A stretch of DNA of 64,000 bases from a virus. Shown piece after piece: positions 1 to 64,000 of the stretch. Location of the stretch: positions 16,086 through 80,085 of the IMG/VR virus record IMGVR_UViG_3300043015_000560; one strand, written 5' to 3'. How positions within the stretch are numbered: the first letter of the stretch is position 1; each line of letters starts with the position of its first letter. Below the pieces are notes generated by a model. The model searched no databases, was not told the origin of the DNA, and saw nothing but the letters and a program-made list of their open reading frames with translations. A program made the position numbers and the translations under genes.

Positions 1-96
1 AAAACTATTTTAATCTAAATGCAAACGCAAACGATTACGCATTAGCAGCATAAGCTAATTGGGGTATGGGCTCCACCTTATAATCAAACGGGCCCA
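1..96 (+). ncRNA. ssrA: tmRNA, mRNA-like (tag) domain; 5' part lies outside the window
   Basis: TAAAT|GCA resume context; 21-53 reads ANANDYALAA*, close to the canonical ANDENYALAA tag; stop codon lies in the loop of hairpin ATTAGC(41-46)/GCTAAT(54-59) like tmRNA helix 5; followed by an H-type pseudoknot GGGGT(61-65)/ACCTT(75-79) and TGGGCTC(67-73)/GGGCCCA(90-96). Confidence 0.85.
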
Positions 97-115
97 ACAT
101 TAAAGGAGGACTTCC

Positions 116-610
116 ATGAGAACAATTCTAGGAATAATCTTGGGACTTTCAACTTTTCCAAGTACAGGTACAGGATTAGATGAACCCACAGATGTTGATT
201 TAAGACAAGTACATTGTTTAGCACACAACATTTATTTCGAAGCATCCAACCAAGGAACTGCTGGAATGGTTGGAGTAGGACAAGTAACACTCAATAGAGT
301 AAAGTCTAAAAAATATCCTAATACAATTTGCGAGGTTGTATACCAAGCAGAGTATAGGATAAACTGGAAAGGTAATAGAGTTCCTGTCCTAAATCGGTGC
401 CAGTTCAGTTGGTATTGTGATGGGAAAGCAGAAACAATACGTTACCCAAAGGATTATGATGAAGCTTATATTATGGCAGAACTTCTAATAGAAGACCGCC
501 TAGTTGATATAACAGATGGTGCCTTATTTTATCATGCGGATTATGTTAGCCCAAAGTGGGCAAAGAGCATGGCACAAAAAATAAAAATAGGCGACCATAT
601 CTTTTATTAA
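116..610 (+). CDS. Cell wall hydrolase, SleB/Hydrolase_2 family
   Basis: CLAHNIYFEA...VTLNRV...YPNTICEVVYQ...CQFSWYCDG...GALFYHADYVSPKW...IGDHIFY motifs; hydrophobic N-terminus; SD AGGAGG. Confidence 0.9.
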   Translation: MRTILGIILGLSTFPSTGTGLDEPTDVDLRQVHCLAHNIYFEASNQGTAGMVGVGQVTLNRVKSKKYPNTICEVVYQAEYRINWKGNRVPVLNRCQFSWYCDGKAETIRYPKDYDEAYIMAELLIEDRLVDITDGALFYHADYVSPKWAKSMAQKIKIGDHIFY

Positions 611-614
611 AAGT

Positions 615-643
615 TTGACAAATTACAAAAAAGATTATATAAT
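615..643 (+). promoter_or_regulatory. Sigma70-type early promoter
   Basis: TTGACA-N17-TATAAT perfect consensus. Confidence 0.85.
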
Positions 644-649
644 ACACAC

Positions 650-1525
650 ATGAATAAAACAATTCCAAATATTATAGTAACCGGCGGGTGTGGATTTATT
701 GGGTCACATCTTGTTGAAAGACTTCTAGCAGAGGGGTTCTTTGTTACTGTAGTAGATGACAGACGGGCGGGTAACAATGTAGTTACGCATCCTAATGTGT
801 TATACATTTTCCAAGACGTGGGAGTATTCAATCCTTTTGTTTCAGAGATAGACCCGCCCGTCGCAATATTTCACTTAGCAAACAGTCCGAGAGTTAGACG
901 CTCTTTAGATTACCCTACAGAGACCATTGTCAATAATGTTGTTACTACTGCCACTGTCTGTGACTGGGCACGAGTAATGAACTGTAGGCTGTTCTTCGCT
1001 ACATCTTCAAGTACCAAGTATATTAAGGAATCGAGAAACCCTTACACTTGGAGCAAGTATACCTGCGAAGATATGTTAACCCTTTATAAGGATCTATACG
1101 GACTAGAGTACACAAAGATGTTCTTTTATAATGTGTACGGTCCTCGAGAAGCAGACTATGGCGAGTATAGCACAGTTATTAGAAAATTTAAACAGGATTA
1201 CTTACAAGGAAAAAGTTTGACGGTATTTGGCACAGGTGCTAAAGAAAGAGACTTCACCCATGTTTATGATGTTGTCCAAGGATTGTTAGATTTATTGATA
1301 GACGAACAATGGTATGAGAATGTACACCTAGGCAAAGGTTCACCTCAGACTATTCAGTCTATTGCAGAAGAATTTAATACTTCAATTGTCTACTCTTTTG
1401 ATAAAGAAGGAGAGGCACAAAGAACCATGTGTGAACGACCGTATACAGAGTGCCCAACGAATGTTCATACTTATATTAGAAACTGGGTACGGGAGAACAG
1501 CGGTGACCGCCAAATTAGTCGTTGA
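650..1525 (+). CDS. NAD-dependent nucleotide-sugar epimerase/dehydratase (extended SDR)
   Basis: VTGGCGFIGSHL, YTWSK (YxxxK), FYNVYGP, RDFTHVYD motifs. Confidence 0.9.
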   Translation: MNKTIPNIIVTGGCGFIGSHLVERLLAEGFFVTVVDDRRAGNNVVTHPNVLYIFQDVGVFNPFVSEIDPPVAIFHLANSPRVRRSLDYPTETIVNNVVTTATVCDWARVMNCRLFFATSSSTKYIKESRNPYTWSKYTCEDMLTLYKDLYGLEYTKMFFYNVYGPREADYGEYSTVIRKFKQDYLQGKSLTVFGTGAKERDFTHVYDVVQGLLDLLIDEQWYENVHLGKGSPQTIQSIAEEFNTSIVYSFDKEGEAQRTMCERPYTECPTNVHTYIRNWVRENSGDRQISR

Positions 1526-1793
1526 CAATACTATGACAGAAGAAAAAATAAGTGATGTGCTTTTAATCACTAAAAAATTTAAAACATCTATAGAATTTTC
1601 ACAATTTATTGAGAGACGTTCCTTTGACGAGAGATCGTCAATCATGGACGTTATAATTGATTATTGTGAGAAGGAACAAATAGAACTTGAGTCCGTTAAC
1701 AAATTACTTAGCCCTAGTCTTAAAGAAAAAATTAAGGTAGAGGCGATGTCATTAAATATGCTCAAGGAGAAAGAAAATCAATTACCAATATAG
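1503..1793 (+). CDS. gp33: Late transcription coactivator gp33
   Basis: FSQFIE...IMDVIIDYCE...LLSPSLKEKIKVEAMSLNML...LPI; synteny before gp59; GTG start after GGAG (alternative ATG at 1533). Confidence 0.85.
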   Translation: MTAKLVVDNTMTEEKISDVLLITKKFKTSIEFSQFIERRSFDERSSIMDVIIDYCEKEQIELESVNKLLSPSLKEKIKVEAMSLNMLKEKENQLPI

Positions 1794-1800
1794 GTACAAT

Positions 1801-2409
1801 GTGGATCCCTTTGATGTTTACAAATTATATCTAGCTTTAAAGTTACACTTTACAACAGAAAGCTATGATATAACTAAAACTAAGGGTGCCGTGAGAGGTA
1901 AGAAAGAAACTTTTTTAAAGAGAAAAGATCTTACTTCAATTCGTAAACTAGCTAGAGATTATAGCAAGAAGGAAGTAATAGAATTGCTTGTTGCTAACTT
2001 TGTTAGTGGAGATAAATGGGGAGGAGTGTTTGACACTGATTCCGCAGAACGGTACAAGAAGTGGTTGACAACTAGGGATCGTTTGTTGTATACTTTTGGA
2101 GTAGATTTAGATAAAGTTATTTTCCGTATGGAGATAGAAGAGTCTAAGTCTGCAATTGAAGAAGAAGGGCATCCACTTATTTTTAAGATGTTGATGAGTG
2201 GTGAAATAAATTTAGAAACAGTTGTTATAATGGAAAAATTGATTCCATTTGTTGACAAGTATAAAGACGATTTTGTATTAGATGAATTGTGTTTATTGGT
2301 TTCTAAATATAAACCTTTTGTGAGGATTGATAAACAATCCGTTATGGAAAAACATCTGAACGCAATACAGAAGGTGTACGGCAATGTCCAAGTCGAGACG
2401 AAATCTTGA
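1801..2409 (+). CDS. gp59: Helicase loader gp59
   Basis: FDVYKLYLALKLHFT..YD...FLKRKD...ANFV...INLETVVI...YKPF; gp33-gp59-gp32 synteny. Confidence 0.9.
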   Translation: MDPFDVYKLYLALKLHFTTESYDITKTKGAVRGKKETFLKRKDLTSIRKLARDYSKKEVIELLVANFVSGDKWGGVFDTDSAERYKKWLTTRDRLLYTFGVDLDKVIFRMEIEESKSAIEEEGHPLIFKMLMSGEINLETVVIMEKLIPFVDKYKDDFVLDELCLLVSKYKPFVRIDKQSVMEKHLNAIQKVYGNVQVETKS

Positions 2410-2590
2410 TGAAGATAAAAAAATAAAAAGAGTCGGCAAAACGGTAAAGCAGAAGCTTGACAAATACCCAGCTCTTATATATAATATGTACTCATCTGAT
2501 AACACGGATGAGATACAAGGTGTTATGGACGAACTTTACAATGAAGAACGAAATAACAAATATATAACGCAATACAACGCATACAAATAA
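2384..2590 (+). CDS. Hypothetical protein (contains the gp32 promoter)
   Basis: 68-aa ORF fills the gp59-gp32 gap. Confidence 0.45.
   Translation: MSKSRRNLDEDKKIKRVGKTVKQKLDKYPALIYNMYSSDNTDEIQGVMDELYNEERNNKYITQYNAYK
2457..2485 (+). promoter_or_regulatory. Sigma70-type promoter for gp32
   Basis: TTGACA-N17-TATAAT. Confidence 0.8.
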
Positions 2591-2604
2591 TACAGGAGAA
2601 ATAT

Positions 2605-3516
2605 ATGTCGTTTAATTCACTATCGGATCTACGCAAAGCGCGTGGTGGCTTCGACAACTTAATGAAAGAAGTCGAAAAAATTGGTAACCCTAGTCAAGGA
2701 AATAATTCCGCTGACGAACGGGAATGGAAACCCACAGTAGATAAAGCAGGCAACGGTTATGCCGTTATTCGCTTTCTTGCACCAACAAAAGGAGAGGAAT
2801 TTCCTTGGGTGCGTTTATGGAATCATGGATTCCAAGGACCTACTGGCAAATGGTATATCGAAAACTCTCTCACTACCCTAAATCAGAATGACCCTGTTTC
2901 AGAATTGAACAGTGAACTCTGGAATAGTGGCGTAGAGGCAAATAAGGAAATCGCTCGTAAACAAAAGCGAAGACTTGCATACTATGCTAATATTCTTGTA
3001 GTACAAGATTCTGGCAACCCTTCGAATGAAGGTAAAGTGATGCTTTACAAATTTGGTAAAAAGATCTTTGACAAAATTAAAGATGTTATGCAGCCACAAT
3101 TTGAAGATGAAGCTCCACTTAACCCATTCGACTTCTGGGACGGTGCTAACTTTAAACTAAAAATTCGTCAAGTGGAAGGATACAGAAACTATGACAAATC
3201 TGAGTTTGATTCAGCATCACCAGTAGCAGCAACCGATGAAGAAATCGAAGCAATCTGGAGTAAACAGCATTCTCTACAAGAGATCGTTGCTCCAAGCAAC
3301 TTTAAAGATTACGCAACTCTGAAAACGAAACTGACACAAGTTTTAGGATCAGGTGCTTCAGTCGGAACTGCAGAACAGGTTTCAATGCAAACTAACGATG
3401 CCGAAGATGATAACTTTGCACAAAAAGTTGTTGCTCAGCAAGCTACAGTAAGTAGCGCATCCGAAGATGAAGATGAAACTTTATCCTACTTCGCAAGTCT
3501 AGCACAAGACGACTAA
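2605..3516 (+). CDS. gp32: Single-stranded DNA binding protein gp32
   Basis: DKAGNGYAVIRFL, HGFQGPTGKWYIENSLTT, NPFDFWDGANFKLKIR, acidic tail YFASLAQDD. Confidence 0.97.
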   Translation: MSFNSLSDLRKARGGFDNLMKEVEKIGNPSQGNNSADEREWKPTVDKAGNGYAVIRFLAPTKGEEFPWVRLWNHGFQGPTGKWYIENSLTTLNQNDPVSELNSELWNSGVEANKEIARKQKRRLAYYANILVVQDSGNPSNEGKVMLYKFGKKIFDKIKDVMQPQFEDEAPLNPFDFWDGANFKLKIRQVEGYRNYDKSEFDSASPVAATDEEIEAIWSKQHSLQEIVAPSNFKDYATLKTKLTQVLGSGASVGTAEQVSMQTNDAEDDNFAQKVVAQQATVSSASEDEDETLSYFASLAQDD

Positions 3517-3525
3517 GGAGTTTGT

Positions 3526-3555
3526 AAGGGGTCGGCAACGGCCCCTTCTTTTTTA
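3526..3555 (+). terminator. Rho-independent terminator
   Basis: AAGGGGTCG-GCAA-CGGCCCCTT stem with GNRA loop followed by a T tract. Confidence 0.85.
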
Positions 3556-3557
3556 TT

Positions 3558-4136
3558 ATGATAGTAATCTCAATGCCACGATGTGGTGGAACTAAATACT
3601 GCCAAGACTTGTCCAATACAACAGGACTTCCTTATAAGGGAGACATGGACATTTACAACCTTCCCGAATTAGGATCGGTTTGGCACCATATTAAAACTAC
3701 ACACCACGAAACTAATACTGGCGGATTGATTACAATCGACGATACTGTAGACACGGTATCTAACTATAAGGACAACATCGTTCTAATTAACAAAAACTTT
3801 ACACCCATGTTACCATTCGGCGATGTGTATTTAATTAGAAAGAACCTTAGAAACATCTTTACAAGTTTAACCGAGTATTGGCTACGAATAGGTGGGGGAG
3901 AGTTTCCTACCATATTTAATGAAAAGAACTTGAAAGAGATGGCAGTTCAGTGTAAAATATACATTGAATATTTAAACAACAATAATATTGAACCGGTTTA
4001 TTACGAAGATTATTTTAACGATCATCCTCACAATACACCAATACTAGATAACCACAAAGCTAAGGAAGCATACTTACACTTTATAGATGAGACTATGTCT
4101 CAATTAGGATTAAGCGCTCTTAGCTCAACTGGATAG
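3558..4136 (+). CDS. Hypothetical protein, sulfotransferase-like P-loop fold
   Basis: N-terminal ISMPRCGGT resembles the 5'-PSB loop; LIRKN...S and VYYED motifs are typical of sulfotransferase-like phage proteins. Confidence 0.5.
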   Translation: MIVISMPRCGGTKYCQDLSNTTGLPYKGDMDIYNLPELGSVWHHIKTTHHETNTGGLITIDDTVDTVSNYKDNIVLINKNFTPMLPFGDVYLIRKNLRNIFTSLTEYWLRIGGGEFPTIFNEKNLKEMAVQCKIYIEYLNNNNIEPVYYEDYFNDHPHNTPILDNHKAKEAYLHFIDETMSQLGLSALSSTG

Positions 4137-4190
4137 AGCAACGGCCTTCTAAGCCGTAGGTTGCAGGTTCGAGTCCTGCAGGGCGCGCCA
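4114..4190 (+). tRNA. tRNA-Arg (anticodon TCT)
   Basis: Cloverleaf: GCGCTCT/AGGGCGC acceptor, ACGGC-CTTCTAA-GCCGT anticodon arm, GTTCGAGTC T-loop, encoded CCA. Confidence 0.97.
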
Positions 4191-4231
4191 ATTAACAGAG
4201 GTCATTATGACAAGTAAAAGAGTATATCGCA

Positions 4232-4441
4232 ATGACAATGCCGAATGAAAGACGTTGGGCAGTTAACAACACTAGACAGTTCCTTCTAGACTTAATGGAT
4301 CCTAAGAAAACTCCTAGGGTACCAAGTGCTGTACGCAAAGAAGCATATCGTTGCTTAAAGCATTATCCAGGCGACTACCATATGGAAAAAGCGTCTGAAC
4401 AGGCACCTAACATATTTGGAGAGTGGGACAGTGGATTATAA
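4232..4441 (+). CDS. Conserved small hypothetical protein (BPSL0761-like)
   Basis: MTMPNER..AV..TRQFLLDL...TPRVP..VR..A..CLKHYP pattern. Confidence 0.65.
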   Translation: MTMPNERRWAVNNTRQFLLDLMDPKKTPRVPSAVRKEAYRCLKHYPGDYHMEKASEQAPNIFGEWDSGL

Positions 4442-4769
4442 TCCAGACAGTTGGGTAGTATTAAAGATTAAAGAAGGCAAAGGTACATTCCCTTTTTACA
4501 AAGTTCTAGCAGGTTGGAGTGGTGGTTACTTGGATGGTGACTCTTGGCGTATGAACAGCGGTATCACTGGTGTAGAGAAACAGGCATATCTGTATGGATT
4601 CTACGGTAGTTCTGGTTCTGTGTATTGGTGTCATAAAGGAGGTTATCGCTTGTCAATGTCGCTCGCTGGAGTGTATAATCAACTCAAAGAGAAAGAGAAA
4701 TTCAAAGGTCAGATTCAACTGATGCCCGAAGATACTGATTGGCTTAGTATTGATTGGGTGATAGAATGA
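4416..4769 (+). CDS. Conserved phage hypothetical protein
   Basis: PDSWVVLKI...YKVLAGWSGGYLDGDSWRMNSGI motif recurrent in phage ORFs. Confidence 0.65.
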   Translation: MESGTVDYNPDSWVVLKIKEGKGTFPFYKVLAGWSGGYLDGDSWRMNSGITGVEKQAYLYGFYGSSGSVYWCHKGGYRLSMSLAGVYNQLKEKEKFKGQIQLMPEDTDWLSIDWVIE

Positions 4770-4785
4770 CATTATATATAAGAAC

Positions 4786-5079
4786 ATGAAAAAAGTACAA
4801 CCAAAACAAATGGACTCTGTAAGGGAAACAATCGACAAACTCGACAGACTTCTTGTAGAATTAATTGGCCAACGTATAACTCAAATAGAACAAGCAGCCT
4901 TTATTAAAGGGGATAGGAATCTTATTATTGATGAATGGCGTATCGAAGACGTTATTACAAAGGTAAGAGCCGCTGCTGAAACCCACTATGTTAATCCAAA
5001 TTTAGTAGAAAAAGTTTGGAGAGTATTAATTGACGAATCTATCAAACATGAATTTGATGTTTACGATTCTAGCAATTAA
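4786..5079 (+). CDS. Chorismate mutase type II (AroQ) / isochorismate-pyruvate lyase-like
   Basis: VRETIDKLDRLLVELIGQR...AAFIK...DEWRIEDVI..V...VEKVWRVLI..SIKHE, retaining the AroQ Arg/Arg/Lys residues. Confidence 0.85.
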   Translation: MKKVQPKQMDSVRETIDKLDRLLVELIGQRITQIEQAAFIKGDRNLIIDEWRIEDVITKVRAAAETHYVNPNLVEKVWRVLIDESIKHEFDVYDSSN

Positions 5080-7925
5080 CCTCGATATCTACGATCCTGA
5101 TAACGTTCAATTGTATTAGTATTTGGCCTAGGAGTAGGTGCATTGGCTACGACAACTTTAGGTTCTTTACTAGCGCCACCACCACTATTATTTGTAACAT
5201 TGTTAATCACAGGAGCCGGTGCGTTTTGTGACGCTGGCATATTCTCTAGAGCAGTGCCTGTAGGTACAGGTTGTCCCGGAGCAGCAGTAGCTATCATTGT
5301 TCCTTGTTCTAATTGATCGGCTGACTCAAACTTGTCTTCGGGCTTGCCGAATATCCGATCGTTTTCTGATCGGAGAGTCTTCTCTAGTCCTGTTTCAGCG
5401 CTATCATCTGACAGGAAAGGGTGATCGGTGTGAGCACCTGAGTCCGGATACAGCATCTGCATAGATTTTTCCTGTAACTCTTCAGGTACATCCTGTCCGT
5501 TGATTTTAGTTACCTTGCCCATCTTTACTGTAGCTTCCACTTTACCTTTACTTGTATCAATACCCATCTCTTGAGCGATCTGTTCAACTACAGCGGTCTT
5601 ATGATCACCTTCTTTTTTTCTTCGCTCAATTTGATTTTGTCTTCTGTTAGAGGCACCACCGGCAAGTCCTTCTGCTTGTTCAGGGTTAGAGGTATCAGTG
5701 GTTTCTAGTTTGGATAAGTCTACATTAGCACCTTCTGCTTGTAGTTTTTGTATTGCCGCATCTTTGTTTTGTATGGCCTTTACAAGTCCCGCATTCTTCA
5801 TTGCTGCCTTATCATTATCAGAGTATTCATCTTCTGATTTGTCACCTAACAGTGCTTGATAATTATCTTCAGCTTGTTTCTCAATCTCTGCTCTTAACTC
5901 TGGGTTTACTTCTTCAATTTTATCTAAAGCTACTTGGGCTGCCTCATTTGATTCTGCAATCTCGCCCGGATCGACGGGTATTGCATCTGCTAAAGCCTCG
6001 CCTGCTTTACCACCTAACCAACTACCACCAAAGTATCCTAAAGCACCACCTATAATACCACCAATAGCTGTACCAACAATAGGAACAACAGAGCCAATAG
6101 CTGCACCTGCGGCCGCCCCTGCTATAGCTCCACCAGCACCACCGGCACCTGAACCAATGGCCTCACCTTTTTGTGATTGTGCTTCTTCCGCGGAGATTTC
6201 TAAATTCTCCATTTTATTTTCGGCGGACATGACACCTGTTACTGCTTCATAGGCACCCATGCCCACACCCGCAATGGCACCGCCGAAGCGGCCAATACTG
6301 CCCATGGCGCCCTTCATTACACCACCGCCGAGTAATCCTTTACTTGTTCCTTTTAAGGCCTTGCCGATTTTACCCATTCTGCTTTTAGGTTTCCGGCCGC
6401 TTTTGTTTTTACCTTTGTTTTTACCACCGAAGCCGCCAAAGAATCCACCGCCGCCATCGCTGCCACCCATACCACCGTTGGCAGCAACATCTTCTAAAAT
6501 GTCTTTGATGTCTTCTAGAAGTTCTACTTGTTTTTGACCTGTAGTCTCTTTATCTATTCCACTTTTAAATGTTCCATCACCTGGCTTAGTGCTTGTTGCT
6601 CTAGCTTGGGCTACCTTACTAGTGTTGTTATTAGTAGTATTCTCAGTAGTCTTTGTATTTGTAATCTTATTATTGTTTTCTTCTGTAGCAGAATCTAGTG
6701 CTTGACTAGTGTTATTAGATGTTTTTATAGAGTCTGTTTTTATTTTTACAGTCTCAGCTTTAATTTCTTTTGTTCCACCTTCTATAGTGTTGGTTTGAAT
6801 CTCTTTACTAGACTCTTTTTCTATAGTAGACTCTTTTTCTATAGTAGACTCTTTTTCCTTAGAAGCGCCTTTAGTTTTCTTAGACTCAGCGGGAGATTTA
6901 ACATCAACTTCATCTCCGCCAATTAACTGTAGACCCTCTGCACCAACGGCAGCTGCCATACCTTTGGCTTGGTCTTCTTTGGCAATTTCCATACGAGCAT
7001 TTTTAGCTTGCTGTGCGTCGGCGGCTTTATCGCCTGTTCCCAATACCTTAGATGCTAGGCCGCTCATTATACCACCACCGCCAGATAAGCCGCCGGTATT
7101 GGCATCACCGAATAAACGTGTTGGACTGAATGCTTGTTTTACTGCTGTTAATCCTGTAGCACCTTGATCTATATTAAGAGCTTCTTTTATTCTACTACCG
7201 GATCTTAAATCTTTTTTAACATTGTCTAAACCCAATGCCTGGTTTATCTTGTCTTTATTGTCGCCTGCTTTTGTTTCTAGTCTAGCAACTTGTTTAGATA
7301 TTTCATTTTTGGCTTTCTCTGCATCCTTACCTTTGAGGTCTTGTGCATTAGCCATAAGTTCGACAAGTTTCTTTAGCTCTGCTTGTGTTTCATCGCCTTC
7401 TTTTTCAAATATTTCTTGTAGGGTACCTGCATTGTCGCCAATATTTTTAGATAAACCTGCAGATGCTTTAGCTGCTCCAAACCCTAAGGTACTTGTATTC
7501 TCTTCCATTGCGCCAATAGTTTTACCTTTTCTAATACTATTAGCTAGTGACGCTATTCTAGATTCACTATCATCGAACCTTTCTTCAGTAGCATATTGTC
7601 CAGATGTTTCGTCTCTGAATTTTTCTCTGCCTTGCTTGTCGGTTTCCTTTCTTACTAATGTTTCACCGCCAATTTTAAGTCTACGCATTTGGTTGTTGGC
7701 ATCGCCGCGAACGGATCTAGCTCGGACATCTTTTAAGTCTTCGTTCGTCGTATCTGATAACACTTCAGTAGAGAGATTTCTTGTTTTATCATAAGACTGT
7801 ATACCCTCTGATCTAGAATCTTCTAGCGCAGATGCCGAGCCACTTTGTTTGAGCTCGTTATCCTTCATGGACTCTTCTCGCAAGTCCTTTTTACGGGTGT
7901 CTTTTAAATCGTCTCTTTCAGCCAT
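5076..7925 (-). CDS. Tail tape measure / baseplate hub protein (gp29-like)
   Basis: 949 aa; helical N-terminus, Gly/Ala-rich GAAIGSVVPIVGTAIGG membrane-like segment, PVINNVTNNS C-terminus; located after gp26/gp51. Confidence 0.75.
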   Translation of the reverse strand: MAERDDLKDTRKKDLREESMKDNELKQSGSASALEDSRSEGIQSYDKTRNLSTEVLSDTTNEDLKDVRARSVRGDANNQMRRLKIGGETLVRKETDKQGREKFRDETSGQYATEERFDDSESRIASLANSIRKGKTIGAMEENTSTLGFGAAKASAGLSKNIGDNAGTLQEIFEKEGDETQAELKKLVELMANAQDLKGKDAEKAKNEISKQVARLETKAGDNKDKINQALGLDNVKKDLRSGSRIKEALNIDQGATGLTAVKQAFSPTRLFGDANTGGLSGGGGIMSGLASKVLGTGDKAADAQQAKNARMEIAKEDQAKGMAAAVGAEGLQLIGGDEVDVKSPAESKKTKGASKEKESTIEKESTIEKESSKEIQTNTIEGGTKEIKAETVKIKTDSIKTSNNTSQALDSATEENNNKITNTKTTENTTNNNTSKVAQARATSTKPGDGTFKSGIDKETTGQKQVELLEDIKDILEDVAANGGMGGSDGGGGFFGGFGGKNKGKNKSGRKPKSRMGKIGKALKGTSKGLLGGGVMKGAMGSIGRFGGAIAGVGMGAYEAVTGVMSAENKMENLEISAEEAQSQKGEAIGSGAGGAGGAIAGAAAGAAIGSVVPIVGTAIGGIIGGALGYFGGSWLGGKAGEALADAIPVDPGEIAESNEAAQVALDKIEEVNPELRAEIEKQAEDNYQALLGDKSEDEYSDNDKAAMKNAGLVKAIQNKDAAIQKLQAEGANVDLSKLETTDTSNPEQAEGLAGGASNRRQNQIERRKKEGDHKTAVVEQIAQEMGIDTSKGKVEATVKMGKVTKINGQDVPEELQEKSMQMLYPDSGAHTDHPFLSDDSAETGLEKTLRSENDRIFGKPEDKFESADQLEQGTMIATAAPGQPVPTGTALENMPASQNAPAPVINNVTNNSGGGASKEPKVVVANAPTPRPNTNTIERYQDRRYRG
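6809..6857. repeat. 18-bp tandem repeat x2.7 (KESTIE) in tape measure gene
   Basis: TAGACTCTTTTTCTATAG repeated at 6809, 6827 and partially at 6845. Confidence 0.9.
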
Positions 7926-7930
7926 CGCTT

Positions 7931-8113
7931 TTAACCTTGTTGTTTAGACCTCTCAGCCTTTTTCTTTAAATGTGTTATTAACATAGCAACGTAAACTTCT
8001 CTTTCCCATGGCATCATATTTTCTAGTTCCGTCAAACTGTAATGATGTTCTTGCATTAACAAAAAATTAGTCTTGTAATAATTCTCAAGACTATCCTGAG
8101 AAAGAGTTAGGCG
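7931..8113 (-). CDS. gp51: gp51-like baseplate hub assembly segment, probably reached by -1 frameshift from gp26 (internal ATG at 8056)
   Basis: Missed by ORF track; reads RLTLSQDSLENYYKTNFLLMQEHHYSLTELENMMPWEREVYVAMLITHLKKKAERSKQQG*. Confidence 0.8.
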   Translation of the reverse strand, partial: RLTLSQDSLENYYKTNFLLMQEHHYSLTELENMMPWEREVYVAMLITHLKKKAERSKQQG

Positions 8114-8799
8114 AAAAAATGTTCGTATCCATTGATATTAACACTGTTCTGCCCTTCACATTTAGGACACTTGAAATCAATCGTGTGCCCGAGTAAAGGA
8201 ACATTCTCAAAAAATTCTTTAACTTTTGAAAGTGTATTTACTGGCATATTGTCTATATATTCAATTAACTCTTTATAATCTATATCCTTTGCTTCCCAAA
8301 CTTCATCTTCACTATAGATGCATTCAACGCATTCTAAGATGAGTTCGTCGTCTTGTAGATTTTCCGCTTTGCCCATTGTTTTGGCGGACGGGTATTTTAA
8401 AACAATACCGTTCTTATCGTCAATTTCAATCTTTCTATTAGCCTTTTCTTCTAGTCCAACAAGTTTGAAATCGTTCAAGTTTACCTGCCATGGCAAATTA
8501 GCAGAACAATGTCCACAAATAAGAGTGAACTCTTGTAACTCACTTACTGACTTAGATCTAAGTTGTAAGAAGATCCACTGTAAATCAAACATAGGAATCT
8601 CTTCCACATCCAATTCGCCAAAGGAACAGTTACTTACAACCTGTTGACAAGCTGCCACCATTTCAGAGGCATCTTCAGCCTCGCTAGCAAGTGTTAATAT
8701 TTTTTCTTCTTTTACAAGAAAAGGCCTAAATTTCATCTCTTTTTTAGATGAAGGTATTTCCAACTTAAATGTTGGCGTTTCAATTGTGGGTAATCCCAT
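8107..8799 (-). CDS. gp26: Baseplate hub assembly protein gp26-like
   Basis: MGLPTIETP...FRPFLVKEEKIL...FDLQWIFLQLRSKSV, two CxxC pairs, ends GYEHFFA. Confidence 0.9.
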   Translation of the reverse strand: MGLPTIETPTFKLEIPSSKKEMKFRPFLVKEEKILTLASEAEDASEMVAACQQVVSNCSFGELDVEEIPMFDLQWIFLQLRSKSVSELQEFTLICGHCSANLPWQVNLNDFKLVGLEEKANRKIEIDDKNGIVLKYPSAKTMGKAENLQDDELILECVECIYSEDEVWEAKDIDYKELIEYIDNMPVNTLSKVKEFFENVPLLGHTIDFKCPKCEGQNSVNINGYEHFFA

Positions 8800-8821
8800 T
8801 ATATTCTCCTAATAAATAAAA

Positions 8822-9352
8822 TCAAATTCGCTCCCAATACGTGGAAGCCATTGTTATTGAACACCTAATTGCTGATGTGTTTGCCGATGATACGGGAATC
8901 AAACTCAAAAGTTTAGGCATTGTTTCATAAAATTTCCATCCAGCTAATACTGAATCGTCCACAGCCAAAGAGTATATAGATATTGATCCGTATATATCTT
9001 CTGGATATGAAGTTTCTTTAGACACAGGATCAGAGCAAAGAAAAGCCCAGTTTTCAAACGCTGTTCTAATGCCCCAGTTTTGGTCTGCTAAGAAAGTGAA
9101 CACCGCTTCTGCACCTAAGAACTCTAAGTTTTGTGTTCTATACTCTGTCCAAGCACCAATTCTAAAAGGCAGGTTTGTTGCAACCAATCCAGGTATTTGT
9201 GCTTCTTCACATAATATTGAAGTTGTTCTAGCGACGTCAGGTGGTAAGGCAAGACTGCCAGGAAAGTTGACAACCACCTCAAACCTATCGGAACGAGGAG
9301 TATGTGAACTTCTAACTGTAGCTAGAAAATTACCAAAATTATTTTGTGCCAT
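8822..9352 (-). CDS. gp54: Baseplate tail-tube initiator, gp54-like (gp19 fold)
   Basis: RSDRFEV..., CEEAQIPG, RTAFENW tube-fold motifs; synteny. Confidence 0.65.
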   Translation of the reverse strand: MAQNNFGNFLATVRSSHTPRSDRFEVVVNFPGSLALPPDVARTTSILCEEAQIPGLVATNLPFRIGAWTEYRTQNLEFLGAEAVFTFLADQNWGIRTAFENWAFLCSDPVSKETSYPEDIYGSISIYSLAVDDSVLAGWKFYETMPKLLSLIPVSSANTSAIRCSITMASTYWERI

Positions 9353-9903
9353 TATAGTAGCTCCCTACTGTCTCTCCAAACCTCGGCATTGTCTGCACCT
9401 TGGAAGTCTGCCAGCGGAAGGAAGATTGCCGGTTTCCAATGATCTGGATTGATTTTTAAAAATTGTGACTTGACCCCATCTATACGATATCGCTTAATAC
9501 ACGCTTTAATTCCTGGAAATTTTTGTATTATGCCCCAACTAGTTGATGTGAACTTTCCGTCTTTAGAAATGTTTAATAGCTTTGCGAATAAATCGGCTCT
9601 AAGCATAGGGGGTAGGTAATGTAAGTTGATGCCGTAGAAACCACCTTTAGTATTTTCTACGGGTATACACAAAGGGAATCTATCCCAATACGGGAGTCGG
9701 TCTTTGTGTTTAGCATCATATAAGAACATATAGAGGCCACTATTAACTTCAAGAGAGTTTTTTAGTTCTCCCAAGTCAGAGCGTCTAGCATCTACAGGTG
9801 AATTAATGCCGCTAGCTAGCTTACGAACAGCTGTCATATACCATTGATATGATCTGTCTTTGTTTCCTGCTTGTCCAGATAACTGGTGAAATACGTCTTT
9901 CAT
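9352..9903 (-). CDS. gp2: DNA end protector gp2
   Basis: YMFLYDAKHKDRLPYWDRFPL...GINLHYLPP..R...CIKRY...W..AIFLP. Confidence 0.92.
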   Translation of the reverse strand: MKDVFHQLSGQAGNKDRSYQWYMTAVRKLASGINSPVDARRSDLGELKNSLEVNSGLYMFLYDAKHKDRLPYWDRFPLCIPVENTKGGFYGINLHYLPPMLRADLFAKLLNISKDGKFTSTSWGIIQKFPGIKACIKRYRIDGVKSQFLKINPDHWKPAIFLPLADFQGADNAEVWRDSRELL

Positions 9904-9908
9904 AAACG

Positions 9909-9916
9909 TATTTATA
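9909..9916 (-). promoter_or_regulatory. T4 late promoter for the gp2-gp54-gp26-tape measure operon
   Basis: TATAAATA on the minus strand, 5 nt before the gp2 ATG. Confidence 0.8.
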
Positions 9917-10349
9917 AGGGTAAGCCTAGTTCCTTTTCAGTTATTATCATAAATTCCCACCCTCTGTCTAAACAAAACTCTGTAGCAGTTTCCCATTTAG
10001 CTAGATTAACACCGTATGTCATAACCTCATTAATAAATCTTTTGGTTTTACGTTTAGGTATTACGGGTTCCTTTGTGAATCTATAAGGCTTAACTTCGAT
10101 TAAATATTTTTTAGATTCAGTCTTTACAAAGAAGTCTGGAAAATATCTGTGTATCTTTTTATCCAGAGGCGATCTATAAGGTATTACAATTTCTTCAGAT
10201 CCCCAAGCAAGCACATCTGTATTAGTATCACACCAATTCATAAACTTTAACTCATAACTAGATCTGTATATAATCTCCATAGAGTTGCCAACGTATTTCT
10301 CAGGATTGTTACAAACAAACCTGCCCTTATAAACATTCTTAGAATACAT
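9912..10349 (-). CDS. gp4: Head completion nuclease gp4
   Basis: NPEKYVG...YRSSYELKFMNWCD...WGSEE..IPY..P...HRYFPDF...IEVKP...NLAKW...IITE. Confidence 0.93.
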   Translation of the reverse strand: MYSKNVYKGRFVCNNPEKYVGNSMEIIYRSSYELKFMNWCDTNTDVLAWGSEEIVIPYRSPLDKKIHRYFPDFFVKTESKKYLIEVKPYRFTKEPVIPKRKTKRFINEVMTYGVNLAKWETATEFCLDRGWEFMIITEKELGLPL

Positions 10350-10612
10350 TACCATTCCTCTATCATAGGTTTTAGTTTTTTGGTGTGTAAATCTTCTAAC
10401 ATTTTAACAATGGGTTGCCCGTCGGTTAGTAGAAATAAATCCATATCTTCTTTTGTCTGTGTTACAAATGTCATTCTGATTCTCACAGGATCTGTTTGAT
10501 CCGGGAAAAATTCTATATCATCAGTAAACTGTGCCGTCTTTAAGACATCTTCTATGACATTAAAATCAAGAGCAAGGTTGTCTCTGATAAAGCTTAATCG
10601 CCAAGTGTACAC
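10349..10612 (-). CDS. Hypothetical protein
   Basis: 87-aa ORF translationally coupled to neighbours; GAGAGGA SD before GTG. Confidence 0.6.
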   Translation of the reverse strand: MYTWRLSFIRDNLALDFNVIEDVLKTAQFTDDIEFFPDQTDPVRIRMTFVTQTKEDMDLFLLTDGQPIVKMLEDLHTKKLKPMIEEW

Positions 10613-11907
10613 AAATATCCTCTCAATTGATCCATATTAACTTTGGTTTCTGTAGTAAAATCTTTCTTGTTTAATGTCGTAATAGTTTTAAATATATTTG
10701 TATTTATCCTATCTGTATTGTAGCTAACAGTAGGCTCCCATAGAACTAAGTGTAAGTCTTCTCCTACAATGTCAAACTCTCCAGCATAATGTTTACTTAC
10801 AAAATTATCTAAAACGTGTTTTTTATCTCTACCCATATGTATCCAGGTGTTTCCTTTTTTATTTAATTGATCGCCTAACAATCTTTTATTAGGCCATAGT
10901 TCGCAGTTAACAACTACTCTGTCATCTACAAGTTCCATGGTATAAAAGTCATCTGGTTGACAACCTAAACTGCTCTTTGTCCAATCACTATCTTTTGTAA
11001 CATGATTGACTAGAAGTGGAATACCGGTGTCGATAGAACCGAAGTGAGACATAAATTCAATATTATTTTCCTCACACAATCCTACAAAATAATCTGGCAC
11101 TGTAAATCCACTCATGTTAATTAATAAGGTTGTATCTAATTTGGGTATTGCTTTTAAGAATATATCCATACACCGCATATTGATCATCATCATTTTAGTT
11201 GGTTGCCATTTAACTATTTCATCTGCAAACCAACCTGAAATATGTTCAACTGTCATTGGATTCATTACAATGTTTCTGTGATTGTCAGATGCCATTAGGC
11301 TAGGAAACAAATGAGTTAATATGCTACTAGCGTGGTGCATATTTTTACTGTGAACAACTTTATCATCTTTTACAAACTTGAACACATCTATATTTCTTTT
11401 GGATATTGTATAAACCTCATTCTGCGTAAACAGCACTGGCTTAGAATCACTTGTTGTGCCTGAGGTCGAGCCTAATAGATAAGGAGTATGTAATTCGTTA
11501 AATTTATCTTCACATTCTTCATAATAATTTAAAATATCGTCTTCGTGTAAAACATTCTCACTATAACGCTCTACCATAATGTGGTGAATAGGATGAGATT
11601 TTAACCAATCACATTCTACTGTAAACTTAACGGGTCCAAACAAACCTAACTTTGTTTTGTGTATTGTTTGTGGGTTTACAGGGAAATCTAATATGAAAAG
11701 GATCAATCCTAATTCAGCGGCTGCAAAAGACAACGCAACTTGATTAACGTTAACTTCCATAATTGATATAGCAAGTTTATCGCCTTTCTCAGCGTTATAC
11801 TTATGTTTTAAGAGGTGTTTCCAGCGATTTGTTAGACTAATAATATCAGATTTAGTGTATCCATCATAATCAAGCGAATCATTAATAATATTTGTTGTGA
11901 GCATCAA
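10594..11907 (-). CDS. Adenylate-forming (ANL / AMP-binding) enzyme-like protein
   Basis: STSGTTSDSKPV P-loop, HFGSIDTG (YGxTE-like), LGD...MGR, and C-terminal TKVNMDQLR (A10 Lys-like). Confidence 0.7.
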   Translation of the reverse strand: MMLTTNIINDSLDYDGYTKSDIISLTNRWKHLLKHKYNAEKGDKLAISIMEVNVNQVALSFAAAELGLILFILDFPVNPQTIHKTKLGLFGPVKFTVECDWLKSHPIHHIMVERYSENVLHEDDILNYYEECEDKFNELHTPYLLGSTSGTTSDSKPVLFTQNEVYTISKRNIDVFKFVKDDKVVHSKNMHHASSILTHLFPSLMASDNHRNIVMNPMTVEHISGWFADEIVKWQPTKMMMINMRCMDIFLKAIPKLDTTLLINMSGFTVPDYFVGLCEENNIEFMSHFGSIDTGIPLLVNHVTKDSDWTKSSLGCQPDDFYTMELVDDRVVVNCELWPNKRLLGDQLNKKGNTWIHMGRDKKHVLDNFVSKHYAGEFDIVGEDLHLVLWEPTVSYNTDRINTNIFKTITTLNKKDFTTETKVNMDQLRGYLCTLGD

Positions 11908-11914
11908 TAGGCCT

Positions 11915-11922
11915 TATAAATA
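11915..11922 (+). promoter_or_regulatory. T4 late promoter (gp48 operon)
   Basis: TATAAATA. Confidence 0.85.
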
Positions 11923-11946
11923 AAGTAAAGTTTAACATACAAAGGA

Positions 11947-11954
11947 TATTTATA
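11947..11954 (-). promoter_or_regulatory. T4 late promoter (ANL enzyme-gp4 operon)
   Basis: TATAAATA on the minus strand, 40 nt upstream of ORF 11907. Confidence 0.65.
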
Positions 11955-13102
11955 TGAGTTTTTTCTCATTCTTTGAAAGCGACGACGATGGGGTCGTTAC
12001 CGAAGATAGCCGTCAGGATGCTAGGACCGCAGCTCGTAACGAACAAAGAGCTAGAACCTCTGCGGTTGTTAGCTCACCGACAACAGCGTCATATCCTTCT
12101 GATGCTAGTGCAGGTAGACAACCACATAGTGTTGTATTCCATATTAATGCCAGATCTAATTCAGCTGCAGGAGCAGCAGCCCAATCTGCTAATGCAGGCA
12201 CGGCGGCTTGGAATAATGCACAAGGGGCTTTACAAAGTCAACAGGCAAGTGAAAACAGAGCATCCGCAGATGCTAGCGATACAGTAATGGCAGGAGCCTC
12301 GGCTGTAGCGGCCGGCGCTTTAACGGCAGCCATAGGGCCAAAGATGACAGGGGACAACGCATCTAAACTAGCAGTGCCACTTCTTGCTACAGGAGCGGCA
12401 GTTGTTGCTGGAGCACTTGGTGGATCTTTAACAGGTTCGAATAATACAGTTAGACTATTAGGATCAATTCAACTACATATCTCACAAGCACCGGTTACAG
12501 CATATAGTGCTAACTGGGACGAAGAAACATTAGGCACAGCAGCAGGCTTGTTAGCAAGTGGTAGAGCTGGGTTGTCAGATATTCTTGGCGGGGCTGAGTA
12601 TCTTTCTCGTGGTGTTATTGGCGCGGCAGCTAATATTCCAAAAGAGCTAGGTATCGGCGATCAAAACATTGCAGGAGCAATTGAGGCAACATCTAAGAAA
12701 GTAGCAAACCCATACAAAGAACAATTGTTTAAATCAATGGGATTCAGAAAGTTCTCTTTTGAATATAAGTTTATGCCAAAGAATGCAAGCGAATACAATA
12801 CAGTTCAAGGCATACTTAAACAGTTTAGATTACATATGCACCCAGACAAAGGACAAGACGGCTTTTTCCTAATTTATCCTTCAGAGTTTAATATTGAATA
12901 TCGCTATAAGGGCGGAGTAAACGGACACATTGCTAAAATTGCATCCTGTGTTTTAACCGATATGAAAATTACATACGGTTCTTCTGATGGAACATTTAAT
13001 ACTATTAAAGGCACGGGTGGCGCGCCAAACGAAATTAATATGTTGTTGTCCTTCACAGAACTAGAAACATTAACAACAGATAGAATCGAGGACGGGCTAT
13101 AA
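11954..13102 (+). CDS. gp48: Baseplate tail tube cap gp48
   Basis: NPYKEQLFKSMGFRKFSFEYKFMPKN..E...YPSEFNIEY...CVLTDM...LSFTELE. Confidence 0.9.
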   Translation: MSFFSFFESDDDGVVTEDSRQDARTAARNEQRARTSAVVSSPTTASYPSDASAGRQPHSVVFHINARSNSAAGAAAQSANAGTAAWNNAQGALQSQQASENRASADASDTVMAGASAVAAGALTAAIGPKMTGDNASKLAVPLLATGAAVVAGALGGSLTGSNNTVRLLGSIQLHISQAPVTAYSANWDEETLGTAAGLLASGRAGLSDILGGAEYLSRGVIGAAANIPKELGIGDQNIAGAIEATSKKVANPYKEQLFKSMGFRKFSFEYKFMPKNASEYNTVQGILKQFRLHMHPDKGQDGFFLIYPSEFNIEYRYKGGVNGHIAKIASCVLTDMKITYGSSDGTFNTIKGTGGAPNEINMLLSFTELETLTTDRIEDGL

Positions 13103-13608
13103 TGTATTTTAAAAATATGCCAAATATTGTTTATAAGTTTAATGACAAACAAATCCTTGTTAAAGATATATTCAGAAGAATTCAACTATCTACAGAAGCA
13201 AAAGATAGACGCCAACTAATCAATTACATTATTGAAGACGGCGAAACCCCAGATGCAGTTGCTTATAATTTTTATGGGTCTTCTGAAATGCACTGGCTTA
13301 TACTTTTAGTTAATGAAATATTCAGTGTAAAAGAAGAATGGCCTATTCACCAACAAGACATTTTTAGATATACAGAAAGCAAGTACGGTGTGGGTAACGC
13401 TTCAGATATCCATCACTATGCACTCTCAGAAGATACAAATATTATCGTAGACTACAATGCCGCTGATTTGGCTAATGGTGTAATTGAGGAAGTTACTAAC
13501 TATGCCTACGAAGAATCTTTGAACGACGACAAGCGTCAGATTTTTCTATTGAGGAACGAATATGTTCAACAATTTACTATGCAGTATAAAAAACTAATAC
13601 AGGCTTAA
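13102..13608 (+). CDS. gp53: Baseplate wedge subunit gp53
   Basis: MYFKNMPNIVY...GETPDAVA..FYG....WLILLVN...WP...HHY...NYAYEE..ND.KRQI.LL. Confidence 0.92.
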   Translation: MYFKNMPNIVYKFNDKQILVKDIFRRIQLSTEAKDRRQLINYIIEDGETPDAVAYNFYGSSEMHWLILLVNEIFSVKEEWPIHQQDIFRYTESKYGVGNASDIHHYALSEDTNIIVDYNAADLANGVIEEVTNYAYEESLNDDKRQIFLLRNEYVQQFTMQYKKLIQA

Positions 13609-13609
13609 C

Positions 13610-14914
13610 ATGGCAGAACTTATATACAAGCCCGGTGAGGTGAGAATTGAGAATCTTGCTATTACAAATGCCAAAACCGGCGACACATTAGATTTAACAA
13701 ACTTCGCAGCTGAGATTAATATTTACGAAGATATCTTTTCTCCTGTTATATTTGGTAACATTATTATATCTGATGCTGTTAATGCTATTAATACTTTTCC
13801 TATCCTAGGAACAGAAGTTATTAACATAAAACTTAGAACCCCTCAATTAGGAACAGCGATTGAAGGTAATTTTCAGCTATACGCTATTGAAGACAGGCAG
13901 CTGTTAACAGACAGAGAACAGTCCTATAGACTAGCTTTTATTTCTAGAGAAGGATATAGGGACCAAGTTACAAACATCTCTAAAACTTTTAGAGGTAAAA
14001 CCCATGAGATTGCGGCAGATATCTTTGGTGAATATGTACAATTAGACAAAGATTTAATTATAGGCGACACCCCACATCAAAGTAAAATAACTTATACTTC
14101 TAACTTTTGGACAGCCTTTAGAAATTTTAATTTTTTATCTAAGAGATCAAAGGGTTCAGACTTAGGGGCAAATGATTTTTTATTCTTTGAAACTAATTCT
14201 TCTTTTTGGTGGGCATCAACTGAATGGTTAATTGACGAACAATTAAAGAATGGTTTATTCGAAGAGTACATATACGAACCACCTGGAGTAAAGCTACCTA
14301 GAAGGGTTAGTGGTTATAATTTTGTTGGGGCAGTTTTGCCGCCCGAATTTACACAGGTAGAAGATATAAAAATACCTAAAACTATGGACTTGTTAGAACA
14401 ACAAGACTCAGGGTTTTATTCTAATGGTGTTAGAGCTTTTAATTTTACAACAGGCGAACATTTTGAAAAGAACTTCAACGCTATAGAGGAATGGGAAAAG
14501 TATGTTAGGACAGACAAAGGTTCTATTATTCCCGCACTTGTTGAGAAGATGCCCTATAGTAATGTGCAATTTATTCCTCTAAATAGTTGGGTACATAATG
14601 ATTACGAATTTGATGATGAATATTTAGATAATCCATCACAGAGACAGACATATTCTAACTCATTTAAACAATTTAAGTTTCAAATGGAAGTGCCGGGAAG
14701 AACAGACATAGAAGTGGGTAAACTTATTGTTGTCATGTTTCCTAATGTAAAAAGTAAAACAATAGACGACCCACAAACTATGGATATGGCTTTTGACGAA
14801 TTGTTAACGGGCCCTTATCTAGTAACAGCAATTAACCACAAAATAGATAATGCTAAACATTATATGATTTTAGAAATAGTAAAAAATGGACTAACCAAGT
14901 CTATAGGAGATTGA
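13610..14914 (+). CDS. Baseplate hub protein (gp27-like)
   Basis: INIYEDIFSP..FG...D, FLFFET, VPGRTDIEVG...LTGPYLVTAINH; located between gp53 and gp5. Confidence 0.75.
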   Translation: MAELIYKPGEVRIENLAITNAKTGDTLDLTNFAAEINIYEDIFSPVIFGNIIISDAVNAINTFPILGTEVINIKLRTPQLGTAIEGNFQLYAIEDRQLLTDREQSYRLAFISREGYRDQVTNISKTFRGKTHEIAADIFGEYVQLDKDLIIGDTPHQSKITYTSNFWTAFRNFNFLSKRSKGSDLGANDFLFFETNSSFWWASTEWLIDEQLKNGLFEEYIYEPPGVKLPRRVSGYNFVGAVLPPEFTQVEDIKIPKTMDLLEQQDSGFYSNGVRAFNFTTGEHFEKNFNAIEEWEKYVRTDKGSIIPALVEKMPYSNVQFIPLNSWVHNDYEFDDEYLDNPSQRQTYSNSFKQFKFQMEVPGRTDIEVGKLIVVMFPNVKSKTIDDPQTMDMAFDELLTGPYLVTAINHKIDNAKHYMILEIVKNGLTKSIGD

Positions 14915-14915
14915 G

Positions 14916-16757
14916 ATGAGTGATATTAGAATGCCTAAGTTCTTTTGGTGGATTGGAGTCGTAGAAGATAGACTCGATCCAGAATTCTTAGGTAGATATA
15001 GAGTTAGAATTTTAGGTTATCATACGGGTAACAAAGAAACTCTACCAACTGAAGATTTGCCTTGGGCGGTACCAGTACTCCCAGCAAATTCGGGCAGTAT
15101 GTCTGGCGTAGGCGTGAGCGGTGGCGGGCTTGTTGAGGGCTCTACTGTTATTGGATTTTTTGCTGACGGCGAAGATGGACAATCTCCTCTTATATTTGGA
15201 ACATTCCAAACAAATCCTCAAGTCGATTATAATGGCAACGATCCTGAATCTGCAGCTGTGGATTCAGCAAAAACCTCAGAGATGATTGCTGAACTTACTA
15301 AACAGGTACAAGGATTAGAAGAGATAATCCGACAACAGGCAAGAGAAAACAAACCTACAGAAAGTTACGAAGCAGAAAGAGATTTACTCAAACAACAAAT
15401 CGACGCCTTAAATGGTGTTGGTGATACTTTGGGATTTACTGATCCTAGAAAAATATTTCCTAGAACTCCAACAGGCACGGGTTATAACACATTAAAAGAA
15501 CCAAACTCTAGTAGACTTTCTAGGGGCCCAGATGCAGAACTTCACGCTTCACTTGTTAATAAAAGAACTACAAGACTGGGAGAAGAAGGCACAGAGATTC
15601 CTATGGCAACCGCTGCTAGTGTTGTATCGGTATTAGACGATAAAGACGGTGTACCATACGAAAGACCTTTCTGGGAAGAACCACATCCTAGATTTGGGTG
15701 GGACAAGAAAAGTTATTGCCCACATGGCACTAAGCCAACTTCAGAACACATGAAGTTTAGCGAGTCTTCACTTTACCCTTATAACAGAGTTCTTGAAACA
15801 GAAACAGGACACATATTTGAAGTTGATGATACACCAGACAATGGAAGAATACACGAGTATCACAACTCCGGCACATTTTACGAAATACAAGCAGACGGTA
15901 AAAAGATAACCAAAGTAGTTGGTGACGATTACGACATTACAATTAGAGATAAAAAAGTTTTTATTGGTGGTAGCTGTACTGTTACTATTGAAGGCGACGC
16001 TAGTGTTTATGTTAAAGGTAATAGCTACGAGGAAGTAGATGGAGACAAATTTGTAAGCGTAAAAGGAGATCATGTTACAAAGGTTGGCGGTAACCAAGTA
16101 TTAGAAGTGTTAACTGATTCCAATTCACAGATCAATGGATCAAAGGGTTACAGAGTATCAGGCGACGATAGTGAAACTATTGTTGGTAATCAAACACACT
16201 CAGTTGCCGGAACAAAGATGACCACAGTCAATGGCAATGTAACAGAAAAATATTTGAGTGAGGTTAAGGTTACTGTAGGAAAGAGTTATGCTCAACTAGT
16301 TGCTGAGAAATGGAATGTAGGTTCAGGCAAAAACATGGGACTTGGTTCGGCCGAGAAAGTAAATATTAAATCTAAATTAGAAATGGAAATTGAATCTGAG
16401 TCAACACAGCTAGTCAAGTCTAAAGAAGAACAAACCTTTACGGCGCTTGCCACACAAGTATTTAATGTTGGCACAGTACAGACAATGACAATGGGAGCTG
16501 ATGAAGTACCAGCAGATGGAGACACACCTGCAGAACCAGCAGTACCTGGAGAGCAGATCATCGGAGTGAAAGGTGGCACCCAAACGTTTACAGCAGATCA
16601 AACTATTATTGAGAATGATGTAAGGATTGAAGGAGCTACACATTCAGTCGAAGATGTTTCAACAGATGCGGGCAATGGACCTACATTGGCTACACATAAA
16701 CATAAAGAGATACCGGGTAGCGGCGATCCAACAGATACAACGGTAGCAGACGCGTAA
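14916..16757 (+). CDS. gp5: Baseplate central spike gp5 (OB fold + beta-helix, no lysozyme domain)
   Basis: WWIGVVEDRLDP..LGRYRVRILGYH...LPWA; YPYNRVLETETGHIFEVDDTP...; VxG beta-helix repeats; THKH tip. Confidence 0.93.
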   Translation: MSDIRMPKFFWWIGVVEDRLDPEFLGRYRVRILGYHTGNKETLPTEDLPWAVPVLPANSGSMSGVGVSGGGLVEGSTVIGFFADGEDGQSPLIFGTFQTNPQVDYNGNDPESAAVDSAKTSEMIAELTKQVQGLEEIIRQQARENKPTESYEAERDLLKQQIDALNGVGDTLGFTDPRKIFPRTPTGTGYNTLKEPNSSRLSRGPDAELHASLVNKRTTRLGEEGTEIPMATAASVVSVLDDKDGVPYERPFWEEPHPRFGWDKKSYCPHGTKPTSEHMKFSESSLYPYNRVLETETGHIFEVDDTPDNGRIHEYHNSGTFYEIQADGKKITKVVGDDYDITIRDKKVFIGGSCTVTIEGDASVYVKGNSYEEVDGDKFVSVKGDHVTKVGGNQVLEVLTDSNSQINGSKGYRVSGDDSETIVGNQTHSVAGTKMTTVNGNVTEKYLSEVKVTVGKSYAQLVAEKWNVGSGKNMGLGSAEKVNIKSKLEMEIESESTQLVKSKEEQTFTALATQVFNVGTVQTMTMGADEVPADGDTPAEPAVPGEQIIGVKGGTQTFTADQTIIENDVRIEGATHSVEDVSTDAGNGPTLATHKHKEIPGSGDPTDTTVADA

Positions 16758-16767
16758 GGAGGAGAAA

Positions 16768-17409
16768 ATGAGTTGTGGACCAGCGGCAGGATTAAAAGGA
16801 CTAGCAGATAAGATAGAGGCTGCTAATGATGAATTAGATAGTTTATTGGAGAGTGCCACAGGTGGTATTACCGATTTACTTGACAGCTTAGAAAGCATAG
16901 TCCAAGAGGAAGTTAATGGCATTGAGGATAAACTTACTAGTATGATCCCTTCATTGTTAGATCCTCCGCCCGATAGTATTTTAGGACAAGTACAGGATAT
17001 TGGTAAACTCTTAGCTTTGGGTGTTGTTGCAGGACCTCAGGTACTTGCAGCAGCAAAAAACTTTGAAACAAAATGGGGCGGCATTCTTAAATCTAATCCA
17101 GTCTTTGATGGGGACTTAGAAATAAGTGACATCGGTGGAATGGTGGATTTGTTAAGACAGGGAGCAGCAGATATAGACGGTCTATGTAAACTTCTCCCCA
17201 ACGTAAAAGATGACGGAATTGTTATTAGCATTTTAGCGTCTCCTGTAAGTTTCCCTGAAGTAGATGCAGTCGCTATGATAAAAGGACACAAATTACCAGA
17301 ATTGCCAAAACCCAAATTTGAACTTGAAGTTGGTAGACAGAAGAAGGAAGCAGAAGCATCCTTTGTAAACTATGAAGTTCCTAAGATTTATTTTGGCCCA
17401 AGAGGTTAA
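16768..17409 (+). CDS. Hypothetical baseplate-associated protein
   Basis: Strong SD AGGAGGAG; between gp5 and gp25. Confidence 0.7.
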   Translation: MSCGPAAGLKGLADKIEAANDELDSLLESATGGITDLLDSLESIVQEEVNGIEDKLTSMIPSLLDPPPDSILGQVQDIGKLLALGVVAGPQVLAAAKNFETKWGGILKSNPVFDGDLEISDIGGMVDLLRQGAADIDGLCKLLPNVKDDGIVISILASPVSFPEVDAVAMIKGHKLPELPKPKFELEVGRQKKEAEASFVNYEVPKIYFGPRG

Positions 17410-17415
17410 AGGAAG

Positions 17416-17423
17416 TATAAATA
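17416..17423 (+). promoter_or_regulatory. T4 late promoter (gp25)
   Basis: TATAAATA 5 nt before the ATG at 17429. Confidence 0.8.
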
Positions 17424-17428
17424 CAGTT

Positions 17429-17833
17429 ATGGCCATAACAAATCTATCATTAAGTAAGATATATAAAGACATAGACTTCGGGTTTAAGGCAAACCCGGCA
17501 TCTGGCGACCTTTCTAAGAAAATAGATGTTAAAGCTGTGTTGCAGTCTGTTAAAACACTGATCATGCTTAACTATTACGAAAAGCCGTTTCGCCCAGAGA
17601 TTGGGACAGGAATTCGGGGGCTATTGTTTGAACCGCTGTCTCCTGTAGTCGGTGCTACATTAGAAAAAATAATTGAGCAAGTAATAGAATCATATGAGCC
17701 TAGAGCAAAAAAGATTAGAGTTATTTCAGAGCCAGATTATGATAGTAATACATACCGCATGACCTTAGAGTTTTACGTGGTTGGTATTGAAAGTCAACAA
17801 AAACTACAGGTAGAATTAAAGAGGTTAAGATAA
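17429..17833 (+). CDS. gp25: Baseplate wedge subunit gp25
   Basis: YKDIDFGF..NP...D...AVLQSVK.LI...YEKPFRPEIG.GIRGLLFE...YEPR...L.RLR. Confidence 0.93.
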   Translation: MAITNLSLSKIYKDIDFGFKANPASGDLSKKIDVKAVLQSVKTLIMLNYYEKPFRPEIGTGIRGLLFEPLSPVVGATLEKIIEQVIESYEPRAKKIRVISEPDYDSNTYRMTLEFYVVGIESQQKLQVELKRLR

Positions 17834-17836
17834 GCA

Positions 17837-19747
17837 ATGGCACAATTAAACGTAACAGAACTAGACTTTAACAATATAAAACAGAATTTAAAGGCTTATC
17901 TATCTTCCCAAGAAGAATTCTCAGACTTTAATTTTGAAGGTTCTGCTTTGAACGTCCTGATGGATACCTTAGCATATAACACGCATTACAACGGTATGTT
18001 GGCTCATATGCTTGCAAATGAAAACTTTTTAGACAGTGCCATTAAAAGATCCTCGGTTGTTTCTTTAGCCAAAGCGCTAGGCTATACTCCTGTTTCTAAA
18101 AGAGCGGCAAGTGCTAGAGTCAATATTTTACTCTACCCAGATCCTTCGTATACACCAACAGTTTACACACTAAGCAGAGACACACAATTTAGAGCAACAC
18201 TTGATGGAAAATCTTATGTATTTTATCCACAAGAAGATCGCTTAATTCCTCTAGTCAACTCAAACGGAGTAGACTTATTTTACTTTGCGGATGTTGAGAT
18301 TAAAGAGGGTAGACGACTTAGCAATAGTTTTTTAATTGATTCTAATAGTAGATCAGGACCTTTAGTGGTACCGAATGCCGACATTGATACAACAACATTG
18401 AGAGTAAGAGTACAAAACTCAGCAACAGATGTTGGCGTTAGAACGTTTGTTAAAAAGTCTGGCTTTATAGATGTTAAAGGAACTGACAATGTTTATTTCT
18501 TGGAAGAAGGCCCTACAGGGCTTTATCAATTAAGGTTCGGAGACGGTGTTATAGGACAAAAGTTATCCGAAGGCAACATTGTAATTATAGATTATCTAAA
18601 CACTTCAGGTATTAATTCTAATACCGCAAAACAATTTACTATTACAGACGTTTTGACAGGTTCTGGAGAAACACTATCAGTTCAAACAGTATCACCTGCA
18701 TCGGGCGGCGCTACAAGGGAAAGTGTTGATAGCATTAAAATTAATGCTCCACGATACAATGCTACAAAAGAAAGAGCAGTTACATCTAACGATTATGAAT
18801 CACTAATTAAGATTGAAAATCCATCAGTACAATCTGTATCTGTTTGGGGAGGAGAAGAAAACGATCCTCCTATGTACGGAAAAGTATTTGTCTCGTTGAA
18901 TCCGTTTCCTGGCAGTGTTATTACAGAAAATACCAAACAAAAAATTCTAACAGAAATTATAACTCCTAGAGCACCTATTGCTATTGAGCCAGAATTTATA
19001 GATCCAGAGTATACTTATGTTGGAGTTAAAACAGTCGCTACATATTCTGTCAAAGAAACAGCACTAACATCTGGACAGATTTCAGCTGCCGTTAATGCCG
19101 CAATACAGGGCTACTTCACAACTGAATTAAATATTCTAAATAAGAGTTTATATTATTCTAGATTGCATGAAGTAATCAAAACAGTTTCGCCATCTATTAT
19201 TTCAGTGGCTCTCAACCTAACTATACAAAAAAGAATCTCTTTAGTAGATTTAAATGCAGTTGGAACATTGTTCTCAAACTTCAATGAAAAAATTCAACCC
19301 AGAACTTTACACACTACTTGGTTTAATGCTGTTGTTAATACACAAACATACAAGTGCAAAATTATTGACTTGCCAGAAGCAACCGTAGTATCACCTAACC
19401 ACAATGGCTTTGGTAAACTTTGGTTACAATCTGATACAGGTAAAAATATTGCAGAGATTGGAACTATTAATTACGACACTGGTAAACTTACTATTTTAAA
19501 ACTTCAAGTGTCCTCTTTATATGGCACTGAGACACATTTACGTCTCACAGTAGACCCACATAATACGACTAAGGATATTACAACAGATATCTTAACTAGA
19601 ACATCAGAAATAAAAGAGTCTGCTGTTGTAGCGAAGCCATCGAAAAATACAATTATAACTCTCAATCAAACAGTGGGAGATATCATAACTGGAGCAAGAT
19701 CTTCATTCATAATTGAAGCAAAACCAAGAGTAAAAGAGACACTGTAA
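17837..19747 (+). CDS. gp6: Baseplate wedge subunit gp6
   Basis: ELDFNNIK..LK.YL...DFNFEGSALNVLMDTLAYNTHY...FGDGVIG...RAVT..DY...WGGEENDPPMYGKVF. Confidence 0.95.
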   Translation: MAQLNVTELDFNNIKQNLKAYLSSQEEFSDFNFEGSALNVLMDTLAYNTHYNGMLAHMLANENFLDSAIKRSSVVSLAKALGYTPVSKRAASARVNILLYPDPSYTPTVYTLSRDTQFRATLDGKSYVFYPQEDRLIPLVNSNGVDLFYFADVEIKEGRRLSNSFLIDSNSRSGPLVVPNADIDTTTLRVRVQNSATDVGVRTFVKKSGFIDVKGTDNVYFLEEGPTGLYQLRFGDGVIGQKLSEGNIVIIDYLNTSGINSNTAKQFTITDVLTGSGETLSVQTVSPASGGATRESVDSIKINAPRYNATKERAVTSNDYESLIKIENPSVQSVSVWGGEENDPPMYGKVFVSLNPFPGSVITENTKQKILTEIITPRAPIAIEPEFIDPEYTYVGVKTVATYSVKETALTSGQISAAVNAAIQGYFTTELNILNKSLYYSRLHEVIKTVSPSIISVALNLTIQKRISLVDLNAVGTLFSNFNEKIQPRTLHTTWFNAVVNTQTYKCKIIDLPEATVVSPNHNGFGKLWLQSDTGKNIAEIGTINYDTGKLTILKLQVSSLYGTETHLRLTVDPHNTTKDITTDILTRTSEIKESAVVAKPSKNTIITLNQTVGDIITGARSSFIIEAKPRVKETL

Positions 19748-22297
19748 ATGTCAAATATAATACCAAGTTATTATAGATATATTTCAGGATTAGTAATTAC
19801 TAATGCGGGATCTGGGTTTACCTCGGTTCCTGATATCGTAATTTCTGGTGGCGGTGGTACTGGCGGTGCCGCGGTTGCCGAAATCTTTAATGGTAGAATT
19901 ATAGGCGTAACACTTACCAATATTGGTACTGGTTATACTACATCTCCTAATGTTGCCGTAGTGGGCGGCGGTGGAAGTGGTGCAGTTATTACTGCTAACG
20001 TATCCTTTGCCTCAGGTGTGGGTGAGATAGCTAATGTAAAAGCTAGTTCTCTTATAGACAAAGATCTTCCAGAGTTTGTTAGACAAGACCACCCAGAATT
20101 CACAAATTTTATTAAGAAATATGTTGCTTGGATGGACCAAGAAGGCAATCCAAATAATATACTTCTAAACAAAAAGTATAATGATATAGATTCTGCTACA
20201 GAAGCAGAGCTGCTAAAGTGGCAAAATCAATTAGGCAGGGACTTGCCTAACAGTTTAGCAGTAGATAAAAAGACCCTACTAAAAAGATTAAAAGATCTTT
20301 ATGAGACAAAAGGATCTAGAAGATCCATAGAACTATTCTTCAGATTATTGTTTGACGAAGAAGTTACTGTTTACTACCCACAGGAAGAACTATTAAGAGC
20401 ATCTGACGGCAGATGGGTTGAAGATAAGGCGATTCGTGTATCTGGTATTGCAGGACAGGCTGACTTACTAACATACCAAGGCAAGTTAATTGACATTCAT
20501 GTCTTTAAGACTGTTGGTACACTTACAACATCAAAGATCATTGAAGCCACTGTAACACAGGTTGAAAAAATTGCCTACTCTAAACCCACAACTTATGAGT
20601 TCATAGTTCAATTACCAGCCGGCACAACGAATATAGACGGACCGGGTGCAGACGCCTCATTAAATATAAATGTAACTGCTGGAGTAATTACATCTGTAGA
20701 CGTATTGATAGCAGGATCTGGATATAATGCAGCGCCAGTACTGGAAATATATGACAGCGCAGGCACAGGAGCAGATTTAAGAGTAATTGTTGAAGACGGA
20801 AAAATTGCTAGCGTAACTGTTGCCGACGGTGGTTCTGGTTATGTTGCCCCCGAATATATTTTAAATTATGATAGCATTCAAACTTATGTCACTTTAAGAG
20901 GCGAAACAGTACCTGAAGGATATTTAATTAGAACACTGAACAGTGTTACTACTGTCACTCCTTACACTGGAGACAATCTTAATTTACGAGTTGGTAATAT
21001 TTTTGAGATTAATGAATCAGGAGACGACGGCAGAGGATATGCCCTAGATTATTTTGCAGAAGAATACACATATATCGGCGGCGACAACGGCGCTTATATT
21101 AGAGTAGAACGAGTAGACACAACCGGAATGCCAACATTGTGGTCAATCGTACAATCTGGTTCTGGCTTCTTAGGAGCAGATACAACTTTGCCCATTACAA
21201 CACCAAGTGGGTTAAATTTTAATATCAAATTAATTACAGGGTACTTATATTCTTATCCTGGTAAATACTTAAATGATAGAGGCAAACTATCGGACGTAAA
21301 CAGACTACAAGATAATAGAAAATATCAAAAGTATTCTTACGTTGTTAAAACCGGAATTCCACAAAGCCGATGGAACAAGTCTATAAGAGAATTGGTACAC
21401 CCCGCGGGTATGGAAGTTTTCGGCGATCTAATTATTAAACACAATATAGATTTTGGCGCAAACTTATCTATAGTAACAGACGGTGTTATCTTCAGTAAGT
21501 TCTTTGCAACTGATGATGTTAATGCTTCTGTTATTGTAGTTAGGCTACATATTTACAAAAACTTCTCAGAGGCATTAAATGTTTCTGAAAGTGTAAGTAA
21601 GACTTTCGGAATTAATAAACAAGACACCACCACACAAGGTGAGTCGGTACTTCAACTATTTGAAACAAGTAAATCTGATACAGCAAATGTGTCTCAGATA
21701 TTTGATAGAGTGGTGGATTATAATAGAGAATTTCAGGAGGCACAAAATGCCACTGATATATTCGAATCATTAATTTCGTACAATAGGACGTTTACTGAAA
21801 ATCAGTCAACTTCCGAATTAATTGCTAAGGTACTAGGCAAAGCAGAATCAGAAACAGTAGCACTTTCAGAAGATACTGTTTATGATATGCAGAAAGGTAT
21901 ACAAGAGAGTCTCACAGCAGTGGGCTCATTTGGTTTAGAATTTAATCAAGGCACTATTACAGACTCTGTAACGGCTACATCATTGCCCGCAATTACGGCA
22001 GGTATTGTACCACACGAAGAGGAGGCTCAGACGTTTGAAGAATTGCATATTCTAACAAACAGTTATGCTGCCCAAGATTATTTCCTGGAAGATTACGTAG
22101 GGAGTATTATTTCCTATATAAATAAACACAAGAAACTAGTGTTAACGGCGTCTGCTATAGATAGCGTTGCACTTAATACAACAACAACTTTAACCCCAGA
22201 TTCCACTAGTAGCTCAGACTCTGGAATATTAAACTTACAGGATTACGCAGGAGATGTATTCGGCGGAGATTATGTAGGTAGTGGATATGGAATTTAA
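19748..22297 (+). CDS. gp7: Baseplate wedge initiator gp7-like
   Basis: LPEFVRQDHPEF..F...YETKGS..SIELFFRLLF...LRASDGRW; LQDNRKYQKYSYVVKT...LVHPAGM..FG. Confidence 0.8.
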   Translation: MSNIIPSYYRYISGLVITNAGSGFTSVPDIVISGGGGTGGAAVAEIFNGRIIGVTLTNIGTGYTTSPNVAVVGGGGSGAVITANVSFASGVGEIANVKASSLIDKDLPEFVRQDHPEFTNFIKKYVAWMDQEGNPNNILLNKKYNDIDSATEAELLKWQNQLGRDLPNSLAVDKKTLLKRLKDLYETKGSRRSIELFFRLLFDEEVTVYYPQEELLRASDGRWVEDKAIRVSGIAGQADLLTYQGKLIDIHVFKTVGTLTTSKIIEATVTQVEKIAYSKPTTYEFIVQLPAGTTNIDGPGADASLNINVTAGVITSVDVLIAGSGYNAAPVLEIYDSAGTGADLRVIVEDGKIASVTVADGGSGYVAPEYILNYDSIQTYVTLRGETVPEGYLIRTLNSVTTVTPYTGDNLNLRVGNIFEINESGDDGRGYALDYFAEEYTYIGGDNGAYIRVERVDTTGMPTLWSIVQSGSGFLGADTTLPITTPSGLNFNIKLITGYLYSYPGKYLNDRGKLSDVNRLQDNRKYQKYSYVVKTGIPQSRWNKSIRELVHPAGMEVFGDLIIKHNIDFGANLSIVTDGVIFSKFFATDDVNASVIVVRLHIYKNFSEALNVSESVSKTFGINKQDTTTQGESVLQLFETSKSDTANVSQIFDRVVDYNREFQEAQNATDIFESLISYNRTFTENQSTSELIAKVLGKAESETVALSEDTVYDMQKGIQESLTAVGSFGLEFNQGTITDSVTATSLPAITAGIVPHEEEAQTFEELHILTNSYAAQDYFLEDYVGSIISYINKHKKLVLTASAIDSVALNTTTTLTPDSTSSSDSGILNLQDYAGDVFGGDYVGSGYGI
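22117..22124 (+). promoter_or_regulatory. T4 late promoter (internal)
   Basis: TATAAATA about 190 nt upstream of ORF 22315. Confidence 0.6.
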
Positions 22298-22314
22298 ACA
22301 AATGGAGAATAACA

Positions 22315-22755
22315 ATGTTTAATAAAGATAGCCTTAAGGCTAAAGGTAAAGTCCATGTAGTCGTTAAAGACGCTCAAGGTTTAGTAAAAGAAGAATTTAC
22401 TACTAACAACCTAGTCGTTGACGCAGGTTTAGATTTTATTGCATCAAGAATGAATTCTACACCTGGAGCGATGTCACACATGGCAATTGGTTCAGACGAT
22501 ACAGCAGCAACTTCAGTCGATACCCAGCTGGGTAACGAACTGGCAAGAGTAGCTCTAACTTCTGATACTGTTACAAATAACTCTATTGAGTTTGTAGCAT
22601 CATTTGCTGCAGGTACAGGTACAGGAGCAATTACAGAAGCAGGCGTTCTTAACGGCGCATCTGGCGGCACTATGCTTTGCCGTACAGTGTTTTCTGTAGT
22701 TAACAAAGGCGCTCAAGATACTATGACAGTAACTTGGACCGTAACTATTTCTTAA
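22315..22755 (+). CDS. Virion structural protein (tail/baseplate associated)
   Basis: NLVVDAG..FIASRM...MSHMAIG...TGAITEAG...MLCRTVFSVVNKGAQD..VTWTVTIS pattern. Confidence 0.75.
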   Translation: MFNKDSLKAKGKVHVVVKDAQGLVKEEFTTNNLVVDAGLDFIASRMNSTPGAMSHMAIGSDDTAATSVDTQLGNELARVALTSDTVTNNSIEFVASFAAGTGTGAITEAGVLNGASGGTMLCRTVFSVVNKGAQDTMTVTWTVTIS

Positions 22756-22772
22756 TAGAATAGGAAAATATA

Positions 22773-24383
22773 GTGGCAGTATTACTACGACAAATTGGAA
22801 GAGCAGAGTTAGCAAGATCCTATTATAGAGATATAATTAATGGATATGATATCTTTAACTTTGCGGTAGGTAAAACTACACCTTGGGCTGATGAAGAATC
22901 GCCTGAGCTTCCAATTGACTCAGATTTATATGTGAACAATTTCAAAAATGAAACATTGTTTCTACAAAAAATAAATCCAGCAGATATCTGTCTACTAGCA
23001 AGAAGAATTGACTGGACTAGTGGGACTGTTTATGACACTTACGACATAAACTACTCCCCTAGTTCATTGTCATATTCAGGTGCGTCTACGTTACATGAAG
23101 CGAACTTTTATGTAATGACAGACGAATATAAAGTGTACAAGTGTCTTGGCAACAATTATAATGCTCCAAGCACAATAAAGCCTAATAGTATTAGTTCTTC
23201 AGTACACGAAACTTCCGACGGGTATGTATGGAAATTTTTATTCCAAATTGCATCCTCGGACAGGACAAGATTTTTAGACTCCGAACATATACCAGTTAGA
23301 AAACTAACAGGAGCCCCAGAGTTCGACGTCAACGGTGAATTAGATTTAATCACCGTAACAGCGCCAGGTAGCGGGTATACCTCAGCACCGGCAGCTGTTA
23401 TAACAGGAGATGGTATTGGGGCAACCGCAGAAGTTACCGTAGTAGCAGGAGAAGTTACGGCTATTAATATTACAAATGCCGGCTCAGGTTACACCTTTGC
23501 ATTCATCTCATTAGTGGGCGGCGGTGGAACTGGCGCAACAGCATCGGTATCACTCGGTGACGTTGATGCTCTCCCTTCACTCCAAACAAACGTAGAAGGT
23601 TCTGCAGTTTCTGGAACGTTGGACAGAATTGATATTGTTACAACAGGACAGGATTATATTGCCGGCGATGCTAAATGTGTGGTTGAAGGCGACGGATCTG
23701 GAGCAGAATGTACAATATTTGTAGCCCCAGGAACAGGAGCTATATTAGGAGTAGAGATTACAAATCCAGGATCTGGATATACATGGGTTAACGTTACAAT
23801 TGTTAATACCGACCCTGCAGCCACTGGCTCGGGAGCAACGGCTCGTGGTGTTATATCTCCTCAGGGCGGACACGGATCACACCCACCCAAAGAATTGTTT
23901 GCTACTACTCTCGGTATTACTATATCCCTTGCTGATAATAGTAACGAAGATTTGATAAAAGGAAACGATTTTAGACAAGTTGGACTAATTAAGAATGTCC
24001 AAAATTATTCAGACAGTAACATATATAATAACCTCACAGGAACAGCAAGTTTTATAGTTAATGTAGATCTAGCTGATGCTTCAAAATATGTTGAAGACGA
24101 TATCATTCAAAGTAATGATAAAGGTAGATTTAGAGTAATTACCTCAGTCGCAAATAGCGATGGATTAACTCAAGACGTATACTTACAAGGAATTGTTCCG
24201 TATATTACGGTAGCTAGTATATTAGAAAATACCACTCAAGGGGAGACTGGAATGACTATAAATAGTATTACAGCTCCCGAGGTTAATATGAAAACCGGAA
24301 CTCTAGTGTATATAGAAAACAGGCCTGCTATTACAAGATCTACAGATCAGGTTGAAACTATTAAAGCTATAATTAATTTTTAG
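22773..24383 (+). CDS. gp8: Baseplate wedge subunit gp8
   Basis: RRIDWTSGTVYD.Y...FYVMTDEYKVYKCL.NN...DGYVWKFL...GGHG......EL...NDFRQVGLIKN...YIENR..ITRS.DQ.E.IK.IINF. Confidence 0.9.
   Translation: MAVLLRQIGRAELARSYYRDIINGYDIFNFAVGKTTPWADEESPELPIDSDLYVNNFKNETLFLQKINPADICLLARRIDWTSGTVYDTYDINYSPSSLSYSGASTLHEANFYVMTDEYKVYKCLGNNYNAPSTIKPNSISSSVHETSDGYVWKFLFQIASSDRTRFLDSEHIPVRKLTGAPEFDVNGELDLITVTAPGSGYTSAPAAVITGDGIGATAEVTVVAGEVTAINITNAGSGYTFAFISLVGGGGTGATASVSLGDVDALPSLQTNVEGSAVSGTLDRIDIVTTGQDYIAGDAKCVVEGDGSGAECTIFVAPGTGAILGVEITNPGSGYTWVNVTIVNTDPAATGSGATARGVISPQGGHGSHPPKELFATTLGITISLADNSNEDLIKGNDFRQVGLIKNVQNYSDSNIYNNLTGTASFIVNVDLADASKYVEDDIIQSNDKGRFRVITSVANSDGLTQDVYLQGIVPYITVASILENTTQGETGMTINSITAPEVNMKTGTLVYIENRPAITRSTDQVETIKAIINF
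24257..24264 (+). promoter_or_regulatory. T4 late promoter
   Basis: TATAAATA upstream of ORF 24393. Confidence 0.65.
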
Positions 24384-24392
24384 GAAAAATAA

Positions 24393-30596
<6,204 letters not shown>

Positions 30597-30600
30597 AATT

Positions 30601-30843
30601 ATGAAGACTATAAATACTACATTAATAAGCCTAGACGATTCCGCAGAGTTAAAGAGAGACCCTCACTCTAAGGCATTGTTAAGCACTAGTATTAACAAGC
30701 TCGAAGCGTATCGAGAGAAAAAGAGAGTTAATTTACAACAGAAAATGCGTATAGATCAATGCGTAGATGATATAAATACTCTTAAACAAGAGATGACAGA
30801 TATTAAAGTAATGTTAACTCAAATTATTAATAAAATTAATTAG
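30601..30843 (+). CDS. Small coiled-coil hypothetical protein
   Basis: LKRDPHSKALL...DINTLKQEMTDIKVML typical of the gene following VrlC-like genes; contains TATAAATA at 30609 and 30771. Confidence 0.7.
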   Translation: MKTINTTLISLDDSAELKRDPHSKALLSTSINKLEAYREKKRVNLQQKMRIDQCVDDINTLKQEMTDIKVMLTQIINKIN

Positions 30844-30854
30844 AAGGTAAAGAC

Positions 30855-31355
30855 ATGGCAACAATTACATTAAGATCAGTTAAGGGTAGTCCTTTAACTA
30901 ATAATGAAGTCGATACAAACTTTACCAACCTAAATACTGACAAATACCAATCCGGGGACTCAATCGTAGCCGCTGATTTAACAGCATCCGGAGATTTTTC
31001 AGTAACCGGTGAGACTAAGCTTGGTACTACTTCGGGTGTTACAGCAGCAGGAACAACACAAGGTGACGCAACAGCGTTAACAAAAACCTTCCACGTTGTA
31101 ACTAATGCGACGGCAGCACAAGGTGTCAAACTACCAGCAGCAGAAACCGGTAAGGTTGTTACAGTATTAAACGACACTTTGGTAAGTATTAAACTATGGC
31201 CTGAATCGGGCGATCAAATAGACGGTGGTAGCGTAGACGCAGCTAGAGATCTAGGTCCTGGCATGACTCTGAGGCTTGTAGCGATCTCAGGCGTTAAATG
31301 GAATTCGCTTTCAGATACACTAATTTTTAACAGCTCAGGCACGAGGATTAATTAA
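30855..31355 (+). CDS. Short fibre/adaptor protein
   Basis: N-terminal ITLRSVKGSPLTNNEVDTNFTNLN fibre-anchor motif; C-terminal IFNSSGTRIN. Confidence 0.7.
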   Translation: MATITLRSVKGSPLTNNEVDTNFTNLNTDKYQSGDSIVAADLTASGDFSVTGETKLGTTSGVTAAGTTQGDATALTKTFHVVTNATAAQGVKLPAAETGKVVTVLNDTLVSIKLWPESGDQIDGGSVDAARDLGPGMTLRLVAISGVKWNSLSDTLIFNSSGTRIN

Positions 31356-31357
31356 GA

Positions 31358-32749
31358 ATGAGACCTTTACGAATCAAAGCATCAGGCACTCCTATAACAG
31401 GTGCAAATTACCAGGGCTTACAAGAGATGAGCGATGGTGAAATTAATCAATATCTCTCAAATGTTATTACACAAAAGTTTGCCGATGACTCTGATGGTAC
31501 AGGCACAGCTGAGTTAAACATTAACGGATCGGGTACTGGCATTGGTACATTCGTTGATACACAAAGAAACGATGCAATTGGCGCTCACCCTTCAGGTGGA
31601 GCTACCACAACTACTAATTACGCATTTAACCAAGTAACAACAGCAGCAACCGAAAGTATTACTGATAGAGTAGTTGGTTGGGATAACGCAATCAAACAAA
31701 TGACTGACGGCGACTTAGATACTGACGTTTTAGATAAAGCGATTGATAGTATGGTTACCGAATCAGATTACACCGTTGGACAGTATTCACTTAGACCTAC
31801 TGCTCCTACAGGCGGCACGTGGACATCTAGATATACAATTACAGACACCGCACAAGGCGGCAACTCCACAACTTACTTGTGGCAAAAGACTGCACCTACA
31901 TCTAGCCCCAACTCAGATTTAGCAGCACTTAAAACTGACGGATCTTCTGTTAGAATGATGAGCGATGCAGAAATGGAACAGATGGTTCCTAGTTTTAGAA
32001 ATAGAATCATAGATACAAATATCGGAACATACAAGGTACAACAATCTGCTCCTTCATCTGGTGGTACTTGGGTACAGATGGGAGATTCCTTTAGTAACAC
32101 TCAACAGGAAATAGAATCTGAAAACTATGTAGGGAACTACACAGGATCTTACACCGGGGCTTATAACCAGGCGTTCTCAGGAACATATGCAGGTAACTAC
32201 ACGGGCGCCAAAACATACACCGGTAACTATTCTGGAACATATGCAGGTAACTACGTGGGTGGTTATGTGGGCGCCAAAACATACAGTGGAAGCTACTCAG
32301 GTAACTACGCAGGATCGTATCAAGGTAACTATGCAGGAACTTCAGCATATGCTGGAAACTATTCTGGATCGTATCAAGGTAACTATGTTCTATATTACGC
32401 AGGTTATGCACACGCTACATATACAGGATACTATTCTGGAACGTATACGGGTTACTACACAGGACCTAAGACATACACCGGGTACTACACTGGAACGTAT
32501 ACTGGTTACTACACAGGTAACTATGTAGGAACTTCAGCATATTCCGGAACCTATACAGGTTACTATGATGGAACCTATACAGGTAACTATGTAGGAACTT
32601 CAGCATATACAGGTTACTACACCGGCTCATATACTGGGTATTTCTCAGGATCGTATTCAGGCACATATGCCGGAACATACGCAGGCGACACTATTCAAGC
32701 GAGTAAAGAAACACTTTCAACCATTGCACTTTGGTTGAGAACTGCTTAA
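31358..32749 (+). CDS. Putative fibre-tip/receptor-binding protein with Tyr-x-Gly-x repeat insertion
   Basis: Three related modules (LQEMSD/IKQMTD/VRMMSD starts); 187-aa YxGx array inserted in the third. Confidence 0.75.
   Translation: MRPLRIKASGTPITGANYQGLQEMSDGEINQYLSNVITQKFADDSDGTGTAELNINGSGTGIGTFVDTQRNDAIGAHPSGGATTTTNYAFNQVTTAATESITDRVVGWDNAIKQMTDGDLDTDVLDKAIDSMVTESDYTVGQYSLRPTAPTGGTWTSRYTITDTAQGGNSTTYLWQKTAPTSSPNSDLAALKTDGSSVRMMSDAEMEQMVPSFRNRIIDTNIGTYKVQQSAPSSGGTWVQMGDSFSNTQQEIESENYVGNYTGSYTGAYNQAFSGTYAGNYTGAKTYTGNYSGTYAGNYVGGYVGAKTYSGSYSGNYAGSYQGNYAGTSAYAGNYSGSYQGNYVLYYAGYAHATYTGYYSGTYTGYYTGPKTYTGYYTGTYTGYYTGNYVGTSAYSGTYTGYYDGTYTGNYVGTSAYTGYYTGSYTGYFSGSYSGTYAGTYAGDTIQASKETLSTIALWLRTA
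32126..32686 (+). repeat. YxGx tetrapeptide repeat array with 22-residue super-period
   Basis: About 42 Y/F-x-G units broken by AKT, AKT, TSA, YAHAT, PKT, TSA, TSA. Confidence 0.95.
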
Positions 32750-32756
32750 ATAGGAC

Positions 32757-32788
32757 TTGACAAGGCATTATATATAAGTTATAATGCC
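32757..32788 (+). promoter_or_regulatory. Sigma70-type promoter overlapped by a 9-bp inverted repeat
   Basis: TTGACA-N17-TATAAT; GGCATTATA-N7-TATAATGCC. Confidence 0.8.
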
Positions 32789-32816
32789 GTTATACATTTT
32801 AATTATGGAGTAAATT

Positions 32817-33311
32817 ATGGCGAGAAGTAAAAAGAAGTTTGATGTCAAAGATGTCAAAGTTGAACTAATCGATCCTAAAAAAGCAAAAAAAGAACCTACC
32901 AAATTTGAATTTCCGTATTGGTCCAATAAGGAAGCAAAGCATCTTATTGCTACTATTGTTATGCCAGATGGCAGACGTAGCCTCGCTTCTATTATGGATA
33001 AGGATGGAACGAATCCCGACTATCTAGCAATACTAGAACAATTCACCGAAGAACAAATTGACGAAAATACCGCAGAGGGTCTAAAGCGCAGAAACGAAAA
33101 TGTGCGTAGACAAATGGAAAGGCGAGAAGCCGAAGCAGCAAGAGCACAACAAGAATCACTGTTTGCATCAAAGTTGGAAGCATTTGAAATACCTCTTATT
33201 AAAAACTCTACCAACGTCGAGTTTAAAAAACTAATTCGAAAGTCCAAATCTCCTATGGAGGTAGCAGCATACGCTACGATATTGTTACAAAAAGAATTAG
33301 AATCCGAATAG
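32817..33311 (+). CDS. Hypothetical protein (charged, coiled-coil)
   Basis: 164-aa ORF with GGAG SD; first gene of the modification island. Confidence 0.75.
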   Translation: MARSKKKFDVKDVKVELIDPKKAKKEPTKFEFPYWSNKEAKHLIATIVMPDGRRSLASIMDKDGTNPDYLAILEQFTEEQIDENTAEGLKRRNENVRRQMERREAEAARAQQESLFASKLEAFEIPLIKNSTNVEFKKLIRKSKSPMEVAAYATILLQKELESE

Positions 33312-33320
33312 GAATATATT

Positions 33321-34049
33321 ATGTCTAAGCGAGAAGGCGACGGTTTTGTAATTGTCGCAACTAAAATGCCAGGCTACTTTAGAGCCGCAATCAAACTAGC
33401 AGAGTCTATTATAGACTTTTGGCCCGAAGCTAAAATTACTTTCTACACAGAAGAAAAATGGGTAGACACCGCACACCCAGAGTGCGAACTAAAACCTGGA
33501 CAATATCAATTATTTGATAATGTAATTACATGGGAAGTCCCTAGTCATATTAGAGCTAAACTCTGGGCACTAGAACATACTCCATACGAAAGAACTTGTT
33601 ATTTAGATTGTGATATGGAATGTTGGCATGAAGATATCCAAGATGTTTTTGATCTACTCGGCGATAAAGATTTAGTCTTTACAAAGATAAGACCTTACAA
33701 TGCCAAACTAACAAAACTTTCAAACACAGAAGAAATGACTATGCACTGTGGTTGGTTTGTTTACAACGACAAACCTGATACACTGGCTCTAATGAGTGCG
33801 TGGTATGGTGAATACTTACACCAACAAACAAAAGAATATGATATCGCACATTATCCTATAGACGCAATTAAATGGGATACTTTTACAATGTGGCGACTAT
33901 TAACTTACAGCGATCATAAAGTAAATTGGGGATTTATTAATGAGCCTGACGCAAGGTGGAACTTTGTAAACGGATACAAGGATGAAGAACTTCAAGGGAC
34001 TGACATCGTTTTATACCACTACACAATTCCTAATTGGCAGCTTAAGTAA
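33321..34049 (+). CDS. Glycosyltransferase, GT-A fold (GT8-like)
   Basis: RAKLWAL..TPYERTCYLDCD (DxD), WDTFTMWRLL, ARWNF, VLYHYT. Confidence 0.8.
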   Translation: MSKREGDGFVIVATKMPGYFRAAIKLAESIIDFWPEAKITFYTEEKWVDTAHPECELKPGQYQLFDNVITWEVPSHIRAKLWALEHTPYERTCYLDCDMECWHEDIQDVFDLLGDKDLVFTKIRPYNAKLTKLSNTEEMTMHCGWFVYNDKPDTLALMSAWYGEYLHQQTKEYDIAHYPIDAIKWDTFTMWRLLTYSDHKVNWGFINEPDARWNFVNGYKDEELQGTDIVLYHYTIPNWQLK

Positions 34050-34672
34050 TGAGTGAAGTCGAGCAGTGGAAACTTTACAATGAGTGGACATACGACAACT
34101 TCTTTTCAGAAATTAAAGAGACAGATTCAGTTTTAGAATTGGGACCTTTAATCGGATTCCACACAGAACTTATCCAAAGAAGAAAACCAAAAATTCTTAA
34201 GGTTGTAGAACCTAACACAGGTGACGCACTAGAGGCTTTAAAGGTTAAGACATCATTAAGTGATAATCAAATATACAATGGCACTGCAAATGATTATTAC
34301 AAAGAACATAATGAGACATTTGATACGGTAGTTTGTTGCGGACTACTTTATCACTTGCTAGCACCAGAACACTTGTTAGAGCAGATAGTAAACCGATCTA
34401 AACCTAAAAGAATTATTATATCTAATTTAGAAGCAAAAGATTCTATTGTCAAGTATAATACTAGGGAAGATGGTAGAGAGGCGTTTGCTAGATCTGATGA
34501 TAAAGGAATAACTAAACCTATTAGATATGGAGTTTCTTTATCTGCAGATACAACACGAGGTATGTTAGAAAGTGTTGGTTATAAATGTTTGAGAAACTTA
34601 AATACAGTAGGTATCTGGGATAAGTATATATATTATTGGCAACTATATGAGGTAGACAATGAAATGGGTTAA
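34049..34672 (+). CDS. Class I SAM-dependent methyltransferase
   Basis: SVLELGPLIGFHT motif I; FDTVVCCGLLYHLLAP motif. Confidence 0.85.
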   Translation: MSEVEQWKLYNEWTYDNFFSEIKETDSVLELGPLIGFHTELIQRRKPKILKVVEPNTGDALEALKVKTSLSDNQIYNGTANDYYKEHNETFDTVVCCGLLYHLLAPEHLLEQIVNRSKPKRIIISNLEAKDSIVKYNTREDGREAFARSDDKGITKPIRYGVSLSADTTRGMLESVGYKCLRNLNTVGIWDKYIYYWQLYEVDNEMG

Positions 34673-35309
34673 CATAAGCGACGAGCTATTAGATATTCTT
34701 CAACCGTACACCGACTGGTTTTTTAGTCAAGACTTAACTGAACTTGAAAAACATATTGACGGGAAAAGAGCAGGCGACGAAACTATAGATACTGCCTGTG
34801 AAAAAGAATACTTAGATATGATTGTTGCAAAGGATGGCGCCCATGTTGGATACCCAGAACATACAAAATCTATAGATATATTAATGGACGAAAGAACTCC
34901 TCGTGAACACAGAGAAAAGTGTCAAGAGTTAAATAGAGAATTGTGTGCTTACTTAGGTGCTAGAAATCAAGCAGTTCAAGTTTACTATCCTAAAGACGGA
35001 TTTATGGCCTGGCACAATAACTGGAATGCATCTGGCTATAATATTCTTTTATCTTATAGTCCAACGGGTAATGGATTCTTTAAGTATTTAGATCCTAAAA
35101 CTAAAGAACTTGTTACAATGAAAGATAAAGCAGGTTGGGCTTGTAAAGTAGGATACTACGGAAGGGGTAGAGAACCTGACAAAGTTTATTACCATTGTGC
35201 AGGTTCATATGAAGATCGCCTTACTTTAGGGTTTGTTATTCCACATTTAGAATTGTGGCGTAACATGATTGAAGATATCTCAGGAGAAGATGCTACTTCT
35301 TACCAATAG
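34659..35309 (+). CDS. 2OG-Fe(II) oxygenase-like / cupin protein
   Basis: YYPKDGFMAWHNN...YYHCA...RLTLGF: Hx(D/N)...H...R double-stranded beta-helix pattern. Confidence 0.65.
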   Translation: MKWVNISDELLDILQPYTDWFFSQDLTELEKHIDGKRAGDETIDTACEKEYLDMIVAKDGAHVGYPEHTKSIDILMDERTPREHREKCQELNRELCAYLGARNQAVQVYYPKDGFMAWHNNWNASGYNILLSYSPTGNGFFKYLDPKTKELVTMKDKAGWACKVGYYGRGREPDKVYYHCAGSYEDRLTLGFVIPHLELWRNMIEDISGEDATSYQ

Positions 35310-35970
35310 CCATAAATCTATCGTAAAACTTTTTACCGTCCCACGAATAATAATATTGAATTGTCTTGCCACTATAATAAGTGTCCTTTAATCCTATATT
35401 TTCTATTAGCGCAAGTTCGCTATCAACACAATTAATGCCGTACATTTCTTCCATTACGTTAGAAGACTGACAAGCAAATATTGCATGCTTGTTAGCAGTA
35501 TAAAGATCTTGTAACGGATACATCTGTTCGCACCCTAAAGATATAACAACATCTACATTCATCTGATTAAGTTCGTCAAACGCAAAAGGAACATCTAAGT
35601 TCCAGTGATTAATCTTAATGAACTCTTCTTTAATATAATGCCCATTAAAAACTTTAGATAACTCTAAAGCCTCAGGATCAATATCGACCAAGTGTAGTTG
35701 CCCTACAGATAAGTTTTCACAAAGCAGAGGCACTAAAGGAATACCTAACCAAGAATTTAGAACAAGAATATTCAATCCTTCTTCTTTCATATAGTGTTCT
35801 TCTAGAACTTTCTTTAGTTCTTCCACCATCCAAATACCTGCTTCCATAGTATTCGGATTGAGAGCCTGTCTAAAGTCCTCATGTTTATGCTTCATTTCAT
35901 GTTCGACTTTAGCTAGTCCATCGCCCCAGTGTTGGAGACTGTTTAAAAAATTATAGTTCAAATTTGACAT
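35293..35970 (-). CDS. Methyltransferase-like protein (divergent motif I)
   Basis: ILVLNSWLG...VDID...VISLGCEQM...CQSSN...INCV...RFMAIG; start refined to ATG 35970. Confidence 0.6.
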   Translation of the reverse strand: MSNLNYNFLNSLQHWGDGLAKVEHEMKHKHEDFRQALNPNTMEAGIWMVEELKKVLEEHYMKEEGLNILVLNSWLGIPLVPLLCENLSVGQLHLVDIDPEALELSKVFNGHYIKEEFIKINHWNLDVPFAFDELNQMNVDVVISLGCEQMYPLQDLYTANKHAIFACQSSNVMEEMYGINCVDSELALIENIGLKDTYYSGKTIQYYYSWDGKKFYDRFMAIGKK

Positions 35971-36640
35971 CTTCTTTCCTTCCCATTGAATCAAATAAAC
36001 AAACGTAAGGCATTTGTCTATAGACTTGTTTTTCTGTATCATGGGGCCAAATATAACCTTGGTTATAACTGTACGCCCACCCAATTGGAAAATATTTAAT
36101 CCTAGCAACACCGCGGTGTCCGAAGAAATTATCTATTCCCCTGTAATACCAAAGTATCTGTTTTAGATGCTTGTTAAGATATAAAGTAATATCTTCGGTA
36201 TTTAAATTATCATTCCATCTTAAAACTGACGAGTTCAAGTCAGTATACTTATGTGGAATGTGTCTTGTATCTTTATATTGAGTTTCCATATCATGCCAGT
36301 GTGTCTTAATGAAACACAAACAATCCTCAGGATCAAACTCAACCCATTCGTCTAAGTTTCTTTGAATGATAACATCTAAGTCGAAAAACATTTTCTCGCC
36401 CTTTTGACGAACTACATTATCATCAAACAAGTACATTTTATTCCACCACTTTTCTAAGTTATTATTTTTAGGTAGTGGAATAACATTTATATCTTCAGAC
36501 AATCCTCTAGGGTCTTCTGTTAAACAAAAGAACTTAAACTCTGAGCTAATGTTCTTAACACAGGATTCGTAAATTGCTTGAACGTGCTTGTGGGAATACT
36601 TGTTTCCCCACTTCACGGTATAAATGTTTATCATTGCCAA
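35951..36640 (-). CDS. Glycosyltransferase (KWGxKY / DLD family)
   Basis: VKWGNKYS..HV...FFCLTED...WWNKMYLF...FFDLDVII...NSSVLRW. Confidence 0.8.
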   Translation of the reverse strand: MAMINIYTVKWGNKYSHKHVQAIYESCVKNISSEFKFFCLTEDPRGLSEDINVIPLPKNNNLEKWWNKMYLFDDNVVRQKGEKMFFDLDVIIQRNLDEWVEFDPEDCLCFIKTHWHDMETQYKDTRHIPHKYTDLNSSVLRWNDNLNTEDITLYLNKHLKQILWYYRGIDNFFGHRGVARIKYFPIGWAYSYNQGYIWPHDTEKQVYRQMPYVCLFDSMGRKEDVKFEL

Positions 36641-37443
36641 TGCTTTAATAGTTTAGGATCTACCAACTCATCTTGTTTGGTGTGTCCTCTACTCTTATCC
36701 TCAAATGGTAGTAAGTCTACATTAAACACGCAAACAATACAACCTTCTCTATAAACTCCGACATCCATATCACCACTGTCCCAATCTCTACCTCTGTTAT
36801 ACGAATAGGCGTATTCAGATGGGAAGTAGTCCCACAGGTTTTCACCATAGATGCCCCATTTCCAACTGTGATAGTTATCTGTTCCGTCGGTATAAGTGAA
36901 CCATATCTTTTCTTGATTCTCTAATACATCGTTCCAAATAATCTCACATTGATCATCGCTCCAAACTTGACAGGACCCGTTTGTGTATGCGCCGTGTGAA
37001 AGTTTGAATCTTCGTGTTTTCATTGGGCGGGGATCTTGCCACCATGAACGCATCTTTGTAGGACGCTCCATGTTGTAAGTAATGATAGGTTCTAAATCAC
37101 GTTGAATGATGACATCCAAGTCAAAGAAAATAAAGCGGCCAGTAGGTTTATCGTCTGCAAAATTATGAGTATTGAATACAAACGTCTTGGGTCTATCCCA
37201 ACATCTTGCCATGCCGTACTTGAAGTTGTCGCCACCAAACCAATACTTAGGATGGATATTGGGAATATCAGGAAAATCAATAACTTTAATATCATCTAAA
37301 AGTCCTTCTGCATCGTCGGTATAACAATAAAAATGAAAGTCGTGTTTTTTGTCGACATGCCGTTTCGTCATGTTATACAAACGATTAACAAAATGAGGCC
37401 CATACTTTGAGCCCCATTTAGAGCAGACTATATTTACCCTCAT
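36631..37443 (-). CDS. Glycosyltransferase (KWGxKY / DLD family)
   Basis: CSKWGSKYGPHFVNRL...YCYTDD...HPKYWFG...CWDR...FFDLDVII...YSYNRG. Confidence 0.8.
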   Translation of the reverse strand: MRVNIVCSKWGSKYGPHFVNRLYNMTKRHVDKKHDFHFYCYTDDAEGLLDDIKVIDFPDIPNIHPKYWFGGDNFKYGMARCWDRPKTFVFNTHNFADDKPTGRFIFFDLDVIIQRDLEPIITYNMERPTKMRSWWQDPRPMKTRRFKLSHGAYTNGSCQVWSDDQCEIIWNDVLENQEKIWFTYTDGTDNYHSWKWGIYGENLWDYFPSEYAYSYNRGRDWDSGDMDVGVYREGCIVCVFNVDLLPFEDKSRGHTKQDELVDPKLLKHWQ

Positions 37444-37691
37444 AGTTCTTCCACGACGTGTTGAATGACAAAATCTCTACCATACATCAAGCTATAGTTA
37501 ACTAGCTCAGAAACAATATCCTTTGTCTTTTCCTCAAATTGATTTTTATTACAATGAACGACAATAGAAACAAACTTGCCGTTTCTAACAGAGTCGATTA
37601 CATCGTCCGTATCTTTTTTATCCCAAGTATCAAAGGATCCAAAATACGCATCCGCTTTCCTTGTTGATTTATACATTTTTGCACGCTCCAC
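37440..37691 (-). CDS. Hypothetical protein
   Basis: Coupled ORF within the minus-strand operon (likely start MYKS at 37676). Confidence 0.55.
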   Translation of the reverse strand: MERAKMYKSTRKADAYFGSFDTWDKKDTDDVIDSVRNGKFVSIVVHCNKNQFEEKTKDIVSELVNYSLMYGRDFVIQHVVEEL

Positions 37692-39174
37692 ATTTTAGTT
37701 TACAAATGTTGCTAGGGTCTAGTTTTAATTTATTATTGAAGTATGCTGTGTAAAAAGCATTCGTCAAAATAGACTCTAGCGGTTCTAACTTACAATTGTT
37801 GGCCTTCCAATTATATATGATGTCTGTATCTTCATAAGGATTAATGTCTGCTTCTAGTATTTCTCTAGCAGTGTAAACACACGGGAAAACATTTCCTCGC
37901 TTGTCTATGTAACATTTATTCTCAATTTTAGATTTACATCTAACCTTCTTCTCAAATTTAACTTTTACATCTACATAGTCTGCCTCTTTAGGTTTTGTTT
38001 GTAGAGTATCAAGTTCTATTAACTTATAGTCTGGAAGTTCTTTAACAATTATTCTTTCTTCTTTAACTGGTAGTTCAGGTGGCTTGTTTTCAATAAAAGT
38101 AAAGCCACTGAATTTATGTTTTTTGGATAACGCTCTTGCCTCTTCAATGTCATTATCAGATTGTGTGGTTCTAGTGTATTGCCAAAAAACACGAGCTCCA
38201 CTCTTTAACAAGGCCTTTGCATTTGTAATTTGTTTATCAAAGTCTTTGTTATTAATGTCATCAATTGTAGCAGTGATGTTACCCATTTTTCTATATAGTA
38301 TCCCGGTGCTACCCCACCAAAATTCATCATGTGATGTTAAGTCTGTTAATACATCTACACTCACACCTTCAAACTCTAGAAAGTATTCAGAGATGTCGTA
38401 AAAGTCCTCACATAAACTTGGCTCTTCTACGTCATTGGATAAAATTAACTTGGTCATTCTAGACTTTCCTAGAAAGTCCTTATTAAAGATCCTAACAACC
38501 TCATCATAGCTAAATCCATTTACTTCCATTTCTATTTCAGAAGGCAAGTAAGGATACAAATCTATAGACCTATTATAACAGTTTTCTACGTAGCTGTCAA
38601 GAGTATGAGTGTACCAATAAGGAAAGGTAACGATATCATCTGTAAGACTAATTGGATAGTCTTTGTTTTGTGTATTTAAAAACGGAAGTGATGGTAGTTC
38701 GTTAACTTGAAACTCTTGTTTGAATTCGTAGTTATAAAATGTTATGTCTTGTTCGTCTCTATCCCATTTTTGTATCAGATTCTGTACATATTTGTTCTTA
38801 TGTATATAATATGTAACATTTTCGTCTTGCATTAAAACTTTATCAATACCACTGCCTTTGTACGATAAAAGGGCCATAGGATCATTTAATAAGACGTTTG
38901 GAGTAGTAAAAAGACTAACTCCATTATCCTTGGTATGTTGTATTAAGTCTATTTCTAACCACTGCTTTCCATACTTTGGAACATGGAATTGAATGCCGTC
39001 TACAAAGCCGTCTCGCTTTTTAGTGCTATTGATATTGTCGAGTTCTTCCTGTGTAGTGAAAACAAAGAAGTCAAAAGGCTGCTCAATCAGGTTCTTTGCC
39101 TGAGTATAGAAATTGTTTATATGGATTTGACTGTACTTACTATCCAGTAAGTTTGCTATTAAAGTTAGCTCCAT
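37669..39174 (-). CDS. Degenerate GT + degenerate radical SAM + SPASM/twitch fusion (pseudo-enzyme)
   Basis: N-terminus echoes the GT paralogues; centre echoes a radical SAM barrel without CxxxCxxC; C-terminal C...YIDKRGNVFPC...C..KC. Confidence 0.6.
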   Translation of the reverse strand: MELTLIANLLDSKYSQIHINNFYTQAKNLIEQPFDFFVFTTQEELDNINSTKKRDGFVDGIQFHVPKYGKQWLEIDLIQHTKDNGVSLFTTPNVLLNDPMALLSYKGSGIDKVLMQDENVTYYIHKNKYVQNLIQKWDRDEQDITFYNYEFKQEFQVNELPSLPFLNTQNKDYPISLTDDIVTFPYWYTHTLDSYVENCYNRSIDLYPYLPSEIEMEVNGFSYDEVVRIFNKDFLGKSRMTKLILSNDVEEPSLCEDFYDISEYFLEFEGVSVDVLTDLTSHDEFWWGSTGILYRKMGNITATIDDINNKDFDKQITNAKALLKSGARVFWQYTRTTQSDNDIEEARALSKKHKFSGFTFIENKPPELPVKEERIIVKELPDYKLIELDTLQTKPKEADYVDVKVKFEKKVRCKSKIENKCYIDKRGNVFPCVYTAREILEADINPYEDTDIIYNWKANNCKLEPLESILTNAFYTAYFNNKLKLDPSNICKLKCGACKNV

Positions 39175-39922
39175 GCCAATGCCTCAAAAGTTTCTCATCT
39201 TGTAATTCACTCATTTTAATCTGCGCCTTAGCTGCAGGGTCTGGAGTTAAGTCTGTATTAAACAAACAAACTTTATACTCCTCTCTATATTTATACTTCT
39301 CTTTATCCTCTTTATGATGAGCTCCTCTATTATAAGAGTAAACCCAATCCCAAGGAATGTTGCCCCAGAACTTTTTTTGTCTCCAGTAATGGTAGTTATC
39401 TGATCCTTTAAAGAATGTTTTAAATACTACATCTTGGTGTTCTAGAACATCGTAGTAAATTTTCTCACATTGACTCCCATTCCAACACATCATACTAGAA
39501 TTAAAATAAGTTCCTCTAATATCAATAAAGAATCTCTCATGTTGTTGTCCGGGTGGTTGCCATTTAGATTCGATTATTCTAGGTTTGTTTGCTAGATTGT
39601 ATAGATCGTTTATATTGTTTTGAACAATAACATCTAAATCAAAGTAACACCATTTACCCTCATAGCCTAGCCACTTATGAGAGTTGAATACAAGGAACTT
39701 AGCACGATCCCAACAAAAGTTTTCCTTTCCAAACCAATAGTCTGGATGCAGTGGCTCAATATTGGGGATAGGCGCGGTGGCGCAATCGAGTCCTTCTGCG
39801 TCATCTGTAAAACAGGTAAAGGTGCAGGGTCGAGTATAGTGTCTCTCAACCATTGCCTTTAAATTGTTTACATATTCAGGAGAATATTTACTTCCCCATT
39901 TGATACATACGAAGTTCATCAT
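39140..39922 (-). CDS. Glycosyltransferase (KWGxKY / DLD family)
   Basis: CIKWGSKYSPEYVNNL..MVERH...CFTDD...HPDYWFG...CWDR...YFDLDVIV...NSSMMCW. Confidence 0.82.
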   Translation of the reverse strand: MMNFVCIKWGSKYSPEYVNNLKAMVERHYTRPCTFTCFTDDAEGLDCATAPIPNIEPLHPDYWFGKENFCWDRAKFLVFNSHKWLGYEGKWCYFDLDVIVQNNINDLYNLANKPRIIESKWQPPGQQHERFFIDIRGTYFNSSMMCWNGSQCEKIYYDVLEHQDVVFKTFFKGSDNYHYWRQKKFWGNIPWDWVYSYNRGAHHKEDKEKYKYREEYKVCLFNTDLTPDPAAKAQIKMSELQDEKLLRHWHGANFNSKLTG

Positions 39923-40538
39923 ATCTTTTTGCTATGTCCTCTTGAACTGATTCTTGTCCATTCAATAATGCTATTGTTGCGTCTTTTATTTTACCACCAT
40001 CAAACCAAAATGAATAAACCTCATTTTCGGGAAAGTGTTCAAATGTAAAACTCTCATGGTATAAAAACCTATCATCACCTGCATACTTTACCATATAGTA
40101 ATCTTTATTCTTTTCCCAGTAATCATATATATGTCTGTTATCTTCCCACATCATCACACTAGAATTAAAATTGCTTAAATAATTATATGACCACCTACTG
40201 TCTTTGTGATAAGGGAATTCTTGAGGTTTCCAGTAAGTGTAACATATGATGGGGTTCTTGTCAAGCATTTTCCACAAATGTTCTATACCTTTTTGTATTC
40301 TAATATCTAAGTCTAAATAAAGAACTTTGCCTAAGTTTTCAAGTTTGAACAGTTTAACCTTTTCCCAATGCCCTTCAATTTCATGATCTATAGGTATTGT
40401 TGTTATATTTTTATTGAGTCCAATAGGATTATCAGTTACACAGACGCGGTTGTAGTCACCTGGAATAGAATTATAAATACGATTAACGTCCTCAGACGTA
40501 TATTTGTCCCCGTATTTTAATGTCAAAATTGTTTTCAT
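39888..40538 (-). CDS. Glycosyltransferase (KxGxKY / DLD family)
   Basis: LKYGDKYT..DVNRI...CVTD...WEKVKLF...YLDLDI...FNSSVMMW...GDDRFL. Confidence 0.8.
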   Translation of the reverse strand: MKTILTLKYGDKYTSEDVNRIYNSIPGDYNRVCVTDNPIGLNKNITTIPIDHEIEGHWEKVKLFKLENLGKVLYLDLDIRIQKGIEHLWKMLDKNPIICYTYWKPQEFPYHKDSRWSYNYLSNFNSSVMMWEDNRHIYDYWEKNKDYYMVKYAGDDRFLYHESFTFEHFPENEVYSFWFDGGKIKDATIALLNGQESVQEDIAKRYDELRMYQMGK

Positions 40539-40555
40539 ATCAAGTTATATTTTCT

Positions 40556-40563
40556 TATAAATA
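40556..40563 (+). promoter_or_regulatory. T4 late promoter
   Basis: TATAAATA. Confidence 0.85.
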
Positions 40564-40589
40564 AACGAGTATAAAAGGATAACCCGTAA

Positions 40590-40916
40590 ATGGCAACTGT
40601 TTCAAATTTAGTAATAGATCAAGGTACAACTTTTTCTCTTACTATGCAATTAGATAACGAAGACGGTTCAGATAAGGACCTGACTAGTTATACTGTGAAT
40701 TCGCAAATACGAAAATCGTATTACAGTAATACTTATACAAGTTTTACAACCGCGAAAACAAATTTGACGGGCGAATTAACCATATCTTTAACAGCAGAAC
40801 AGACTTCAAGTCTTAAAGCAGGAAGATATGTATATGATATTGAGATTTCCTCAAGTGCAGAAACATTAAGAGTGCTTGAAGGAATCGTAACAGTAACTCC
40901 AGAGGTAACCCGATAA
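40590..40916 (+). CDS. Small Ig-like virion protein (BppU N-terminal-like)
   Basis: NLVIDQGTTF...DLTSY....QIRKSY...GRYVYDIEI...RVLEG.VTVTPEVTR. Confidence 0.75.
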   Translation: MATVSNLVIDQGTTFSLTMQLDNEDGSDKDLTSYTVNSQIRKSYYSNTYTSFTTAKTNLTGELTISLTAEQTSSLKAGRYVYDIEISSSAETLRVLEGIVTVTPEVTR

Positions 40917-41149
40917 TGGCTATCAAGATAACTATACCAAGTAGTGGATCTTCAAACCGAGTAATTACTAACACCACCAAAAACTCTAAACAGGTGACCA
41001 GTGCTAAAGTAGAACAGCTCGCGAATATCGACATATCGAATGGTTTACAGGATGGTTATACACTGGTATATGATGAGCCTACGGGCAAGTGGGTAGCACA
41101 AAATATCGAAGCAGGACAATTGGAAAGCTTAGATGGTGGTACTTATTAA
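40916..41149 (+). CDS. Small fibre adaptor ending LDGGTY
   Basis: L.NID...DGYTLVYD...GKW fibre repeat; C-terminal LDGGTY. Confidence 0.7.
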   Translation: MAIKITIPSSGSSNRVITNTTKNSKQVTSAKVEQLANIDISNGLQDGYTLVYDEPTGKWVAQNIEAGQLESLDGGTY

Positions 41150-41201
41150 GAGTTTTAATTTATATTATAAAATTACAAACAAACATTCTAGGAGATAATA
41201 A

Positions 41202-42734
41202 ATGGCAACAGTAATTCAAATTAAAAGAAGTACCGCAGCTACAGCCCCTACAACATCGGATCTAAACGAAGGCGAACTGGCGTATAGCCAGGATAAAGCC
41301 AACTCAGGTGATTCCGCGATTCTTTATATTGAATCGGTTGATTCCTCAAATCAACAGGTTGTACATAAAATCGGTGGTAAATTTTACACCGATATCGTAG
41401 ACGGTGCCTCTTCTTCTAACACAGCTTCACAGCTTGTTAAGAGAGACGCAAGTGGAGATTTCTCTGCAGGAACAATTACAGCTGATCTTACAGGTAACGT
41501 AACAGGAGATTTAACCGGAGATGTCACAGGTGACGTAACAGGCGACCTTACTGGTAACGTAACGGGTAATGTCACAGGTGACGTAACAGGCGATGTAACC
41601 GGCGATATCACTGGTGCAGTAACAGGTAACGTAACAGGTGATGTAACTGGTGACCTTACAGGTAATGTAACAGGTAACGTAACAGGTGATGTAACTGGTG
41701 ACCTTACAGGTAACGCAGATACAGCAACAACAGCAGCGGCACTAACAACAGCTAGAGCAATTGCTCTTACAGGTGACGTAACAGGTACAGTAAATTTTGA
41801 CGGTTCAGGCGATGTAAGTATTGCAACTACAATGGCAGCAGACGCTATTGCACTTGGTACAGACACTACAGGTAACTATGTTGCCACAGTAGCAGACGCA
41901 GGAAGCGGCAACCTTACAGTAACTGGCTCAGGTTCTGAAACAGCAGGTGTAACACTTGATCTTTCTAACTCAGGCGTATCCGCAGGTTCATACGGTTCTA
42001 CAACAGCAGTTCCTGTTTTAACAGTAGACGCTAAAGGTAGGGTCACTGCTGCAACTACAGCAGCAATTGCAACATCATTTGATATTGCAGCGGACAGTGG
42101 AACAAATGATACAGTAGCTGGTGGCGAAACACTTACTTTTGCTGGTACAGCTAACGAAGTAACAACAACCGTATCAGACAATCAAATTCAAGTTGGACTA
42201 GCAACAAACCCAACAATTGGCGGTAACCTAACTGTATCTGGTAACTTAACAGTTTCTGGAACTACAACACAGGTTAACTCTCAGACATTGACAGTTAATG
42301 ATCCATTATTTAAAGTAGCAACTGGCAACTCTAGTGACGCTTTAGACATTGGTTTTTATGGTATCTTTAACGACGGCGCTGACAAATACTCTGGTTTATT
42401 CAGAGATGCTAATGACGGTAAATACAAAATGTTTACTGGCTCTAGCGTTGAGCCTACAACAACTGTTGACACTACAGCAAGTGGCTATTCCGTAGCAACA
42501 TTGGTTGCCAACATTGAAGGCAACGTAACAGGCGGAACTATTTCTGGACTATCAGCAGCGATTGGTGTTGCAGACGGTGGTACTGGCGCAAGCACTTTTA
42601 CTTCAAACGGTATCGTTTATGGTAACGGAACTAGCGCTCTACAAGTAACAGCAGCAGGCACAGAAGGGCAACTGTTAATGGCAGATGCTAGCGGCACGCC
42701 TGTTTGGGCAACACTAGACGGCGGTACGTTCTAG
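41202..42734 (+). CDS. Tail/head fibre protein with G(D/N)(V/L)T repeats
   Basis: IQIKRS...P...L.EGELAY N-domain; about 19 GDVT units; GGTGAST motif; C-terminal LDGGTF. Confidence 0.85.
   Translation: MATVIQIKRSTAATAPTTSDLNEGELAYSQDKANSGDSAILYIESVDSSNQQVVHKIGGKFYTDIVDGASSSNTASQLVKRDASGDFSAGTITADLTGNVTGDLTGDVTGDVTGDLTGNVTGNVTGDVTGDVTGDITGAVTGNVTGDVTGDLTGNVTGNVTGDVTGDLTGNADTATTAAALTTARAIALTGDVTGTVNFDGSGDVSIATTMAADAIALGTDTTGNYVATVADAGSGNLTVTGSGSETAGVTLDLSNSGVSAGSYGSTTAVPVLTVDAKGRVTAATTAAIATSFDIAADSGTNDTVAGGETLTFAGTANEVTTTVSDNQIQVGLATNPTIGGNLTVSGNLTVSGTTTQVNSQTLTVNDPLFKVATGNSSDALDIGFYGIFNDGADKYSGLFRDANDGKYKMFTGSSVEPTTTVDTTASGYSVATLVANIEGNVTGGTISGLSAAIGVADGGTGASTFTSNGIVYGNGTSALQVTAAGTEGQLLMADASGTPVWATLDGGTF
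41481..41715 (+). repeat. 12-bp degenerate tandem repeat encoding G(D/N)(V/L)T
   Basis: ACAGGT(G/A)ACGTA-like units. Confidence 0.9.
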
Positions 42735-42757
42735 AATAATTAATTAAAGGAAATATT

Positions 42758-43000
42758 ATGAGTGAACAAAATCCAAATAATGTAGTTGACGAATATATTG
42801 CATTACTAAGTGCAAAACTTAACGAAACAACGCAAGAAAATCTCGTTCTAAAAGCTAGAATGAATATCTTACAAAAAGAACGAGATGCTCTTACGGCTCA
42901 GTTAGAAGAGTTAAACATACAGGAGAAAGAGGAAGATGGTAGACACAGTAATCAAACTGAAGAGGTCGGAAACAGCTTCGGCGGTGCCCACGCAGGCTAA
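42758..43000 (+). CDS. Small coiled-coil protein (possible fibre chaperone)
   Basis: Heptad pattern LSAKLNETTQENLVLKARMNIL after a fibre gene. Confidence 0.65.
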   Translation: MSEQNPNNVVDEYIALLSAKLNETTQENLVLKARMNILQKERDALTAQLEELNIQEKEEDGRHSNQTEEVGNSFGGAHAG

Positions 43001-43247
43001 CTTAGAAGTTGGTGAGGTTGCTCTAAATTTAGCAGACAAGATACTTTATACAAAGAATACCGACGGTGCGGTTGTAGCAGTATCTAACTATGTTGTAGGA
43101 GATGCCAACTTGGTGTTCCCAACAGGTGATTACGGCGACATGACTGCATCAAGTGTAGATGCTTTTGGTGTTGCAACTGAAAGATCTTATGATTGCCGAA
43201 CTGCTCCTCCTGGAATACTTATAACTGAAGATTTCGGAACACTTTAA
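42936..43247 (+). CDS. Stand-alone fibre N-terminal domain protein
   Basis: VIKLKRSET...PT...LEVGEVALN.AD..LY paralogous to the N-terminus of ORF 41202. Confidence 0.75.
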   Translation: MVDTVIKLKRSETASAVPTQANLEVGEVALNLADKILYTKNTDGAVVAVSNYVVGDANLVFPTGDYGDMTASSVDAFGVATERSYDCRTAPPGILITEDFGTL

Positions 43248-43270
43248 TTCAAAATCTAGGAGTATAACCA

Positions 43271-43525
43271 ATGACAACTCAAGTACAATTTAGAAGAGGT
43301 ACTACAGCAGAAAACAATAATTTCACTGGCTTAGCCGGAGAGGTTACAGTTAATACTGGTAACTATGCTATGAGAGTTCACGATGGTGCTACTCAAGGCG
43401 GTCACGAATTGATGCTAGCTTCGGCTTCTAATATTTCAGGTAACATACCCTTTACAAATATTAGTGGTACGGTAGAAGCAGATACCCTCGCTGACGGCTC
43501 TACATTAGACGGCGGAACATATTAA
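43271..43525 (+). CDS. Stand-alone Mtd-N-like fibre domain protein ending LDGGTY
   Basis: QVQFRRGTTAEN..FTG.AGEVTV.T....RVHDG.TQGG. Confidence 0.8.
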   Translation: MTTQVQFRRGTTAENNNFTGLAGEVTVNTGNYAMRVHDGATQGGHELMLASASNISGNIPFTNISGTVEADTLADGSTLDGGTY

Positions 43526-43544
43526 ATAATTTAGGAGATTAGAA

Positions 43545-45509
43545 ATGCCAACACAGGTACAATTTAGACGTGGAACTGAAGCACAAAACAATGCTTTTAC
43601 TGGTGCCGCCGGTGAACTTTCCTTCGATACAGAGAACTCAGAACTCCGTGTCCATGATGGAAGCACACAAGGTGGATATGTAATAGCAAAAGACTCAGCA
43701 GTTCCCACAACATCAGATGACCTTACAGAAGGGTCAACAAATCTATTTTCAACGAACGAACGTATTGACGATAGAGTAGCTGCTCTTTTAGCAGCAGGCA
43801 CCGGCATCACATTGTCTTATGACGATGATGCTGGAACATTAACAATTAACGGACAATCTGGAGACATTACAGGCGTTACAGCAGGTAATGGTTTGACAGG
43901 TGGCGGTGAGTCTGGACTAGTAGAAGTTAATGTTGTCGGAGGAACAGGTATCAGTGTAAATGCAGATAGCATTACTGTTGATATGACGGACTTCAGCACT
44001 GACGACTTAGCAGAAGGTTCAACCAAGCTTTACTATACAGATGCTAGAGCACAAGCAGCCATTAGTGGCGGCACAGGTGTTACAGTAACATCTGGTTCAG
44101 TAGCAATTGGACAAGCAGTAGATACTACATCTAACCCAACTTTTGCAGGTGCTACATTTACAACAGACGTTGAAATGCAAGGCGATATTATCCCAGATAC
44201 AGATAATACACATAGTCTTGGTAGCACAACAAAACAATGGAGGGACGTATACGTAGGTCCTGGTTCATTATATGTAAACGGACAACAGGTTGTTTCTGAT
44301 AACTCAGGTACAATCACTGTTTCTGCAGATGCAAACCAAAACCTATCACTTCAAACAAGTGGTTCAGGCGATGTAGAGTTAGATGCAACTGGATCAGGTG
44401 TTATTGCAATTAAAGGACCTCTTCAACTAGAAGACGGTATTAATATTACAAACAGCGCCGGCAACGCAATTGCATTCACAAACCCAATCAACGTTGATTC
44501 GCTTGAATCTAAAACAGCAGATACAGACTTAACACTTACTGGTAAAGGTACAGGTAAAGTTTATGTCAATGATAATTTAGAAGCAACAGGCAACGTGGTG
44601 ATTGGTGGAGACTTAACAGTTTCTGGAACTACAACAACTGTCAACTCTGAAACAATTAGTTTGGCTGATAACATTATCGACTTAAACAGCAACTTTACTT
44701 CTGGAACTCCTAGTGAGAATGCAGGAATTAGAGTTCTTCGAGGAGATTCGACAGCAGTACAACTTAAATGGGTTGAAGCAGTTGATCAGTGGCAGTTTAC
44801 AAACAACGGCTCTGACTATTCAGAAATGGTTGGCGCAGACACAACACAAACATTAACAAACAAAACAATTAGCGGTTCGGATAACACATTATCTAATATT
44901 GCCAACGGCTCTTTGTCTAACTCAGAAATTACAATTAACGGTGTAGCTACAGCGTTAGGCGGAACTAGAACTTTAGACACAGATGACTTAGCTGAAGGCT
45001 CCAACTTGTTCTACACAGATGCAAGAGCAAATGCTCGAGTAGCTGCGGCAACAGGTGCCAACTTAGATCTAAGTAGCAAAGACACTGCAGACTTGGCTGA
45101 AGGTACAAGTTTATACTTTACTGACGCAAGAGCAAGAGCAGCAATTAGCGCTACAGGCGATGTAAGTTATAATAGTGGAACAGGTGTTATTAGCTTTAAT
45201 GAGTCGTATTCTACTCCTTCAGAACTACTGACAGCTATTAAAACAGTTGACGGTGCAGGTTCAGGATTAGATTCCGCTTTACTAGAAGGAAATGCAGCAT
45301 CGTTCTTTACTAATGCTTCTAACATGGTTAGCGGTACTCTTCCAAGTGCTAGACTTCCAGAATTAACAGTAGCTGACTTTGCTGGAGCGGCGATTCTAAA
45401 TAGCTCAGAAACATTTGCTAGTAACGATACTTCATTGTTAACAGCATCTGCTATTGAGAACAGATATAGAATCGACATATATAATACTAGTGGAACACTG
45501 CTTAACTAA
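43545..45509 (+). CDS. Fibre protein with Mtd-N-like N-terminus
   Basis: QVQFRRGTEAQN..FTGAAGE...RVHDGSTQGG; four T(S)DDLAEG..LY(Y/F)TDARA-type repeats; VDGAGSGLD; ends IYNTSGTLLN. Confidence 0.85.
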   Translation: MPTQVQFRRGTEAQNNAFTGAAGELSFDTENSELRVHDGSTQGGYVIAKDSAVPTTSDDLTEGSTNLFSTNERIDDRVAALLAAGTGITLSYDDDAGTLTINGQSGDITGVTAGNGLTGGGESGLVEVNVVGGTGISVNADSITVDMTDFSTDDLAEGSTKLYYTDARAQAAISGGTGVTVTSGSVAIGQAVDTTSNPTFAGATFTTDVEMQGDIIPDTDNTHSLGSTTKQWRDVYVGPGSLYVNGQQVVSDNSGTITVSADANQNLSLQTSGSGDVELDATGSGVIAIKGPLQLEDGINITNSAGNAIAFTNPINVDSLESKTADTDLTLTGKGTGKVYVNDNLEATGNVVIGGDLTVSGTTTTVNSETISLADNIIDLNSNFTSGTPSENAGIRVLRGDSTAVQLKWVEAVDQWQFTNNGSDYSEMVGADTTQTLTNKTISGSDNTLSNIANGSLSNSEITINGVATALGGTRTLDTDDLAEGSNLFYTDARANARVAAATGANLDLSSKDTADLAEGTSLYFTDARARAAISATGDVSYNSGTGVISFNESYSTPSELLTAIKTVDGAGSGLDSALLEGNAASFFTNASNMVSGTLPSARLPELTVADFAGAAILNSSETFASNDTSLLTASAIENRYRIDIYNTSGTLLN

Positions 45510-45523
45510 ATTAGGGTAAATGT

Positions 45524-46492
45524 ATGGCTTTATCAACACGACAGGAACTTATAGATTATTGTCTTAGACGATTAGGGTTTCCAGTCATAGAGATTAACGT
45601 TGACGAAGACCAAGTCAACGATCGCATCGACGATGCCATACAACTCTGGCAGGAATATCATTTCGATGGTGTTGAAAGAACTTATGTTCAACACCAAGTC
45701 ACAGGTAGCAGTTTAAGGATTGCTACATCTATTGCAGGTAGTTTTCAAAAGGGCGAGAAATTAACTGGCGGAACTTCTGGGGCTACAACTGTAGTCTCTT
45801 CCGGAGCGCTTAATACTATTACAGTAGAAAAGATTTCTGGAACTTTTGTGGGCGGAGAACAAATTACCGGCTCACAATCAGGACTAGTTGCAACTCTTCA
45901 GAGCACAGACTTCTACTCCGCAGGTGATATAGAAAACGGTTGGGTTCCTATCAGTAACGGAATTACTGGTATTATTAGAATGTTCAACTTTGGTGGTGCA
46001 GCACAGTCTAACACTAAAGATGGAACATTGTTTGATTTAATGTATCAATTTAGGCAAAATGATCTTTATAACCTAATGGGTGCAGACATGACATACTATT
46101 CAATGGTACAGTCTCACCTAACGACTCTAGAACAACTACTTGTAACTCAAAGACAAATACGTTGGAATAGAAAAACAAATAGATTATATATTGATACGGA
46201 TTGGGATAGAACCTTCAATCCAGGTGATTACATTGTGGCAGAGGCATATGCTATTGTTGACCCCGCAACGTATTCAGAGGTTTATGATGATATGTTTTTG
46301 AAAAAATATGCTACTGCTCTTATCAAAAGACAGTGGGGAGAAAACATGAAGAAGTTTGGAGGCATAGCACTACCTGGAGGAGTTACTTTAAACGGTGACC
46401 AAATCTTTCAAGAAGCAATCACTGATATCAATAATATTGAAGATGAGATGCAGAGAAGATATGAGTTACCCCCTAGCTTCTACGTGGGGTAA
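45524..46492 (+). CDS. gp13: Neck protein gp13
   Basis: RQELIDYCLRRLGFPVIEINVDEDQV.DRIDDA...LIKRQWGENMKKFGGIALPGGVTLNG. Confidence 0.95.
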   Translation: MALSTRQELIDYCLRRLGFPVIEINVDEDQVNDRIDDAIQLWQEYHFDGVERTYVQHQVTGSSLRIATSIAGSFQKGEKLTGGTSGATTVVSSGALNTITVEKISGTFVGGEQITGSQSGLVATLQSTDFYSAGDIENGWVPISNGITGIIRMFNFGGAAQSNTKDGTLFDLMYQFRQNDLYNLMGADMTYYSMVQSHLTTLEQLLVTQRQIRWNRKTNRLYIDTDWDRTFNPGDYIVAEAYAIVDPATYSEVYDDMFLKKYATALIKRQWGENMKKFGGIALPGGVTLNGDQIFQEAITDINNIEDEMQRRYELPPSFYVG

Positions 46493-46494
46493 GC

Positions 46495-47244
46495 ATGGCA
46501 ACGAATTTTTACTTTCAGAATGGTGATACAAGCGGAACCACTAATGAACAAAGATTAGTAGAAGACCTTGTAATTGAATCATTAAAAATCTATGGGCACG
46601 ATATTTACTATATGCCCAGAACACTTGTAAACAGAGACACTATCTTTGATGAGGATACCTTATCTCAGTTTACTCAATCATATCCATTAGAAATGTATTT
46701 GGAAAATGTAAACGGCTTTGACGGCGAAGGCGATCTGTTTACAAAGTTTGGTATTGAAATAAGAGACCAAGCTACATTTATAGTTTCTCAGAGACGCTGG
46801 GAAGAAACCACTTTAACTAGTGGAGGAACATTTACTCTTAATGAGCGTCCTGCAGAAGGAGATCTTTTATATTTTCCAAAGACAGGTTCTATATTTGAAA
46901 TTAAACTTGTAGAATTTACTAACCCATTCTATCAAGTCGGTAAACTTTTTGTATATAGATTACAATGCGAATTGTTCCAGTACAGCTCAGAGGTATTGGA
47001 TACAGGCACAGATGCCGATGAAATAGAAGACACTAATAGCTTGGATATGTTACAATATCAAATGTTGTTAGAAGACGGTGGACTTCTTAAGCAAGAAGTG
47101 GGTGGAGGATTAGTTCTAGAAGAATATCAAGCACAAAAAACAAATGTTAATACTGACAATACAGACTTTATTACTCAGAATGAAATTGAGTCTATCCTAG
47201 ACTTCTCAGAAATTAATCCATTCGGTGAGCTAGGAGGAAGTTAA
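46495..47244 (+). CDS. gp14: Neck protein gp14
   Basis: EQRLVEDLVIESLKIYGHDIYYMPR...RPAEGDLLYFP...PFYQ...ILDFSEINPFG. Confidence 0.95.
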   Translation: MATNFYFQNGDTSGTTNEQRLVEDLVIESLKIYGHDIYYMPRTLVNRDTIFDEDTLSQFTQSYPLEMYLENVNGFDGEGDLFTKFGIEIRDQATFIVSQRRWEETTLTSGGTFTLNERPAEGDLLYFPKTGSIFEIKLVEFTNPFYQVGKLFVYRLQCELFQYSSEVLDTGTDADEIEDTNSLDMLQYQMLLEDGGLLKQEVGGGLVLEEYQAQKTNVNTDNTDFITQNEIESILDFSEINPFGELGGS

Positions 47245-47247
47245 ATT

Positions 47248-48051
47248 ATGTTTAAAAATAAAACCTTTTATCACTCTCATATAAAGAAGGCTATTGTAGC
47301 TTTTGGTATGATATTTAATAATATTAATATTGAGAGGAAAGACAAAGACGGAACTGTATCGCAAGTTATTAGGGTTCCTTTGTCATATTCAACAAAACAA
47401 AAGTTCTTAGCTAGGATCGCCGCTGTACCCGACATTACCGAATATCGAGATGTACAAATAACATTGCCTAGGATCGGGTTTGAAATTACTGGTTTACAGT
47501 ATGACTCAGCTAGAAAAATTTCTCCTATACAAAGAAACCGAGCAGTGGGCGCAGGAGATGATACTAATACAGTAAGAACTACATTTATATCTACGCCATA
47601 TAATATGGGCATTGCATTATATGTCTTTGCTAAAAACCAAGAAGATGCTTTACAGGTTGTGGAACAGGTATTCCCGTTCTTCAATCCAGACTTTAATGTT
47701 ACAATCAACGAGCTACCAGAACTAGGAATCAAAAGAGATATTAAGATCACTTTAGACGGGGTAGATTATGATGACCAATATGAGGGAGACTTTACATCTA
47801 GACAAAGTATCATATGGACATTAAACTTTACGATGCGTCTAAACTTCTATGGTTACGTTGCTAACGTGGGAGTTATTAAAGAATCAATTGCTAAACTATA
47901 CACTGATATAGATTTAGATACTGTACAGGTTAAATCAGTACATGAGGTAGCAACCCTTGAAGGAGTTGCGGATAAAACGCTAACACCAGCAGATGACTAC
48001 GATTATATAAGTAATATACTAGAAAGTTTTGAGGGCGAAGATGTCAGCTGA
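47248..48051 (+). CDS. gp15: Tail sheath stabilizer/terminator gp15
   Basis: FYH..IKKAIVAFG..FNNI...VPLSY..KQKFLAR...LPRIGFE...QVVEQVFPFFNP. Confidence 0.95.
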   Translation: MFKNKTFYHSHIKKAIVAFGMIFNNINIERKDKDGTVSQVIRVPLSYSTKQKFLARIAAVPDITEYRDVQITLPRIGFEITGLQYDSARKISPIQRNRAVGAGDDTNTVRTTFISTPYNMGIALYVFAKNQEDALQVVEQVFPFFNPDFNVTINELPELGIKRDIKITLDGVDYDDQYEGDFTSRQSIIWTLNFTMRLNFYGYVANVGVIKESIAKLYTDIDLDTVQVKSVHEVATLEGVADKTLTPADDYDYISNILESFEGEDVS

Positions 48052-48496
48052 TAATACATTTGAAAGTTTGGATAAAGCATTTAAAACAAAACCTACTTTT
48101 GCTTTGGATAAAAACTTATCCGAAGTAAGAAAGGAAAAGAACTTGCCTGTGCCAGAGCAAACACACGATCAACAGTTAGAAGATGACTTCCAAGAAGCCA
48201 GAGACATACTAAAAAGATCAGCAGCATACAGTGAAGAAGCAATTCAGGGCATAATGCACATTGCTAAAAATAGCGATCACCCTAGAGCATATGAGGTGGC
48301 AGGGCAGCTAATTAACTCTTTACAAAACAATGCTAAAGATATGTTAGATGTTCAGGCAAAACAAAAGAAGATAACACAAGACGACAAACCTAAGAGCAAA
48401 GGAGCCACAACTAATAACAACTTATTTGTTGGTAGTACCAAAGATTTACTTAGGGCATTAGGAAAAGAAGACGATACAAAAATTATTGAAGGATAA
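48041..48496 (+). CDS. gp16: Terminase small subunit gp16
   Basis: DFQEAR...SDHPRAYEVAGQLI...TNNNLFVGST.DL. Confidence 0.93.
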   Translation: MSADNTFESLDKAFKTKPTFALDKNLSEVRKEKNLPVPEQTHDQQLEDDFQEARDILKRSAAYSEEAIQGIMHIAKNSDHPRAYEVAGQLINSLQNNAKDMLDVQAKQKKITQDDKPKSKGATTNNNLFVGSTKDLLRALGKEDDTKIIEG

Positions 48497-48502
48497 TATA
48501 TT

Positions 48503-49105
48503 ATGAATTGGCAAGATGTTGAAGGCTATGCAGGCTTAGGTTGTTATTTCTTTTTTGAAAAGATACTCAAAAAAATCCCACAAAATAAAATCTCCGTATT
48601 AGAAGTAGGCAGTTATCAGGGCAAGAGTGCTCTTATGATTAACCACATCTGCAACACACTAAAAAAAGAAGTTGATATACATTGTATAGATGCTTGGCCT
48701 GATTTTATTGTTAGAGAAACAGAGTTTGAGGAAGCTTGGCCCCCATTTTATCAAGGGGGAACTGAAATTAAGAAAAACTTTTTACAAAACATAAAAGACT
48801 TTCCTAATATCACATATGAAAAAATACCATTACAATTTCCAATGTCATTTGACAACCACAAGTTTGGTCCCTCATATGATTTAATATACATAGACGCGGA
48901 CCACAGTGAAGAATCTACTTATGCTTGTATAGATGCTTGGTTGCCATATTGTAAGAGCTATCTTGTTATTGATGATTATTTTTCAACAGCCATGGACTCC
49001 GTTAAACGAGGAACAGATAGAGTTGTCGAAGAAAGAGGATTGACGTTATCAATGGACGTGAGGCGGAACAATGGCGCAAAGGTTTGGATAGATTGTACGA
49101 CATAG
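48503..49105 (+). CDS. Class I SAM methyltransferase (Methyltransf_24-like)
   Basis: VLEVGSYQGKSA...HCIDAW...DLIYIDADHS...VIDDY. Confidence 0.85.
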   Translation: MNWQDVEGYAGLGCYFFFEKILKKIPQNKISVLEVGSYQGKSALMINHICNTLKKEVDIHCIDAWPDFIVRETEFEEAWPPFYQGGTEIKKNFLQNIKDFPNITYEKIPLQFPMSFDNHKFGPSYDLIYIDADHSEESTYACIDAWLPYCKSYLVIDDYFSTAMDSVKRGTDRVVEERGLTLSMDVRRNNGAKVWIDCTT

Positions 49106-49815
49106 GAAAATCATATGGTGAGTGGAAATATAGTGGCGAGCTACCTGCTACCCTAGAATATATTTCTACAGATAATAAACCTAATCCAGAATGGGACTTA
49201 CCTATTACTTATGAGATGAATGCTCAGGGATTTAGATGTGCGGAGTTAAAACAAAACTCAAATAGTATTATATGTCTAGGGCCTAGTACAGTAGCCGGTA
49301 TTGGTTTGCCTGAGGATAAAACTTGGCCGTATTTATTAGGCAAAGAGTTAAACTTAACCCACTATAACCTAGCAGAGCCTGGCGGAGGGTTTGATCACTT
49401 TTATCGTATTGCTAGTGTTTGGGTTCCTTATGTAAAACCTAAATATGTTTTTCTTACAGAGCCACCATTACAAAGACGAGAGCTATTCACAAAAAAGCAT
49501 CACCTTAATGTTGGCGCATGGTCCTTAGATTATGAACACTTAATTGAAACCGACGAAGAATTGAACCTAAATCGAAAAAGAAATTTAGATGCTATAGAAA
49601 ATGTTTGTAGATTAAATGGTGCAAAGTTCTTTTTTATTAAGGAAGTTTGGATAGACGATAAAGCTAGAGATAAGTTTCATACAGGAATTTCGGGACATAG
49701 TCGCTATTTTTCCCACTTTCTTAGACGTATAAATAATACTACGGAACAAGAAATAAAAGCACGGTTGTTGAATGAAAGTGTTGACGCAACTCCAAAAGAA
49801 CTAGTAAGAATATGA
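49084..49815 (+). CDS. SGNH/GDSL-like hypothetical protein
   Basis: NAQGFR...ICLGPSTVAG.GL....TWP.LL...YNLA..GGG...RDKFHTG pattern. Confidence 0.6.
   Translation: MDRLYDIGKSYGEWKYSGELPATLEYISTDNKPNPEWDLPITYEMNAQGFRCAELKQNSNSIICLGPSTVAGIGLPEDKTWPYLLGKELNLTHYNLAEPGGGFDHFYRIASVWVPYVKPKYVFLTEPPLQRRELFTKKHHLNVGAWSLDYEHLIETDEELNLNRKRNLDAIENVCRLNGAKFFFIKEVWIDDKARDKFHTGISGHSRYFSHFLRRINNTTEQEIKARLLNESVDATPKELVRI
49728..49735 (+). promoter_or_regulatory. T4 late promoter for gp17
   Basis: TATAAATA about 77 nt upstream of gp17. Confidence 0.7.
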
Positions 49816-51461
49816 GCGAAATAGAAACATCATATCACGGCAACCCTAACTTAAAAGCGCTAGGTTTTAAGCACGACTTCACAAAAGAACAAGTTACGGA
49901 ATATCTAAAGTGTCAAAAAGACGCAATCTATTTCATCGAAAACTTTTGTCAGATTATTACACTGGACAGAGGTTTACAACCATTCAAACTTTACGACTGT
50001 CAAAAAGAAAAAGTAGATATTATTTTAAATAATCGTAAGGTCATTCTTATGGAAGGCAGGCAGCAGGGTAAGACTGTAACTGCCGCAGCTTGTATTCTGT
50101 GGTATACTATTTTCCAAGAAGATAAAACTGTAGCTATTATGGCTAACAAGACTGCCGCTGCTAGAGAAGTATTGGCACGTTACCAAACAATGTACGAGAA
50201 CTTGCCTATATGGATGCAACAAGGTGTTAAGACTTGGAACAAGGGTGACGTTGAGCTGGAAAATAACTGTAAGGTTTTTACCGCAGCCACAACTACCAGT
50301 GGTATTCGAGGTAAGTCTGTAAACTGGCTATACATTGATGAGGCAGCTATTATTCCAAACAATGTTGCGGAACAGTTCTTTGCTTCTGTTTATCCTACTA
50401 TTTCAGCAGGTGAAACTACAAAGATTCTTCTTACCTCTACTCCATTAGGATATAATCACTTTTGGAAGTTTTGGAACGAAGCAGAGAAAAAAGCAAATGG
50501 ATTTGTAAACCACTTCATACATTATACTGAAATCCCTGGCAGAGATGAAGCTTGGGCAGAAGAACAATTTAAACTTCTAGGCGAATTGAAGTTTAACCAG
50601 GAAGTTTTGTGTGAATTTTTAGGTTCTAGTAACACTCTTATTAATGCTAAGACGATTGGCAACCTATCTTCGATTGATCCAGTATATCAAAATAGTGGTT
50701 TGGATATATATAACGAACCTAAAGAAAATAGGTTCTATGCTATTACAGTAGACACGGCTAGAGGTATCGGCGGGGATTATTCTGCCTTTGTTGTTTTTGA
50801 TATTACCGAAATGCCGTATAAAGTAGTAGCCAAATATAAAGATAATAAAATCGCTCCTATGTTGTATCCTAATGTGATATCTAAGGTGGGAGAAGATTAT
50901 AATAATGCTTATGTGCTTGTTGAGACTAATGATATAGGACAGCAAGTCGTAGAGTTGCTACACGAAGAGATTGAATACGACAATCTGTTTAGCACAGTGA
51001 CAGAAAAGGGCAGACAATATGTCTCGCCTGGTTTTGGTCGTTCAACTAAGCTAGGAGTTACTACTTCTAGACAAGTTAAGCGACAAGGATGTTTTTCCTT
51101 TAAGAGTTTAATGGAAGAACAAAAATTATTATGTTTTGATGCAGATATCATACATGAGATGTCTACGTTTGTTGAAAAAGGTAATACTTACCAAGCAGAC
51201 GAGGGATACAATGATGATCTTATTATGTGTATGGTTCTATTTGGATGGTTGACCAATATGCCATTTTTTAAAGAGTTGACTGATATTAACTCTAGAGAGG
51301 AATTGTACAATCATCAAATGAAGCAGATTAAGTCTAACCTTACTCCGTTTGTTATGAGAAAAGGTAACGATGAACCTCAAGGCGAAGTTATAGGGGGAGA
51401 TTATTGGTTGTTGGATGAAGAATACAGTAACAAAGTAAAAGAACTAGGACTTAAATTTTAA
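49812..51461 (+). CDS. gp17: Terminase large subunit gp17
   Basis: GRQQGKT Walker A, YIDEAA Walker B, STPLG.NHF, VDTARG.GGDYS, NDDLIM. Confidence 0.97.
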   Translation: MSEIETSYHGNPNLKALGFKHDFTKEQVTEYLKCQKDAIYFIENFCQIITLDRGLQPFKLYDCQKEKVDIILNNRKVILMEGRQQGKTVTAAACILWYTIFQEDKTVAIMANKTAAAREVLARYQTMYENLPIWMQQGVKTWNKGDVELENNCKVFTAATTTSGIRGKSVNWLYIDEAAIIPNNVAEQFFASVYPTISAGETTKILLTSTPLGYNHFWKFWNEAEKKANGFVNHFIHYTEIPGRDEAWAEEQFKLLGELKFNQEVLCEFLGSSNTLINAKTIGNLSSIDPVYQNSGLDIYNEPKENRFYAITVDTARGIGGDYSAFVVFDITEMPYKVVAKYKDNKIAPMLYPNVISKVGEDYNNAYVLVETNDIGQQVVELLHEEIEYDNLFSTVTEKGRQYVSPGFGRSTKLGVTTSRQVKRQGCFSFKSLMEEQKLLCFDADIIHEMSTFVEKGNTYQADEGYNDDLIMCMVLFGWLTNMPFFKELTDINSREELYNHQMKQIKSNLTPFVMRKGNDEPQGEVIGGDYWLLDEEYSNKVKELGLKF

Positions 51462-51465
51462 AAAT

Positions 51466-51473
51466 TATAAATA
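51466..51473 (+). promoter_or_regulatory. T4 late promoter
   Basis: TATAAATA before gp18. Confidence 0.85.
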
Positions 51474-51523
51474 ATTGAATGAAACAAAACTTGTGTCATT
51501 CATAATAAACCGAGGAGATAAAC

Positions 51524-53188
51524 ATGGCTTTTCAGCTATCACCAGGCGTTCTCGTCACAGAAAAGGATTTAACAACTGTAGTTCCTGCAGTCGCCACAAC
51601 TGGCGGCGGTATCGCGGGTTACTTCAAATGGGGTCCATGTGATGTTATTCGCACAATAGATTCAGAGAATACTCTGAGAAAAACATTCGGCTTGCCCGAT
51701 AACGATACCGCAGAAACGTGGTTTACAGCCGCTTCCTTCCTAGCTTATGGCAACAACCTTCAGGTTGTCCGTACAGTGGGTACAGGCGCTCTAAACTCAG
51801 GTTCAACTGCCGGTGTTTTAATTAGTAACGAAGATGACTATGCTTTTAATCATATTAATGGATTAGGTACTAATGGTATGTGGGCTGCAAAATGTCCAGG
51901 TACATTAGGCGATACTATTAAAGTATCATTTGCCGATTCAAGTGATTATGCGACATGGACATATAAAGACGAATTTGATTATGCCCCTGATACTACTGCA
52001 TCAACAACAGCAGCCGGCGGATCTAACGATGAAATGCACATCATTGTTATTGACTCGTTAGGAAAATTCACGGGTACAGCAGGTTCGATCTTAGAAAAAT
52101 TTGCAGGCGTATCTAAAGCCTCAAATGCTACAGGAAGAACTGGAGAAACAAATTATTACAAACAAGTAATTAACTCTCAGTCCTTGTACATTTGGTGGAC
52201 AGATCACCCAGCAGCAGAAACAACTTGGGGTCTAGACTCTACAACTACATTCACATCGTTGCACGTCAGCGGCGAATCAGACGACACTTTAACAGGTGGA
52301 GCAGATGCAGCACCTACAGACGGACAGATTCAAACAGGTTACGGCTTGTTCGCAAATGATGAACTTGTAGATGTATCATTGCTCCTAGCAGCAGGACACA
52401 GCACAACTGTTGGACGATATATCCAAGACAATATTGCAACTGTTCGTAAGGATTGTTTAGTATTCATTAGCCCACAGAAAGCTAGTGTTGTAAATAACGT
52501 AGGTACAGAAGCAGCATCCATTGTAACAGATAGAGCCTTGTATTCAACTACTTCATACTCTGTTATGGACAGTGGTTGGAAACTTATGTACGACAGATAC
52601 AACGATAGCTACAGATATGTACCTTGCAACGGCGACACCGCGGGCGTATGTGTTATCACAGATAACGCTGCTGATCCATGGTTCTCTCCTGCAGGATATA
52701 ATAGAGGTCAACTGAAGAATGTTGTTAAGATGGCTTACACACCTAACAAAACAGACAGAGACACCATTTATAAAGCCGGTGTTAACCCAATCGTTGGGTT
52801 CCCTGGAGAAGGTACTGTACTGTTTGGTGACAAGACTATGCTTTCCAAACCTTCAGCATTCGACAGAATCAACGTCAGAAGACTGTTCATTGTTCTTGAA
52901 AAAGCAATTGCAACCGCAGCTAAATTCCAACTCTTTGAATTCAATGATGCATTCACTAGAGCACAGTTTAGTTCTCTTGTAGAACCGTTCCTTAGAGACG
53001 TACAAGGACGTAGGGGTCTATATGACTTTAAAGTGGTTTGTAACGAAAGTAACAACACTCCTGAAGTCATTGACGGCAATCGCTTCGTAGCAGACATTTA
53101 CTTGAAACCTGCGAAATCCATTAACTTTATTCAGCTTAACTTTATAGCTACACGTACCGGCGTTTCTTTTGAAGAAGTCGGAGCGTAA
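51524..53188 (+). CDS. gp18: Tail sheath protein gp18
   Basis: SPGVLVTEKDLT...PWFSPAGYNRG...FDRINVRRLF...SINFIQLNFIATRTGVSFEE. Confidence 0.97.
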   Translation: MAFQLSPGVLVTEKDLTTVVPAVATTGGGIAGYFKWGPCDVIRTIDSENTLRKTFGLPDNDTAETWFTAASFLAYGNNLQVVRTVGTGALNSGSTAGVLISNEDDYAFNHINGLGTNGMWAAKCPGTLGDTIKVSFADSSDYATWTYKDEFDYAPDTTASTTAAGGSNDEMHIIVIDSLGKFTGTAGSILEKFAGVSKASNATGRTGETNYYKQVINSQSLYIWWTDHPAAETTWGLDSTTTFTSLHVSGESDDTLTGGADAAPTDGQIQTGYGLFANDELVDVSLLLAAGHSTTVGRYIQDNIATVRKDCLVFISPQKASVVNNVGTEAASIVTDRALYSTTSYSVMDSGWKLMYDRYNDSYRYVPCNGDTAGVCVITDNAADPWFSPAGYNRGQLKNVVKMAYTPNKTDRDTIYKAGVNPIVGFPGEGTVLFGDKTMLSKPSAFDRINVRRLFIVLEKAIATAAKFQLFEFNDAFTRAQFSSLVEPFLRDVQGRRGLYDFKVVCNESNNTPEVIDGNRFVADIYLKPAKSINFIQLNFIATRTGVSFEEVGA

Positions 53189-53192
53189 CCGT

Positions 53193-53200
53193 TATAAATA
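53193..53200 (+). promoter_or_regulatory. T4 late promoter
   Basis: TATAAATA before gp19. Confidence 0.85.
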
Positions 53201-53220
53201 AAAGTAATTAGGAGAACTAA

Positions 53221-53736
53221 ATGAATATAACAGAATTTAAAGCCAGACTTGGCGCAGGCGGAGCAAGACCTAATCAGTTTAGAGTTTTGCTAGGCTTTCC
53301 GGGTTATGTCTCAGGCGTAGATCCTTCCTACAGTTTGTTGGTATCAGGAGCAGCATTGCCTGCTTCTACTGTAAACCCAGCAATCATCCAGTATAGAGGT
53401 CGTGAAGTTAAATTAGCAGGCGAAAGGATTTTTGATCCTTGGACCATTACAATTGTTAATGATACTGAACAGTCTCTAAGAAAAGCTTTTGAAGCATGGA
53501 TGGAAGGGATGAACGGTAAAGGAGATAACACGGGAGAGCTTAACCCGAATCAATACCAAGCTGATATTGTTGTAGAACACTTAGATAGAAATGACGACGT
53601 ATTACCAGGTGGAACATACACTTTGAGAAACGCATTTCCAATTCAGATGTCTGAAATTGCATTACAGTATGCACAGAACGACATCATTGAAGAATTTACG
53701 GTGACTTTCCAATACCAGCATTACGACGTAGCTTAA
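53221..53736 (+). CDS. gp19: Tail tube protein gp19
   Basis: GGARPNQFRV...RGREVKLAGERIFDPWTITIVND...IEEFTVTFQY. Confidence 0.96.
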   Translation: MNITEFKARLGAGGARPNQFRVLLGFPGYVSGVDPSYSLLVSGAALPASTVNPAIIQYRGREVKLAGERIFDPWTITIVNDTEQSLRKAFEAWMEGMNGKGDNTGELNPNQYQADIVVEHLDRNDDVLPGGTYTLRNAFPIQMSEIALQYAQNDIIEEFTVTFQYQHYDVA

Positions 53737-53759
53737 AGCTACTTTAGAGTTTATATAAT

Positions 53760-55280
53760 ATGAATATTTTTGGGTTTGAAATTTCTCGTCAGAAGGCACC
53801 ACAAACAGAGAAATCTTTTGTGGCGCCGACTGATGAGGGCTCTGTAGAAAGTATTAGAGCGGGTGGTTATTACGGCACTTACTTAGATTTAGAAGGTGTT
53901 GCCAATAACGACGCAGAACTAATTAAAAGATACAGAGACATATCTTTGATGGCAGACGTTGATGCTGCTATTGAAGATATTATTAATGATTGTTTGTCTA
54001 ATCTTGAGGATGAAGATCCCGTTACATTAAACTTAGACAAAGTTAAATTAAGTGCTAGTGTTAAGAAACAAATTTTTGAAGAATTTGAAAACATAACAGA
54101 TATACTAGACTTTAAGAATAGAGCTCAAGACTATTTTAGGCGATGGTACATTGATGGAAGAATGTTTTTCCATAAAGTCATTGATACCGCCGCTCCTAGG
54201 AAAGGTATTAAAGATATTAGATATATCGATCCTAGAAAAATTACTAAAGTTCGTGAAGTAAAGAAAGAGAAAAACGAACAAGGTGTTTTGTTTATTAAGG
54301 ATGTTGAAGAGTTCTTTATTTTTAATGATAAAGGAATCGCCAACAAGCCAGGGCAGTATAAAGCAGGACAAAATGATAATGCGTTAAAGATTACAAAGGA
54401 CGCAATTTGTTATGCACCAAGTGGTTTAGTAGATCAGGATAAGGGAACAGCTCTTTCTTATCTACACAAAGCGATTAGACCCGCTAACCAACTTAGAATG
54501 ATGGAAAATGCTGTGGTAATCTACCGTATTACACGAGCACCTGAGCGTAGAATTTTTTATGTAGATGTTGGCAACTTGCCTACAAATAAGGCAGAACAAT
54601 ATCTAAAAGACATTATGGATCGATATCGTAATAAATTAGTTTACGATGCCGGAACTGGCGAGATCCGAGATGATAAGAAATTTATGTCTATGTTGGAAGA
54701 CTTTTGGCTTCCACGTAGAGAAGGTGGTACAGGCACAGCGATTGATACTTTACCCGCAGGTCAAAACCTGGGGCAAATCGAAGATGTAGAATACTTTCAA
54801 AAGAAACTATATCAATCTCTCAACGTACCCGTATCCCGACTACAGCAACAGGCTGGACTTAACTTTGGCCGTGCTGCAGAAATTAATAGAGACGAACTTA
54901 AATTTACAAAGTTTGTCGCTAAGCTAAGGAATAAGTTTGCCGTCTTATTTGACGACTTGCTTAAGACACAGCTTTTACTAAAGAATGTTATTACTGAAGA
55001 TGATTGGAATTCTATTAAAGATGATATCCAATACAAGTTTGCTTCAGATGCATACTATACTGAATCTAAGAACCAAGAGATTCTAAGAAGCAGAGTAGAA
55101 GTGTTAAATGGAGTATCAGGTTATATAGGAACATTATTTAGTAAGAGTTATGTTCAAAAGAATATATTAATGTTAACTGATGAGGAAATAGAAGAGATGG
55201 CTCGGGATATGTCTTTAGAAGAACCGATGCAGGATCAACAACAAGGTGGAGATGAAGATGGACCAAACACAACAAATTAA
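53760..55280 (+). CDS. gp20: Portal protein gp20
   Basis: FRRWYIDGR, YRITRAPERRIFYVDVGNLP, MLEDFWLPRREGG, RDELKF. Confidence 0.97.
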   Translation: MNIFGFEISRQKAPQTEKSFVAPTDEGSVESIRAGGYYGTYLDLEGVANNDAELIKRYRDISLMADVDAAIEDIINDCLSNLEDEDPVTLNLDKVKLSASVKKQIFEEFENITDILDFKNRAQDYFRRWYIDGRMFFHKVIDTAAPRKGIKDIRYIDPRKITKVREVKKEKNEQGVLFIKDVEEFFIFNDKGIANKPGQYKAGQNDNALKITKDAICYAPSGLVDQDKGTALSYLHKAIRPANQLRMMENAVVIYRITRAPERRIFYVDVGNLPTNKAEQYLKDIMDRYRNKLVYDAGTGEIRDDKKFMSMLEDFWLPRREGGTGTAIDTLPAGQNLGQIEDVEYFQKKLYQSLNVPVSRLQQQAGLNFGRAAEINRDELKFTKFVAKLRNKFAVLFDDLLKTQLLLKNVITEDDWNSIKDDIQYKFASDAYYTESKNQEILRSRVEVLNGVSGYIGTLFSKSYVQKNILMLTDEEIEEMARDMSLEEPMQDQQQGGDEDGPNTTN

Positions 55281-55524
55281 AGATATGATGGACAGCATTG
55301 CAAATGGCAAGGCAAGTGAAATACAAGATAAGTTTAATGCTATAATGATGGACAGAGCAAACAATGCCGTCAATGATTATAAGCAAGAACTTTCTCAGTC
55401 TGTATTTAAAAACCCAGAAATGCAAGCAATGGGTTTGGCAGACGGAGAAGAACACATTACAGATGATCCTGCGATGGAGTCAGATGTAGAAGAAACAGAG
55501 GAAGAAACAGATGAAGAAGTTTAA
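55258..55524 (+). CDS. Acidic prohead core protein (gp67-like position)
   Basis: Small acidic ORF after portal; synteny. Confidence 0.6.
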   Translation: MDQTQQIKDMMDSIANGKASEIQDKFNAIMMDRANNAVNDYKQELSQSVFKNPEMQAMGLADGEEHITDDPAMESDVEETEEETDEEV

Positions 55525-55798
55525 CGAATTTAGAAGTGGACTAGTAGAAGCCCCGGTTGACGGAGTAGCTCCTGGTTCTCTAGAGAACGATAAGCATATG
55601 TGTGCAAGTAAAATTTTTCACAAAGAGTGGAAAGAAGGCACACCTGTTATTGGTGAGCATGCTGAACCCGATGAGACGGGTAACATCTCATGGTATAGCG
55701 TTATGTTCGAGCACGGCATTGAGACTGTGCAAGTTGATGATTTAGATGTAGAGGTAGTAGAACTCCTCGAACATGGAAACCATAAAAAGAAAAAATAA
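55511..55798 (+). CDS. Hypothetical prohead-associated protein
   Basis: MKKFNEFR start; HMCA...H..PD..G...WY.V.FEHG pattern. Confidence 0.65.
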   Translation: MKKFNEFRSGLVEAPVDGVAPGSLENDKHMCASKIFHKEWKEGTPVIGEHAEPDETGNISWYSVMFEHGIETVQVDDLDVEVVELLEHGNHKKKK

Positions 55799-55811
55799 CT
55801 GGAGAGAATAA

Positions 55812-56201
55812 ATGGCAGCAACAGTATCAATGTTAAAGCTAACCCAAGTACAAGGGGTAGCAAGGGCTAGCGGAGCCAATTCAGAGACGGCAACAATTGA
55901 CTTGTCTGTAGACCTTAAGAAGGCAACTGAAACCGTAGGTACGCCCGTAGTTAACATTTCTAGAGTTCATTGGTACTGCGACAAAAATGCGTCGGCGACC
56001 ATTACTAGAAACGGCGTGACTATACTCCACCTTCACGATAATGGTTATACCGACTGGTATGGCTTCACAGAAAATACCGAGAATGAATCAGATATCGAAG
56101 TTGCATTTTCTAATGGCGAAGGTGTTGTACTCTTGGAACTATCTAAGAACGCAGGCTACGGTTCACAACAGCACCAAGGTGCAGATGGAGACTTAGGATA
56201 A
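55812..56201 (+). CDS. Hypothetical structural protein
   Basis: GGAG SD; between portal and protease. Confidence 0.7.
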   Translation: MAATVSMLKLTQVQGVARASGANSETATIDLSVDLKKATETVGTPVVNISRVHWYCDKNASATITRNGVTILHLHDNGYTDWYGFTENTENESDIEVAFSNGEGVVLLELSKNAGYGSQQHQGADGDLG

Positions 56202-56863
56202 TGAAACTAATTAAAGAAATTAACGAGGAAGTAAAATACCTCCAAGAAGTTAACGAAGAAACTGGAAAGAGATCTCACTTTATTGAGGGTATCTTTTTAC
56301 AGTCTAATCTAACAAATAGAAACGGTCGATGCTATCCGAAAGATGTGATGCAAGAAGAAGTCGCAAGATACACAAAAGAAAGCATTGACAAAAAACGAGC
56401 ATACGGTGAGCTTGGTCATCCTGATGGCCCCACTGTAAACTTAGACAGAGTTTCCCATATGATTGTTTCCTTAAAAGAATCAGGAGATAATTATATTGGG
56501 CGAGCAAAGATTCTTGACACCCCTATGGGGAAAATTGTTAAGGAACTTATTGACGAAGGTGCTTCTCTGGGCGTAAGCTCTAGAGGGCTGGGTACAATTA
56601 AGGAACGAAATGGTATCAACGAAGTACAGAGCGATTTTCACTTAGCTACCGCTGCTGATATTGTTGCAGATCCTTCAGCCCCGGATGCTTTTGTTCATGG
56701 GATAATGGAAAATAAGGAATGGGTTAATGTTGGCGGTGTTTGGCAAGAGCAATTTATCGATCAAGCCAAAGATTTTATCGACGACGCCACCTTAGCTGGA
56801 AACCTAGAAGAAGCTAAACTTCAAGTTTTTGAAAGTTTCTTAAACAAATTGTCCAAAATTTAG
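56201..56863 (+). CDS. gp21: Prohead protease gp21
   Basis: NRNGR.YP, GELGHPDGPTVNLDRVSH, LGVSSRGLG, DIVADPSAPDAFV. Confidence 0.96.
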   Translation: MKLIKEINEEVKYLQEVNEETGKRSHFIEGIFLQSNLTNRNGRCYPKDVMQEEVARYTKESIDKKRAYGELGHPDGPTVNLDRVSHMIVSLKESGDNYIGRAKILDTPMGKIVKELIDEGASLGVSSRGLGTIKERNGINEVQSDFHLATAADIVADPSAPDAFVHGIMENKEWVNVGGVWQEQFIDQAKDFIDDATLAGNLEEAKLQVFESFLNKLSKI

Positions 56864-56867
56864 AATA

Positions 56868-56875
56868 TATAAATA
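56868..56875 (+). promoter_or_regulatory. T4 late promoter
   Basis: TATAAATA before gp22. Confidence 0.85.
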
Positions 56876-56915
56876 TATTAGGCAATATAAACAAACCGTA
56901 AAAGGGAGTAAAACA

Positions 56916-58076
56916 ATGGGAGTAGAATCCAAAATTAGAGAACTTATGGAGGGCGCCGCAAATCGTCCTTTAGATAAGCAAACAGGTGATGCTACAGCCC
57001 CTACTCAAGGTAGTTCAGACGCTAACCCCGAAATGCAGGACCTAAGTGGTGCAGGCAATAAGGAAGGTGGATTGACATCAGAAGTAGGCAAGGCAGCATC
57101 AGGCAAAGCCTCTAAAGATAGTACTCTTCCTAAAGGCCAAGGCGCTGGTAAAGCACCTAACTTCTCAGACGAAGAAGATCCTAAGAATGTAGTTGCACAA
57201 GCTAGTTCAAAAGGAAACGTCGCTAAAGAAGAAGTTGAGTCTGAAGAAGAAGAAATTGTCGTAGAGGAAGAGATTGTAGACGAAGCAGAATTAGAAGTAG
57301 CTGAGGAAGAGGAAGTAATTTCTGAAGACGAAGCCGCTGAAGAAGAAGCAGAAGACGCACTTTTCGAAGAAGACCTTAAGGCCTTGTTCGCAGACGAAGA
57401 ACATCTCAGCGAAGATTTCAAAGTTAAAGCAGCTAATATCTTTGAAGCTATTGTTACATCTAGAGTAACATCTGAAGTTGATGCTATTGAAGCAGAACTT
57501 ACAGAACAGTACAATAGTGAAATGGAATCAGCAAAAGAGGGATTGGTAGAGAGTATCGACAAATACCTTAGCTATGTAACTGAAAACTGGATGAGCGAGA
57601 ACCAACTTGCAATTGAGCAAGGAATCAAAACGGAAGTTACTGAATCCTTTATCAAGGGTTTGCAACAGGTTTTCACAGAGCATTACATCGACATTCCAGA
57701 AGAGAAATACGATGTGCTTGGTGAGATGCAAAGTAAGATTGATGAACTGTCATCTAAGCTCGACGAGCAGACACAGGCAATGATTGAATCTACAGAGGAA
57801 GCAACTCAACTGAGGAAAGAAAAAGTATTTGCAGAAGTAGCAGAAAGCTTAGCTTCAACTGAAGCCGAAAAGTTTGCCACATTGTGTGAAGATATTTCTT
57901 TTGGAAGTGAAGAGATGTATAGACAAAAGCTTGTCGTTGTTAAGGAAAACTATTTTCCCAAAGACGTTGCAGAGTCTACGGAGAAACTAGTTGATAGCGT
58001 TGAAGGTGATGCCTTAATAGAGAACGGCACAATGGCAAAATATGCCAAGGCAATCTCTCAGTCATCCAAGTTTTAA
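56916..58076 (+). CDS. gp22: Prohead scaffold gp22
   Basis: LSEDFK.KAANIFEA, IDKYLSYVTENWM.EN.LAIE.G, F.EHYIDIPEEK.DV. Confidence 0.93.
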   Translation: MGVESKIRELMEGAANRPLDKQTGDATAPTQGSSDANPEMQDLSGAGNKEGGLTSEVGKAASGKASKDSTLPKGQGAGKAPNFSDEEDPKNVVAQASSKGNVAKEEVESEEEEIVVEEEIVDEAELEVAEEEEVISEDEAAEEEAEDALFEEDLKALFADEEHLSEDFKVKAANIFEAIVTSRVTSEVDAIEAELTEQYNSEMESAKEGLVESIDKYLSYVTENWMSENQLAIEQGIKTEVTESFIKGLQQVFTEHYIDIPEEKYDVLGEMQSKIDELSSKLDEQTQAMIESTEEATQLRKEKVFAEVAESLASTEAEKFATLCEDISFGSEEMYRQKLVVVKENYFPKDVAESTEKLVDSVEGDALIENGTMAKYAKAISQSSKF

Positions 58077-58095
58077 CAATCAAAGTTTAATTTTT

Positions 58096-58103
58096 TATAA
58101 ATA
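58096..58103 (+). promoter_or_regulatory. T4 late promoter
   Basis: TATAAATA before gp23. Confidence 0.85.
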
Positions 58104-58153
58104 ATTAGAGTTATATAATAACACAAATAACTGAAACAACAAGGAGAACTTAA

Positions 58154-59419
58154 ATGTATCTTTCAGAAGAACTACAAAACAAGTGGGAGCCCGTATTAAA
58201 GCACCCTGATCTTTCTGAGATCAAGGACGCTCATAGACGTGCTGTTACTACCGTTGTTCTTGAGAACCAAGAGAAAGCCCTCCGCGAGGAAAAGGCGGTT
58301 TTCAACGAAGCAACACACGCTAACCAGACAGGTTCAGGAATCGATAACTACGATCCTATCCTAATCTCTTTGGTAAGACGTGCATTACCAAATCTTATGG
58401 CATATGATGTCTGTGGTGTTCAGCCAATGACTGGACCTACAGGACTTATTTTCGCCATGAAATCTCACTATGCTAGCCAAACAGGCGACGAAGCATTATT
58501 TAACGAAGCAGACACTGACTTCTCAGGTGCAGGCACACACGCTGGATCTAATCCAGTAGACGGCGCTTACACTACTGGTAACGGTGTATCTACTTCTACA
58601 GCAGAAGGCTTTGGCGATACTACTACACTTAACGAAATGGCTTTCTCAATTGAGAAAACAACTGTTACCGCTAAGTCTAGAGCGCTTAAAGCAGAATACA
58701 CTATCGAACTTGCACAAGACTTGAAAGCTATTCACGGTCTTGATGCAGAGTCTGAATTGTCTAACATCCTCTCTCAAGAGATCCTAGCAGAAATCAACAG
58801 AGAAGTTATTAGAACAATTTACAAAGTCGCTAAAACAGGTTCTGCTTCTACAGCAACACCTGGTACATTCGACTTAGACGTTGACTCTAACGGTAGATGG
58901 TCTGTAGAACGTTTCAAAGGATTACTGTTTAACATCGAAAGAGATGCTAACGTAATTGCACAAGACACACGTAGAGGTAAAGGTAACTTTATTATCTGTT
59001 CAGCAGACGTTGCATCAGCAATGGCTATGGCAGGTGTTCTTGACTACACTCCAGCACTTTCAACTAACCTAAACGTTGATGACACAGGTAACACATTCGC
59101 TGGTGTACTTAACGGACGTTATAAAGTATACATTGATCCTTATTCCGCTAACACTGGAGCTGCTAGCCAGTTCTACACAGTTGGCTACAAAGGAACAAGC
59201 CCATACGACGCAGGTCTGTTCTACTGTCCTTACGTTCCTCTACAAATGGTTAGAGCGATTGATCCTAGCACCTTCCAGCCAAAAATCGGCTTTAAGACAC
59301 GTTACGGAATGATTGCTAACCCATTCGTAGTAGACGGTTCAGGTAACACAGACGGCGACAACTTTACAGCTGACAGAAACCAATACTACAGAAGTGTAAA
59401 AGTTTCTAACTTGATGTAA
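58154..59419 (+). CDS. gp23: Major capsid protein gp23
   Basis: DPILISLVRRA.PNLMAYDVCGVQPMTGPTGLIFAM; SRALKAEY..ELAQDLKAIHGLDAE; FQPKIGFKTRYG. Confidence 0.98.
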   Translation: MYLSEELQNKWEPVLKHPDLSEIKDAHRRAVTTVVLENQEKALREEKAVFNEATHANQTGSGIDNYDPILISLVRRALPNLMAYDVCGVQPMTGPTGLIFAMKSHYASQTGDEALFNEADTDFSGAGTHAGSNPVDGAYTTGNGVSTSTAEGFGDTTTLNEMAFSIEKTTVTAKSRALKAEYTIELAQDLKAIHGLDAESELSNILSQEILAEINREVIRTIYKVAKTGSASTATPGTFDLDVDSNGRWSVERFKGLLFNIERDANVIAQDTRRGKGNFIICSADVASAMAMAGVLDYTPALSTNLNVDDTGNTFAGVLNGRYKVYIDPYSANTGAASQFYTVGYKGTSPYDAGLFYCPYVPLQMVRAIDPSTFQPKIGFKTRYGMIANPFVVDGSGNTDGDNFTADRNQYYRSVKVSNLM

Positions 59420-59455
59420 GTCAAAAAAAAGAATTCCGTAACAACGGAACACTTT

Positions 59456-59483
59456 AAAGGGACTCTTAGGAGTCCCTTTTTTT
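59456..59483 (+). terminator. Rho-independent terminator after gp23
   Basis: AAAGGGACTC-TTAG-GAGTCCCTTT plus T tract. Confidence 0.9.
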
Positions 59484-59503
59484 GTGCCTTCAATCTTATA
59501 ACT

Positions 59504-59511
59504 TATAAATA
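59504..59511 (+). promoter_or_regulatory. T4 late promoter for lipoprotein gene
   Basis: TATAAATA. Confidence 0.8.
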
Positions 59512-59557
59512 GTAGTGTCTTTACATTTAAGTGAAGACTAAACCAGAGGTATAATAA

Positions 59558-59833
59558 ATGAATAAATTATTCACTATTATTGCAGTCCTCGGTTTTGTAG
59601 TTTTATTACCTTCATGTGCTTCAGTTGGAGCAGTTATAGAAGGTGGTAAAGACGTGACTACAAGTATAGTTGATACATCTGTCAAAACAGCGGGTAACAT
59701 TGGTACGGCTGTTCTTAGAGATGCCTCTGACATTGTTAATACAGCAGCAGATGCAGCTGAAGGTGTCGTAGATACAGTAGTTACGGAGATTGATAAGCAA
59801 ACCGACGAGCTTCAAGAACCAAAAAAGGACTAA
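59558..59833 (+). CDS. Putative lipoprotein with amphipathic helical repeats; candidate -1 frameshift extension to 59940
   Basis: MNK + hydrophobic stretch + LPSC lipobox; ends CCA AAA AAG GAC TAA. Confidence 0.8.
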   Translation: MNKLFTIIAVLGFVVLLPSCASVGAVIEGGKDVTTSIVDTSVKTAGNIGTAVLRDASDIVNTAADAAEGVVDTVVTEIDKQTDELQEPKKD

Positions 59834-59943
59834 GGATTTTCTCTATTCGCAACGAGAAAAGACAAGCCGATCAAGACATTAAAATTCTAGTTAAACGGAT
59901 ATTAAAGTATTGTGAGGATAATCCAAAAGAGTGCGAATAAACT

Positions 59944-59966
59944 AGGGCAGGAAACTGCCCTTTTTT
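59944..59966 (+). terminator. Rho-independent terminator
   Basis: AGGGCAG-GAAA-CTGCCCT plus T tract. Confidence 0.9.
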
Positions 59967-59971
59967 ATCTT

Positions 59972-59979
59972 TATAAATA
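59972..59979 (+). promoter_or_regulatory. T4 late promoter
   Basis: TATAAATA. Confidence 0.8.
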
Positions 59980-60022
59980 GTAGGTAAGCACAAGGAAGTG
60001 TTTATTTTTACAATGGAGAGAA

Positions 60023-60184
60023 ATGGCTAAATCATGGCAAAACACAAAGAACGCACTTAGACACATAGTTAAAGGTACATCACAAGGCGATGGTGGCAGA
60101 GGGCGAAAAACAAAACAAAACACCAGTACAATGAACAAACATAGAAGACGTTCATTTAAGAAATATAGAGGACAGGGCAAATAA
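60023..60184 (+). CDS. Small basic protein (53 aa, ends KKYRGQGK)
   Basis: Missed by ORF track; GGAGAG SD; MAKSWQ...STMNKHRRRSFKKYRGQGK*; TAATG coupling to gp3. Confidence 0.8.
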   Translation: MAKSWQNTKNALRHIVKGTSQGDGGRGRKTKQNTSTMNKHRRRSFKKYRGQGK

Positions 60185-60771
60185 TGGCATTGGACAAGAC
60201 ATTAAATATAACAGAAGCAGACTTTGATGCAGGTAACCCTAGTGAGTTAGACTATCTAAAGCCTAATGGGTTTAAGTTTCTTGTCCACAATTTACCTAAT
60301 GTTTCATTCTTTTGTCAATCAGCAAACATACCTGATATGACAATGGGCTCACCAGTAGTAGCAACACCGCTAGTTGATTACTTCGAACCAGGCGATAAAA
60401 TACAGTTTGGAGAGTTATCAATTAGATTCCTCATACAAGAGAACATGGCTAACTACACAGAGCTCTATGAGTGGCTAAGAGGTTTGGGCTTCCCAGAAGA
60501 CCATACCGAATACAAAAAGTTTACAGAATCACAAGGGTACCGTTTCCCAGACATTGCTCCTCACAAACAAGGATCCTTAGGCGAGAAGAGTGATGCAACA
60601 TTGTTTATTTTAGATAGTAATAATGTAGCCAAATCTAAAATCATATTTCAAGATGCATTCCCAATTGCTCTAAGTGGCTTGGACTTTGACATCTCTTCTG
60701 GCAATACAGAGTACTTCCAAGGGATTGCCTCTTTTAGGTATAGACAGTATATTATATCTACTAATATATAA
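60184..60771 (+). CDS. gp3: Tail tube terminator/completion protein gp3
   Basis: YLKPNGFKF...LPNVSFFCQSANIP...PGDKIQFGELSIRFL..ENM.NY.E...SDATLFILDS...FP..LSGLDF. Confidence 0.9.
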   Translation: MALDKTLNITEADFDAGNPSELDYLKPNGFKFLVHNLPNVSFFCQSANIPDMTMGSPVVATPLVDYFEPGDKIQFGELSIRFLIQENMANYTELYEWLRGLGFPEDHTEYKKFTESQGYRFPDIAPHKQGSLGEKSDATLFILDSNNVAKSKIIFQDAFPIALSGLDFDISSGNTEYFQGIASFRYRQYIISTNI

Positions 60772-60787
60772 ACGGTCACCTTTGTCC

Positions 60788-60815
60788 TTGACAATCACAC
60801 CGTTTAGTGTATAAT
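60788..60815 (+). promoter_or_regulatory. Sigma70-type promoter for uvsY-uvsW
   Basis: TTGACA-N16-TATAAT. Confidence 0.75.
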
Positions 60816-60843
60816 ACGTTATATATAGCAACAGGACTTTATT

Positions 60844-61284
60844 ATGAAACTTGATGAACTACAAGCCGAATGGAAAAAAGACTCACAGATTGATGAGCTC
60901 AATCTAGGTTCAGCAGCAATTAAAACATCTGAACTACACGCCAAGTACCTTAATGTTCTAACTACTTTCAGACTTCAATCTCGAAAGTATGAATCACAAA
61001 TGTTGACGCTAAGACGAACCAAGTGGAGGTACTTCCGCGGAGAGTTGTCAAAGTCGGAGTTGGATCAATTAGGTTGGGATCAATACTTAGGACCTCAGCC
61101 ACTTAAAAACGAAATGAATGATTACTTAGACAGTGATCCTGATATTATCATCTTAGCAGATAAGGTTGAATATATTAGAGCTTGTTTCGATTATGTAGAG
61201 CGTATTATGCGCTCACTTAATAGTAGAACATGGGACGTGAAAAACGCAATTGAATGGACTAAATTTACAAACGGATTAATGTAA
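60844..61284 (+). CDS. uvsY: Recombination mediator UvsY
   Basis: W.KDSQID...LHAKY...YLDSD.D...R.WDVKNAIEW.KF..G. Confidence 0.92.
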   Translation: MKLDELQAEWKKDSQIDELNLGSAAIKTSELHAKYLNVLTTFRLQSRKYESQMLTLRRTKWRYFRGELSKSELDQLGWDQYLGPQPLKNEMNDYLDSDPDIIILADKVEYIRACFDYVERIMRSLNSRTWDVKNAIEWTKFTNGLM

Positions 61285-61288
61285 CGAT

Positions 61289-62770
61289 ATGATACACGTC
61301 ACAAAAGTAGACGAGTGCTACTTACATATTAAAACAGACCCTAGCACAGCACAAGAGATAAACGATTATTTCACGTTTGATGTTCCAGGTGCTCGCTTCA
61401 TGCCACTGTACAAAAACAGAATGTGGGATGGGAAAGCTAGACTTTTCAATATGTATAAATCGTCATTGTATGTTGGCCTACTACCTTATCTAGAGGAGTT
61501 TGCTAACACACTAGAATATCCCCTAACTAAAGACATCGAAGAAATAGGAGACCCTGTTTCTGTGTCGTACATGACTAAATTTACAAAGGAGTTAAATTTA
61601 CAATCTAATGGAAAAAGTATTGAAGCGCGTGACTACCAAGTTAACGCCATCACAACAGCAGTTAATCGAGGACGCTGTCTACTTGTCAGCCCAACTGCTT
61701 CTGGCAAGTCTCTCATTATTTATTCCTTGGTTCGTTATCATAGCAACCTAGGAAGAAAACAACTCATTATAGTACCAACCACTTCGCTGGTTGAACAAAT
61801 GTACGGCGACTTTCAAGATTACGCATCCGCAGACTCTTGGAAGGCTTCTGAACAATGTCATAGAATATACGGTGGAAAAGAAAAGTCCAATGATTTTCCA
61901 GTGACTATATCAACCTGGCAATCCATATATAAGTTTCCAAAGTCGTGGTTTGAGAAATTCGATGTCGTGTACGGAGACGAAGCTCATCAGTTTAAAGCAA
62001 AATCACTTACAAGTATCTTAGATAAATGTACCACTACTCCATATAGAATAGGAACTACGGGTACCTTAGATGGTACAAAGACACACAAACTAGTTCTAGA
62101 GGGTATCTTCGGTGAGGTTAAAAACGTTATTACCACCAAGAAACTAATGGATACGGATCAAGTTGCAACGTTGAAAATCATTGGAATGATCCTAGAATAC
62201 TCAGATGCAGATCGTCAATTAGTTAAAAAGATGAACTATGCTGAGGAAATGGATTGGCTTGTAACTAATCCTGTACGCAATACATTGCTAAGAAACCTTA
62301 CAATATCTCAAACAGGCAACACGCTTGTTCTTTTCCAATACGTTGAAAAGCACGGCAAAGTCTTATATGAGATGATTAAAGAAAAAGTCGCAGAGGGTAG
62401 AAAAGTATTCTTTGTCTTTGGTGGAACAGATACAGAACAGCGTGAAGAAATCAGACGCTTGACAGAGAAAGAAAACGATTGTATAATAGTCGCATCATAC
62501 GGCACATTCTCAACGGGCATAAATATAAGGAACCTACATAATATTGTGTTCGCTTCTCCTAGTAAATCTAGGATTAGAAACTTACAGTCCATAGGTAGAG
62601 GGCTAAGAAAAGGCGACAACAAAACGTCTTGTAACTTGTTTGATGTTGGTGACGATCTAATGTGGAAGTCTAAAAAGAACTACACACTAGGACATATGGT
62701 GGAAAGAATTAAGATATATAATGAAGAAAAATTTAATTACAAACTAGTAAGAATAAAAGTAGATGGATAA
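61289..62770 (+). CDS. uvsW: SF2 helicase UvsW
   Basis: SPTASGKS, DEAH, GTTGT, SYGTFSTGINIRNLHN, LQSIGRGLR. Confidence 0.96.
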   Translation: MIHVTKVDECYLHIKTDPSTAQEINDYFTFDVPGARFMPLYKNRMWDGKARLFNMYKSSLYVGLLPYLEEFANTLEYPLTKDIEEIGDPVSVSYMTKFTKELNLQSNGKSIEARDYQVNAITTAVNRGRCLLVSPTASGKSLIIYSLVRYHSNLGRKQLIIVPTTSLVEQMYGDFQDYASADSWKASEQCHRIYGGKEKSNDFPVTISTWQSIYKFPKSWFEKFDVVYGDEAHQFKAKSLTSILDKCTTTPYRIGTTGTLDGTKTHKLVLEGIFGEVKNVITTKKLMDTDQVATLKIIGMILEYSDADRQLVKKMNYAEEMDWLVTNPVRNTLLRNLTISQTGNTLVLFQYVEKHGKVLYEMIKEKVAEGRKVFFVFGGTDTEQREEIRRLTEKENDCIIVASYGTFSTGINIRNLHNIVFASPSKSRIRNLQSIGRGLRKGDNKTSCNLFDVGDDLMWKSKKNYTLGHMVERIKIYNEEKFNYKLVRIKVDG

Positions 62771-63197
62771 TATACAAGTCTTAAAACTAGTCAATGGACA
62801 GACAATTGTTGGTATTACGGATTTGCTTCCCGATGGAAATACCTACGTTCAATACCCACTAGAAATTATAACTAGGTCCTTGCCTTCCCCGGACGGTCAG
62901 CCTGTAGGCGAAATGAACCACATACGTCCTTATTTAATGATGACAGACGTAGACAACGTTTCAATTGATCCTTTTAATATTATGACATCTTTTCCTTTGT
63001 CACAATCATTTCATCAATCATATAATAATTTAGTTGAAACAGTTTACAAACAGGAAGTTAGCTACGATGGTAGCTTTTTAGATGAAGTAGACGAGGATCC
63101 GTTGGCTAAAGATGTCGAGGATTTAACTGAAGAAGAGAAAGAATATTTAGATGGAGTATTAGAACAAGTAACGGGTAGTAAACGGACTGTACACTAA
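62763..63197 (+). CDS. Hypothetical protein (Sm-like fold candidate) between uvsW and gp55
   Basis: VLKLVNGQTIVG N-terminal motif, acidic tail ending RTVH; conserved position. Confidence 0.7.
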   Translation: MDNIQVLKLVNGQTIVGITDLLPDGNTYVQYPLEIITRSLPSPDGQPVGEMNHIRPYLMMTDVDNVSIDPFNIMTSFPLSQSFHQSYNNLVETVYKQEVSYDGSFLDEVDEDPLAKDVEDLTEEEKEYLDGVLEQVTGSKRTVH

Positions 63198-63238
63198 GTT
63201 GTATTAAAGTTATTATTCCTTTTATCGCTACATAGCGA

Positions 63239-63267
63239 AGTATACACATACAAAAACAATTTGTCAA
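63239..63267 (-). promoter_or_regulatory. Antisense sigma70-type promoter
   Basis: Minus strand TTGACA-N17-TATACT; no minus-strand gene downstream. Confidence 0.65.
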
Positions 63268-63293
63268 GCAATTTTTTTATAATGGAGACCAAA

Positions 63294-63884
63294 ATGGAAA
63301 AGAAGAAGGCAAGAGCTCACTACATTGACAATAAGGAGTTCTTAAAGCAAATAAGCGAGTACAGGTTAACTGTTCTTGCCGCAAAAGAAAAAGGAGTCGA
63401 TAAGCCTCCTGTAACAGGCTACCTAGGTGAGTGCTTTATTAAGATAGCAAACCACTTAGCATACAAGTCAAACTTTATCAATTATACATTTCGCGATGAG
63501 ATGATCTTAGATGGTATTGAAAACTGTCTAACATATATTGATAACTTTGATCCCGCAAAATCCTCAAACCCGTTTGCGTACTTTACCCAAATTACATACT
63601 ACGCATTCCTTAGACGTATTCAGAAAGAGAAGCGACAAATGGATACTAAGATGAAGTATCTACAAAGCGTTGACTTGGAAGGTCTAATTGCTGATGCCGA
63701 AGGAAGTGGTGAGGGTAGCAATGAGTTCTTAGATTGGATGCGTACACAATTAGATCTAACAGCACAAGACAATGCTAAGATTGAGGCACAAACTAGTAAG
63801 AACATTCCTAAGAGACGACCAAAATATTTAGATAAGAAACGGTCGGATGAGGAAGAAAAAGCACTTGACAATCAGTCTAAATAG
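63294..63884 (+). CDS. gp55: Late sigma factor gp55
   Basis: HYIDNKEFL...YLGECFIKIANHL..K.NFINYTFRDEMILDGIENC..YIDNFDP.KS.NPFAYFTQI.YYAFLRRIQKEK; start refined to ATG after GGAG. Confidence 0.96.
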   Translation: MEKKKARAHYIDNKEFLKQISEYRLTVLAAKEKGVDKPPVTGYLGECFIKIANHLAYKSNFINYTFRDEMILDGIENCLTYIDNFDPAKSSNPFAYFTQITYYAFLRRIQKEKRQMDTKMKYLQSVDLEGLIADAEGSGEGSNEFLDWMRTQLDLTAQDNAKIEAQTSKNIPKRRPKYLDKKRSDEEEKALDNQSK

Positions 63885-63893
63885 TCGTATAAT
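63865..63893 (+). promoter_or_regulatory. Sigma70-type promoter for queE
   Basis: TTGACA-N17-TATAAT. Confidence 0.85.
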
Positions 63894-63922
63894 AGACAAA
63901 TAAATTTAGATAAAGGTATATT

Positions 63923-64000
63923 ATGAAAGTACGATTCTCGGAAATATTCTATAGCTTTCAAGGCGAGGCTGAACACGCAGGCACTCCTACGACATGGATT
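63923..64000 (+). CDS. queE: 7-carboxy-7-deazaguanine synthase QueE-like radical SAM enzyme (5' fragment)
   Basis: MKVRFSEIFYSFQGEAEHAGTPTTWI matches the QueE N-terminal EIFxSxQGEG...G.P..F motif; truncated by window end. Confidence 0.8.
   Translation, partial: MKVRFSEIFYSFQGEAEHAGTPTTWI

Follow-up and report, generated by a model that had tools for sequence, protein, structure and literature searches.

The -1 frameshift that gives rise to gpG and gpGT in phage lambda is conserved among long-tailed phages (Levin, Hendrix and Casjens, 1993, Xu, Hendrix and Duda, 2004, for a summary, see PMC5009743). In Pseudomonas phage Adele and the Vandenendeviridae/Andersonviridae, the tail chaperone locus contains a GTTTTT slip motif that is invariant (PMC12846349). 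For phage T4, gp51 is needed for tail assembly but absent from the virion, and gp26 has been classed as a chaperone of hub assembly (PMC3004832). [quoted passage not shown] (Vladimirov, Gautam and Davidson, Virology 2022, 566:9-15, doi 10.1016/j.virol.2021.11.003), a study that has since been cited for poly-T slippery sequences in the TAC-N genes of T4-like phages (PMC12846349) and, in the description of PRFect, for some T4-like phages in which a short gene and a long, fused gene take the place of frameshifting (PMC10885494). No other report on gp26/gp51 frameshifting or on frameshifting in cyanophages was found in the literature. Going by these citations of Vladimirov et al. (2022), the core idea of the present analysis is already published, and we describe here a further, unannotated example.

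This example comes from an uncultured marine T4-like phage, IMG/VR record IMGVR_UViG_3300043015_000560, which is 80 kb long and has an estimated completeness of only 48%. We analysed positions 16,086-80,085 of the record, a stretch of 64,000 nt hereafter called the window, and the features discussed below are listed in Table 1. We found no published description of this phage or of the 949-aa tape-measure-like protein encoded next to the locus. Judging from sequence, we consider it likely that its gp26-like gene is a tail assembly chaperone gene, which is decoded in two ways to yield a 230-aa major and a 289-aa minor product, probably by tandem -1 slippage.

Table 1. Features of the chaperone locus and its neighbourhood (positions refer to the window).
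Feature	Position	Strand	Remarks
Short chaperone form (gp26-like, TAC-N)	8107..8799	minus	230-aa ORF, PF12322
Slippery heptamer T TTT TTC	8113..8119	minus	X XXY YYZ phase of the gp26-like frame
0-frame stop TAA	8107..8109	minus	one codon past the heptamer
-1 extension, gp51-like C-terminal tail of predicted TAC-NC	7931..8113	minus	60 codons + stop
Short ORF of the kind predicted by gene callers, 43 aa	7931..8062	minus	TTG 8062 / ATG 8056; truncated reading of the extension
Local hairpin	8082..8102	minus	9 bp, loop TAG, 10 nt after the heptamer
Tape-measure-like gene, 949 aa	5076..7925	minus	weak PHROG matches, position, size, composition
Tail-tube-like paralogue, 176 aa	8825..9352	minus	phrog_45 'tail tube', E 1.2e-20
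DNA end protector gp2	9355-9903		T4-type neighbour
Head completion gp4	9915-10355		T4-type neighbour
gp48 tube cap	11954-13099	opposite to the chaperone gene	T4-type neighbour
gp19-like tube gene	53221-53736		

The 230-aa ORF ends with the codons CAT (8121-8119) TTT TTC (8115-8113) GCC TAA (8109-8107), and its heptamer has the phase required of a canonical bacterial -1 cassette. From 8113 on, the -1 frame, starting with RLTLSQDSLENYYKTNF..., contains 60 sense codons before a TAA at 7933-7931, and the predicted fusion has 229 + 60 = 289 residues, of which residues 1-229 are common to both forms. No ATG occurs in the -1 frame before codon 20 (8056-8054), and no purine-rich Shine-Dalgarno motif was found in the 20 nt preceding this codon. 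Re-reading of the minus strand bore out all coordinates and sequence statements of the original prediction, including the 60 open codons from the heptamer to the stop and a gp51-like sequence that begins 19 codons before an ATG lacking a Shine-Dalgarno motif. A second run of six Ts (AAT TTT TTG, 8063-8068, minus strand) is present inside the extension, 45 nt past the first run. It is located at a conserved Asn-Phe motif and slippage there would lead to a nearby stop, and this run probably represents just the codons of the conserved NF.

Most ribosomes would read CAT TTT TTC GCC and terminate at the following stop, releasing the short form. A minority would slip back by one base on T TTT TTC. 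The most likely route is a tandem -1 shift of two tRNA-Phe, both of which could re-pair perfectly on UUU UUU. The shifted ribosomes would then read CGC CTA ACT and onwards, 60 more codons in total, to give the 289-aa form with a tail of the T4 gp51 type. If they behave like lambda gpG/gpGT and T4 gp26/gp51, the two forms would act in hub and tape-measure assembly and would not be expected to stay in the virion. The tail of the long form would presumably contact a binding partner; a complex prediction of the 60-aa extension with the gp19-like tail tube protein gave a score of 0.00, which is informative neither way.

The products of the two frames can be related to both T4 proteins. The 230-aa protein matches the Pfam family PF12322 (T4_baseplate) over residues 9-230 with an E value of 4.8e-53 and 180.5 bits (cut-off 24.5), and it covers profile positions 5-232 of the 282 positions of phrog_150 'baseplate hub'. 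The 60-aa peptide of the -1 frame had no match in a Pfam search; among the PHROG families it matches phrog_634 'baseplate hub assembly catalyst' (gp51) with an E value of 5e-27 and, in addition, positions 235-280 of phrog_150. As both frames match parts of one and the same profile, some family members must carry both parts in a single chain. T4 gp26 (208 aa) consists of the PF12322 domain alone, and in T4 gp51 (249 aa) a tail is appended to such a domain (residues 1-201, E 3.9e-52); the two are therefore paralogues, one being the short and the other the long form. It is with the C-terminal 49 residues of T4 gp51 that the -1 peptide aligns. From these sequence matches, the single gene in the window would very probably yield the same short/long pair as T4 gp26/gp51, by a -1 shift at the heptamer. 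The T4-like chaperones of Vladimirov et al. (2022), going by the citations of that study, belong to the same PF12322 family and share the short/long pair and the C-terminal tail.

The junction between the two frames was compared across 92 loci. They are the window itself, three IMG/VR contigs nearly identical to it, eight phage isolates (P-SSM2, ACG-2014i, S-CAM3, S-SRM01, KVP40, Cr30, pf16 and Paraglaciecola GD1) and another 80 IMG/VR contigs, which were retrieved by means of an alignment of the -1 peptide. These loci form 85 clusters at 85% nucleotide identity and 63 at 75%, and the 85 representatives were used for frame statistics. In 92/92 loci, from the cyanophages to KVP40, Cr30 and pf16, gp26 has an in-phase T TTT TTN at its 3' end (N being C in 65, T in 17, A in 9 and G in 1), and the gp51-like sequence is read in -1 relative to the gp26 frame. 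Neither a variable frame offset nor a missing slippery site, which the original prediction had named as evidence against itself, occurred in any of them, and this supports its proposal that 230-aa and ~289-aa chaperones are made by a -1 frameshift, still as a prediction from sequence. The codon before the run is NNT in all loci, though it encodes Asp, Ser, Asn, His or Ala, for which the background use of T-ending codons in the same genes is 0.33-0.75, and the first Phe codon is always TTT. T4 gp26 retains the two Phe residues, but there they are spelled GAG TTC TTT and the T run is broken; therefore, the run in the one-gene phages is selected at the nucleotide level and not via the protein. 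The 0-frame stop lies 0 or 1 codon past the heptamer in 88/92 loci. Over the 55 codons past the heptamer, the -1 frame is free of stops in 85/85 representatives, compared to an average of about six stops in the other two frames, and is thus open far beyond chance. In a tblastn search, the -1 peptide matched 537 phage records, 527 of them over at least 80% of its length, and most of the matches listed begin at residue 1 of the peptide and overlap the annotated gp26 gene.

Sequencing and replication errors often occur at homopolymer runs, and in principle the arrangement could have arisen by chance, by misassembly or by a frameshift mutation that recently split a fused gene. This is virtually inconceivable given the 92-locus survey, which refutes it: the same phase and heptamer recur in independent isolates and metagenomes. 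Moreover, the stretch is present in 14 DNA runs and 6 RNA-library runs, and contigs from four of the RNA-library runs have the same six Ts.

It is also conceivable that no recoding takes place and that the small ORF is a separate gp51 gene, which is translated from TTG 8062 or ATG 8056, or by reinitiation past the gp26 stop, into a free peptide of 41-43 aa. The database records of many phages annotate the small ORF in this way, and in KVP40, Cr30 and GD1 the gp26 stop has an ATG overlapping it or directly next to it (TAATG, TGATG, ATGA), which makes coupling possible. However, in 69/85 representatives the first ATG lies at codon 18 or later, inside the conserved peptide; only 11/85 have an ATG, GTG or TTG no more than six codons away from the slip site, in no case with a Shine-Dalgarno motif. 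The 18 residues preceding the common Met are conserved from the heptamer on, with a mean pairwise identity among the representatives of 56% compared to 38% for the last 20 residues of gp26, and the nucleotide similarity between the window and cyanophages starts exactly at 8120/8119. The T4 counterpart of this tail forms one polypeptide with a PF12322 domain. Some records annotate no gp51 gene for want of a start: in the RefSeq entry of ACG-2014i (NC_027132.1, 5505-5687) the gp51-like stretch is wholly unannotated, 'intergenic', because no start codon exists there, and other records have mini-genes with differing starts. We therefore regard a separate gp51 gene as highly improbable. The suggestion that the short 'gp51' ORF is a frameshift exon is strengthened by these results, and coding conservation upstream of the ATG, for which it had proposed a comparison among T4-like phages, indeed starts at the heptamer, ahead of any start codon.

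With regard to stimulatory signals, the hairpin named in the original prediction is present at its place, 10 nt past the heptamer, but it is not conserved among the 85 representatives. With 9 bp and a 3-nt loop, it is predicted as the fold of lowest energy (-9.6 kcal/mol, z -1.73), and 12/200 shuffled sequences fold as well, that is, it is better than chance only marginally. Across the representatives its pairs form in 53% of cells as compared to 26-47% in slid controls, all nine of the nine pairs form only in the window's own cluster, and RNAalifold returned no consensus structure over the 85 sequences, the mean MFE z being -0.85. Based on the pairing and the RNAalifold result, we rejected the hairpin as a family signal; it is possibly a local stimulator. 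A conserved stem-loop or pseudoknot 5-10 nt after the heptamer, as expected for a canonical cassette, was not found among the 85 representatives. U UUU UUC without a stimulator is not known to be a high-efficiency site in bacteria. Upstream of the heptamer, at a distance of 7-10 nt, an SD-like purine-rich tetramer is found in 66/85 representatives, the window itself being among those without it. Purine-rich synonymous codon choice is modestly enriched 9-14 nt upstream (p 0.016 and 0.004). The SD-like stretch overlaps a conserved Gly codon and is also present in T4 gp26.

The same absence of a conserved RNA structure speaks in favour of transcriptional slippage, by which RNA polymerase would add one U on the T6 run and the U7 fraction of the mRNA would be translated normally into an identical HFF-RLTLSQ... 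fusion. The conserved element is a homopolymer run, lengthened by an invariant preceding T, and the title of Vladimirov et al. (2022) was also counted in favour of this mechanism, though PMC10885494 takes the 'other mechanism' of that study to be the two separate genes of T4. The run consists of only six Ts. It also ends in C in 65/92 loci, even though TTT is the commoner Phe codon in the same genes (72%), so selection does not act towards the longest possible run. Six Ts are short for slippage by bacterial RNA polymerase, and known programmed sites have about nine. Contigs from four metatranscriptome runs span the site with the genomic T6 and without an inserted or deleted base; contigs cannot reveal minor variants or prove transcription, and this observation is uninformative for a minor mRNA species. 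Overall, we consider transcriptional slippage, which would give the same protein, unlikely, and infer that a long form is probably made as the minor product, more likely by ribosomal slippage. A somewhat broader proposal, which we regard as unlikely, is that the conserved U6 acts without a conserved RNA structure and might represent, instead of a classical ribosomal cassette, a site of polymerase slippage or of structure-independent slippage whose direction varies between lineages. If this were true, T4-like phages would set their chaperone ratio by a mechanism other than that of lambda.

Returning to the proposed -1 slippage in a single gene, T4 differs in possessing two genes, which are divergently transcribed and lack the T run. 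Two PF12322 copies are encoded by T4 and one each by P-SSM2, KVP40, Cr30 and pf16, all complete genomes; this record has one copy, and a second PF12322 gene, as in the T4-type arrangement, was not found in its 80 kb, which represent 48% of the estimated genome. A full-length, in-frame gp51 is present in ~1375 records, mostly of enterobacterial, Acinetobacter and Aeromonas T4 relatives, and in Acinetobacter phage Berthold this protein is labelled 'tape measure protein assembly chaperone'. An unrooted tree built from 17 PF12322 domains separates the gp51 N-terminal domains of the two-gene phages (one clade, 99/98) from the recoding genes (a second clade, 94/97). This tree fits one old duplication, the direction of which cannot be read from an unrooted tree. 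Cronobacter phage GAP161 (NC_019398.1, 62173-63466), a two-gene phage, carries gp51 and gp26 in tandem on the same strand (gp54-gp51-gp26-gp25), unlike the divergent pair of T4, and this arrangement looks like the footprint of a tandem duplication.

The proposed analogy with lambda G/GT holds in several respects. The gene is located directly before a tape measure gene, here a tape-measure-like gene, it has an overlapping -1 frame near its 3' end with a slippery site conserved in 92/92 loci, and T4 gp26 and gp51 represent the corresponding short and long forms. The N-terminal domain of the predicted model may, in addition, resemble the HK97 chaperone. In contrast, no sequence similarity to lambda gpG is seen, the heptamer is U UUU UUC rather than G GGA AAG, the short form is twice as large and has an extra Cys-rich domain, and the extension comprises only 60 residues. 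The Adele-type locus resembles the present one in its T-run slip motif, which is likewise placed at the 3' end of TAC-N, in a -1 frame that stays open through 'intergenic' DNA in all genomes, and in a downstream ORF wrongly annotated as a hypothetical gene of its own (PMC12846349), but the phage lineage and the protein family are different.

The possible resemblance to HK97 was seen in an AlphaFold model of the short form, which was built from 43 sequences and has a mean pLDDT of 92.9. In an exhaustive structural comparison of residues 1-90 with 48,161 chains, the top three, all of which we class with proteins of the tail-assembly-chaperone type, were 3fgx (uncharacterised, from Bacillus stearothermophilus; Z 7.4, 85 aligned residues), 2ob9 (tail assembly chaperone of HK97; Z 7.1, rmsd 5.0 over 84 aligned residues) and 3klu (YqbN from Bacillus; Z 5.8). 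The Z scores are all below 8 and therefore middling, and we take the predicted similarity of the N-terminal 90 residues to the HK97 tail assembly chaperone as support rather than proof. A Foldseek search of the model against the PDB gave no match at E <= 0.001, and a profile search of PDB sequences returned nothing meaningful. The gp26-like protein contains three CxxC pairs (95/98, 157/160 and 211/214); among the 43 relatives C58 is invariant and C95 nearly so. The C-terminal two thirds of the model gave weak matches to the zinc-ribbon proteins ZitP and LysW (Z 3.0-3.2). A metal-binding domain would be unusual in a tail assembly chaperone.

The tape-measure-like ORF starts 5 nt past the stop of the extension. 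Its 949-aa product weakly matches PHROG families of tape measures and tail lysins (phrog_794, 3e-7; phrog_1047, 2e-14) and has a Gly/Ala-rich hydrophobic core with a long segment at about residues 590-640; it had no match in a Pfam search and no similarity to T4 gp29 by BLASTP. Based on its position, size, composition and the weak PHROG matches, we refer to this gene as tape-measure-like. The order of genes in T4 is 51-27-28-29, whereas no gp27 or gp28 homologue is present here between the chaperone gene and the tape-measure-like gene. The tail-tube-like paralogue directly upstream of the gp26-like gene is also found at this place in KVP40, pf16 and S-SRM01. Between the gp4 and gp48 homologues, two minus-strand ORFs of 437 aa (10597-11907) and 87 aa (10352-10612) are present, which had no PHROG match at E <= 0.001. 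Near-identical DNA was found in the 14 metagenome DNA runs mentioned above, which come from estuary water and seawater, and the phage lineage is common in estuarine water. Contigs ~98-99% identical to positions 7600-9000 are present in salt-marsh and marine metatranscriptome libraries of three studies.

Taken together, the biology described here is confirmatory rather than new, and the value of the finding is practical and lies in annotation. At this site, public records annotate a start-less 'gp51' mini-gene or nothing at all. As a rule for annotation, a PF12322 gene that ends in NNT TTT TTN followed by a stop could be read as a recoding gene, and this could correct several hundred phage records, given the 537 found by tblastn. 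For the family, the tail-chaperone recoding rule of long-tailed phages would extend to large marine and environmental groups of T4-like phages, and the two genes of T4 would represent a derived or alternative solution.

Follow-up and report, generated by a model that had tools for sequence, protein, structure and literature searches.

A crystal structure of the T4 gp37 needle was reportedly presented by Bartual et al. in 2010. This needle (D10-D11) is a thin beta structure at the host-facing end of the fibre. Its chain travels out to a tip and then returns: residues 811-881 and 1010-1026, which flank D11, together make up D10, and a strand glycine packs on an aromatic residue (G921/F970; PMC6957217). 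It is an obligate trimer, held together by seven His-coordinated iron ions, and it requires the chaperones gp38 and gp57A. A second likeness leads to the MABP-type beta-prisms, among them MPEG1 P2 (6sb1), Plu-MACPF (2qp2), Mp2Ba1 (8b6v) and MVB12B (3tow), which are three-fold pseudo-symmetric and extend one elongated hairpin with a hydrophobic tip; in the MABP domain of MPEG1 the inserted hairpin is hyper-extended, and its hydrophobic tip binds membranes, with acidic lipids and LPS as ligands (PMC7593815). Elongated beta-sheet rods and stalks of variable length, in turn, are described in bacterial surface proteins, namely in SasG/Aap (E-G5), where monomeric SasG stays extended without covalent cross-links (PMC4458895), and in the Periscope proteins, where the number of repeats sets the reach of the distal part (PMC8201768). 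Such stalks are strings of folded domains, read one way only, whose length changes by one tandem repeat at a time.

Here we describe P0001, a protein encoded in a viral DNA window of 64,000 nucleotides (the whole stretch that was analysed), whose proposed fibre design is shown by no characterised family. As in the gp37 needle, its chain would run out to a tip and back, a likeness drawn from matched arms, mirrored breaks and phenylalanine pairs; unlike gp37, it has a strict tetrapeptide repeat, a two-strand pairing code and putative growth from a single-chain beta-prism, and its array (residues 257-444) holds a single histidine, H352, and no HxH motif. With the MABP prisms it may share the pseudo-symmetric prism and the elongated hairpin with a hydrophobic tip, but there is no sequence relation (Pfam, E<=1), structural Z scores stay below 8, and each P0001 module carries a helix. 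Whereas the MPEG1 hairpin, some tens of residues long, is neither repetitive nor length-variable, that of P0001 takes about 200 residues. The functional logic of its length series is the same as in the Periscope proteins, but the single continuous hairpin proposed for P0001 must change in both arms together, and no homology links it to these stalks or to those of SasG/Aap. The reading that we favour, with a probability of roughly 0.7, is that P0001 is a tail-associated prism whose third-module hairpin has been drawn into a length-matched Tyr-Gly stalk.

Genomic setting and sequence searches

The gene lies downstream of gp48-, gp5-, gp6- and gp8-like genes, of a VrlC-like giant gene (2067 aa) and of a phrog_473 virion protein, that is, within the structural/host-recognition module, a location proper to a T4-like virion structural protein. 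The host recognition cluster of pelagimyophages starts at this place, and their fibres have been placed downstream of VrlC (PMC7029224). The gene and its neighbours are as follows.

30855..31355, + strand: upstream 166-aa gene, found upstream in 69/80 related loci; P0001 starts 2 nt past its stop
31358..32749, + strand: whole P0001 gene, 463 aa, stop codon included (open reading frame list and translation)
32817..33311, + strand: downstream 164-aa Lys/Glu-rich gene, in 80/80 loci and in the distant locus L083
33321..34049, + strand: downstream 242-aa gene, GT8-like in the first reading, in 79/80 loci and L083; no Pfam match
34659..35309, + strand: downstream 216-aa gene, oxygenase-like in the first reading, in 78/80 loci and L083; no significant Pfam match

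Synteny with the downstream genes holds in 78-80 of the 80 loci and persists at 37% identity. The upstream 166-aa gene finds no match in Pfam, PHROG or NCBIfam. For the 164-aa protein, Atlas leads point to XkdW or tail-chaperone clusters with scores of only 0.76-0.80, and a role as assembly factor is possible, if conjectural. The best explanation is that P0001 belongs to the structural, tail-associated proteins, and that the virus carrying it, uncultured and of estuarine or marine origin, is a T4-like myovirus akin to the pelagimyophages.

The initial annotation had recognised no described family, and the searches bear this out. Pfam (E<=1, MABP family included), PHROG and NCBIfam gave no match for P0001, nor did phmmer against all PDB chains give one for the array at E<=10, and the same searches revealed no homology to the collars or needles of gp37, gp12 or gp10. 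Foldseek against the PDB and BFVD found nothing at E<=0.001, and blastn of the locus against phage records was equally negative. Among 50,697 phage records searched by tblastn, no cultured relative encodes P0001; the only match was in Phage C48C1, where a P0001-type domain forms the N-terminus of the 3348-aa protein encoded by a giant CDS. Metagenomes, in turn, hold more than 1000 homologues (575 representatives at 50% identity). A PF13441 label on P0019 and a 'YcfJ' label on P0115 are read as low-complexity artefacts.

A compact domain at the base of the proposed hairpin

Four stretches of the protein lie outside the array.

31358..31642, + strand: module 1, residues 1-95, with strands, helix 26-43 and hairpin 60-70/83-92 (AF2 pLDDT about 90; only weakly similar in sequence to modules 2 and 3)
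31643..31903, + strand: module 2, residues 96-182, with helix 117-134 and short hairpin 154-163/170-179 (W155...W175) (AF2; hhalign with module 3)
31904..32125, + strand: N-terminal part of module 3, residues 183-256, with helix 203-220, the GGTW anchor W238 and the non-repeat base strand of the hairpin (AF2; hhalign; pairing display)
32690..32746, + strand: C-terminal closing strand, residues 445-463 (...LWLRTA; W459), which re-enters module 3 (AF2 pLDDT 83-89)

The first ~250 and the last ~19 residues, the final 19 being conserved superfamily-wide, are modelled as one compact three-module domain, most like a MABP-type beta-prism. AF2, run on a 26-sequence alignment, gives the N-domain a pLDDT of 85-95, and VIA-align places it closest to 8b6v (Z 7.4), 2qp2 (7.2), 3tow (6.0) and 6sb1 (5.5), with the next structure at 3.2; these four, all MABP-type beta-prisms, align over 113-118 residues with an rmsd of 3.7-5.3, a moderate similarity at Z below 8.

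Three paralogous modules had been proposed. Homology holds between modules 2 and 3 (hhalign 95.7%, E 9e-9), and module 1 has in common with them a short motif and the secondary-structure pattern only. The proposal that the array is inserted in the third module, where the others have a short hairpin, is strengthened by near-arrayless homologues such as P0209 (287 aa), in which base and tip are the same as in the family and there is almost no array; a search for loci of array-less forms found none for P0222 and one for P0209, carrying a short array. Moreover, the short hairpin of module 2 (AF2 strands 154-163/170-179) has an anchor offset, 333-155-175=3, equal to that of the long hairpin. As for the AlphaFold monomer suggested at the outset as a check, it is confident for the N-domain and for the hairpin base, whose strands are paired in the models of both P0001 and P0139; the array, with pLDDT 21-40 in P0001 and below 50 in the short-array homologue P0139, is neither confirmed nor refuted by it.

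A repeat array that mirrors itself about a tip

In the translation, the YxGx array takes up the final ~190 of the 463 residues. A mechanical parse reads it as 3-ynqa-3-KT-5-KT-5-SA-3-yvly-YAGY-ahat-4-KT-5-SA-5-SA-7, which, if YNQA is counted as a degenerate unit, recovers the 7/5/5/tip/5/5/7 segment pattern of the initial annotation, save that the approximately four units seen there ahead of the tip are three regular units plus YVLY. The x4 position agrees with the preference described for each arm, YxGN/S on the outgoing one (N8 S4 A3 T3) and YxGY/T on the return (T8 Y7). Glycine recurs every fourth residue, in phase with tyrosine, and a collagen-like G-X-Y pattern, with Gly every third residue, is absent from the array. 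Its elements, in the register discussed below, are these.

32126..32383, + strand: outgoing YxGx arm, residues 257-342 (parse; register i+j=700)
32174..32176, + strand: F273, one of the array's only two Phe, with F429 as diagonal partner at S-i+2 (family-wide Phe:Phe rule)
32207..32215, + strand: break AKT 284-286 (K285), opposite TSA 414-416 (register pairing)
32273..32281, + strand: break AKT 306-308 (K307), opposite TSA 392-394 (register pairing)
32339..32347, + strand: break TSA 328-330 (S329), opposite PKT 370-372 (register pairing)
32384..32419, + strand: tip YVLYYAGYAHAT, residues 343-354, turn centred on Y350 (best fold-back register; core conserved in 107 relatives)
32420..32689, + strand: return YxGx arm, residues 355-444 (parse; register i+j=700)
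32465..32473, + strand: break PKT 370-372 (K371) (register pairing)
32531..32539, + strand: break TSA 392-394 (S393) (register pairing)
32597..32605, + strand: break TSA 414-416 (S415) (register pairing)
32642..32644, + strand: F429, diagonal partner of F273 (register pairing)

Folding the chain about Tyr350, at i+j=700, forms 98 residue pairs, of which 40 are Y/F:G, with zero Y:Y or G:G clashes; shuffled sequences score 26.2 +/- 4.5 against the real 40, which 1 in 2000 token shuffles equals. Two earlier claims come out intact from this exercise, that segment lengths mirror about the tip and that each xKT break stands opposite a TSA break on the other arm: the break centres pair exactly (K285:S415, K307:S393, S329:K371), and AKT laid on TSA aligns A:A, K:S and T:T. 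In the same register F273 and F429, which pair at S-i+2, are diagonal neighbours.

Matched arms and paired residues among relatives

Arm lengths were measured in 144 unique relatives from the tip motif and two tryptophan anchors, W(GTW) and W(LW), by the expression 2*centre-(w1+w2). Its value is 3 in 107 of the 144, 4-5 in 24 more and 1-2 in another 3. The shortest arms have 26/23 residues and the longest 200/197; the lengths fall into about 33 classes (r=0.97), and the two arms match in all but a few relatives; over these classes there are 2-3 exceptions, and P0006 and P0024 carry an extra 22-residue segment in the outgoing arm only. The covariation of repeat counts between arms, which the initial annotation had put forward for examination in homologues, is thereby found. 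Its idea that length changes only by paired 22-aa duplications, however, has to be abandoned: the 448/455/463-aa forms carry 5/5, 6/6 and 7/7 terminal units, paired steps of four residues at the base, small paired changes occur also at the tip, and many matched-arm relatives have no 22-residue period (e.g., 8/7, 13/13 or 27 uninterrupted units).

The breaks obey the same symmetry. In the anchor-defined register 60 of 81 outgoing-arm breaks are exactly mirrored, a number that drops to 0-5 under register shifts of 2, 4 or 8, and the mirrored types are KT:SA (21), SA:KT (12) and KT:ST (5), never K:K or SA:SA. The remaining 21 of 81 are taken to fall mostly in divergent architectures.

A further layer of evidence comes from phenylalanine. 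Inside a single length class the presence of two clades confounds the Y/F phi coefficients, and positional matching within proteins was therefore used instead and compared with offset controls. Phe predicts Phe at the mirrored partner with an odds ratio of 134 at offset +2 (weighted counts FF 96.6, FY 29, YF 10, YY 432), and at nine other mirror offsets the ratio is 0.35-3.75; over 43 distinct patterns, there are 106 FF and 73 mixed pairs at +2 versus 32 and 256 at -2. In the two equal-length classes with most members, column-wise mutual information with APC places 20% and 13% of the top 30 pairs near the antidiagonal against a background of 6%, a hint from an underpowered comparison with Neff of 10.9 and 6.1, and pooled x2/x4 cross-strand mutual information does not discriminate the register from its shifts.

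Could each segment of the array instead be a 22-residue coil of a parallel beta-solenoid, and the central motif just an irregular coil? The 22-residue period of P0001 and its close relatives (5 units + 2) is like a coil length, and no confident AF2 model speaks to the contrary. Nevertheless, the paired changes of the arms over about 33 length classes, the mirror order in which Lys breaks face Ser breaks and the many matched-arm relatives devoid of that period make this reading extremely improbable. The Phe:Phe matching, besides, is mirror-related and not translational: the ladder expected of a parallel solenoid is not seen, the odds ratio being at most 14 at any parallel offset from 2 to 98 residues and 2.7 at 22.

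Hardly more probable is a disordered or reversibly self-associating low-complexity tract, for instance an adhesive or gel-forming one with no fixed hairpin. Its Tyr/Gly/Ser/Thr composition resembles aromatic-rich low-complexity segments, and AF2 confidence for the array is low, but exact matching of the arms, complementary breaks in mirror order and Phe:Phe pairs at specific positions would not be expected of such a tract. A close strain assembled from RNA-library contigs, moreover, differs over 2.46 kb by about 40 substitutions and not a single indel (contigs of 6-14 kb are among those covering the gene, so they are not taken as evidence of transcription).

Matched arms, mirrored complementary breaks and Phe:Phe pairing at one diagonal only sustain, then, as three independent signals, the central proposal of a single long hairpin, antiparallel and with Tyr packed over Gly, which is well supported by comparative sequence data. 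The physical form of this hairpin, its length and its projection from the baseplate region toward the host are read from it at a further remove.

Form and orientation of the proposed stalk

In the structure that we propose, the third-module beta-hairpin would be lengthened to an antiparallel ribbon of two strands with about 98 residue pairs, which would measure roughly 30 nm when extended. On its way out the chain would pass through 20 YxGx units; it would turn at the aromatic tip L-Y-Y-A-G-Y (Y350) and come back in register i+j=700. On one face of the ribbon every Tyr would face a Gly across the strands and would also contact one diagonal Tyr of the opposite strand, where a Phe pairs with a Phe, and at the 22-residue breaks Lys would each time face Ser or Ala. 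Because this code would be carried on both strands, stalk length would change only with both arms together, and relatives would span from forms with nearly no stalk to forms with arms of about 200 residues each.

Whether the ribbon stands alone is a separate matter. Tentatively, it may be a free-standing, single-chain structure governed by a pairing code (Tyr:Gly, Lys:Ser at breaks, Tyr-Tyr/Phe-Phe on the diagonal), whose length, like that of an RNA stem, would evolve by compensatory indels in both strands. Among solved structures we are aware of none in which a two-stranded ribbon of 30 nm stands free, and partners or oligomerisation may therefore be needed. Ribbons of two, three or six chains could bundle, or swap arms, into a multi-stranded needle with buried Tyr/Gly faces, in the manner of the gp37 trimer of T4. 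Phage fibres are described as typically trimeric (bioRxiv 10.1101/2024.10.28.620165), and in the out-and-back gp37 trimer the Phe on which a strand Gly packs belongs to another subunit (PMC6957217). One whole face of the ribbon would consist of Tyr and Gly, and further Tyr residues of the return arm would lie on the opposite face; such a surface would be sticky if exposed, and covariation cannot separate antiparallel pairing within a chain from pairing between chains. We nonetheless hold such a bundle to be somewhat unlikely, given that the anchor would be a single-chain pseudo-threefold prism with one of its three hairpins extended, for which no trimer is needed, and that an array with one His offers no HxH metal sites.

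Given the strict coupling of Tyr-Tyr to Phe-Phe and the always-linked glycosyltransferase- and oxygenase-like genes, the ribbon might conceivably be stapled or decorated post-translationally, for instance by Tyr-Tyr cross-links, by hydroxylated or glycosylated Lys/Thr/Ser or at N-Y-S/T sequons, four of which occur in the P0001 ribbon.

The tip had been expected to bind a receptor and to be hypervariable in homologues. The second expectation is contradicted: among close relatives its core, [LI]-[YF]-Y-[SA]-G-[FY]-[AV]-G-G, conserved in 107 relatives, varies less than any other stretch of the array, and a tip that binds strain-specific receptors is therefore not indicated. Virion-attachment sites are usually conserved, and the polarity could accordingly be reversed, the tip plugging into the virion and the beta-prism, whose fold is of a lectin- or lipid-binding type, forming a distal, host-binding head on the stalk; MABP-type prisms do bind lipids (PMC7593815). 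We regard this arrangement as improbable, for the N-domain is itself strongly conserved (dozens of invariant columns across 26 sequences), and the large variable tip inserts, up to more than 100 residues and present in distant relatives only, fit a distal tip. Fibre N-termini usually attach to the virion, and in the 3348-aa protein of Phage C48C1 the prism domain is N-terminal.

With the prism proximal and the tip distal, it is conceivable, at rather less than even odds, that the stalk serves as a length-tunable spacer or probe, whose conserved hydrophobic tip, Tyr/Thr/Ser/Asn-rich faces, or both, contact a conserved component of the host envelope, and which is possibly decorated by the products of the downstream glycosyltransferase- and oxygenase-like genes.

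Concluding remarks

If the proposed structure is true, P0001 would represent a new type of thin, rigid fibre, made of one chain and two strands with a four-residue repeat and a readable pairing code, its length, which among natural relatives would run from about 8 to about 65 nm, being fixed by matching repeat counts in the two arms. Such a code could serve as a designable nanoscale spacer. Given the fixed linkage with glycosyltransferase- and oxygenase-like genes, one may also ask whether the published view of those enzymes, as modifiers of host LPS, is complete. The family is abundant in aquatic T4-like phages, and it heads the host-recognition cluster in relatives of the phages that infect SAR11 and OM43.

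The repeat array and its fold-back register

The protein under study, P0001, carries between its N-terminal modules and a C-terminal closing strand an array of YxGx units, which we divide into an outgoing arm (aa 257-342), a tip (aa 343-354) and a return arm (aa 355-444).

31358-32749, + strand: P0001 ORF, 463 codons
32135-32143, 32195-32203, 32225-32233, 32357-32365: N-Y-S/T sequons of P0001

Parsed mechanically into [YF]xGx units, the array reads 3-ynqa-3-KT-5-KT-5-SA-3-yvly-YAGY-ahat-4-KT-5-SA-5-SA-7, KT and SA being the breaks between runs, which recovers the segment order (7/5/5/tip/5/5/7) of the initial annotation. Counted from the array start, 195 residues include Tyr 50 times, Gly 42 times and Thr 32 times, whereas Phe occurs just twice and His once. 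The underlying DNA repeats are degenerate (Tandem Repeats Finder reports only short 12-/24-nt arrays with 60-89% matches), and the periodicity is therefore maintained at the protein level. No second array of this kind occurs among the other ORFs of the window. The four sequons lie in the outgoing arm only (residues 260, 280, 290 and 334), appearing wherever an Asn at the fourth position of a unit (x4) precedes Y-T or Y-S. Two other-frame ORFs inside the repeat region, 32091-32411 (-) and 32187-32528 (+), of 106 and 113 aa, are taken as by-products of the repeats and not as genes.

When every possible fold-back centre was scored, the best register placed residue i opposite residue j with i+j=700, centred on Y350 (in Y-A-G-Y-A-H-A), and yielded 40 aromatic:Gly pairs over 98 pairs, with zero Tyr:Tyr and zero Gly:Gly; registers shifted by two residues gave clashes only. 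In 2000 shuffles of the 50 tokens the top score was 26.2 +/- 4.5, with a single shuffle attaining 40. The pairing is continuous across all six breaks, A-K-T lying on T-S-A as A:A, K:S and T:T, and the paired break centres (K285:S415, K307:S393, S329:K371) bear out the proposal that each xKT break faces a TSA break on the other arm. On the opposite face, x2 meets x2, usually Ser/Thr/Ala against Thr, and x4 meets x4, with Asn:Tyr six times; this x4 pairing accounts for the previously noted preference for YxGN/S in the outgoing and YxGY/T in the return arm, which the x4 counts reproduce (N8 S4 A3 T3 vs T8 Y7).

Matched arms across a large family

Homologues of P0001 form a large, unnamed family, with more than 1000 matches among 5.8 billion proteins; a set of 1.84 billion representatives at 50% identity yielded 575, between about 290 and 2503 aa long. 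In the ESM Atlas the family falls in virus-only clusters. The architectures constitute a series. At its shortest end, P0209 (287 aa) has almost no array and keeps the base and an F-F-A-G-F turn; short-array homologues with 2/3, 4/5, 5/6 and 8/7 units follow, and the common form, of 415-418 aa, reads 6-KT-5-SA-2-tip-4-KT-5-SA-6. The 462-aa and 506-aa forms add one and two segments per arm, respectively. P0019 is perfectly mirrored (4-KT-5-KT-5-SA-5-SA-4-tip-5-KT-5-KT-5-SA-5-SA-4), as are P0018 (9...9) and P0076 (13...13), while divergent homologues present Arg-type breaks or tip inserts reaching more than 100 residues.

Arm lengths were compared through repeat-independent landmarks: the tip motif and two Trp residues, one in the GTW motif of module 3 (w1) and the other in the C-terminal LW motif (w2). 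Of 144 unique proteins, 107 have an offset 2 x centre - (w1+w2) of 3, a further 24 have 4-5 and another 3 have 1-2. This matching spans about 33 distinct length classes, whose arms measure between 26/23 and 200/197 residues (r=0.97 across the distinct classes); given at least one length-changing event per class, it has survived some thirty events. The predicted co-variation of repeat counts between arms thus holds for most of the family but fails in P0006 (484 aa) and P0024 (441 aa), the clearest exceptions, which carry one extra 22-residue segment in the outgoing arm alone. They are exactly intermediate in length between the 462/506 and 419/462 forms, and each is represented by one short contig. 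They may be true evolutionary intermediates or repeat assembly errors. P0043 is off by 8, and the other outliers, with implausible offsets, are taken as false tip-motif calls. Growth solely by paired 22-aa duplications, as first suggested, does not describe the family: the 448-, 455- and 463-aa forms, with arms of 94/84, 98/88 and 102/92, differ by one 4-residue unit per arm.

The breaks obey the same geometry. In the anchor-defined register, 60 of 81 outgoing-arm breaks, over 31 distinct break patterns, lie exactly opposite a return-arm break, a count that falls to 0-5 when the register is shifted by 2, 4 or 8 residues. The pairs are KT:SA (21), SA:KT (12), KT:ST (5) and similar; no Lys:Lys or SA:SA pair exists among these mirrored breaks.

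A mirror rule for phenylalanine

If S is the sum i+j in any relative, a Phe that replaces Tyr at position i of the outgoing arm is accompanied by Phe at S-i+2 of the return arm. At +2 the weighted counts (FF 96.6, FY 29, YF 10, YY 432) correspond to an odds ratio of 134, which expresses positional matching and not many independent substitutions, since Y/F states within one length class track two clades; at nine other mirror offsets the ratio is 0.35-3.75. Across 43 distinct patterns, FF pairs outnumber mixed ones at +2 (106 to 73), whereas at -2 mixed pairs predominate (256, with 32 FF). Divergent homologues follow the rule at their own positions (P0071, 6 FF and 1 mixed; P0037, 4 FF and 0 mixed), and F273 and F429, the sole array Phe of P0001, form one such pair.

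Tandem duplication copies DNA in one direction only and therefore cannot create a mirror relation, and parallel (translational) offsets reach a Phe:Phe odds ratio of at most 14, with 2.7 at 22 residues. The mirror relation points instead to physical contact. The right-handed twist of two-stranded sheets predicts coupling along one diagonal and not the other, as seen here; diagonal side-chain pairings in beta-hairpins, as well as aromatics packing over a cross-strand glycine, are established.

The probable N-terminal prism and the tip

AlphaFold2 models residues 1-250 and 451-463 of P0001 with pLDDT of about 80-92 and the array with 21-40. The short-array homologue P0139 behaves similarly, with a domain above 90, an array below 50 and a hairpin base of paired strands 237-253/313-337. 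Each of the three modules of P0001 comprises strands, a helix (26-43, 117-134, 203-220) and a hairpin. They had been described as paralogous, which is correct for modules 2 and 3 (hhalign 95.7%, E 9e-9), but module 1 has just a short motif in common with them. The short hairpin of module 2 (strands 154-163/170-179, W155 and W175, in a high-confidence model) has the same offset of 3 as the long one, and the ancestral register was therefore continued without slip.

Structural searches with the P0001 and P0139 models returned the same four leaders, all MABP-type beta-prisms, the next match having Z 3.2. The likeness is a moderate structural match with the same design principle.

Leading structural matches of the N-terminal domain
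Mp2Ba1 C-domain, Z 7.4
Plu-MACPF C-domain, Z 7.2
MVB12B MABP domain, Z 6.0
Perforin-2 P2 domain, Z 5.5

The tip, supposed to be hypervariable, is conserved. Its core, [LI]-[YF]-Y-[SA]-G-[FY]-[AV]-G-G, has an entropy of 0-1.3 bits in 107 relatives, including at positions that the selection motif left free; the flanks are more variable, and the Y-A-H-A of P0001 is a minority variant.

Genomic surroundings and occurrence

By PHROG matches, P0001 is preceded by tail-tube cap, gp5-like hub, gp6- and gp8-like wedge genes, a giant of 2067 aa and a phrog_473 virion protein, and followed by sheath, portal and capsid genes. The capsid protein has about 70% identity to those of Methylophilales phage Melnitz and Pelagibacter phage HTVC008M.

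24393-30596: VrlC-like giant structural protein, 2067 aa (phrog_358, E=0)
30855-31355: 166-aa gene directly upstream, stop 2 nt before the P0001 start, in 69/80 related loci
32757-40538: conserved accessory cassette after P0001, + strand genes, then four or five - strand paralogues

In the giant, a long Pro/Val/Glu-rich linker accompanies several copies of a GG-x-GYT-S/A-xPTV domain, whose PHROG matches are baseplate-wedge and virion proteins. The 166-aa protein gave no family match; its N-terminus (..KGSPLTNNEVDTNF..) resembles phage fibre N-terminal motifs. Downstream, the + strand genes of 164 (Lys/Glu-rich product), 242 and 216 aa are present in 80, 79 and 78 of 80 related IMG/VR loci, and the reverse-strand paralogues in about 70; gene order is maintained even in a locus whose 5/5-unit fibre has only 37% identity. 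One reverse-strand paralogue has a weak GT8 match (E 1e-4). A methyltransferase gene (34049-34672; 1/80 loci) and a 500-aa gene that weakly matches SPASM (37669-39174; 4/80) look like strain-specific insertions. In pelagimyophages, a "host recognition cluster" of fibres and many GT8 glycosyltransferases lies downstream of the giant VrlC (PMC7029224).

Phage C48C1 is the sole cultured or deposited phage with the P0001 N-domain, which it carries at the N-terminus of a 3348-aa CDS (OQ984149.1, 6013-12972). Before this CDS lie genes annotated as tail fibre protein and as tail assembly chaperone and, as in the window, one for a small virion structural protein.

Data sets from estuaries, seawater and salt marshes, produced by many studies, contain DNA of the P0001 locus. 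Over 2.46 kb, a close strain represented by salt-marsh RNA-library contigs carries about 40 substitutions but lacks indels; salt-marsh and estuary metatranscriptome contigs (runs X15, X17, X19; 30855-33311) cover P0001, which is no proof of transcription. A 905-nt contig from an estuary is identical to 31849-32753. In a further related contig, 425 nt stand in place of 671 nt of the gene, which suggests a co-occurring relative with a shorter array.

A possible length-tunable probe

Altogether, an antiparallel hairpin topology and register for the array is well supported (probability about 0.8), while the monomeric, free-standing state of the ribbon, its exact length, its place in the virion and its function are inferred. 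The closest phage structure is the gp37 needle, which shares the out-and-back path and the packing of Gly on aromatics; unlike P0001, which lacks its His motifs, it is a metal-stapled trimer (PMC6957217). A functional logic similar to the one proposed here is found in variable-length bacterial stalks (PMC8201768) and in SasG, a monomeric extended rod (PMC4458895). In the reading we favour, P0001 would be a length-tunable probe anchored by its putative prism. The conserved aromatic tip of this probe and/or its Tyr/Thr/Ser/Asn faces would touch a conserved component of the envelope, and the linked enzymes may decorate it.

Follow-up and report, generated by a model that had tools for sequence, protein, structure and literature searches.

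We found that an 11-gene island in an uncultured marine, pelagimyophage-like T4 phage is built around a syntenic core, which consists of a fibre gene whose N-domain is conserved, three genes (A, B and D), a slot of zero to two co-directional glycosyltransferases (GTs) and an LtfC-like gene. This recurring fibre-A-B-D-GT slot-LtfC core is a new result. Tailoring and glycosyltransferase genes stand beside this fibre gene in hundreds of distant relatives. In the clade of the window (the whole stretch of 64,000 nucleotides that was analysed) the GT slot is expanded and inverted. From the genomic context we tentatively favor, with slightly less than even confidence, the reading that the island, linked to the fibre gene, tailors proteins and builds glycans, and that through it the phage glycosylates its fibres. 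If this holds, it is their own fibres that these abundant ocean phages decorate with sugars, in contrast to the published reading in which the host surface is modified.

Layout of the island and its flanks

The 11 ORFs form two convergent operons whose 3′ ends overlap by 17 bp (35293-35309), an arrangement proposed in the initial annotation and reproduced by the ORF map. Fibre-type genes surround the island, which belongs to the ‘host recognition cluster’ of the phage. Fibre genes had been annotated on both sides, and the flanks are indeed structural: upstream are a DUF4815/VrlC-type giant protein and then the YxG protein, and downstream are an LtfC-like gene, a fibre with an Mtd_N domain and the gp14 neck gene. 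DNA-modification genes had been described as not adjacent, and none was found adjoining the island. The features are as follows.

24393-30596, DUF4815 giant protein (VrlC-type)
31358-32749, plus strand, YxG463 fibre-type protein, N-domain at residues 2-292
32757-32785, plus strand, sigma-70-type match TTGACA-N17-TATAAT (12/12) before A164, overlapping a 9-bp hairpin
32817-33311, plus strand, A164, which opens the conserved A-B-D trio
33321-34049, plus strand, B242, putative GT-A-like glycosyltransferase with D96-x-D98
34049-34672, plus strand, C207, class I SAM methyltransferase (Methyltransf_23)
34659-35309, plus strand, D216, 2OG-Fe(II)-oxygenase fold in a predicted structure
35293-35970, or to 36111 from a GTG start, minus strand, E, methyltransferase-fold-like by weak matches
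35951-36640, minus strand, F229, DLD-family GT (phrog_1962, alignment)
36631-37443, minus strand, G270, DLD-family GT (alignment and fold)
37440-37691, minus strand, H83, small ORF (ORF map)
37669-39174, minus strand, I501, degenerate GT N-domain, middle part and SPASM-like Cys-rich C-terminus
38572-38600, minus strand, internal sigma-70-type match with TG (12/12) at about codon 191 of I501
39140-39922, minus strand, J260, DLD-family GT (alignment)
39888-40538, minus strand, K216, DLD-family GT (phrog_1962, alignment)
40556-40563, plus strand, late promoter TATAAATA of L108
40568-40596, minus strand, sigma-70-type match (10/12) before K216
40590-40916, plus strand, L108, LtfC-like fibre-assembly-type gene (phrog_1084/3304), the downstream boundary of the module
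46495-47244, T4 neck protein gp14

A 19-residue hydrophobic window scan of all island proteins detected no membrane segment; the highest value, 1.8, fell in the Rossmann beta-1 strand of E. Membrane GtrA/GtrB/GtrC-like components, which mark Gtr-type O-antigen modification, were absent from the island proteins.

Proteins encoded by the island

The minus-strand operon had been annotated with four paralogous DLD-motif GTs and a pseudo-enzyme, and both assignments were borne out. F229, G270, J260 and K216 align on a G..Y..C.T..D-L-D..Q core and are old paralogous retaining GT-A glycosyltransferases. Both aspartates of the D-x-D motif (D108 and D110) are invariant in an alignment of 22 sequences. 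Orthology and tree analysis placed the four in separate old lineages, with support of 100 for the clade of F229 orthologues and with the co-directional GTs that other clades carry as the sister group of K216. F229 and K216 match phrog_1962 (E 6e-9 and 5e-13, respectively). G270, which at a median identity of 81% is better conserved than any other gene of the region, gave a model of pLDDT 84 whose fold resembles GT6 a3GalT/BoGT6a, GT8 LgtC and UGGT (Foldseek probability 1.0, TM 0.5-0.58) and phage GTs in BFVD (TM 0.74). At the sequence level K216 scored 22.4 bits where the gathering cut-off of Pfam Glyco_transf_8 is 24.3; its three paralogues gave no match to this family, and a PDB profile match to 3tzt was weak (E 0.11).

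The pseudo-enzyme, I501, joins a dead GT to a SPASM-like tail. Its N-terminus aligns with the DLD GTs and has lost the D-x-D motif. The tail scored 18.3 bits (E 0.0028) against a SPASM cut-off of 21.5, with one relative reaching 21.8, and an Atlas feature score of 0.83 pointed, as a lead only, to SPASM/radical-SAM clusters. Outside this C-terminal tail the CxxxCxxC radical-SAM motif was absent from the window and from all 41 distinct relatives. In divergent relatives the J260 orthologue is fused to a SPASM-tailed protein. Profile searches found no family for H83, which is poorly conserved (4 of 25 island-spanning loci). The remaining minus-strand gene, E, has the conserved motifs LNSWLG..D-x-D-x-E; 8 of 10 members gave weak Spermine_synth matches and an Atlas lead also pointed to methyltransferases, so that E is at most a candidate for a Rossmann methyltransferase-like fold.

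On the plus strand, A164 is Lys-rich with a helical C-terminal part, and profile searches matched it to no known family. The D96-x-D98 motif of B242 is invariant in alignments. Members of its family match GT2, GT8 and Nucleotid_trans, all below threshold (best E 1.2e-4), and resemble the DLD family weakly (hhalign probability 45%). By sequence, B242 would represent a second GT-A-like family and is a putative glycosyltransferase. C207 just reaches Methyltransf_23 (27.1 bits versus a cut-off of 27). The initial annotation had made this methyltransferase a member of the pathway, a role that had to be given up: the gene is missing from 80 of 80 related loci and from a strain at least 95% identical, in which position 34047 is followed directly by 34658 on a contig of run X4. 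C207 is therefore a strain-level accessory insertion.

D216 had been described as a 2OG-Fe(II)-like oxygenase. The fold stood, while the canonical carboxylate ligand is replaced in an H-x-N motif. The model (pLDDT 90) is a double-stranded beta-helix that compares with PiuC, PHD2 and P4H at VIA Z 10.4-9, and Foldseek returned 118 matches at E ≤ 1e-3, the matches listed being 2OG oxygenases. Fold matches included the prolyl hydroxylase of PBCV-1 and the lysyl hydroxylase of mimivirus. In the model, the fold is closest to that of protein prolyl hydroxylases. The metal-site motif reads H119-x-N121...H179...R187-x-T189. The H-x-D/E...H facial triad was not found in the family, where Asn occupies the ligand position in 137 of 137 representatives. 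The Arg/Lys-x-Ser/Thr anchor for the C5-carboxylate of 2OG is retained (R187 in 132 of 137, T/S189 in 129 of 137). Judged from these residues, D216 may be inactive for want of the carboxylate ligand.

The uniform H-x-N motif speaks for a different reading of the locus, in which A, B and D are mainly assembly or structural factors of the fibre, their enzyme folds serving as chaperones or binding modules, and only the DLD cassette is catalytic, on a target not related to the fibre. The trio always lies between the fibre gene and the LtfC-like assembly gene, and I501 is an example of dead enzyme domains being tolerated at this locus. However, B keeps an invariant D-x-D, D keeps both His residues and the R-x-T/S anchor under strong conservation, and other clades have co-directional GTs in the same operon. 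AspH, moreover, is a 2OG oxygenase that works with two His only. We consider this reading improbable.

Linkage to a fibre gene and candidate targets

A check named in the initial annotation, the linkage of the fibre gene with the island enzymes across marine T4-like phages, gave a positive result, and the linkage is deep. The order K-J-(I)-G-F-E|D-B-A is kept in all 25 island-spanning loci of the window's clade, despite divergence of the neighboring fibre genes to 37-66% identity. A second set comprised 80 loci at 29-38% (about 30%) identity. There B was found in 58 of 58 loci, A in 49 of 58, the fibre N-domain in 50 of 58 and the LtfC-like gene in 72 of 72, and seven loci have co-directional DLD-type GTs between D and the LtfC-like gene. 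In searches of 50,697 phage records, phage C48C1 was the only match for each of the four core parts (fibre N-domain, A, B and D), which it carries in the same order. The host recognition cluster region has been described as non-syntenic and hypervariable (PMC7029224); the order of the island is stable inside it. Vertical descent by itself can keep gene order constant within a structural module, a point that counts against fibre glycosylation.

The N-domain of YxG463 heads ORFs of 403-2068 aa in the C48C1-like loci and a 3347-aa protein in C48C1 itself, and in most of 43 C48C1-like loci the fibre ORF ends 43-178 nt 5′ of the A164 homologue. It is this N-domain, and not the YxG repeat, that is conserved. 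The enzymes are conserved, but the distal part of the fibre, YxG array included, is variable, so that the array is unsupported as a target. In relatives, O-methyltransferase (Methyltransf_24, FkbM) or cytidylyltransferase genes are inserted within the cassette, and the convergent junction harbours morons of other kinds, among them a DNA ligase and HAD-like genes.

Promoter signals were mixed, early (sigma-70-like) and late. Both operons of the window have sigma-70-type and not late matches; the match internal to I501 is common only to the closest relative, L009. Among distinct relatives, a sigma-70-type match precedes the A operon in 6 of 24 and the late motif TATAAATA in 10 of 24; on the minus strand, the late motif precedes the K operon in 13 of 28. 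For the late motif about 1.5% would be expected by chance. The LtfC-like gene has the late motif in 28 of 28 and 50 of 53 distinct upstream regions. Before A in the C48C1-like clades the motif was found in 0 of 42. This absence and the sigma-70-type matches of the window's operons run counter to fibre glycosylation, and the late motifs before the A and K operons of relatives speak for it.

Early, moron-like expression, which the window's promoters suggest, is consistent with remodelling of the host envelope. Here the GTs and tailoring enzymes would alter the LPS/LOS O-chain or capsule of the host, for example to block superinfection or to prevent re-adsorption of progeny to lysing cells, and the place among fibre genes would mean no more than that this cluster is the insertion hot spot of the genome. 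This is the published reading for the GT8-rich host recognition clusters of pelagimyophages (PMC7029224). The GT fold is near those of LgtC and WbbM, the cassette is inverted and self-contained with morons at the convergent junction in relatives, and an NAD-dependent epimerase/dehydratase is encoded elsewhere in the window. GT8/GT6-like GT-A enzymes also build LPS/LOS, again counter to fibre glycosylation. Free morons, however, would not be expected to keep one place behind a single fibre gene in loci about 30% identical, as the A-B-D core and GT slot do. The island also lacks membrane proteins, a flippase and Gtr-type components, D216 resembles protein hydroxylases, and about half of the relatives have late-promoter motifs. 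We give envelope remodelling a lower but appreciable probability.

We also examined DNA as the target, an alternative kept in the initial annotation, in which oxygenase, methyltransferase and GTs would decorate phage bases against restriction. Such a combination recalls TET-type and hydroxymethyl/5-hydroxy-cytosine glycosylation (PMC13326640), and the sigma-70-type promoters fit early expression. In three relatives that are 99-100% complete, however, ThyA-family (hydroxymethylase/5hoC synthase) and C5-methylase genes were absent, with positive controls detected, and ThyX was present. A Tet_JBP search of relatives gave no match, with its positive control silent too. C207 is not of a DNA methylase type and is inserted at the strain level, and the best matches of D216 are protein prolyl hydroxylases, PiuC and AlkB-type proteins, with no TET/JBP among the matches listed. 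The missing ThyA-family and C5-methylase genes and the likeness to prolyl hydroxylases weaken this alternative and leave it highly improbable.

The enzymes might instead glycosylate a cytoplasmic protein or small molecule of the host for host takeover. The GTs are soluble and of the retaining GT-A kind, and toxins that glycosylate proteins belong to the same fold class; the promoter matches are of an early type. Four conserved, non-redundant GTs with sugar-tailoring inserts nevertheless suggest that an oligosaccharide is built, and not that one modification acts as a switch, and the fixed linkage to a fibre gene would be left unexplained. We regard a host target as very improbable.

For fibre glycosylation, we infer the substrate and the following order of steps. 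The core operon follows the fibre gene and would supply a helper (A), a GT-A glycosyltransferase (B) and a prolyl-hydroxylase-like protein with an atypical H-x-N metal site (D). The slot behind it would provide DLD-type retaining GTs, followed by the LtfC-like fibre-assembly gene. In the window's clade this slot has grown and turned round, and its cassette comprises the non-redundant GTs K, J, G and F, the dead-GT/SPASM protein I and the methyltransferase-fold-like protein E. These soluble cytoplasmic enzymes would act during infection on a structural protein of the module. D, if catalytically competent, might hydroxylate this protein; B would attach the first sugar, and K, J, G and F would extend the chain to a decorated oligosaccharide carried by the assembled fibre. 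The fibre decoration pathway of the initial annotation is retained in part: deep fibre linkage, the GT and oxygenase folds, the four separate GT lineages, the tailoring genes inserted in relatives, the lack of membrane segments, the late motifs of relatives and the missing ThyA-family and C5-methylase genes support it, and the role of C207 and the metal ligand of D216 do not.

A broader proposal, which we put forward as a possibility less likely than not, is that abundant marine T4-like phages of heterotrophic bacteria have a dedicated, vertically conserved fibre glycosylation pathway. In it the fibre gene would be coupled to a priming GT and to an atypical hydroxylase with two His (H-x-N), and an expandable, lineage-specific cassette of four or more retaining GTs and methyltransferases would diversify the glycan. 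If true, glycan variation would be a second layer of host-range or anti-adsorption evolution beside variation in fibre sequence. In the literature searched, virion glycosylation was not documented for T4-like phages of Gram-negative hosts, which counts against fibre glycosylation.

Comparison with known systems

The closest known system is the host recognition cluster (HRC) of pelagimyophages (Zaragoza-Solas et al. 2020), defined as the region between the VrlC-type gene and the neck gene gp14 that holds fibres and GTs; its GT8-type genes were known and assigned to modification of the host O-chain (PMC7029224). In the window, VrlC/DUF4815 and gp14 likewise bracket fibres and GTs, and the major capsid protein shares 69-70% identity with its counterparts in HTVC008M and Melnitz. 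Position and content agree, fibres being mixed with GT8-type GTs and radical-SAM-related cassettes, whereas the HRC was published as non-syntenic and the sub-module described here is syntenic across distant clades (PMC7029224). In tblastn searches of HTVC008M and Melnitz, G270, I501, B242 and D216 gave no match at the E-value limits used, and K216 had no match in either.

PmgQ of P1 and HdmD of P7 (phrog_1962) match about 100 N-terminal residues of K216 and F229; this N-half alone aligns, at 28-32% identity, and PmgQ is annotated as putative morphogenetic. The GT8/GT6 enzymes (LgtC, alpha-1,3-galactosyltransferase, BoGT6a, GlyE, UGGT) share the fold and the D-x-D after beta-4, but sequence identity is 10-14% and Pfam GT8 scores stay under the cut-off.

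Actinophage (mycobacteriophage) GTs also lie within the structural module, next to genes for capsid and tail, and glycosylation of virion proteins by them has been proposed or shown (cited in PMC11256854, PMC12363180). Those systems belong to siphoviruses of Gram-positive/mycolate hosts and use other GT families, with one to two GTs compared with the five GT-like genes and oxygenase-fold protein of the island.

Giant viruses differ in their eukaryotic hosts, and the likeness to the island is one of folds and enzyme types; D216 has H-x-N and not H-x-D, and collagen-like Gly-X-Y substrates are absent from the island. The likeness lies in mimivirus L230, a lysyl hydroxylase-glycosyltransferase, in collagen GTs and in the GTs, some with methyltransferase domains, that build the capsid glycan of chloroviruses. 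In these viruses, virus-encoded 2OG-type hydroxylase, GT-A and methyltransferase enzymes act in the cytoplasm on the virus's own fibre or capsid proteins (PMC9546862, PMC9614988, PMC4691112).

Position and gene order of the island

The source is a T4-like marine myovirus with genes of the gp5, gp8, gp18, gp20 and gp23 types plus gp59 and gp32; its IMG/VR record is 80 kb long and about 48% complete. The major capsid protein in the window is 69-70% identical to the counterparts in Methylophilales phage Melnitz and Pelagibacter phage HTVC008M. The eleven ORFs that the initial annotation placed in two convergent operons are all present, and the operons overlap by 17 bp at 35293-35309. No membrane segment was found in any of the eleven island proteins. 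The island and its flanks are as follows (window coordinates).

24393-30596, DUF4815/VrlC-type giant protein, upstream flank
31358-32749, plus strand, YxG, a fibre-type protein
32817-35309, plus strand, operon of A164, B242, C207 and D216
35293-40538, minus strand, operon of E, F229, G270, H83, I501, J260 and K216
40590-40916, plus strand, LtfC-like fibre-assembly-type gene (L108)
46495-47244, neck gene gp14, downstream flank

Pelagimyophage-like phages are among the commonest large marine phages, and the island lies exactly in the 'host recognition cluster' reported for pelagimyophages. In that cluster fibre genes are mixed with GT8 glycosyltransferases (GTs) and radical-SAM cassettes, and the GTs have been interpreted as modifying the host O-chain (PMC7029224).

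In all 25 related viral loci spanning the island, the LtfC-like and YxG genes enclose K-J-(I)-G-F-E / D-B-A in this order; one locus, the sole exception, has no detectable I. From this order and the median identities, it follows that the island is not hypervariable; within the neighbourhood, G270 shows the highest conservation.

Table. Median identity across the 25 island-spanning loci
Gene: identity
G270: 81%
F229: 67%
E: 56%
J260: 56%
B242: 49%
D216: 45%
K216: 44%
A164: 43%
I501: 32%

In run X4, a contig has 39 other letters in place of 2403 nt of the downstream fibre-kit genes (window 41102-43506), a strain-level replacement in fibre genes beside a stable island. Elsewhere in the window, an NAD-dependent epimerase/dehydratase (650-1525), an AMP-binding (ANL) enzyme (10594-11907) and a Methyltransf_24 protein (48503-49105) are scattered in the replication and structural modules, and each of them might supply or tailor the glycan that the island would make.

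Linkage of the enzymes to a fibre gene

Among 50,697 deposited phage genomes, the N-domain of YxG, A164, B242 and D216 each match one record only, that of phage C48C1 (Kyanoviridae). The order there is that of the window: the N-domain opens a 3347-aa protein, which is followed by A, B, D and an LtfC-like gene. The minus-strand cassette is absent at the C48C1 locus. Using the C48C1 homologue of D as a probe, we found 80 further loci, whose D proteins are 29-38% identical to D216. Counting only loci whose flanks are long enough to be scored, B lies upstream of D in 58/58, A was found in 49/58 and a fibre ORF carrying the conserved N-domain in 50/58; downstream, the LtfC-like gene is present in 72/72. 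These fibre ORFs range from 403 to 2068 aa, and in most of the 43 loci listed they stop 43-178 nt upstream of A. Extra DNA separates D from LtfC in 11 loci, and 7 of these carry one or two GTs on the operon strand, of the same family as F, G, J and K; the co-directional GTs are a sister group of the K lineage (support 80). The shared order therefore defines an ancestral module of fibre, A, B, D, GT slot and LtfC-like gene. In the window's clade the GT slot was expanded and inverted.

Linkage of the fibre gene with the enzymes, proposed at the outset, thus holds at depth, in the clade's 25 island-spanning loci and in the distant set. The conserved partner is the fibre N-domain and not the YxG repeat, which the initial annotation had named as a target. 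For this reason we set aside the idea, suggested by the GT8 enzyme glycogenin, that tyrosines of the YxG array are O-glycosylated. We tentatively prefer a conserved, fibre-coupled tailoring and glycosylation module that would act on a structural protein. Remodelling of host-envelope glycans, the interpretation in print, comes second and seems to us rather unlikely; enzymes of the GT-A/GT8 type do build LOS and LPS.

Enzymes of the island

The glycosyltransferases F229, G270, J260 and K216 are paralogues (24-43% identity to G270), in which D-x-D and other core residues are invariant. The AlphaFold model of G270 (pLDDT 84) matches retaining GT-A enzymes at probability 1.0 and TM 0.5-0.58, including the GT6 alpha-1,3-galactosyltransferase and BoGT6a, GT8 LgtC, the UGGT catalytic domain, LARGE1 and GlyE; against viral models, GTs of uncultured phages matched at TM 0.74. 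By sequence, membership in Pfam GT8 was not obtained, the best score of 22.4 bits being below the 24.3-bit cut-off. In their N-halves, K216 and F229 resemble phrog_1962, the family of P1 PmgQ and P7 HdmD. In a maximum-likelihood tree F, G, J and K form four separate orthologue clades (SH-aLRT 100, 99, 96 and 99). The duplications behind them are old, with every copy retained, which fits four different linkages better than redundancy.

IMG/VR holds 227 relatives of G270. Megablast with the island and tblastn with G270 and I501 gave no match among the 50,697 phage records, and a scan of viral sequences with P0034, a distant homologue, as query gave none either. A search of genome contigs returned five loci only: two phage contigs binned in MAGs, one short fragment and two stand-alone GT8-like genes. 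One stand-alone gene, in Neorhizobium, adjoins an efflux pump and was uninformative. In B242, D96-x-D98 is invariant and matches to GT2, GT8 and Nucleotid_trans are all sub-threshold; it is probably a GT-A-like family separate from the other four GTs. Alignment profiles of B, D and E gave nothing usable against PDB sequences.

The model of D216 (pLDDT 90) is a double-stranded beta-helix, and the nearest structures are PiuC, PHD2 and bacterial or viral prolyl 4-hydroxylases (Z 10.4-9). Further Foldseek matches included AviO1, Ofd2, the PBCV-1 prolyl hydroxylase, AlkB and the mimivirus lysyl hydroxylase. D216 keeps both His and the R-x-T 2OG anchor. The family comprises 882 clusters at 50% identity; a strictly invariant W-H-x-N stands where H-x-D/E is expected, with Asn replacing the carboxylate ligand in 137/137 full-length representatives, and the family retains the second His and the R-x-T/S anchor. 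D216 is accordingly either an atypical oxygenase, which may use two His, or a conserved pseudo-enzyme, and it was not classed as a canonical 2OG oxygenase. The hydroxylation step first proposed is weakened, since the oxygenase fold lacks the canonical triad. That A, B and D have largely non-catalytic assembly roles is the third explanation, and we consider it improbable. If fibre decoration is true, the D216 family would add to the 2OG-oxygenase fold a new branch in which H-x-N is strictly conserved.

E has methyltransferase-fold motifs, with weak family evidence. If started from the GTG, E shares 160 nt with the 3' end of F229 (window 35951-36111). In relatives, tblastn alignments run into this overlap, probably because F is conserved at the nucleotide level, and translation more likely starts at the ATG at 35970. 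I501 aligns with the four GTs over its first ~190 residues, where D-x-D has been lost, and its C-terminus is a SPASM-like Cys cluster (E 0.0028) for which one relative reached the cut-off. The radical-SAM motif CxxxCxxC was absent outside the SPASM-like tail from every I501 relative examined. In a divergent sub-clade (L013, L014, L042, L060, L073 and others), a J orthologue with intact D-L-D, an unknown middle part and a SPASM-like tail are fused into proteins of 734-912 aa.

C207 is a class I methyltransferase that had been counted as a pathway member. It was found in 0/80 related loci, and in an X4 contig from an at least 95%-identical population 34047 is joined directly to 34658, without the gene. 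C207 is therefore a strain-level insertion, polymorphic for presence, and does not belong to the conserved pathway. The slot between the G and F orthologues holds lineage-specific inserts (L006, L033, L013, L016, L044) that encode Methyltransf_24, an FkbM-type methyltransferase, a cytidylyltransferase-like protein and a DUF6071 protein, which suggests variable tailoring of whatever glycan is made. At the convergent junction, relatives carry unrelated genes, e.g. DNA ligase and HAD-like proteins.

Expression, target and relation to known systems

In the window, a perfect sigma-70 consensus overlapping a hairpin lies upstream of A, and a 10/12 match upstream of K. Among relatives, the late motif TATAAATA was found upstream of A in 10/24, of K in 13/28 and of the LtfC-like gene in 28/28 distinct upstream regions; C48C1-like clades have sigma-70-like boxes and a hairpin upstream of A, and the late motif is absent. 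The two motif types alternate among relatives, and promoter type does not discriminate between early and late expression. In the fibre-A intergenic regions of L097, L099, L123, L129 and L136, a conserved hairpin (GGGTCA...TGACCC) with a T run begins no more than ~15 nt after sigma-70 or extended -10-like boxes, and another AT-rich box comes next; the arrangement could represent a terminator and a promoter, or a small RNA. A perfect TTGACA-N17-TATAAT with TG at 38572-38600 on the minus strand, near codon 191 of I501 at the boundary of the dead GT domain, is shared with the closest relative (L009) only and could be an internal promoter or a gene-fusion relic. In the fused J-SPASM genes, a conserved TTGACT-N17-TATAAT lies ~50 codons from the stop and thus shortly ahead of the G270 orthologue.

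The phage is present in salt-marsh or estuary samples (runs X1-X18). In metatranscriptome assemblies from four studies, contigs of RNA libraries cover the whole island. In three of the four, word depth of island contigs was 3-10 times below that of the fibre contigs on either side, and the contigs break near 32.5 kb and 40.5 kb, a weak hint from contigs that cannot rank expression or exclude DNA carry-over.

Intracellular targets other than DNA rank fourth and are quite improbable. DNA modification ranks last and is very improbable: glycosylation of hmC, hmU and 5hoC needs a ThyA-family enzyme (PMC13326640), and in three 99-100% complete relatives a ThyA-family enzyme and a C5-methylase are absent and ThyX is present. 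A Tet_JBP search of the three gave no match, and its control was silent too.

If the preferred, fibre-directed reading is true, no earlier self-glycosylation system would be on record for T4-like phages with Gram-negative hosts, and host recognition would gain a sugar layer. It would also offer a defined gene set (fibre, A, B, D and GT cassette) open to co-expression without phage culture. GT8 genes in this cluster were already known. The literature searched has no description of the syntenic module, of the GT cassette with its four lineages, of the oxygenase-fold family with H-x-N or of a fibre-directed reading.

Follow-up and report, generated by a model that had tools for sequence, protein, structure and literature searches.

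A small late lipoprotein gene of an uncultured marine T4-like phage very probably contains a programmed -1 ribosomal frameshift site, the heptamer A_AAA_AAG, through which one gene would yield two proteins. The DNA analysed (64,000 nt in total, referred to as the window) is part of an 80-kb fragment of this phage. The fragment is 48% complete, and its major capsid protein is ~70% identical to the homologues of Methylophilales phage Melnitz and Pelagibacter phage HTVC008M. The lipoprotein gene forms a self-contained unit that is placed between gp23 (58154-59419) and a tail gene. The features of this unit and its left boundary are as follows.

59456..59479, plus strand: intrinsic terminator of gp23, a 10-bp stem followed by a T run.
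59504..59511, plus strand: T4-type late promoter motif TATAAATA, read from the sequence.
59545..59549, plus strand: Shine-Dalgarno-like AGAGG, 8 nt 5' of the ATG, read from the sequence.
59558..59833, plus strand: 0-frame lipoprotein ORF of 91 aa, from the ORF list and a 56-sequence alignment.
59821..59827, plus strand: slippery heptamer A_AAA_AAG in the X_XXY_YYZ phase, read from the sequence.
59827..59940, plus strand: -1 extension of 37 codons and a stop, from the sequence, conservation, pN/pS and AlphaFold2.
59837..59860, plus strand: stem-loop of 7 bp with a 10-nt loop, a candidate frameshift stimulator, from the sequence and folding.
59944..59967, plus strand: closing intrinsic terminator (stem 59944-59961 and a T run), 3 nt past the -1 stop.

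The sequence TATAAATA is the T4 late promoter, and the terminator of gp23 sets the lipoprotein unit apart from the preceding major capsid gene. Between the lipoprotein ORF and the closing terminator, 110 nt contain no called gene. A first-pass annotation of this DNA had described a self-contained unit composed of a late promoter, a lipoprotein ORF and a terminator, and all of these elements were found in place. A second TATAAATA motif is located immediately 3' of the closing terminator (in the region 59971-60184 of the window) and is followed by an ORF for a very basic 53-aa protein (60023-60184), which abuts the tail gene, shows a weak match to phrog_17967 and is not covered by RNA contigs in the four RNA runs examined.

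The last codons of the lipoprotein ORF are ccA AAA AAG gac taa, and the heptamer ends 3 nt before the 0-frame stop (59831-59833). Between 59797 and 59937 the -1 frame is free of stops and of the start codons ATG, GTG and TTG, and its stop is at 59938-59940; the predicted products are thus 91 aa and 127 aa (90 + 37) in length. In these respects the sequence bears out the first-pass annotation, which had noted A-AAA-AAG at the end of the ORF with a hairpin 9 nt further on, and a start-less -1 frame of 37 codons that stops at 59940, 3 nt before the terminator. The open -1 frame in one genome is, by itself, weak evidence, because the probability of a -1 frame remaining open for at least 35 codons past the stop, calculated from the stop density of this 38% GC window, is ~0.11. 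In-phase copies of A_AAA_AAG or G_GGA_AAG are rare in the long ORFs of the window, occurring 3 times in 19,183 codons and accounting for 3 of the 65 Lys-Lys pairs, and therefore the chance of finding one within the last four codons of a given gene is ~6e-4. Both heptamers are highly shift-prone in E. coli (reviewed in PMC5009743). No Shine-Dalgarno-like frameshift stimulator was evident upstream of the slip site in the window.

The heptamer and the tail are inherited together. A scan of IMG/VR with the lipoprotein yielded 80 loci, 53 of which (including the window) are distinct over the stretch concerned. Of these, 43 combine an in-phase heptamer (A_AAA_AAG or G_GGA_AAG) with a -1 tail that terminates in Y-C-x-x-x-P-x-x-C, and the other 10 have neither heptamer nor tail, a terminator or the next gene following directly. 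Discordant loci, with either the heptamer or the tail alone, were absent (0 of 53; 2 x 2 table, 43/0/0/10). The heptamer of the 43 tail-bearing loci is located 0-3 nt before the 0-frame stop, and the -1 frame continues beyond it for 30-58 codons. The most telling case of co-loss is presented by L002-L005, whose lipoproteins are 89-90% identical to that of the window and are encoded in the same gp23 context; these loci have no tail, the stop codon is succeeded by a terminator, and CCT AAA CAG is what remains of the slip site. The first-pass annotation had asked whether homologues lose the heptamer or the open -1 frame, and the two were found to be either kept together or both absent.

A second scan, seeded with the tail motif, identified 35 distinct loci, 21 of which were new. 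All 35, including several loci with a lipoprotein body far more divergent than those in the first set, encode the lipoprotein in frame 0 and the tail in frame -1. A canonical heptamer is present in 33 of the 35 loci (19 of the 21 new ones, the other two having weakened sites), and when both sets are pooled, 62 of 64 distinct tail-bearing loci contain a canonical in-phase heptamer. Because related loci are not independent, these counts overstate the number of independent events, and the lipoprotein tree requires only ~4 state changes, namely ~2 switches between the heptamer types and ~2 gains or losses of the heptamer-plus-tail state. The synonymous sites of the heptamer are fixed. In the codon that precedes the slip, CCA was used in 7 of 7 cases, with CCT favoured one codon upstream (10 of 13); where this codon is GAA or GAG, A-type sites have GAA (14 of 14) and G-type sites have GAG (4 of 4). 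The final codon is invariably AAG (26 of 26), although AAA predominates nearby.

The tail might instead be a separate small gene, expressed through non-canonical initiation or termination-reinitiation and not as a slippage fusion. Several loci are compatible with such an arrangement. L088 (1400-1614) and L089 have the weaker site A_GAA_AAG, at which only the A-site tRNA could still slip (A_AAG), and their -1 frame is open for 74 codons, with an ATG located upstream within the lipoprotein ORF; this lineage may be leaving canonical slippage. TTG, GTG or ATG occurs before the helix core of the tail in 4 of the 43 loci. In addition, the 176-aa protein P0135, encoded on a single 1.3-kb ENA contig (1286 nt), combines a tail almost identical to that of the L096 type with an unrelated N-terminal part in the same frame, and this N-terminal part may resemble the end of a tape-measure-like protein; P0135 represents either a real domain transfer or an assembly chimera. 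However, ATG, GTG and TTG are all absent before the core in 39 of the 43 loci, and no start position is conserved. The frame of the tail is always exactly -1, and the synonymous sites of the heptamer are fixed and decay upon tail loss. Furthermore, a lone tail would have no signal peptide, yet its conserved cysteine pair suits the periplasm. In many loci the -1 frame is closed by a stop immediately 5' of the heptamer, and therefore the frame of the tail can be entered there only via the slip site. On these grounds a separate gene is very unlikely, and fusion to the lipoprotein by slippage is preferred.

The tail is under purifying selection as a peptide. Its pN/pS was 0.33 in the -1 frame, compared with 1.31 and 1.54 for the remaining two frames (16 pairs), and this selection is confined to the -1 frame. 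The tail consists of a variable basic linker, an amphipathic helix and an end of the form Y-C-x-x-x-P-x-x-C, in which Y28, C29, P33 and C36 are invariant among 35 sequences; the CxxxPxxC end pointed out in the first-pass annotation is thereby confirmed. An AlphaFold2 model of the tail, based on a shallow alignment, showed a pLDDT of 88 (93-97 over residues 11-37) and predicted a helix followed by a short C-terminal turn that places both cysteines within one hook. Foldseek comparison of this model with the PDB gave no match. The tail contains no hydrophobic stretch long enough to cross a membrane.

These data also bear on the possibility that no recoding takes place, the unit being either a single 127-aa ORF broken by an indel or by decay, or an ORF followed by a non-coding 3' UTR or a small RNA in which a frame is open by chance. 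Homopolymer runs are indeed error-prone, and a -1 frame open for 35 codons has the probability of ~0.11 in the window given above. Nevertheless, the same frame break is found in 64 distinct loci from many metagenomes, some of them without a long homopolymer, and identical words of the unit are present in fourteen DNA runs and six RNA runs. No in-frame fusion of lipoprotein and tail was found among 143 protein clusters of 50-160 aa, the longer members of which have miscalled N-termini, or among 53 representatives obtained when 1.84 billion proteins were searched exhaustively with a profile. The absence of an in-frame fused form from both cluster sets (~200 clusters together) therefore excludes sequencing error and recent gene breakage as explanations. 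Selection on the peptide in the -1 frame only, and the lack of an Rfam family match (nothing came near the gathering score for the unit), likewise speak against a non-coding region. An arrangement without recoding is hardly credible on this evidence, and the frameshift with isoforms of 91 and ~127 aa, as proposed in the first-pass annotation, is supported by both the co-conservation among homologues and the selection on the tail.

The hairpin downstream of the heptamer in the window is composed of TTTTCTC (59837-59843), a 10-nt loop and GAGAAAA (59854-59860), and follows a 9-nt spacer. It is weak (-7.1 kcal/mol, z = -0.7), being the weakest of its group. In most loci, a stem-loop begins 5-7 nt past the heptamer (31 distinct sequences, mean z of -2.5), and the stem sequences vary between subgroups of relatives. 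In a 12-sequence alignment, compensatory double changes were observed at 4 of the 9 consensus pairs, one of which has five pair types. No hairpin was found near the slip sites of L058 and L068. The downstream RNA hairpin is thus a supportive but tentative feature.

Sequences of the unit were also found in RNA data sets. Between 67 and 76% of the sampled words of the unit were recovered in six metatranscriptome runs. RNA contigs from four runs or studies span 59532-59935, 59532-59927, 59563-59934 and 59537-59907; they are separate from the gp23 contigs, which end at 59382-59438, and contain no indel at the A run. Contigs from two studies start at 59532, just past the late promoter motif, which is a weak hint that this promoter is used, and the extent of the contigs weakly suggests an mRNA in which the entire tail region is present; such contigs can prove neither transcript ends nor the absence of carried-over DNA, and they hide rare variants. 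The uncovered stretches (59459-59531 and 59940-60235) are not evidence of transcript ends.

A protein identical to the proposed fusion would be produced if RNA polymerase slipped and added an A within the run of six or seven A residues, generating in-frame fusion mRNAs. The window has a run of 6 A, and many relatives have 7 A. Efficient transcriptional slippage in bacteria needs runs of ~9 or more, however, and the runs observed here fall below this length. The G_GGA_AAG sites, with only three A and three G residues, keep the same arrangement, and polymerase slippage needs neither the phase of the heptamer nor a downstream hairpin. The RNA contigs show no indel at the run, though contigs hide rare variants. 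Transcriptional slippage is accordingly regarded as a highly improbable source of the long form, and ribosomal slippage on the heptamer remains the preferred explanation.

The ORF starts with a signal peptide and the lipobox L-P-S-C at residues 17-20, the codon for Cys20 being located at 59615-59617. Cys20 is invariant in 56 aligned sequences, and the preceding positions fit [LVI][ASTVI][GAS]-like residues; by its sequence, the product is a predicted bacterial lipoprotein and a putative substrate of signal peptidase II. The residues following the lipid-anchored Cys are Ala-Ser, which predicts outer membrane localization according to the sorting rule for E. coli lipoproteins. The 56-sequence alignment contains 19 invariant columns, and the conserved blocks of the body are C-A-S-V-G-A-V-I-E-G-G-K and D-K-Q-T-D-E-L-Q. 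The mature body is acidic (14 D+E versus 6 K+R). Spectral analysis of hydrophobicity in the family alignment showed only one peak, at 3.70 residues (~11/3), which none of 1000 shuffles reached, and the ~11-residue amphipathic periodicity suggested in the first-pass annotation is therefore real. AlphaFold2 predicted one long helix for the 91-aa form with a confidence too low for fold comparison (pLDDT 59).

Searches of 50,697 cultured phage records with the unit (blastn and tblastn), of PHROGs and Pfam with both the lipoprotein and the tail, and of PDB sequences with a profile of the lipoprotein all gave no match. When all 56 family members were compared with Pfam, only weak compositional matches appeared (e.g. 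Senescence, ApoL, Synuclein and Phasin). The families concerned are amphipathic-repeat, lipid-surface-binding proteins, and we read these matches as a common amphipathic-repeat character and not as homology. An Atlas lead assigning the lipoprotein to DUF6726 (score 0.89) was not confirmed by Pfam. The lipoprotein profile also matches 6-14 separate stretches in each of P0140 (2783 aa), P0157 (1163 aa) and P0163 (1103 aa), and the amphipathic repeat therefore occurs as long arrays elsewhere as well.

The genomic context of the lipoprotein gene is variable. The gene follows gp23 in the window and in L001 and gp32 in L038-L042, and in ~19 loci it is located behind two small membrane proteins and before a nuclease. 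In ~19 distinct relatives, it lies between FecR-domain/curlin-repeat genes and a gene for a CHASE2 adenylate/guanylate cyclase, with CsgG nearby. This curli-like synteny is not universal, there being at least three other contexts (gp23, gp32 and TM57/TM81-nuclease). The 80-kb fragment containing the window, which is 48% complete, has no CsgG, and among the neighbour genes of the relatives only gp32 is present in it.

Details of three of these neighbourhoods are recorded here. In L010 (860-5495), genes for a FecR-domain protein, a curlin-repeat protein and a 685-aa fusion of a CHASE2 sensor and an adenylate/guanylate cyclase adjoin the frameshifted lipoprotein gene; the same block is found in L006, L013, L022, L029, L058 and L063, and CsgG is located further upstream in L022 and L058. 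A sensor cyclase is unusual in a lytic marine phage. In L043 (2509-3332), genes for a 57-aa single-pass membrane protein, an 81-120-aa membrane protein and the frameshifted lipoprotein form a three-gene module, which is conserved in ~19 distinct loci (e.g. L026, L028 and L029) and precedes nuclease or IscU genes. The two membrane protein neighbours (TM57 and TM81) had no match in PHROGs or Pfam. The tail-less homologue in L035 (1452-3163) overlaps (ATGA) a gene for a 160-aa glycine-rich membrane protein, phrog_1544, followed by an 81-aa ORF, a phage lysozyme gene (Pfam E-value of 2.5e-46) and a 91-aa coiled-coil ORF. The lysozyme gene is two genes away from the lipoprotein homologue, and this segment looks like a lysis cassette. 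The 160-aa ORF product was presumed by us to be a possible 3TM holin, an assignment that had no support in Pfam, phrog_1544, a family of unknown function, being the only match.

Taking the sequence features together, we consider the protein to be, in all likelihood, an envelope-anchored amphipathic helix lying on a membrane surface and made in two forms, whose ratio would be set by the slip. Envelope remodelling tied to the phage curli-like cluster is a tentative guess at its function. Lysis and superinfection exclusion are less favoured alternatives of equal rank, besides other roles; for these two and for outer-membrane disruption, all suggested in the first-pass annotation, the analysis speaks neither in favour nor against. 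Hints from the context come only from the curli-like and adenylate cyclase genes near the gene in many relatives and from the lysozyme gene near the tail-less homologue in L035. The neighbours of the gene in the window are gp23 and the small basic ORF, and neither an i-spanin gene nor a C-terminal transmembrane helix, the marks of a spanin system, was found. One may also imagine, as a rather improbable elaboration, that the frameshift sets the stoichiometry of a late two-form envelope lipoprotein in a curli-like, cyclase-linked envelope system, in which the short form coats the membrane and the disulfide-closed hook of the rare long form tethers or recruits a partner. If this were true, the two-form lipoprotein would be a new kind of recoding-tuned device for envelope remodelling by phages.

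The expression of the gene may be envisaged as follows. Most ribosomes on the late, probably monocistronic mRNA would stop at 59831-59833, giving rise to a 91-aa precursor that would become 72 aa after lipoprotein processing. A fraction of the ribosomes would slip back by one base on A_AAA_AAG, where two tRNAs, both tRNA-Lys, would re-pair with AAA AAA, probably aided by the stem-loop 9 nt downstream. The slipped ribosomes would add 37 codons and produce a 127-aa precursor (108 aa when mature). The efficiency of this event could be very low. The short and long forms would share a lipid-anchored, acidic, amphipathic 11/3 helix, to which the long form would add a basic linker, a second amphipathic helix and the C-terminal hook with its cysteine pair, which could become disulfide-bonded in the periplasm. 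If lambda G/GT and T7 10A/10B are taken as a guide, the slip may fix the ratio between a bulk short form and a minor long form, and the tail may act as an adaptor or a cross-linking end.

The frameshift mechanism itself is classical textbook knowledge, and no published report of its occurrence in this lipoprotein family was found; our literature search yielded no report of frameshifting in a phage lipoprotein or in pelagiphage-type phages. To our knowledge, few conserved programmed frameshifts are known in tailed phages outside the tail assembly chaperones. The present case concerns recoding in a predicted secreted envelope protein, conserved throughout a broad radiation of abundant marine phages whose relatives infect SAR11 and OM43. 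Because gene callers report the short ORF alone, none of the ~200 predicted-protein clusters contains the conserved tail, and comparative recoding signals can recover such hidden parts of proteins. With two heptamers and varied hairpins, the family also offers natural variation in compact form for testing how efficient frameshifting is in non-model hosts.

With respect to the neighbourhood, the hypervariable region of pelagimyophages has been described to contain CsgG, CsgF and hypothetical proteins in a curli-like (type VIII secretion) cluster; neither the lipoprotein nor a frameshift is mentioned for this region (Zaragoza-Solas et al. 2020, PMC7029224). The lipoprotein gene is carried in that region by ~19 relatives, whereas in the window it stands alone between gp23 and the tail gene, on a fragment without CsgG. 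The frameshifted lipoprotein may thus serve as a handle on this puzzling cluster.

As a predicted small outer-membrane lipoprotein of a phage, the product resembles lambda Bor, T5 Llp, Cor and the Rz1-type o-spanins, whose genes often form self-contained cassettes that include a promoter and a terminator. Cysteines in the periplasm are required by spanins, and the tail of the lipoprotein also has a conserved cysteine pair. No similarity to these proteins was detected, however, in Pfam, PHROGs or the PDB profile search, and unlike spanins, the lipoprotein has no partner i-spanin gene and no C-terminal membrane helix, its body being an acidic amphipathic helix and not a proline-rich coil. We know of no report that Bor, Llp, Cor or an Rz1-type lipoprotein uses a frameshift.

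Among known frameshift systems, E. coli dnaX has A_AAA_AAG read by tRNA-Lys and a stem-loop a few nt downstream, and yields two products at a set ratio (PMC5009743). The lipoprotein site shares the heptamer and has a candidate stem-loop downstream. The two differ in outcome: the shifted frame of dnaX stops almost at once and shortens the protein, whereas the lipoprotein would be lengthened by 37 residues. Moreover, dnaX has an upstream Shine-Dalgarno-like stimulator, none being evident at the lipoprotein site, and the gene families are unrelated. T7 gene 10A/10B is similar in that it is a late gene with a -1 slip near its end, which places a short C-terminal extension on a minority of the product; the T7 protein is, in contrast, a cytoplasmic structural protein with a different slip site and no homology to the lipoprotein. 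In lambda G/GT, which uses G_GGA_AAG, the lipoprotein is not matched in role: it is a predicted secreted protein and not a tail chaperone, its gene does not precede a tape measure gene, its tail is short (31-64 aa), and a downstream hairpin is usually present. Several traits are nevertheless common to both systems. The slip site lies in the last codons of the first ORF, the long form is a C-terminal extension and may, by analogy, be a minor form acting with a major short form, the heptamer G_GGA_AAG is used by part of the lipoprotein family, and the arrangement is kept across very divergent phages while the sequences drift.
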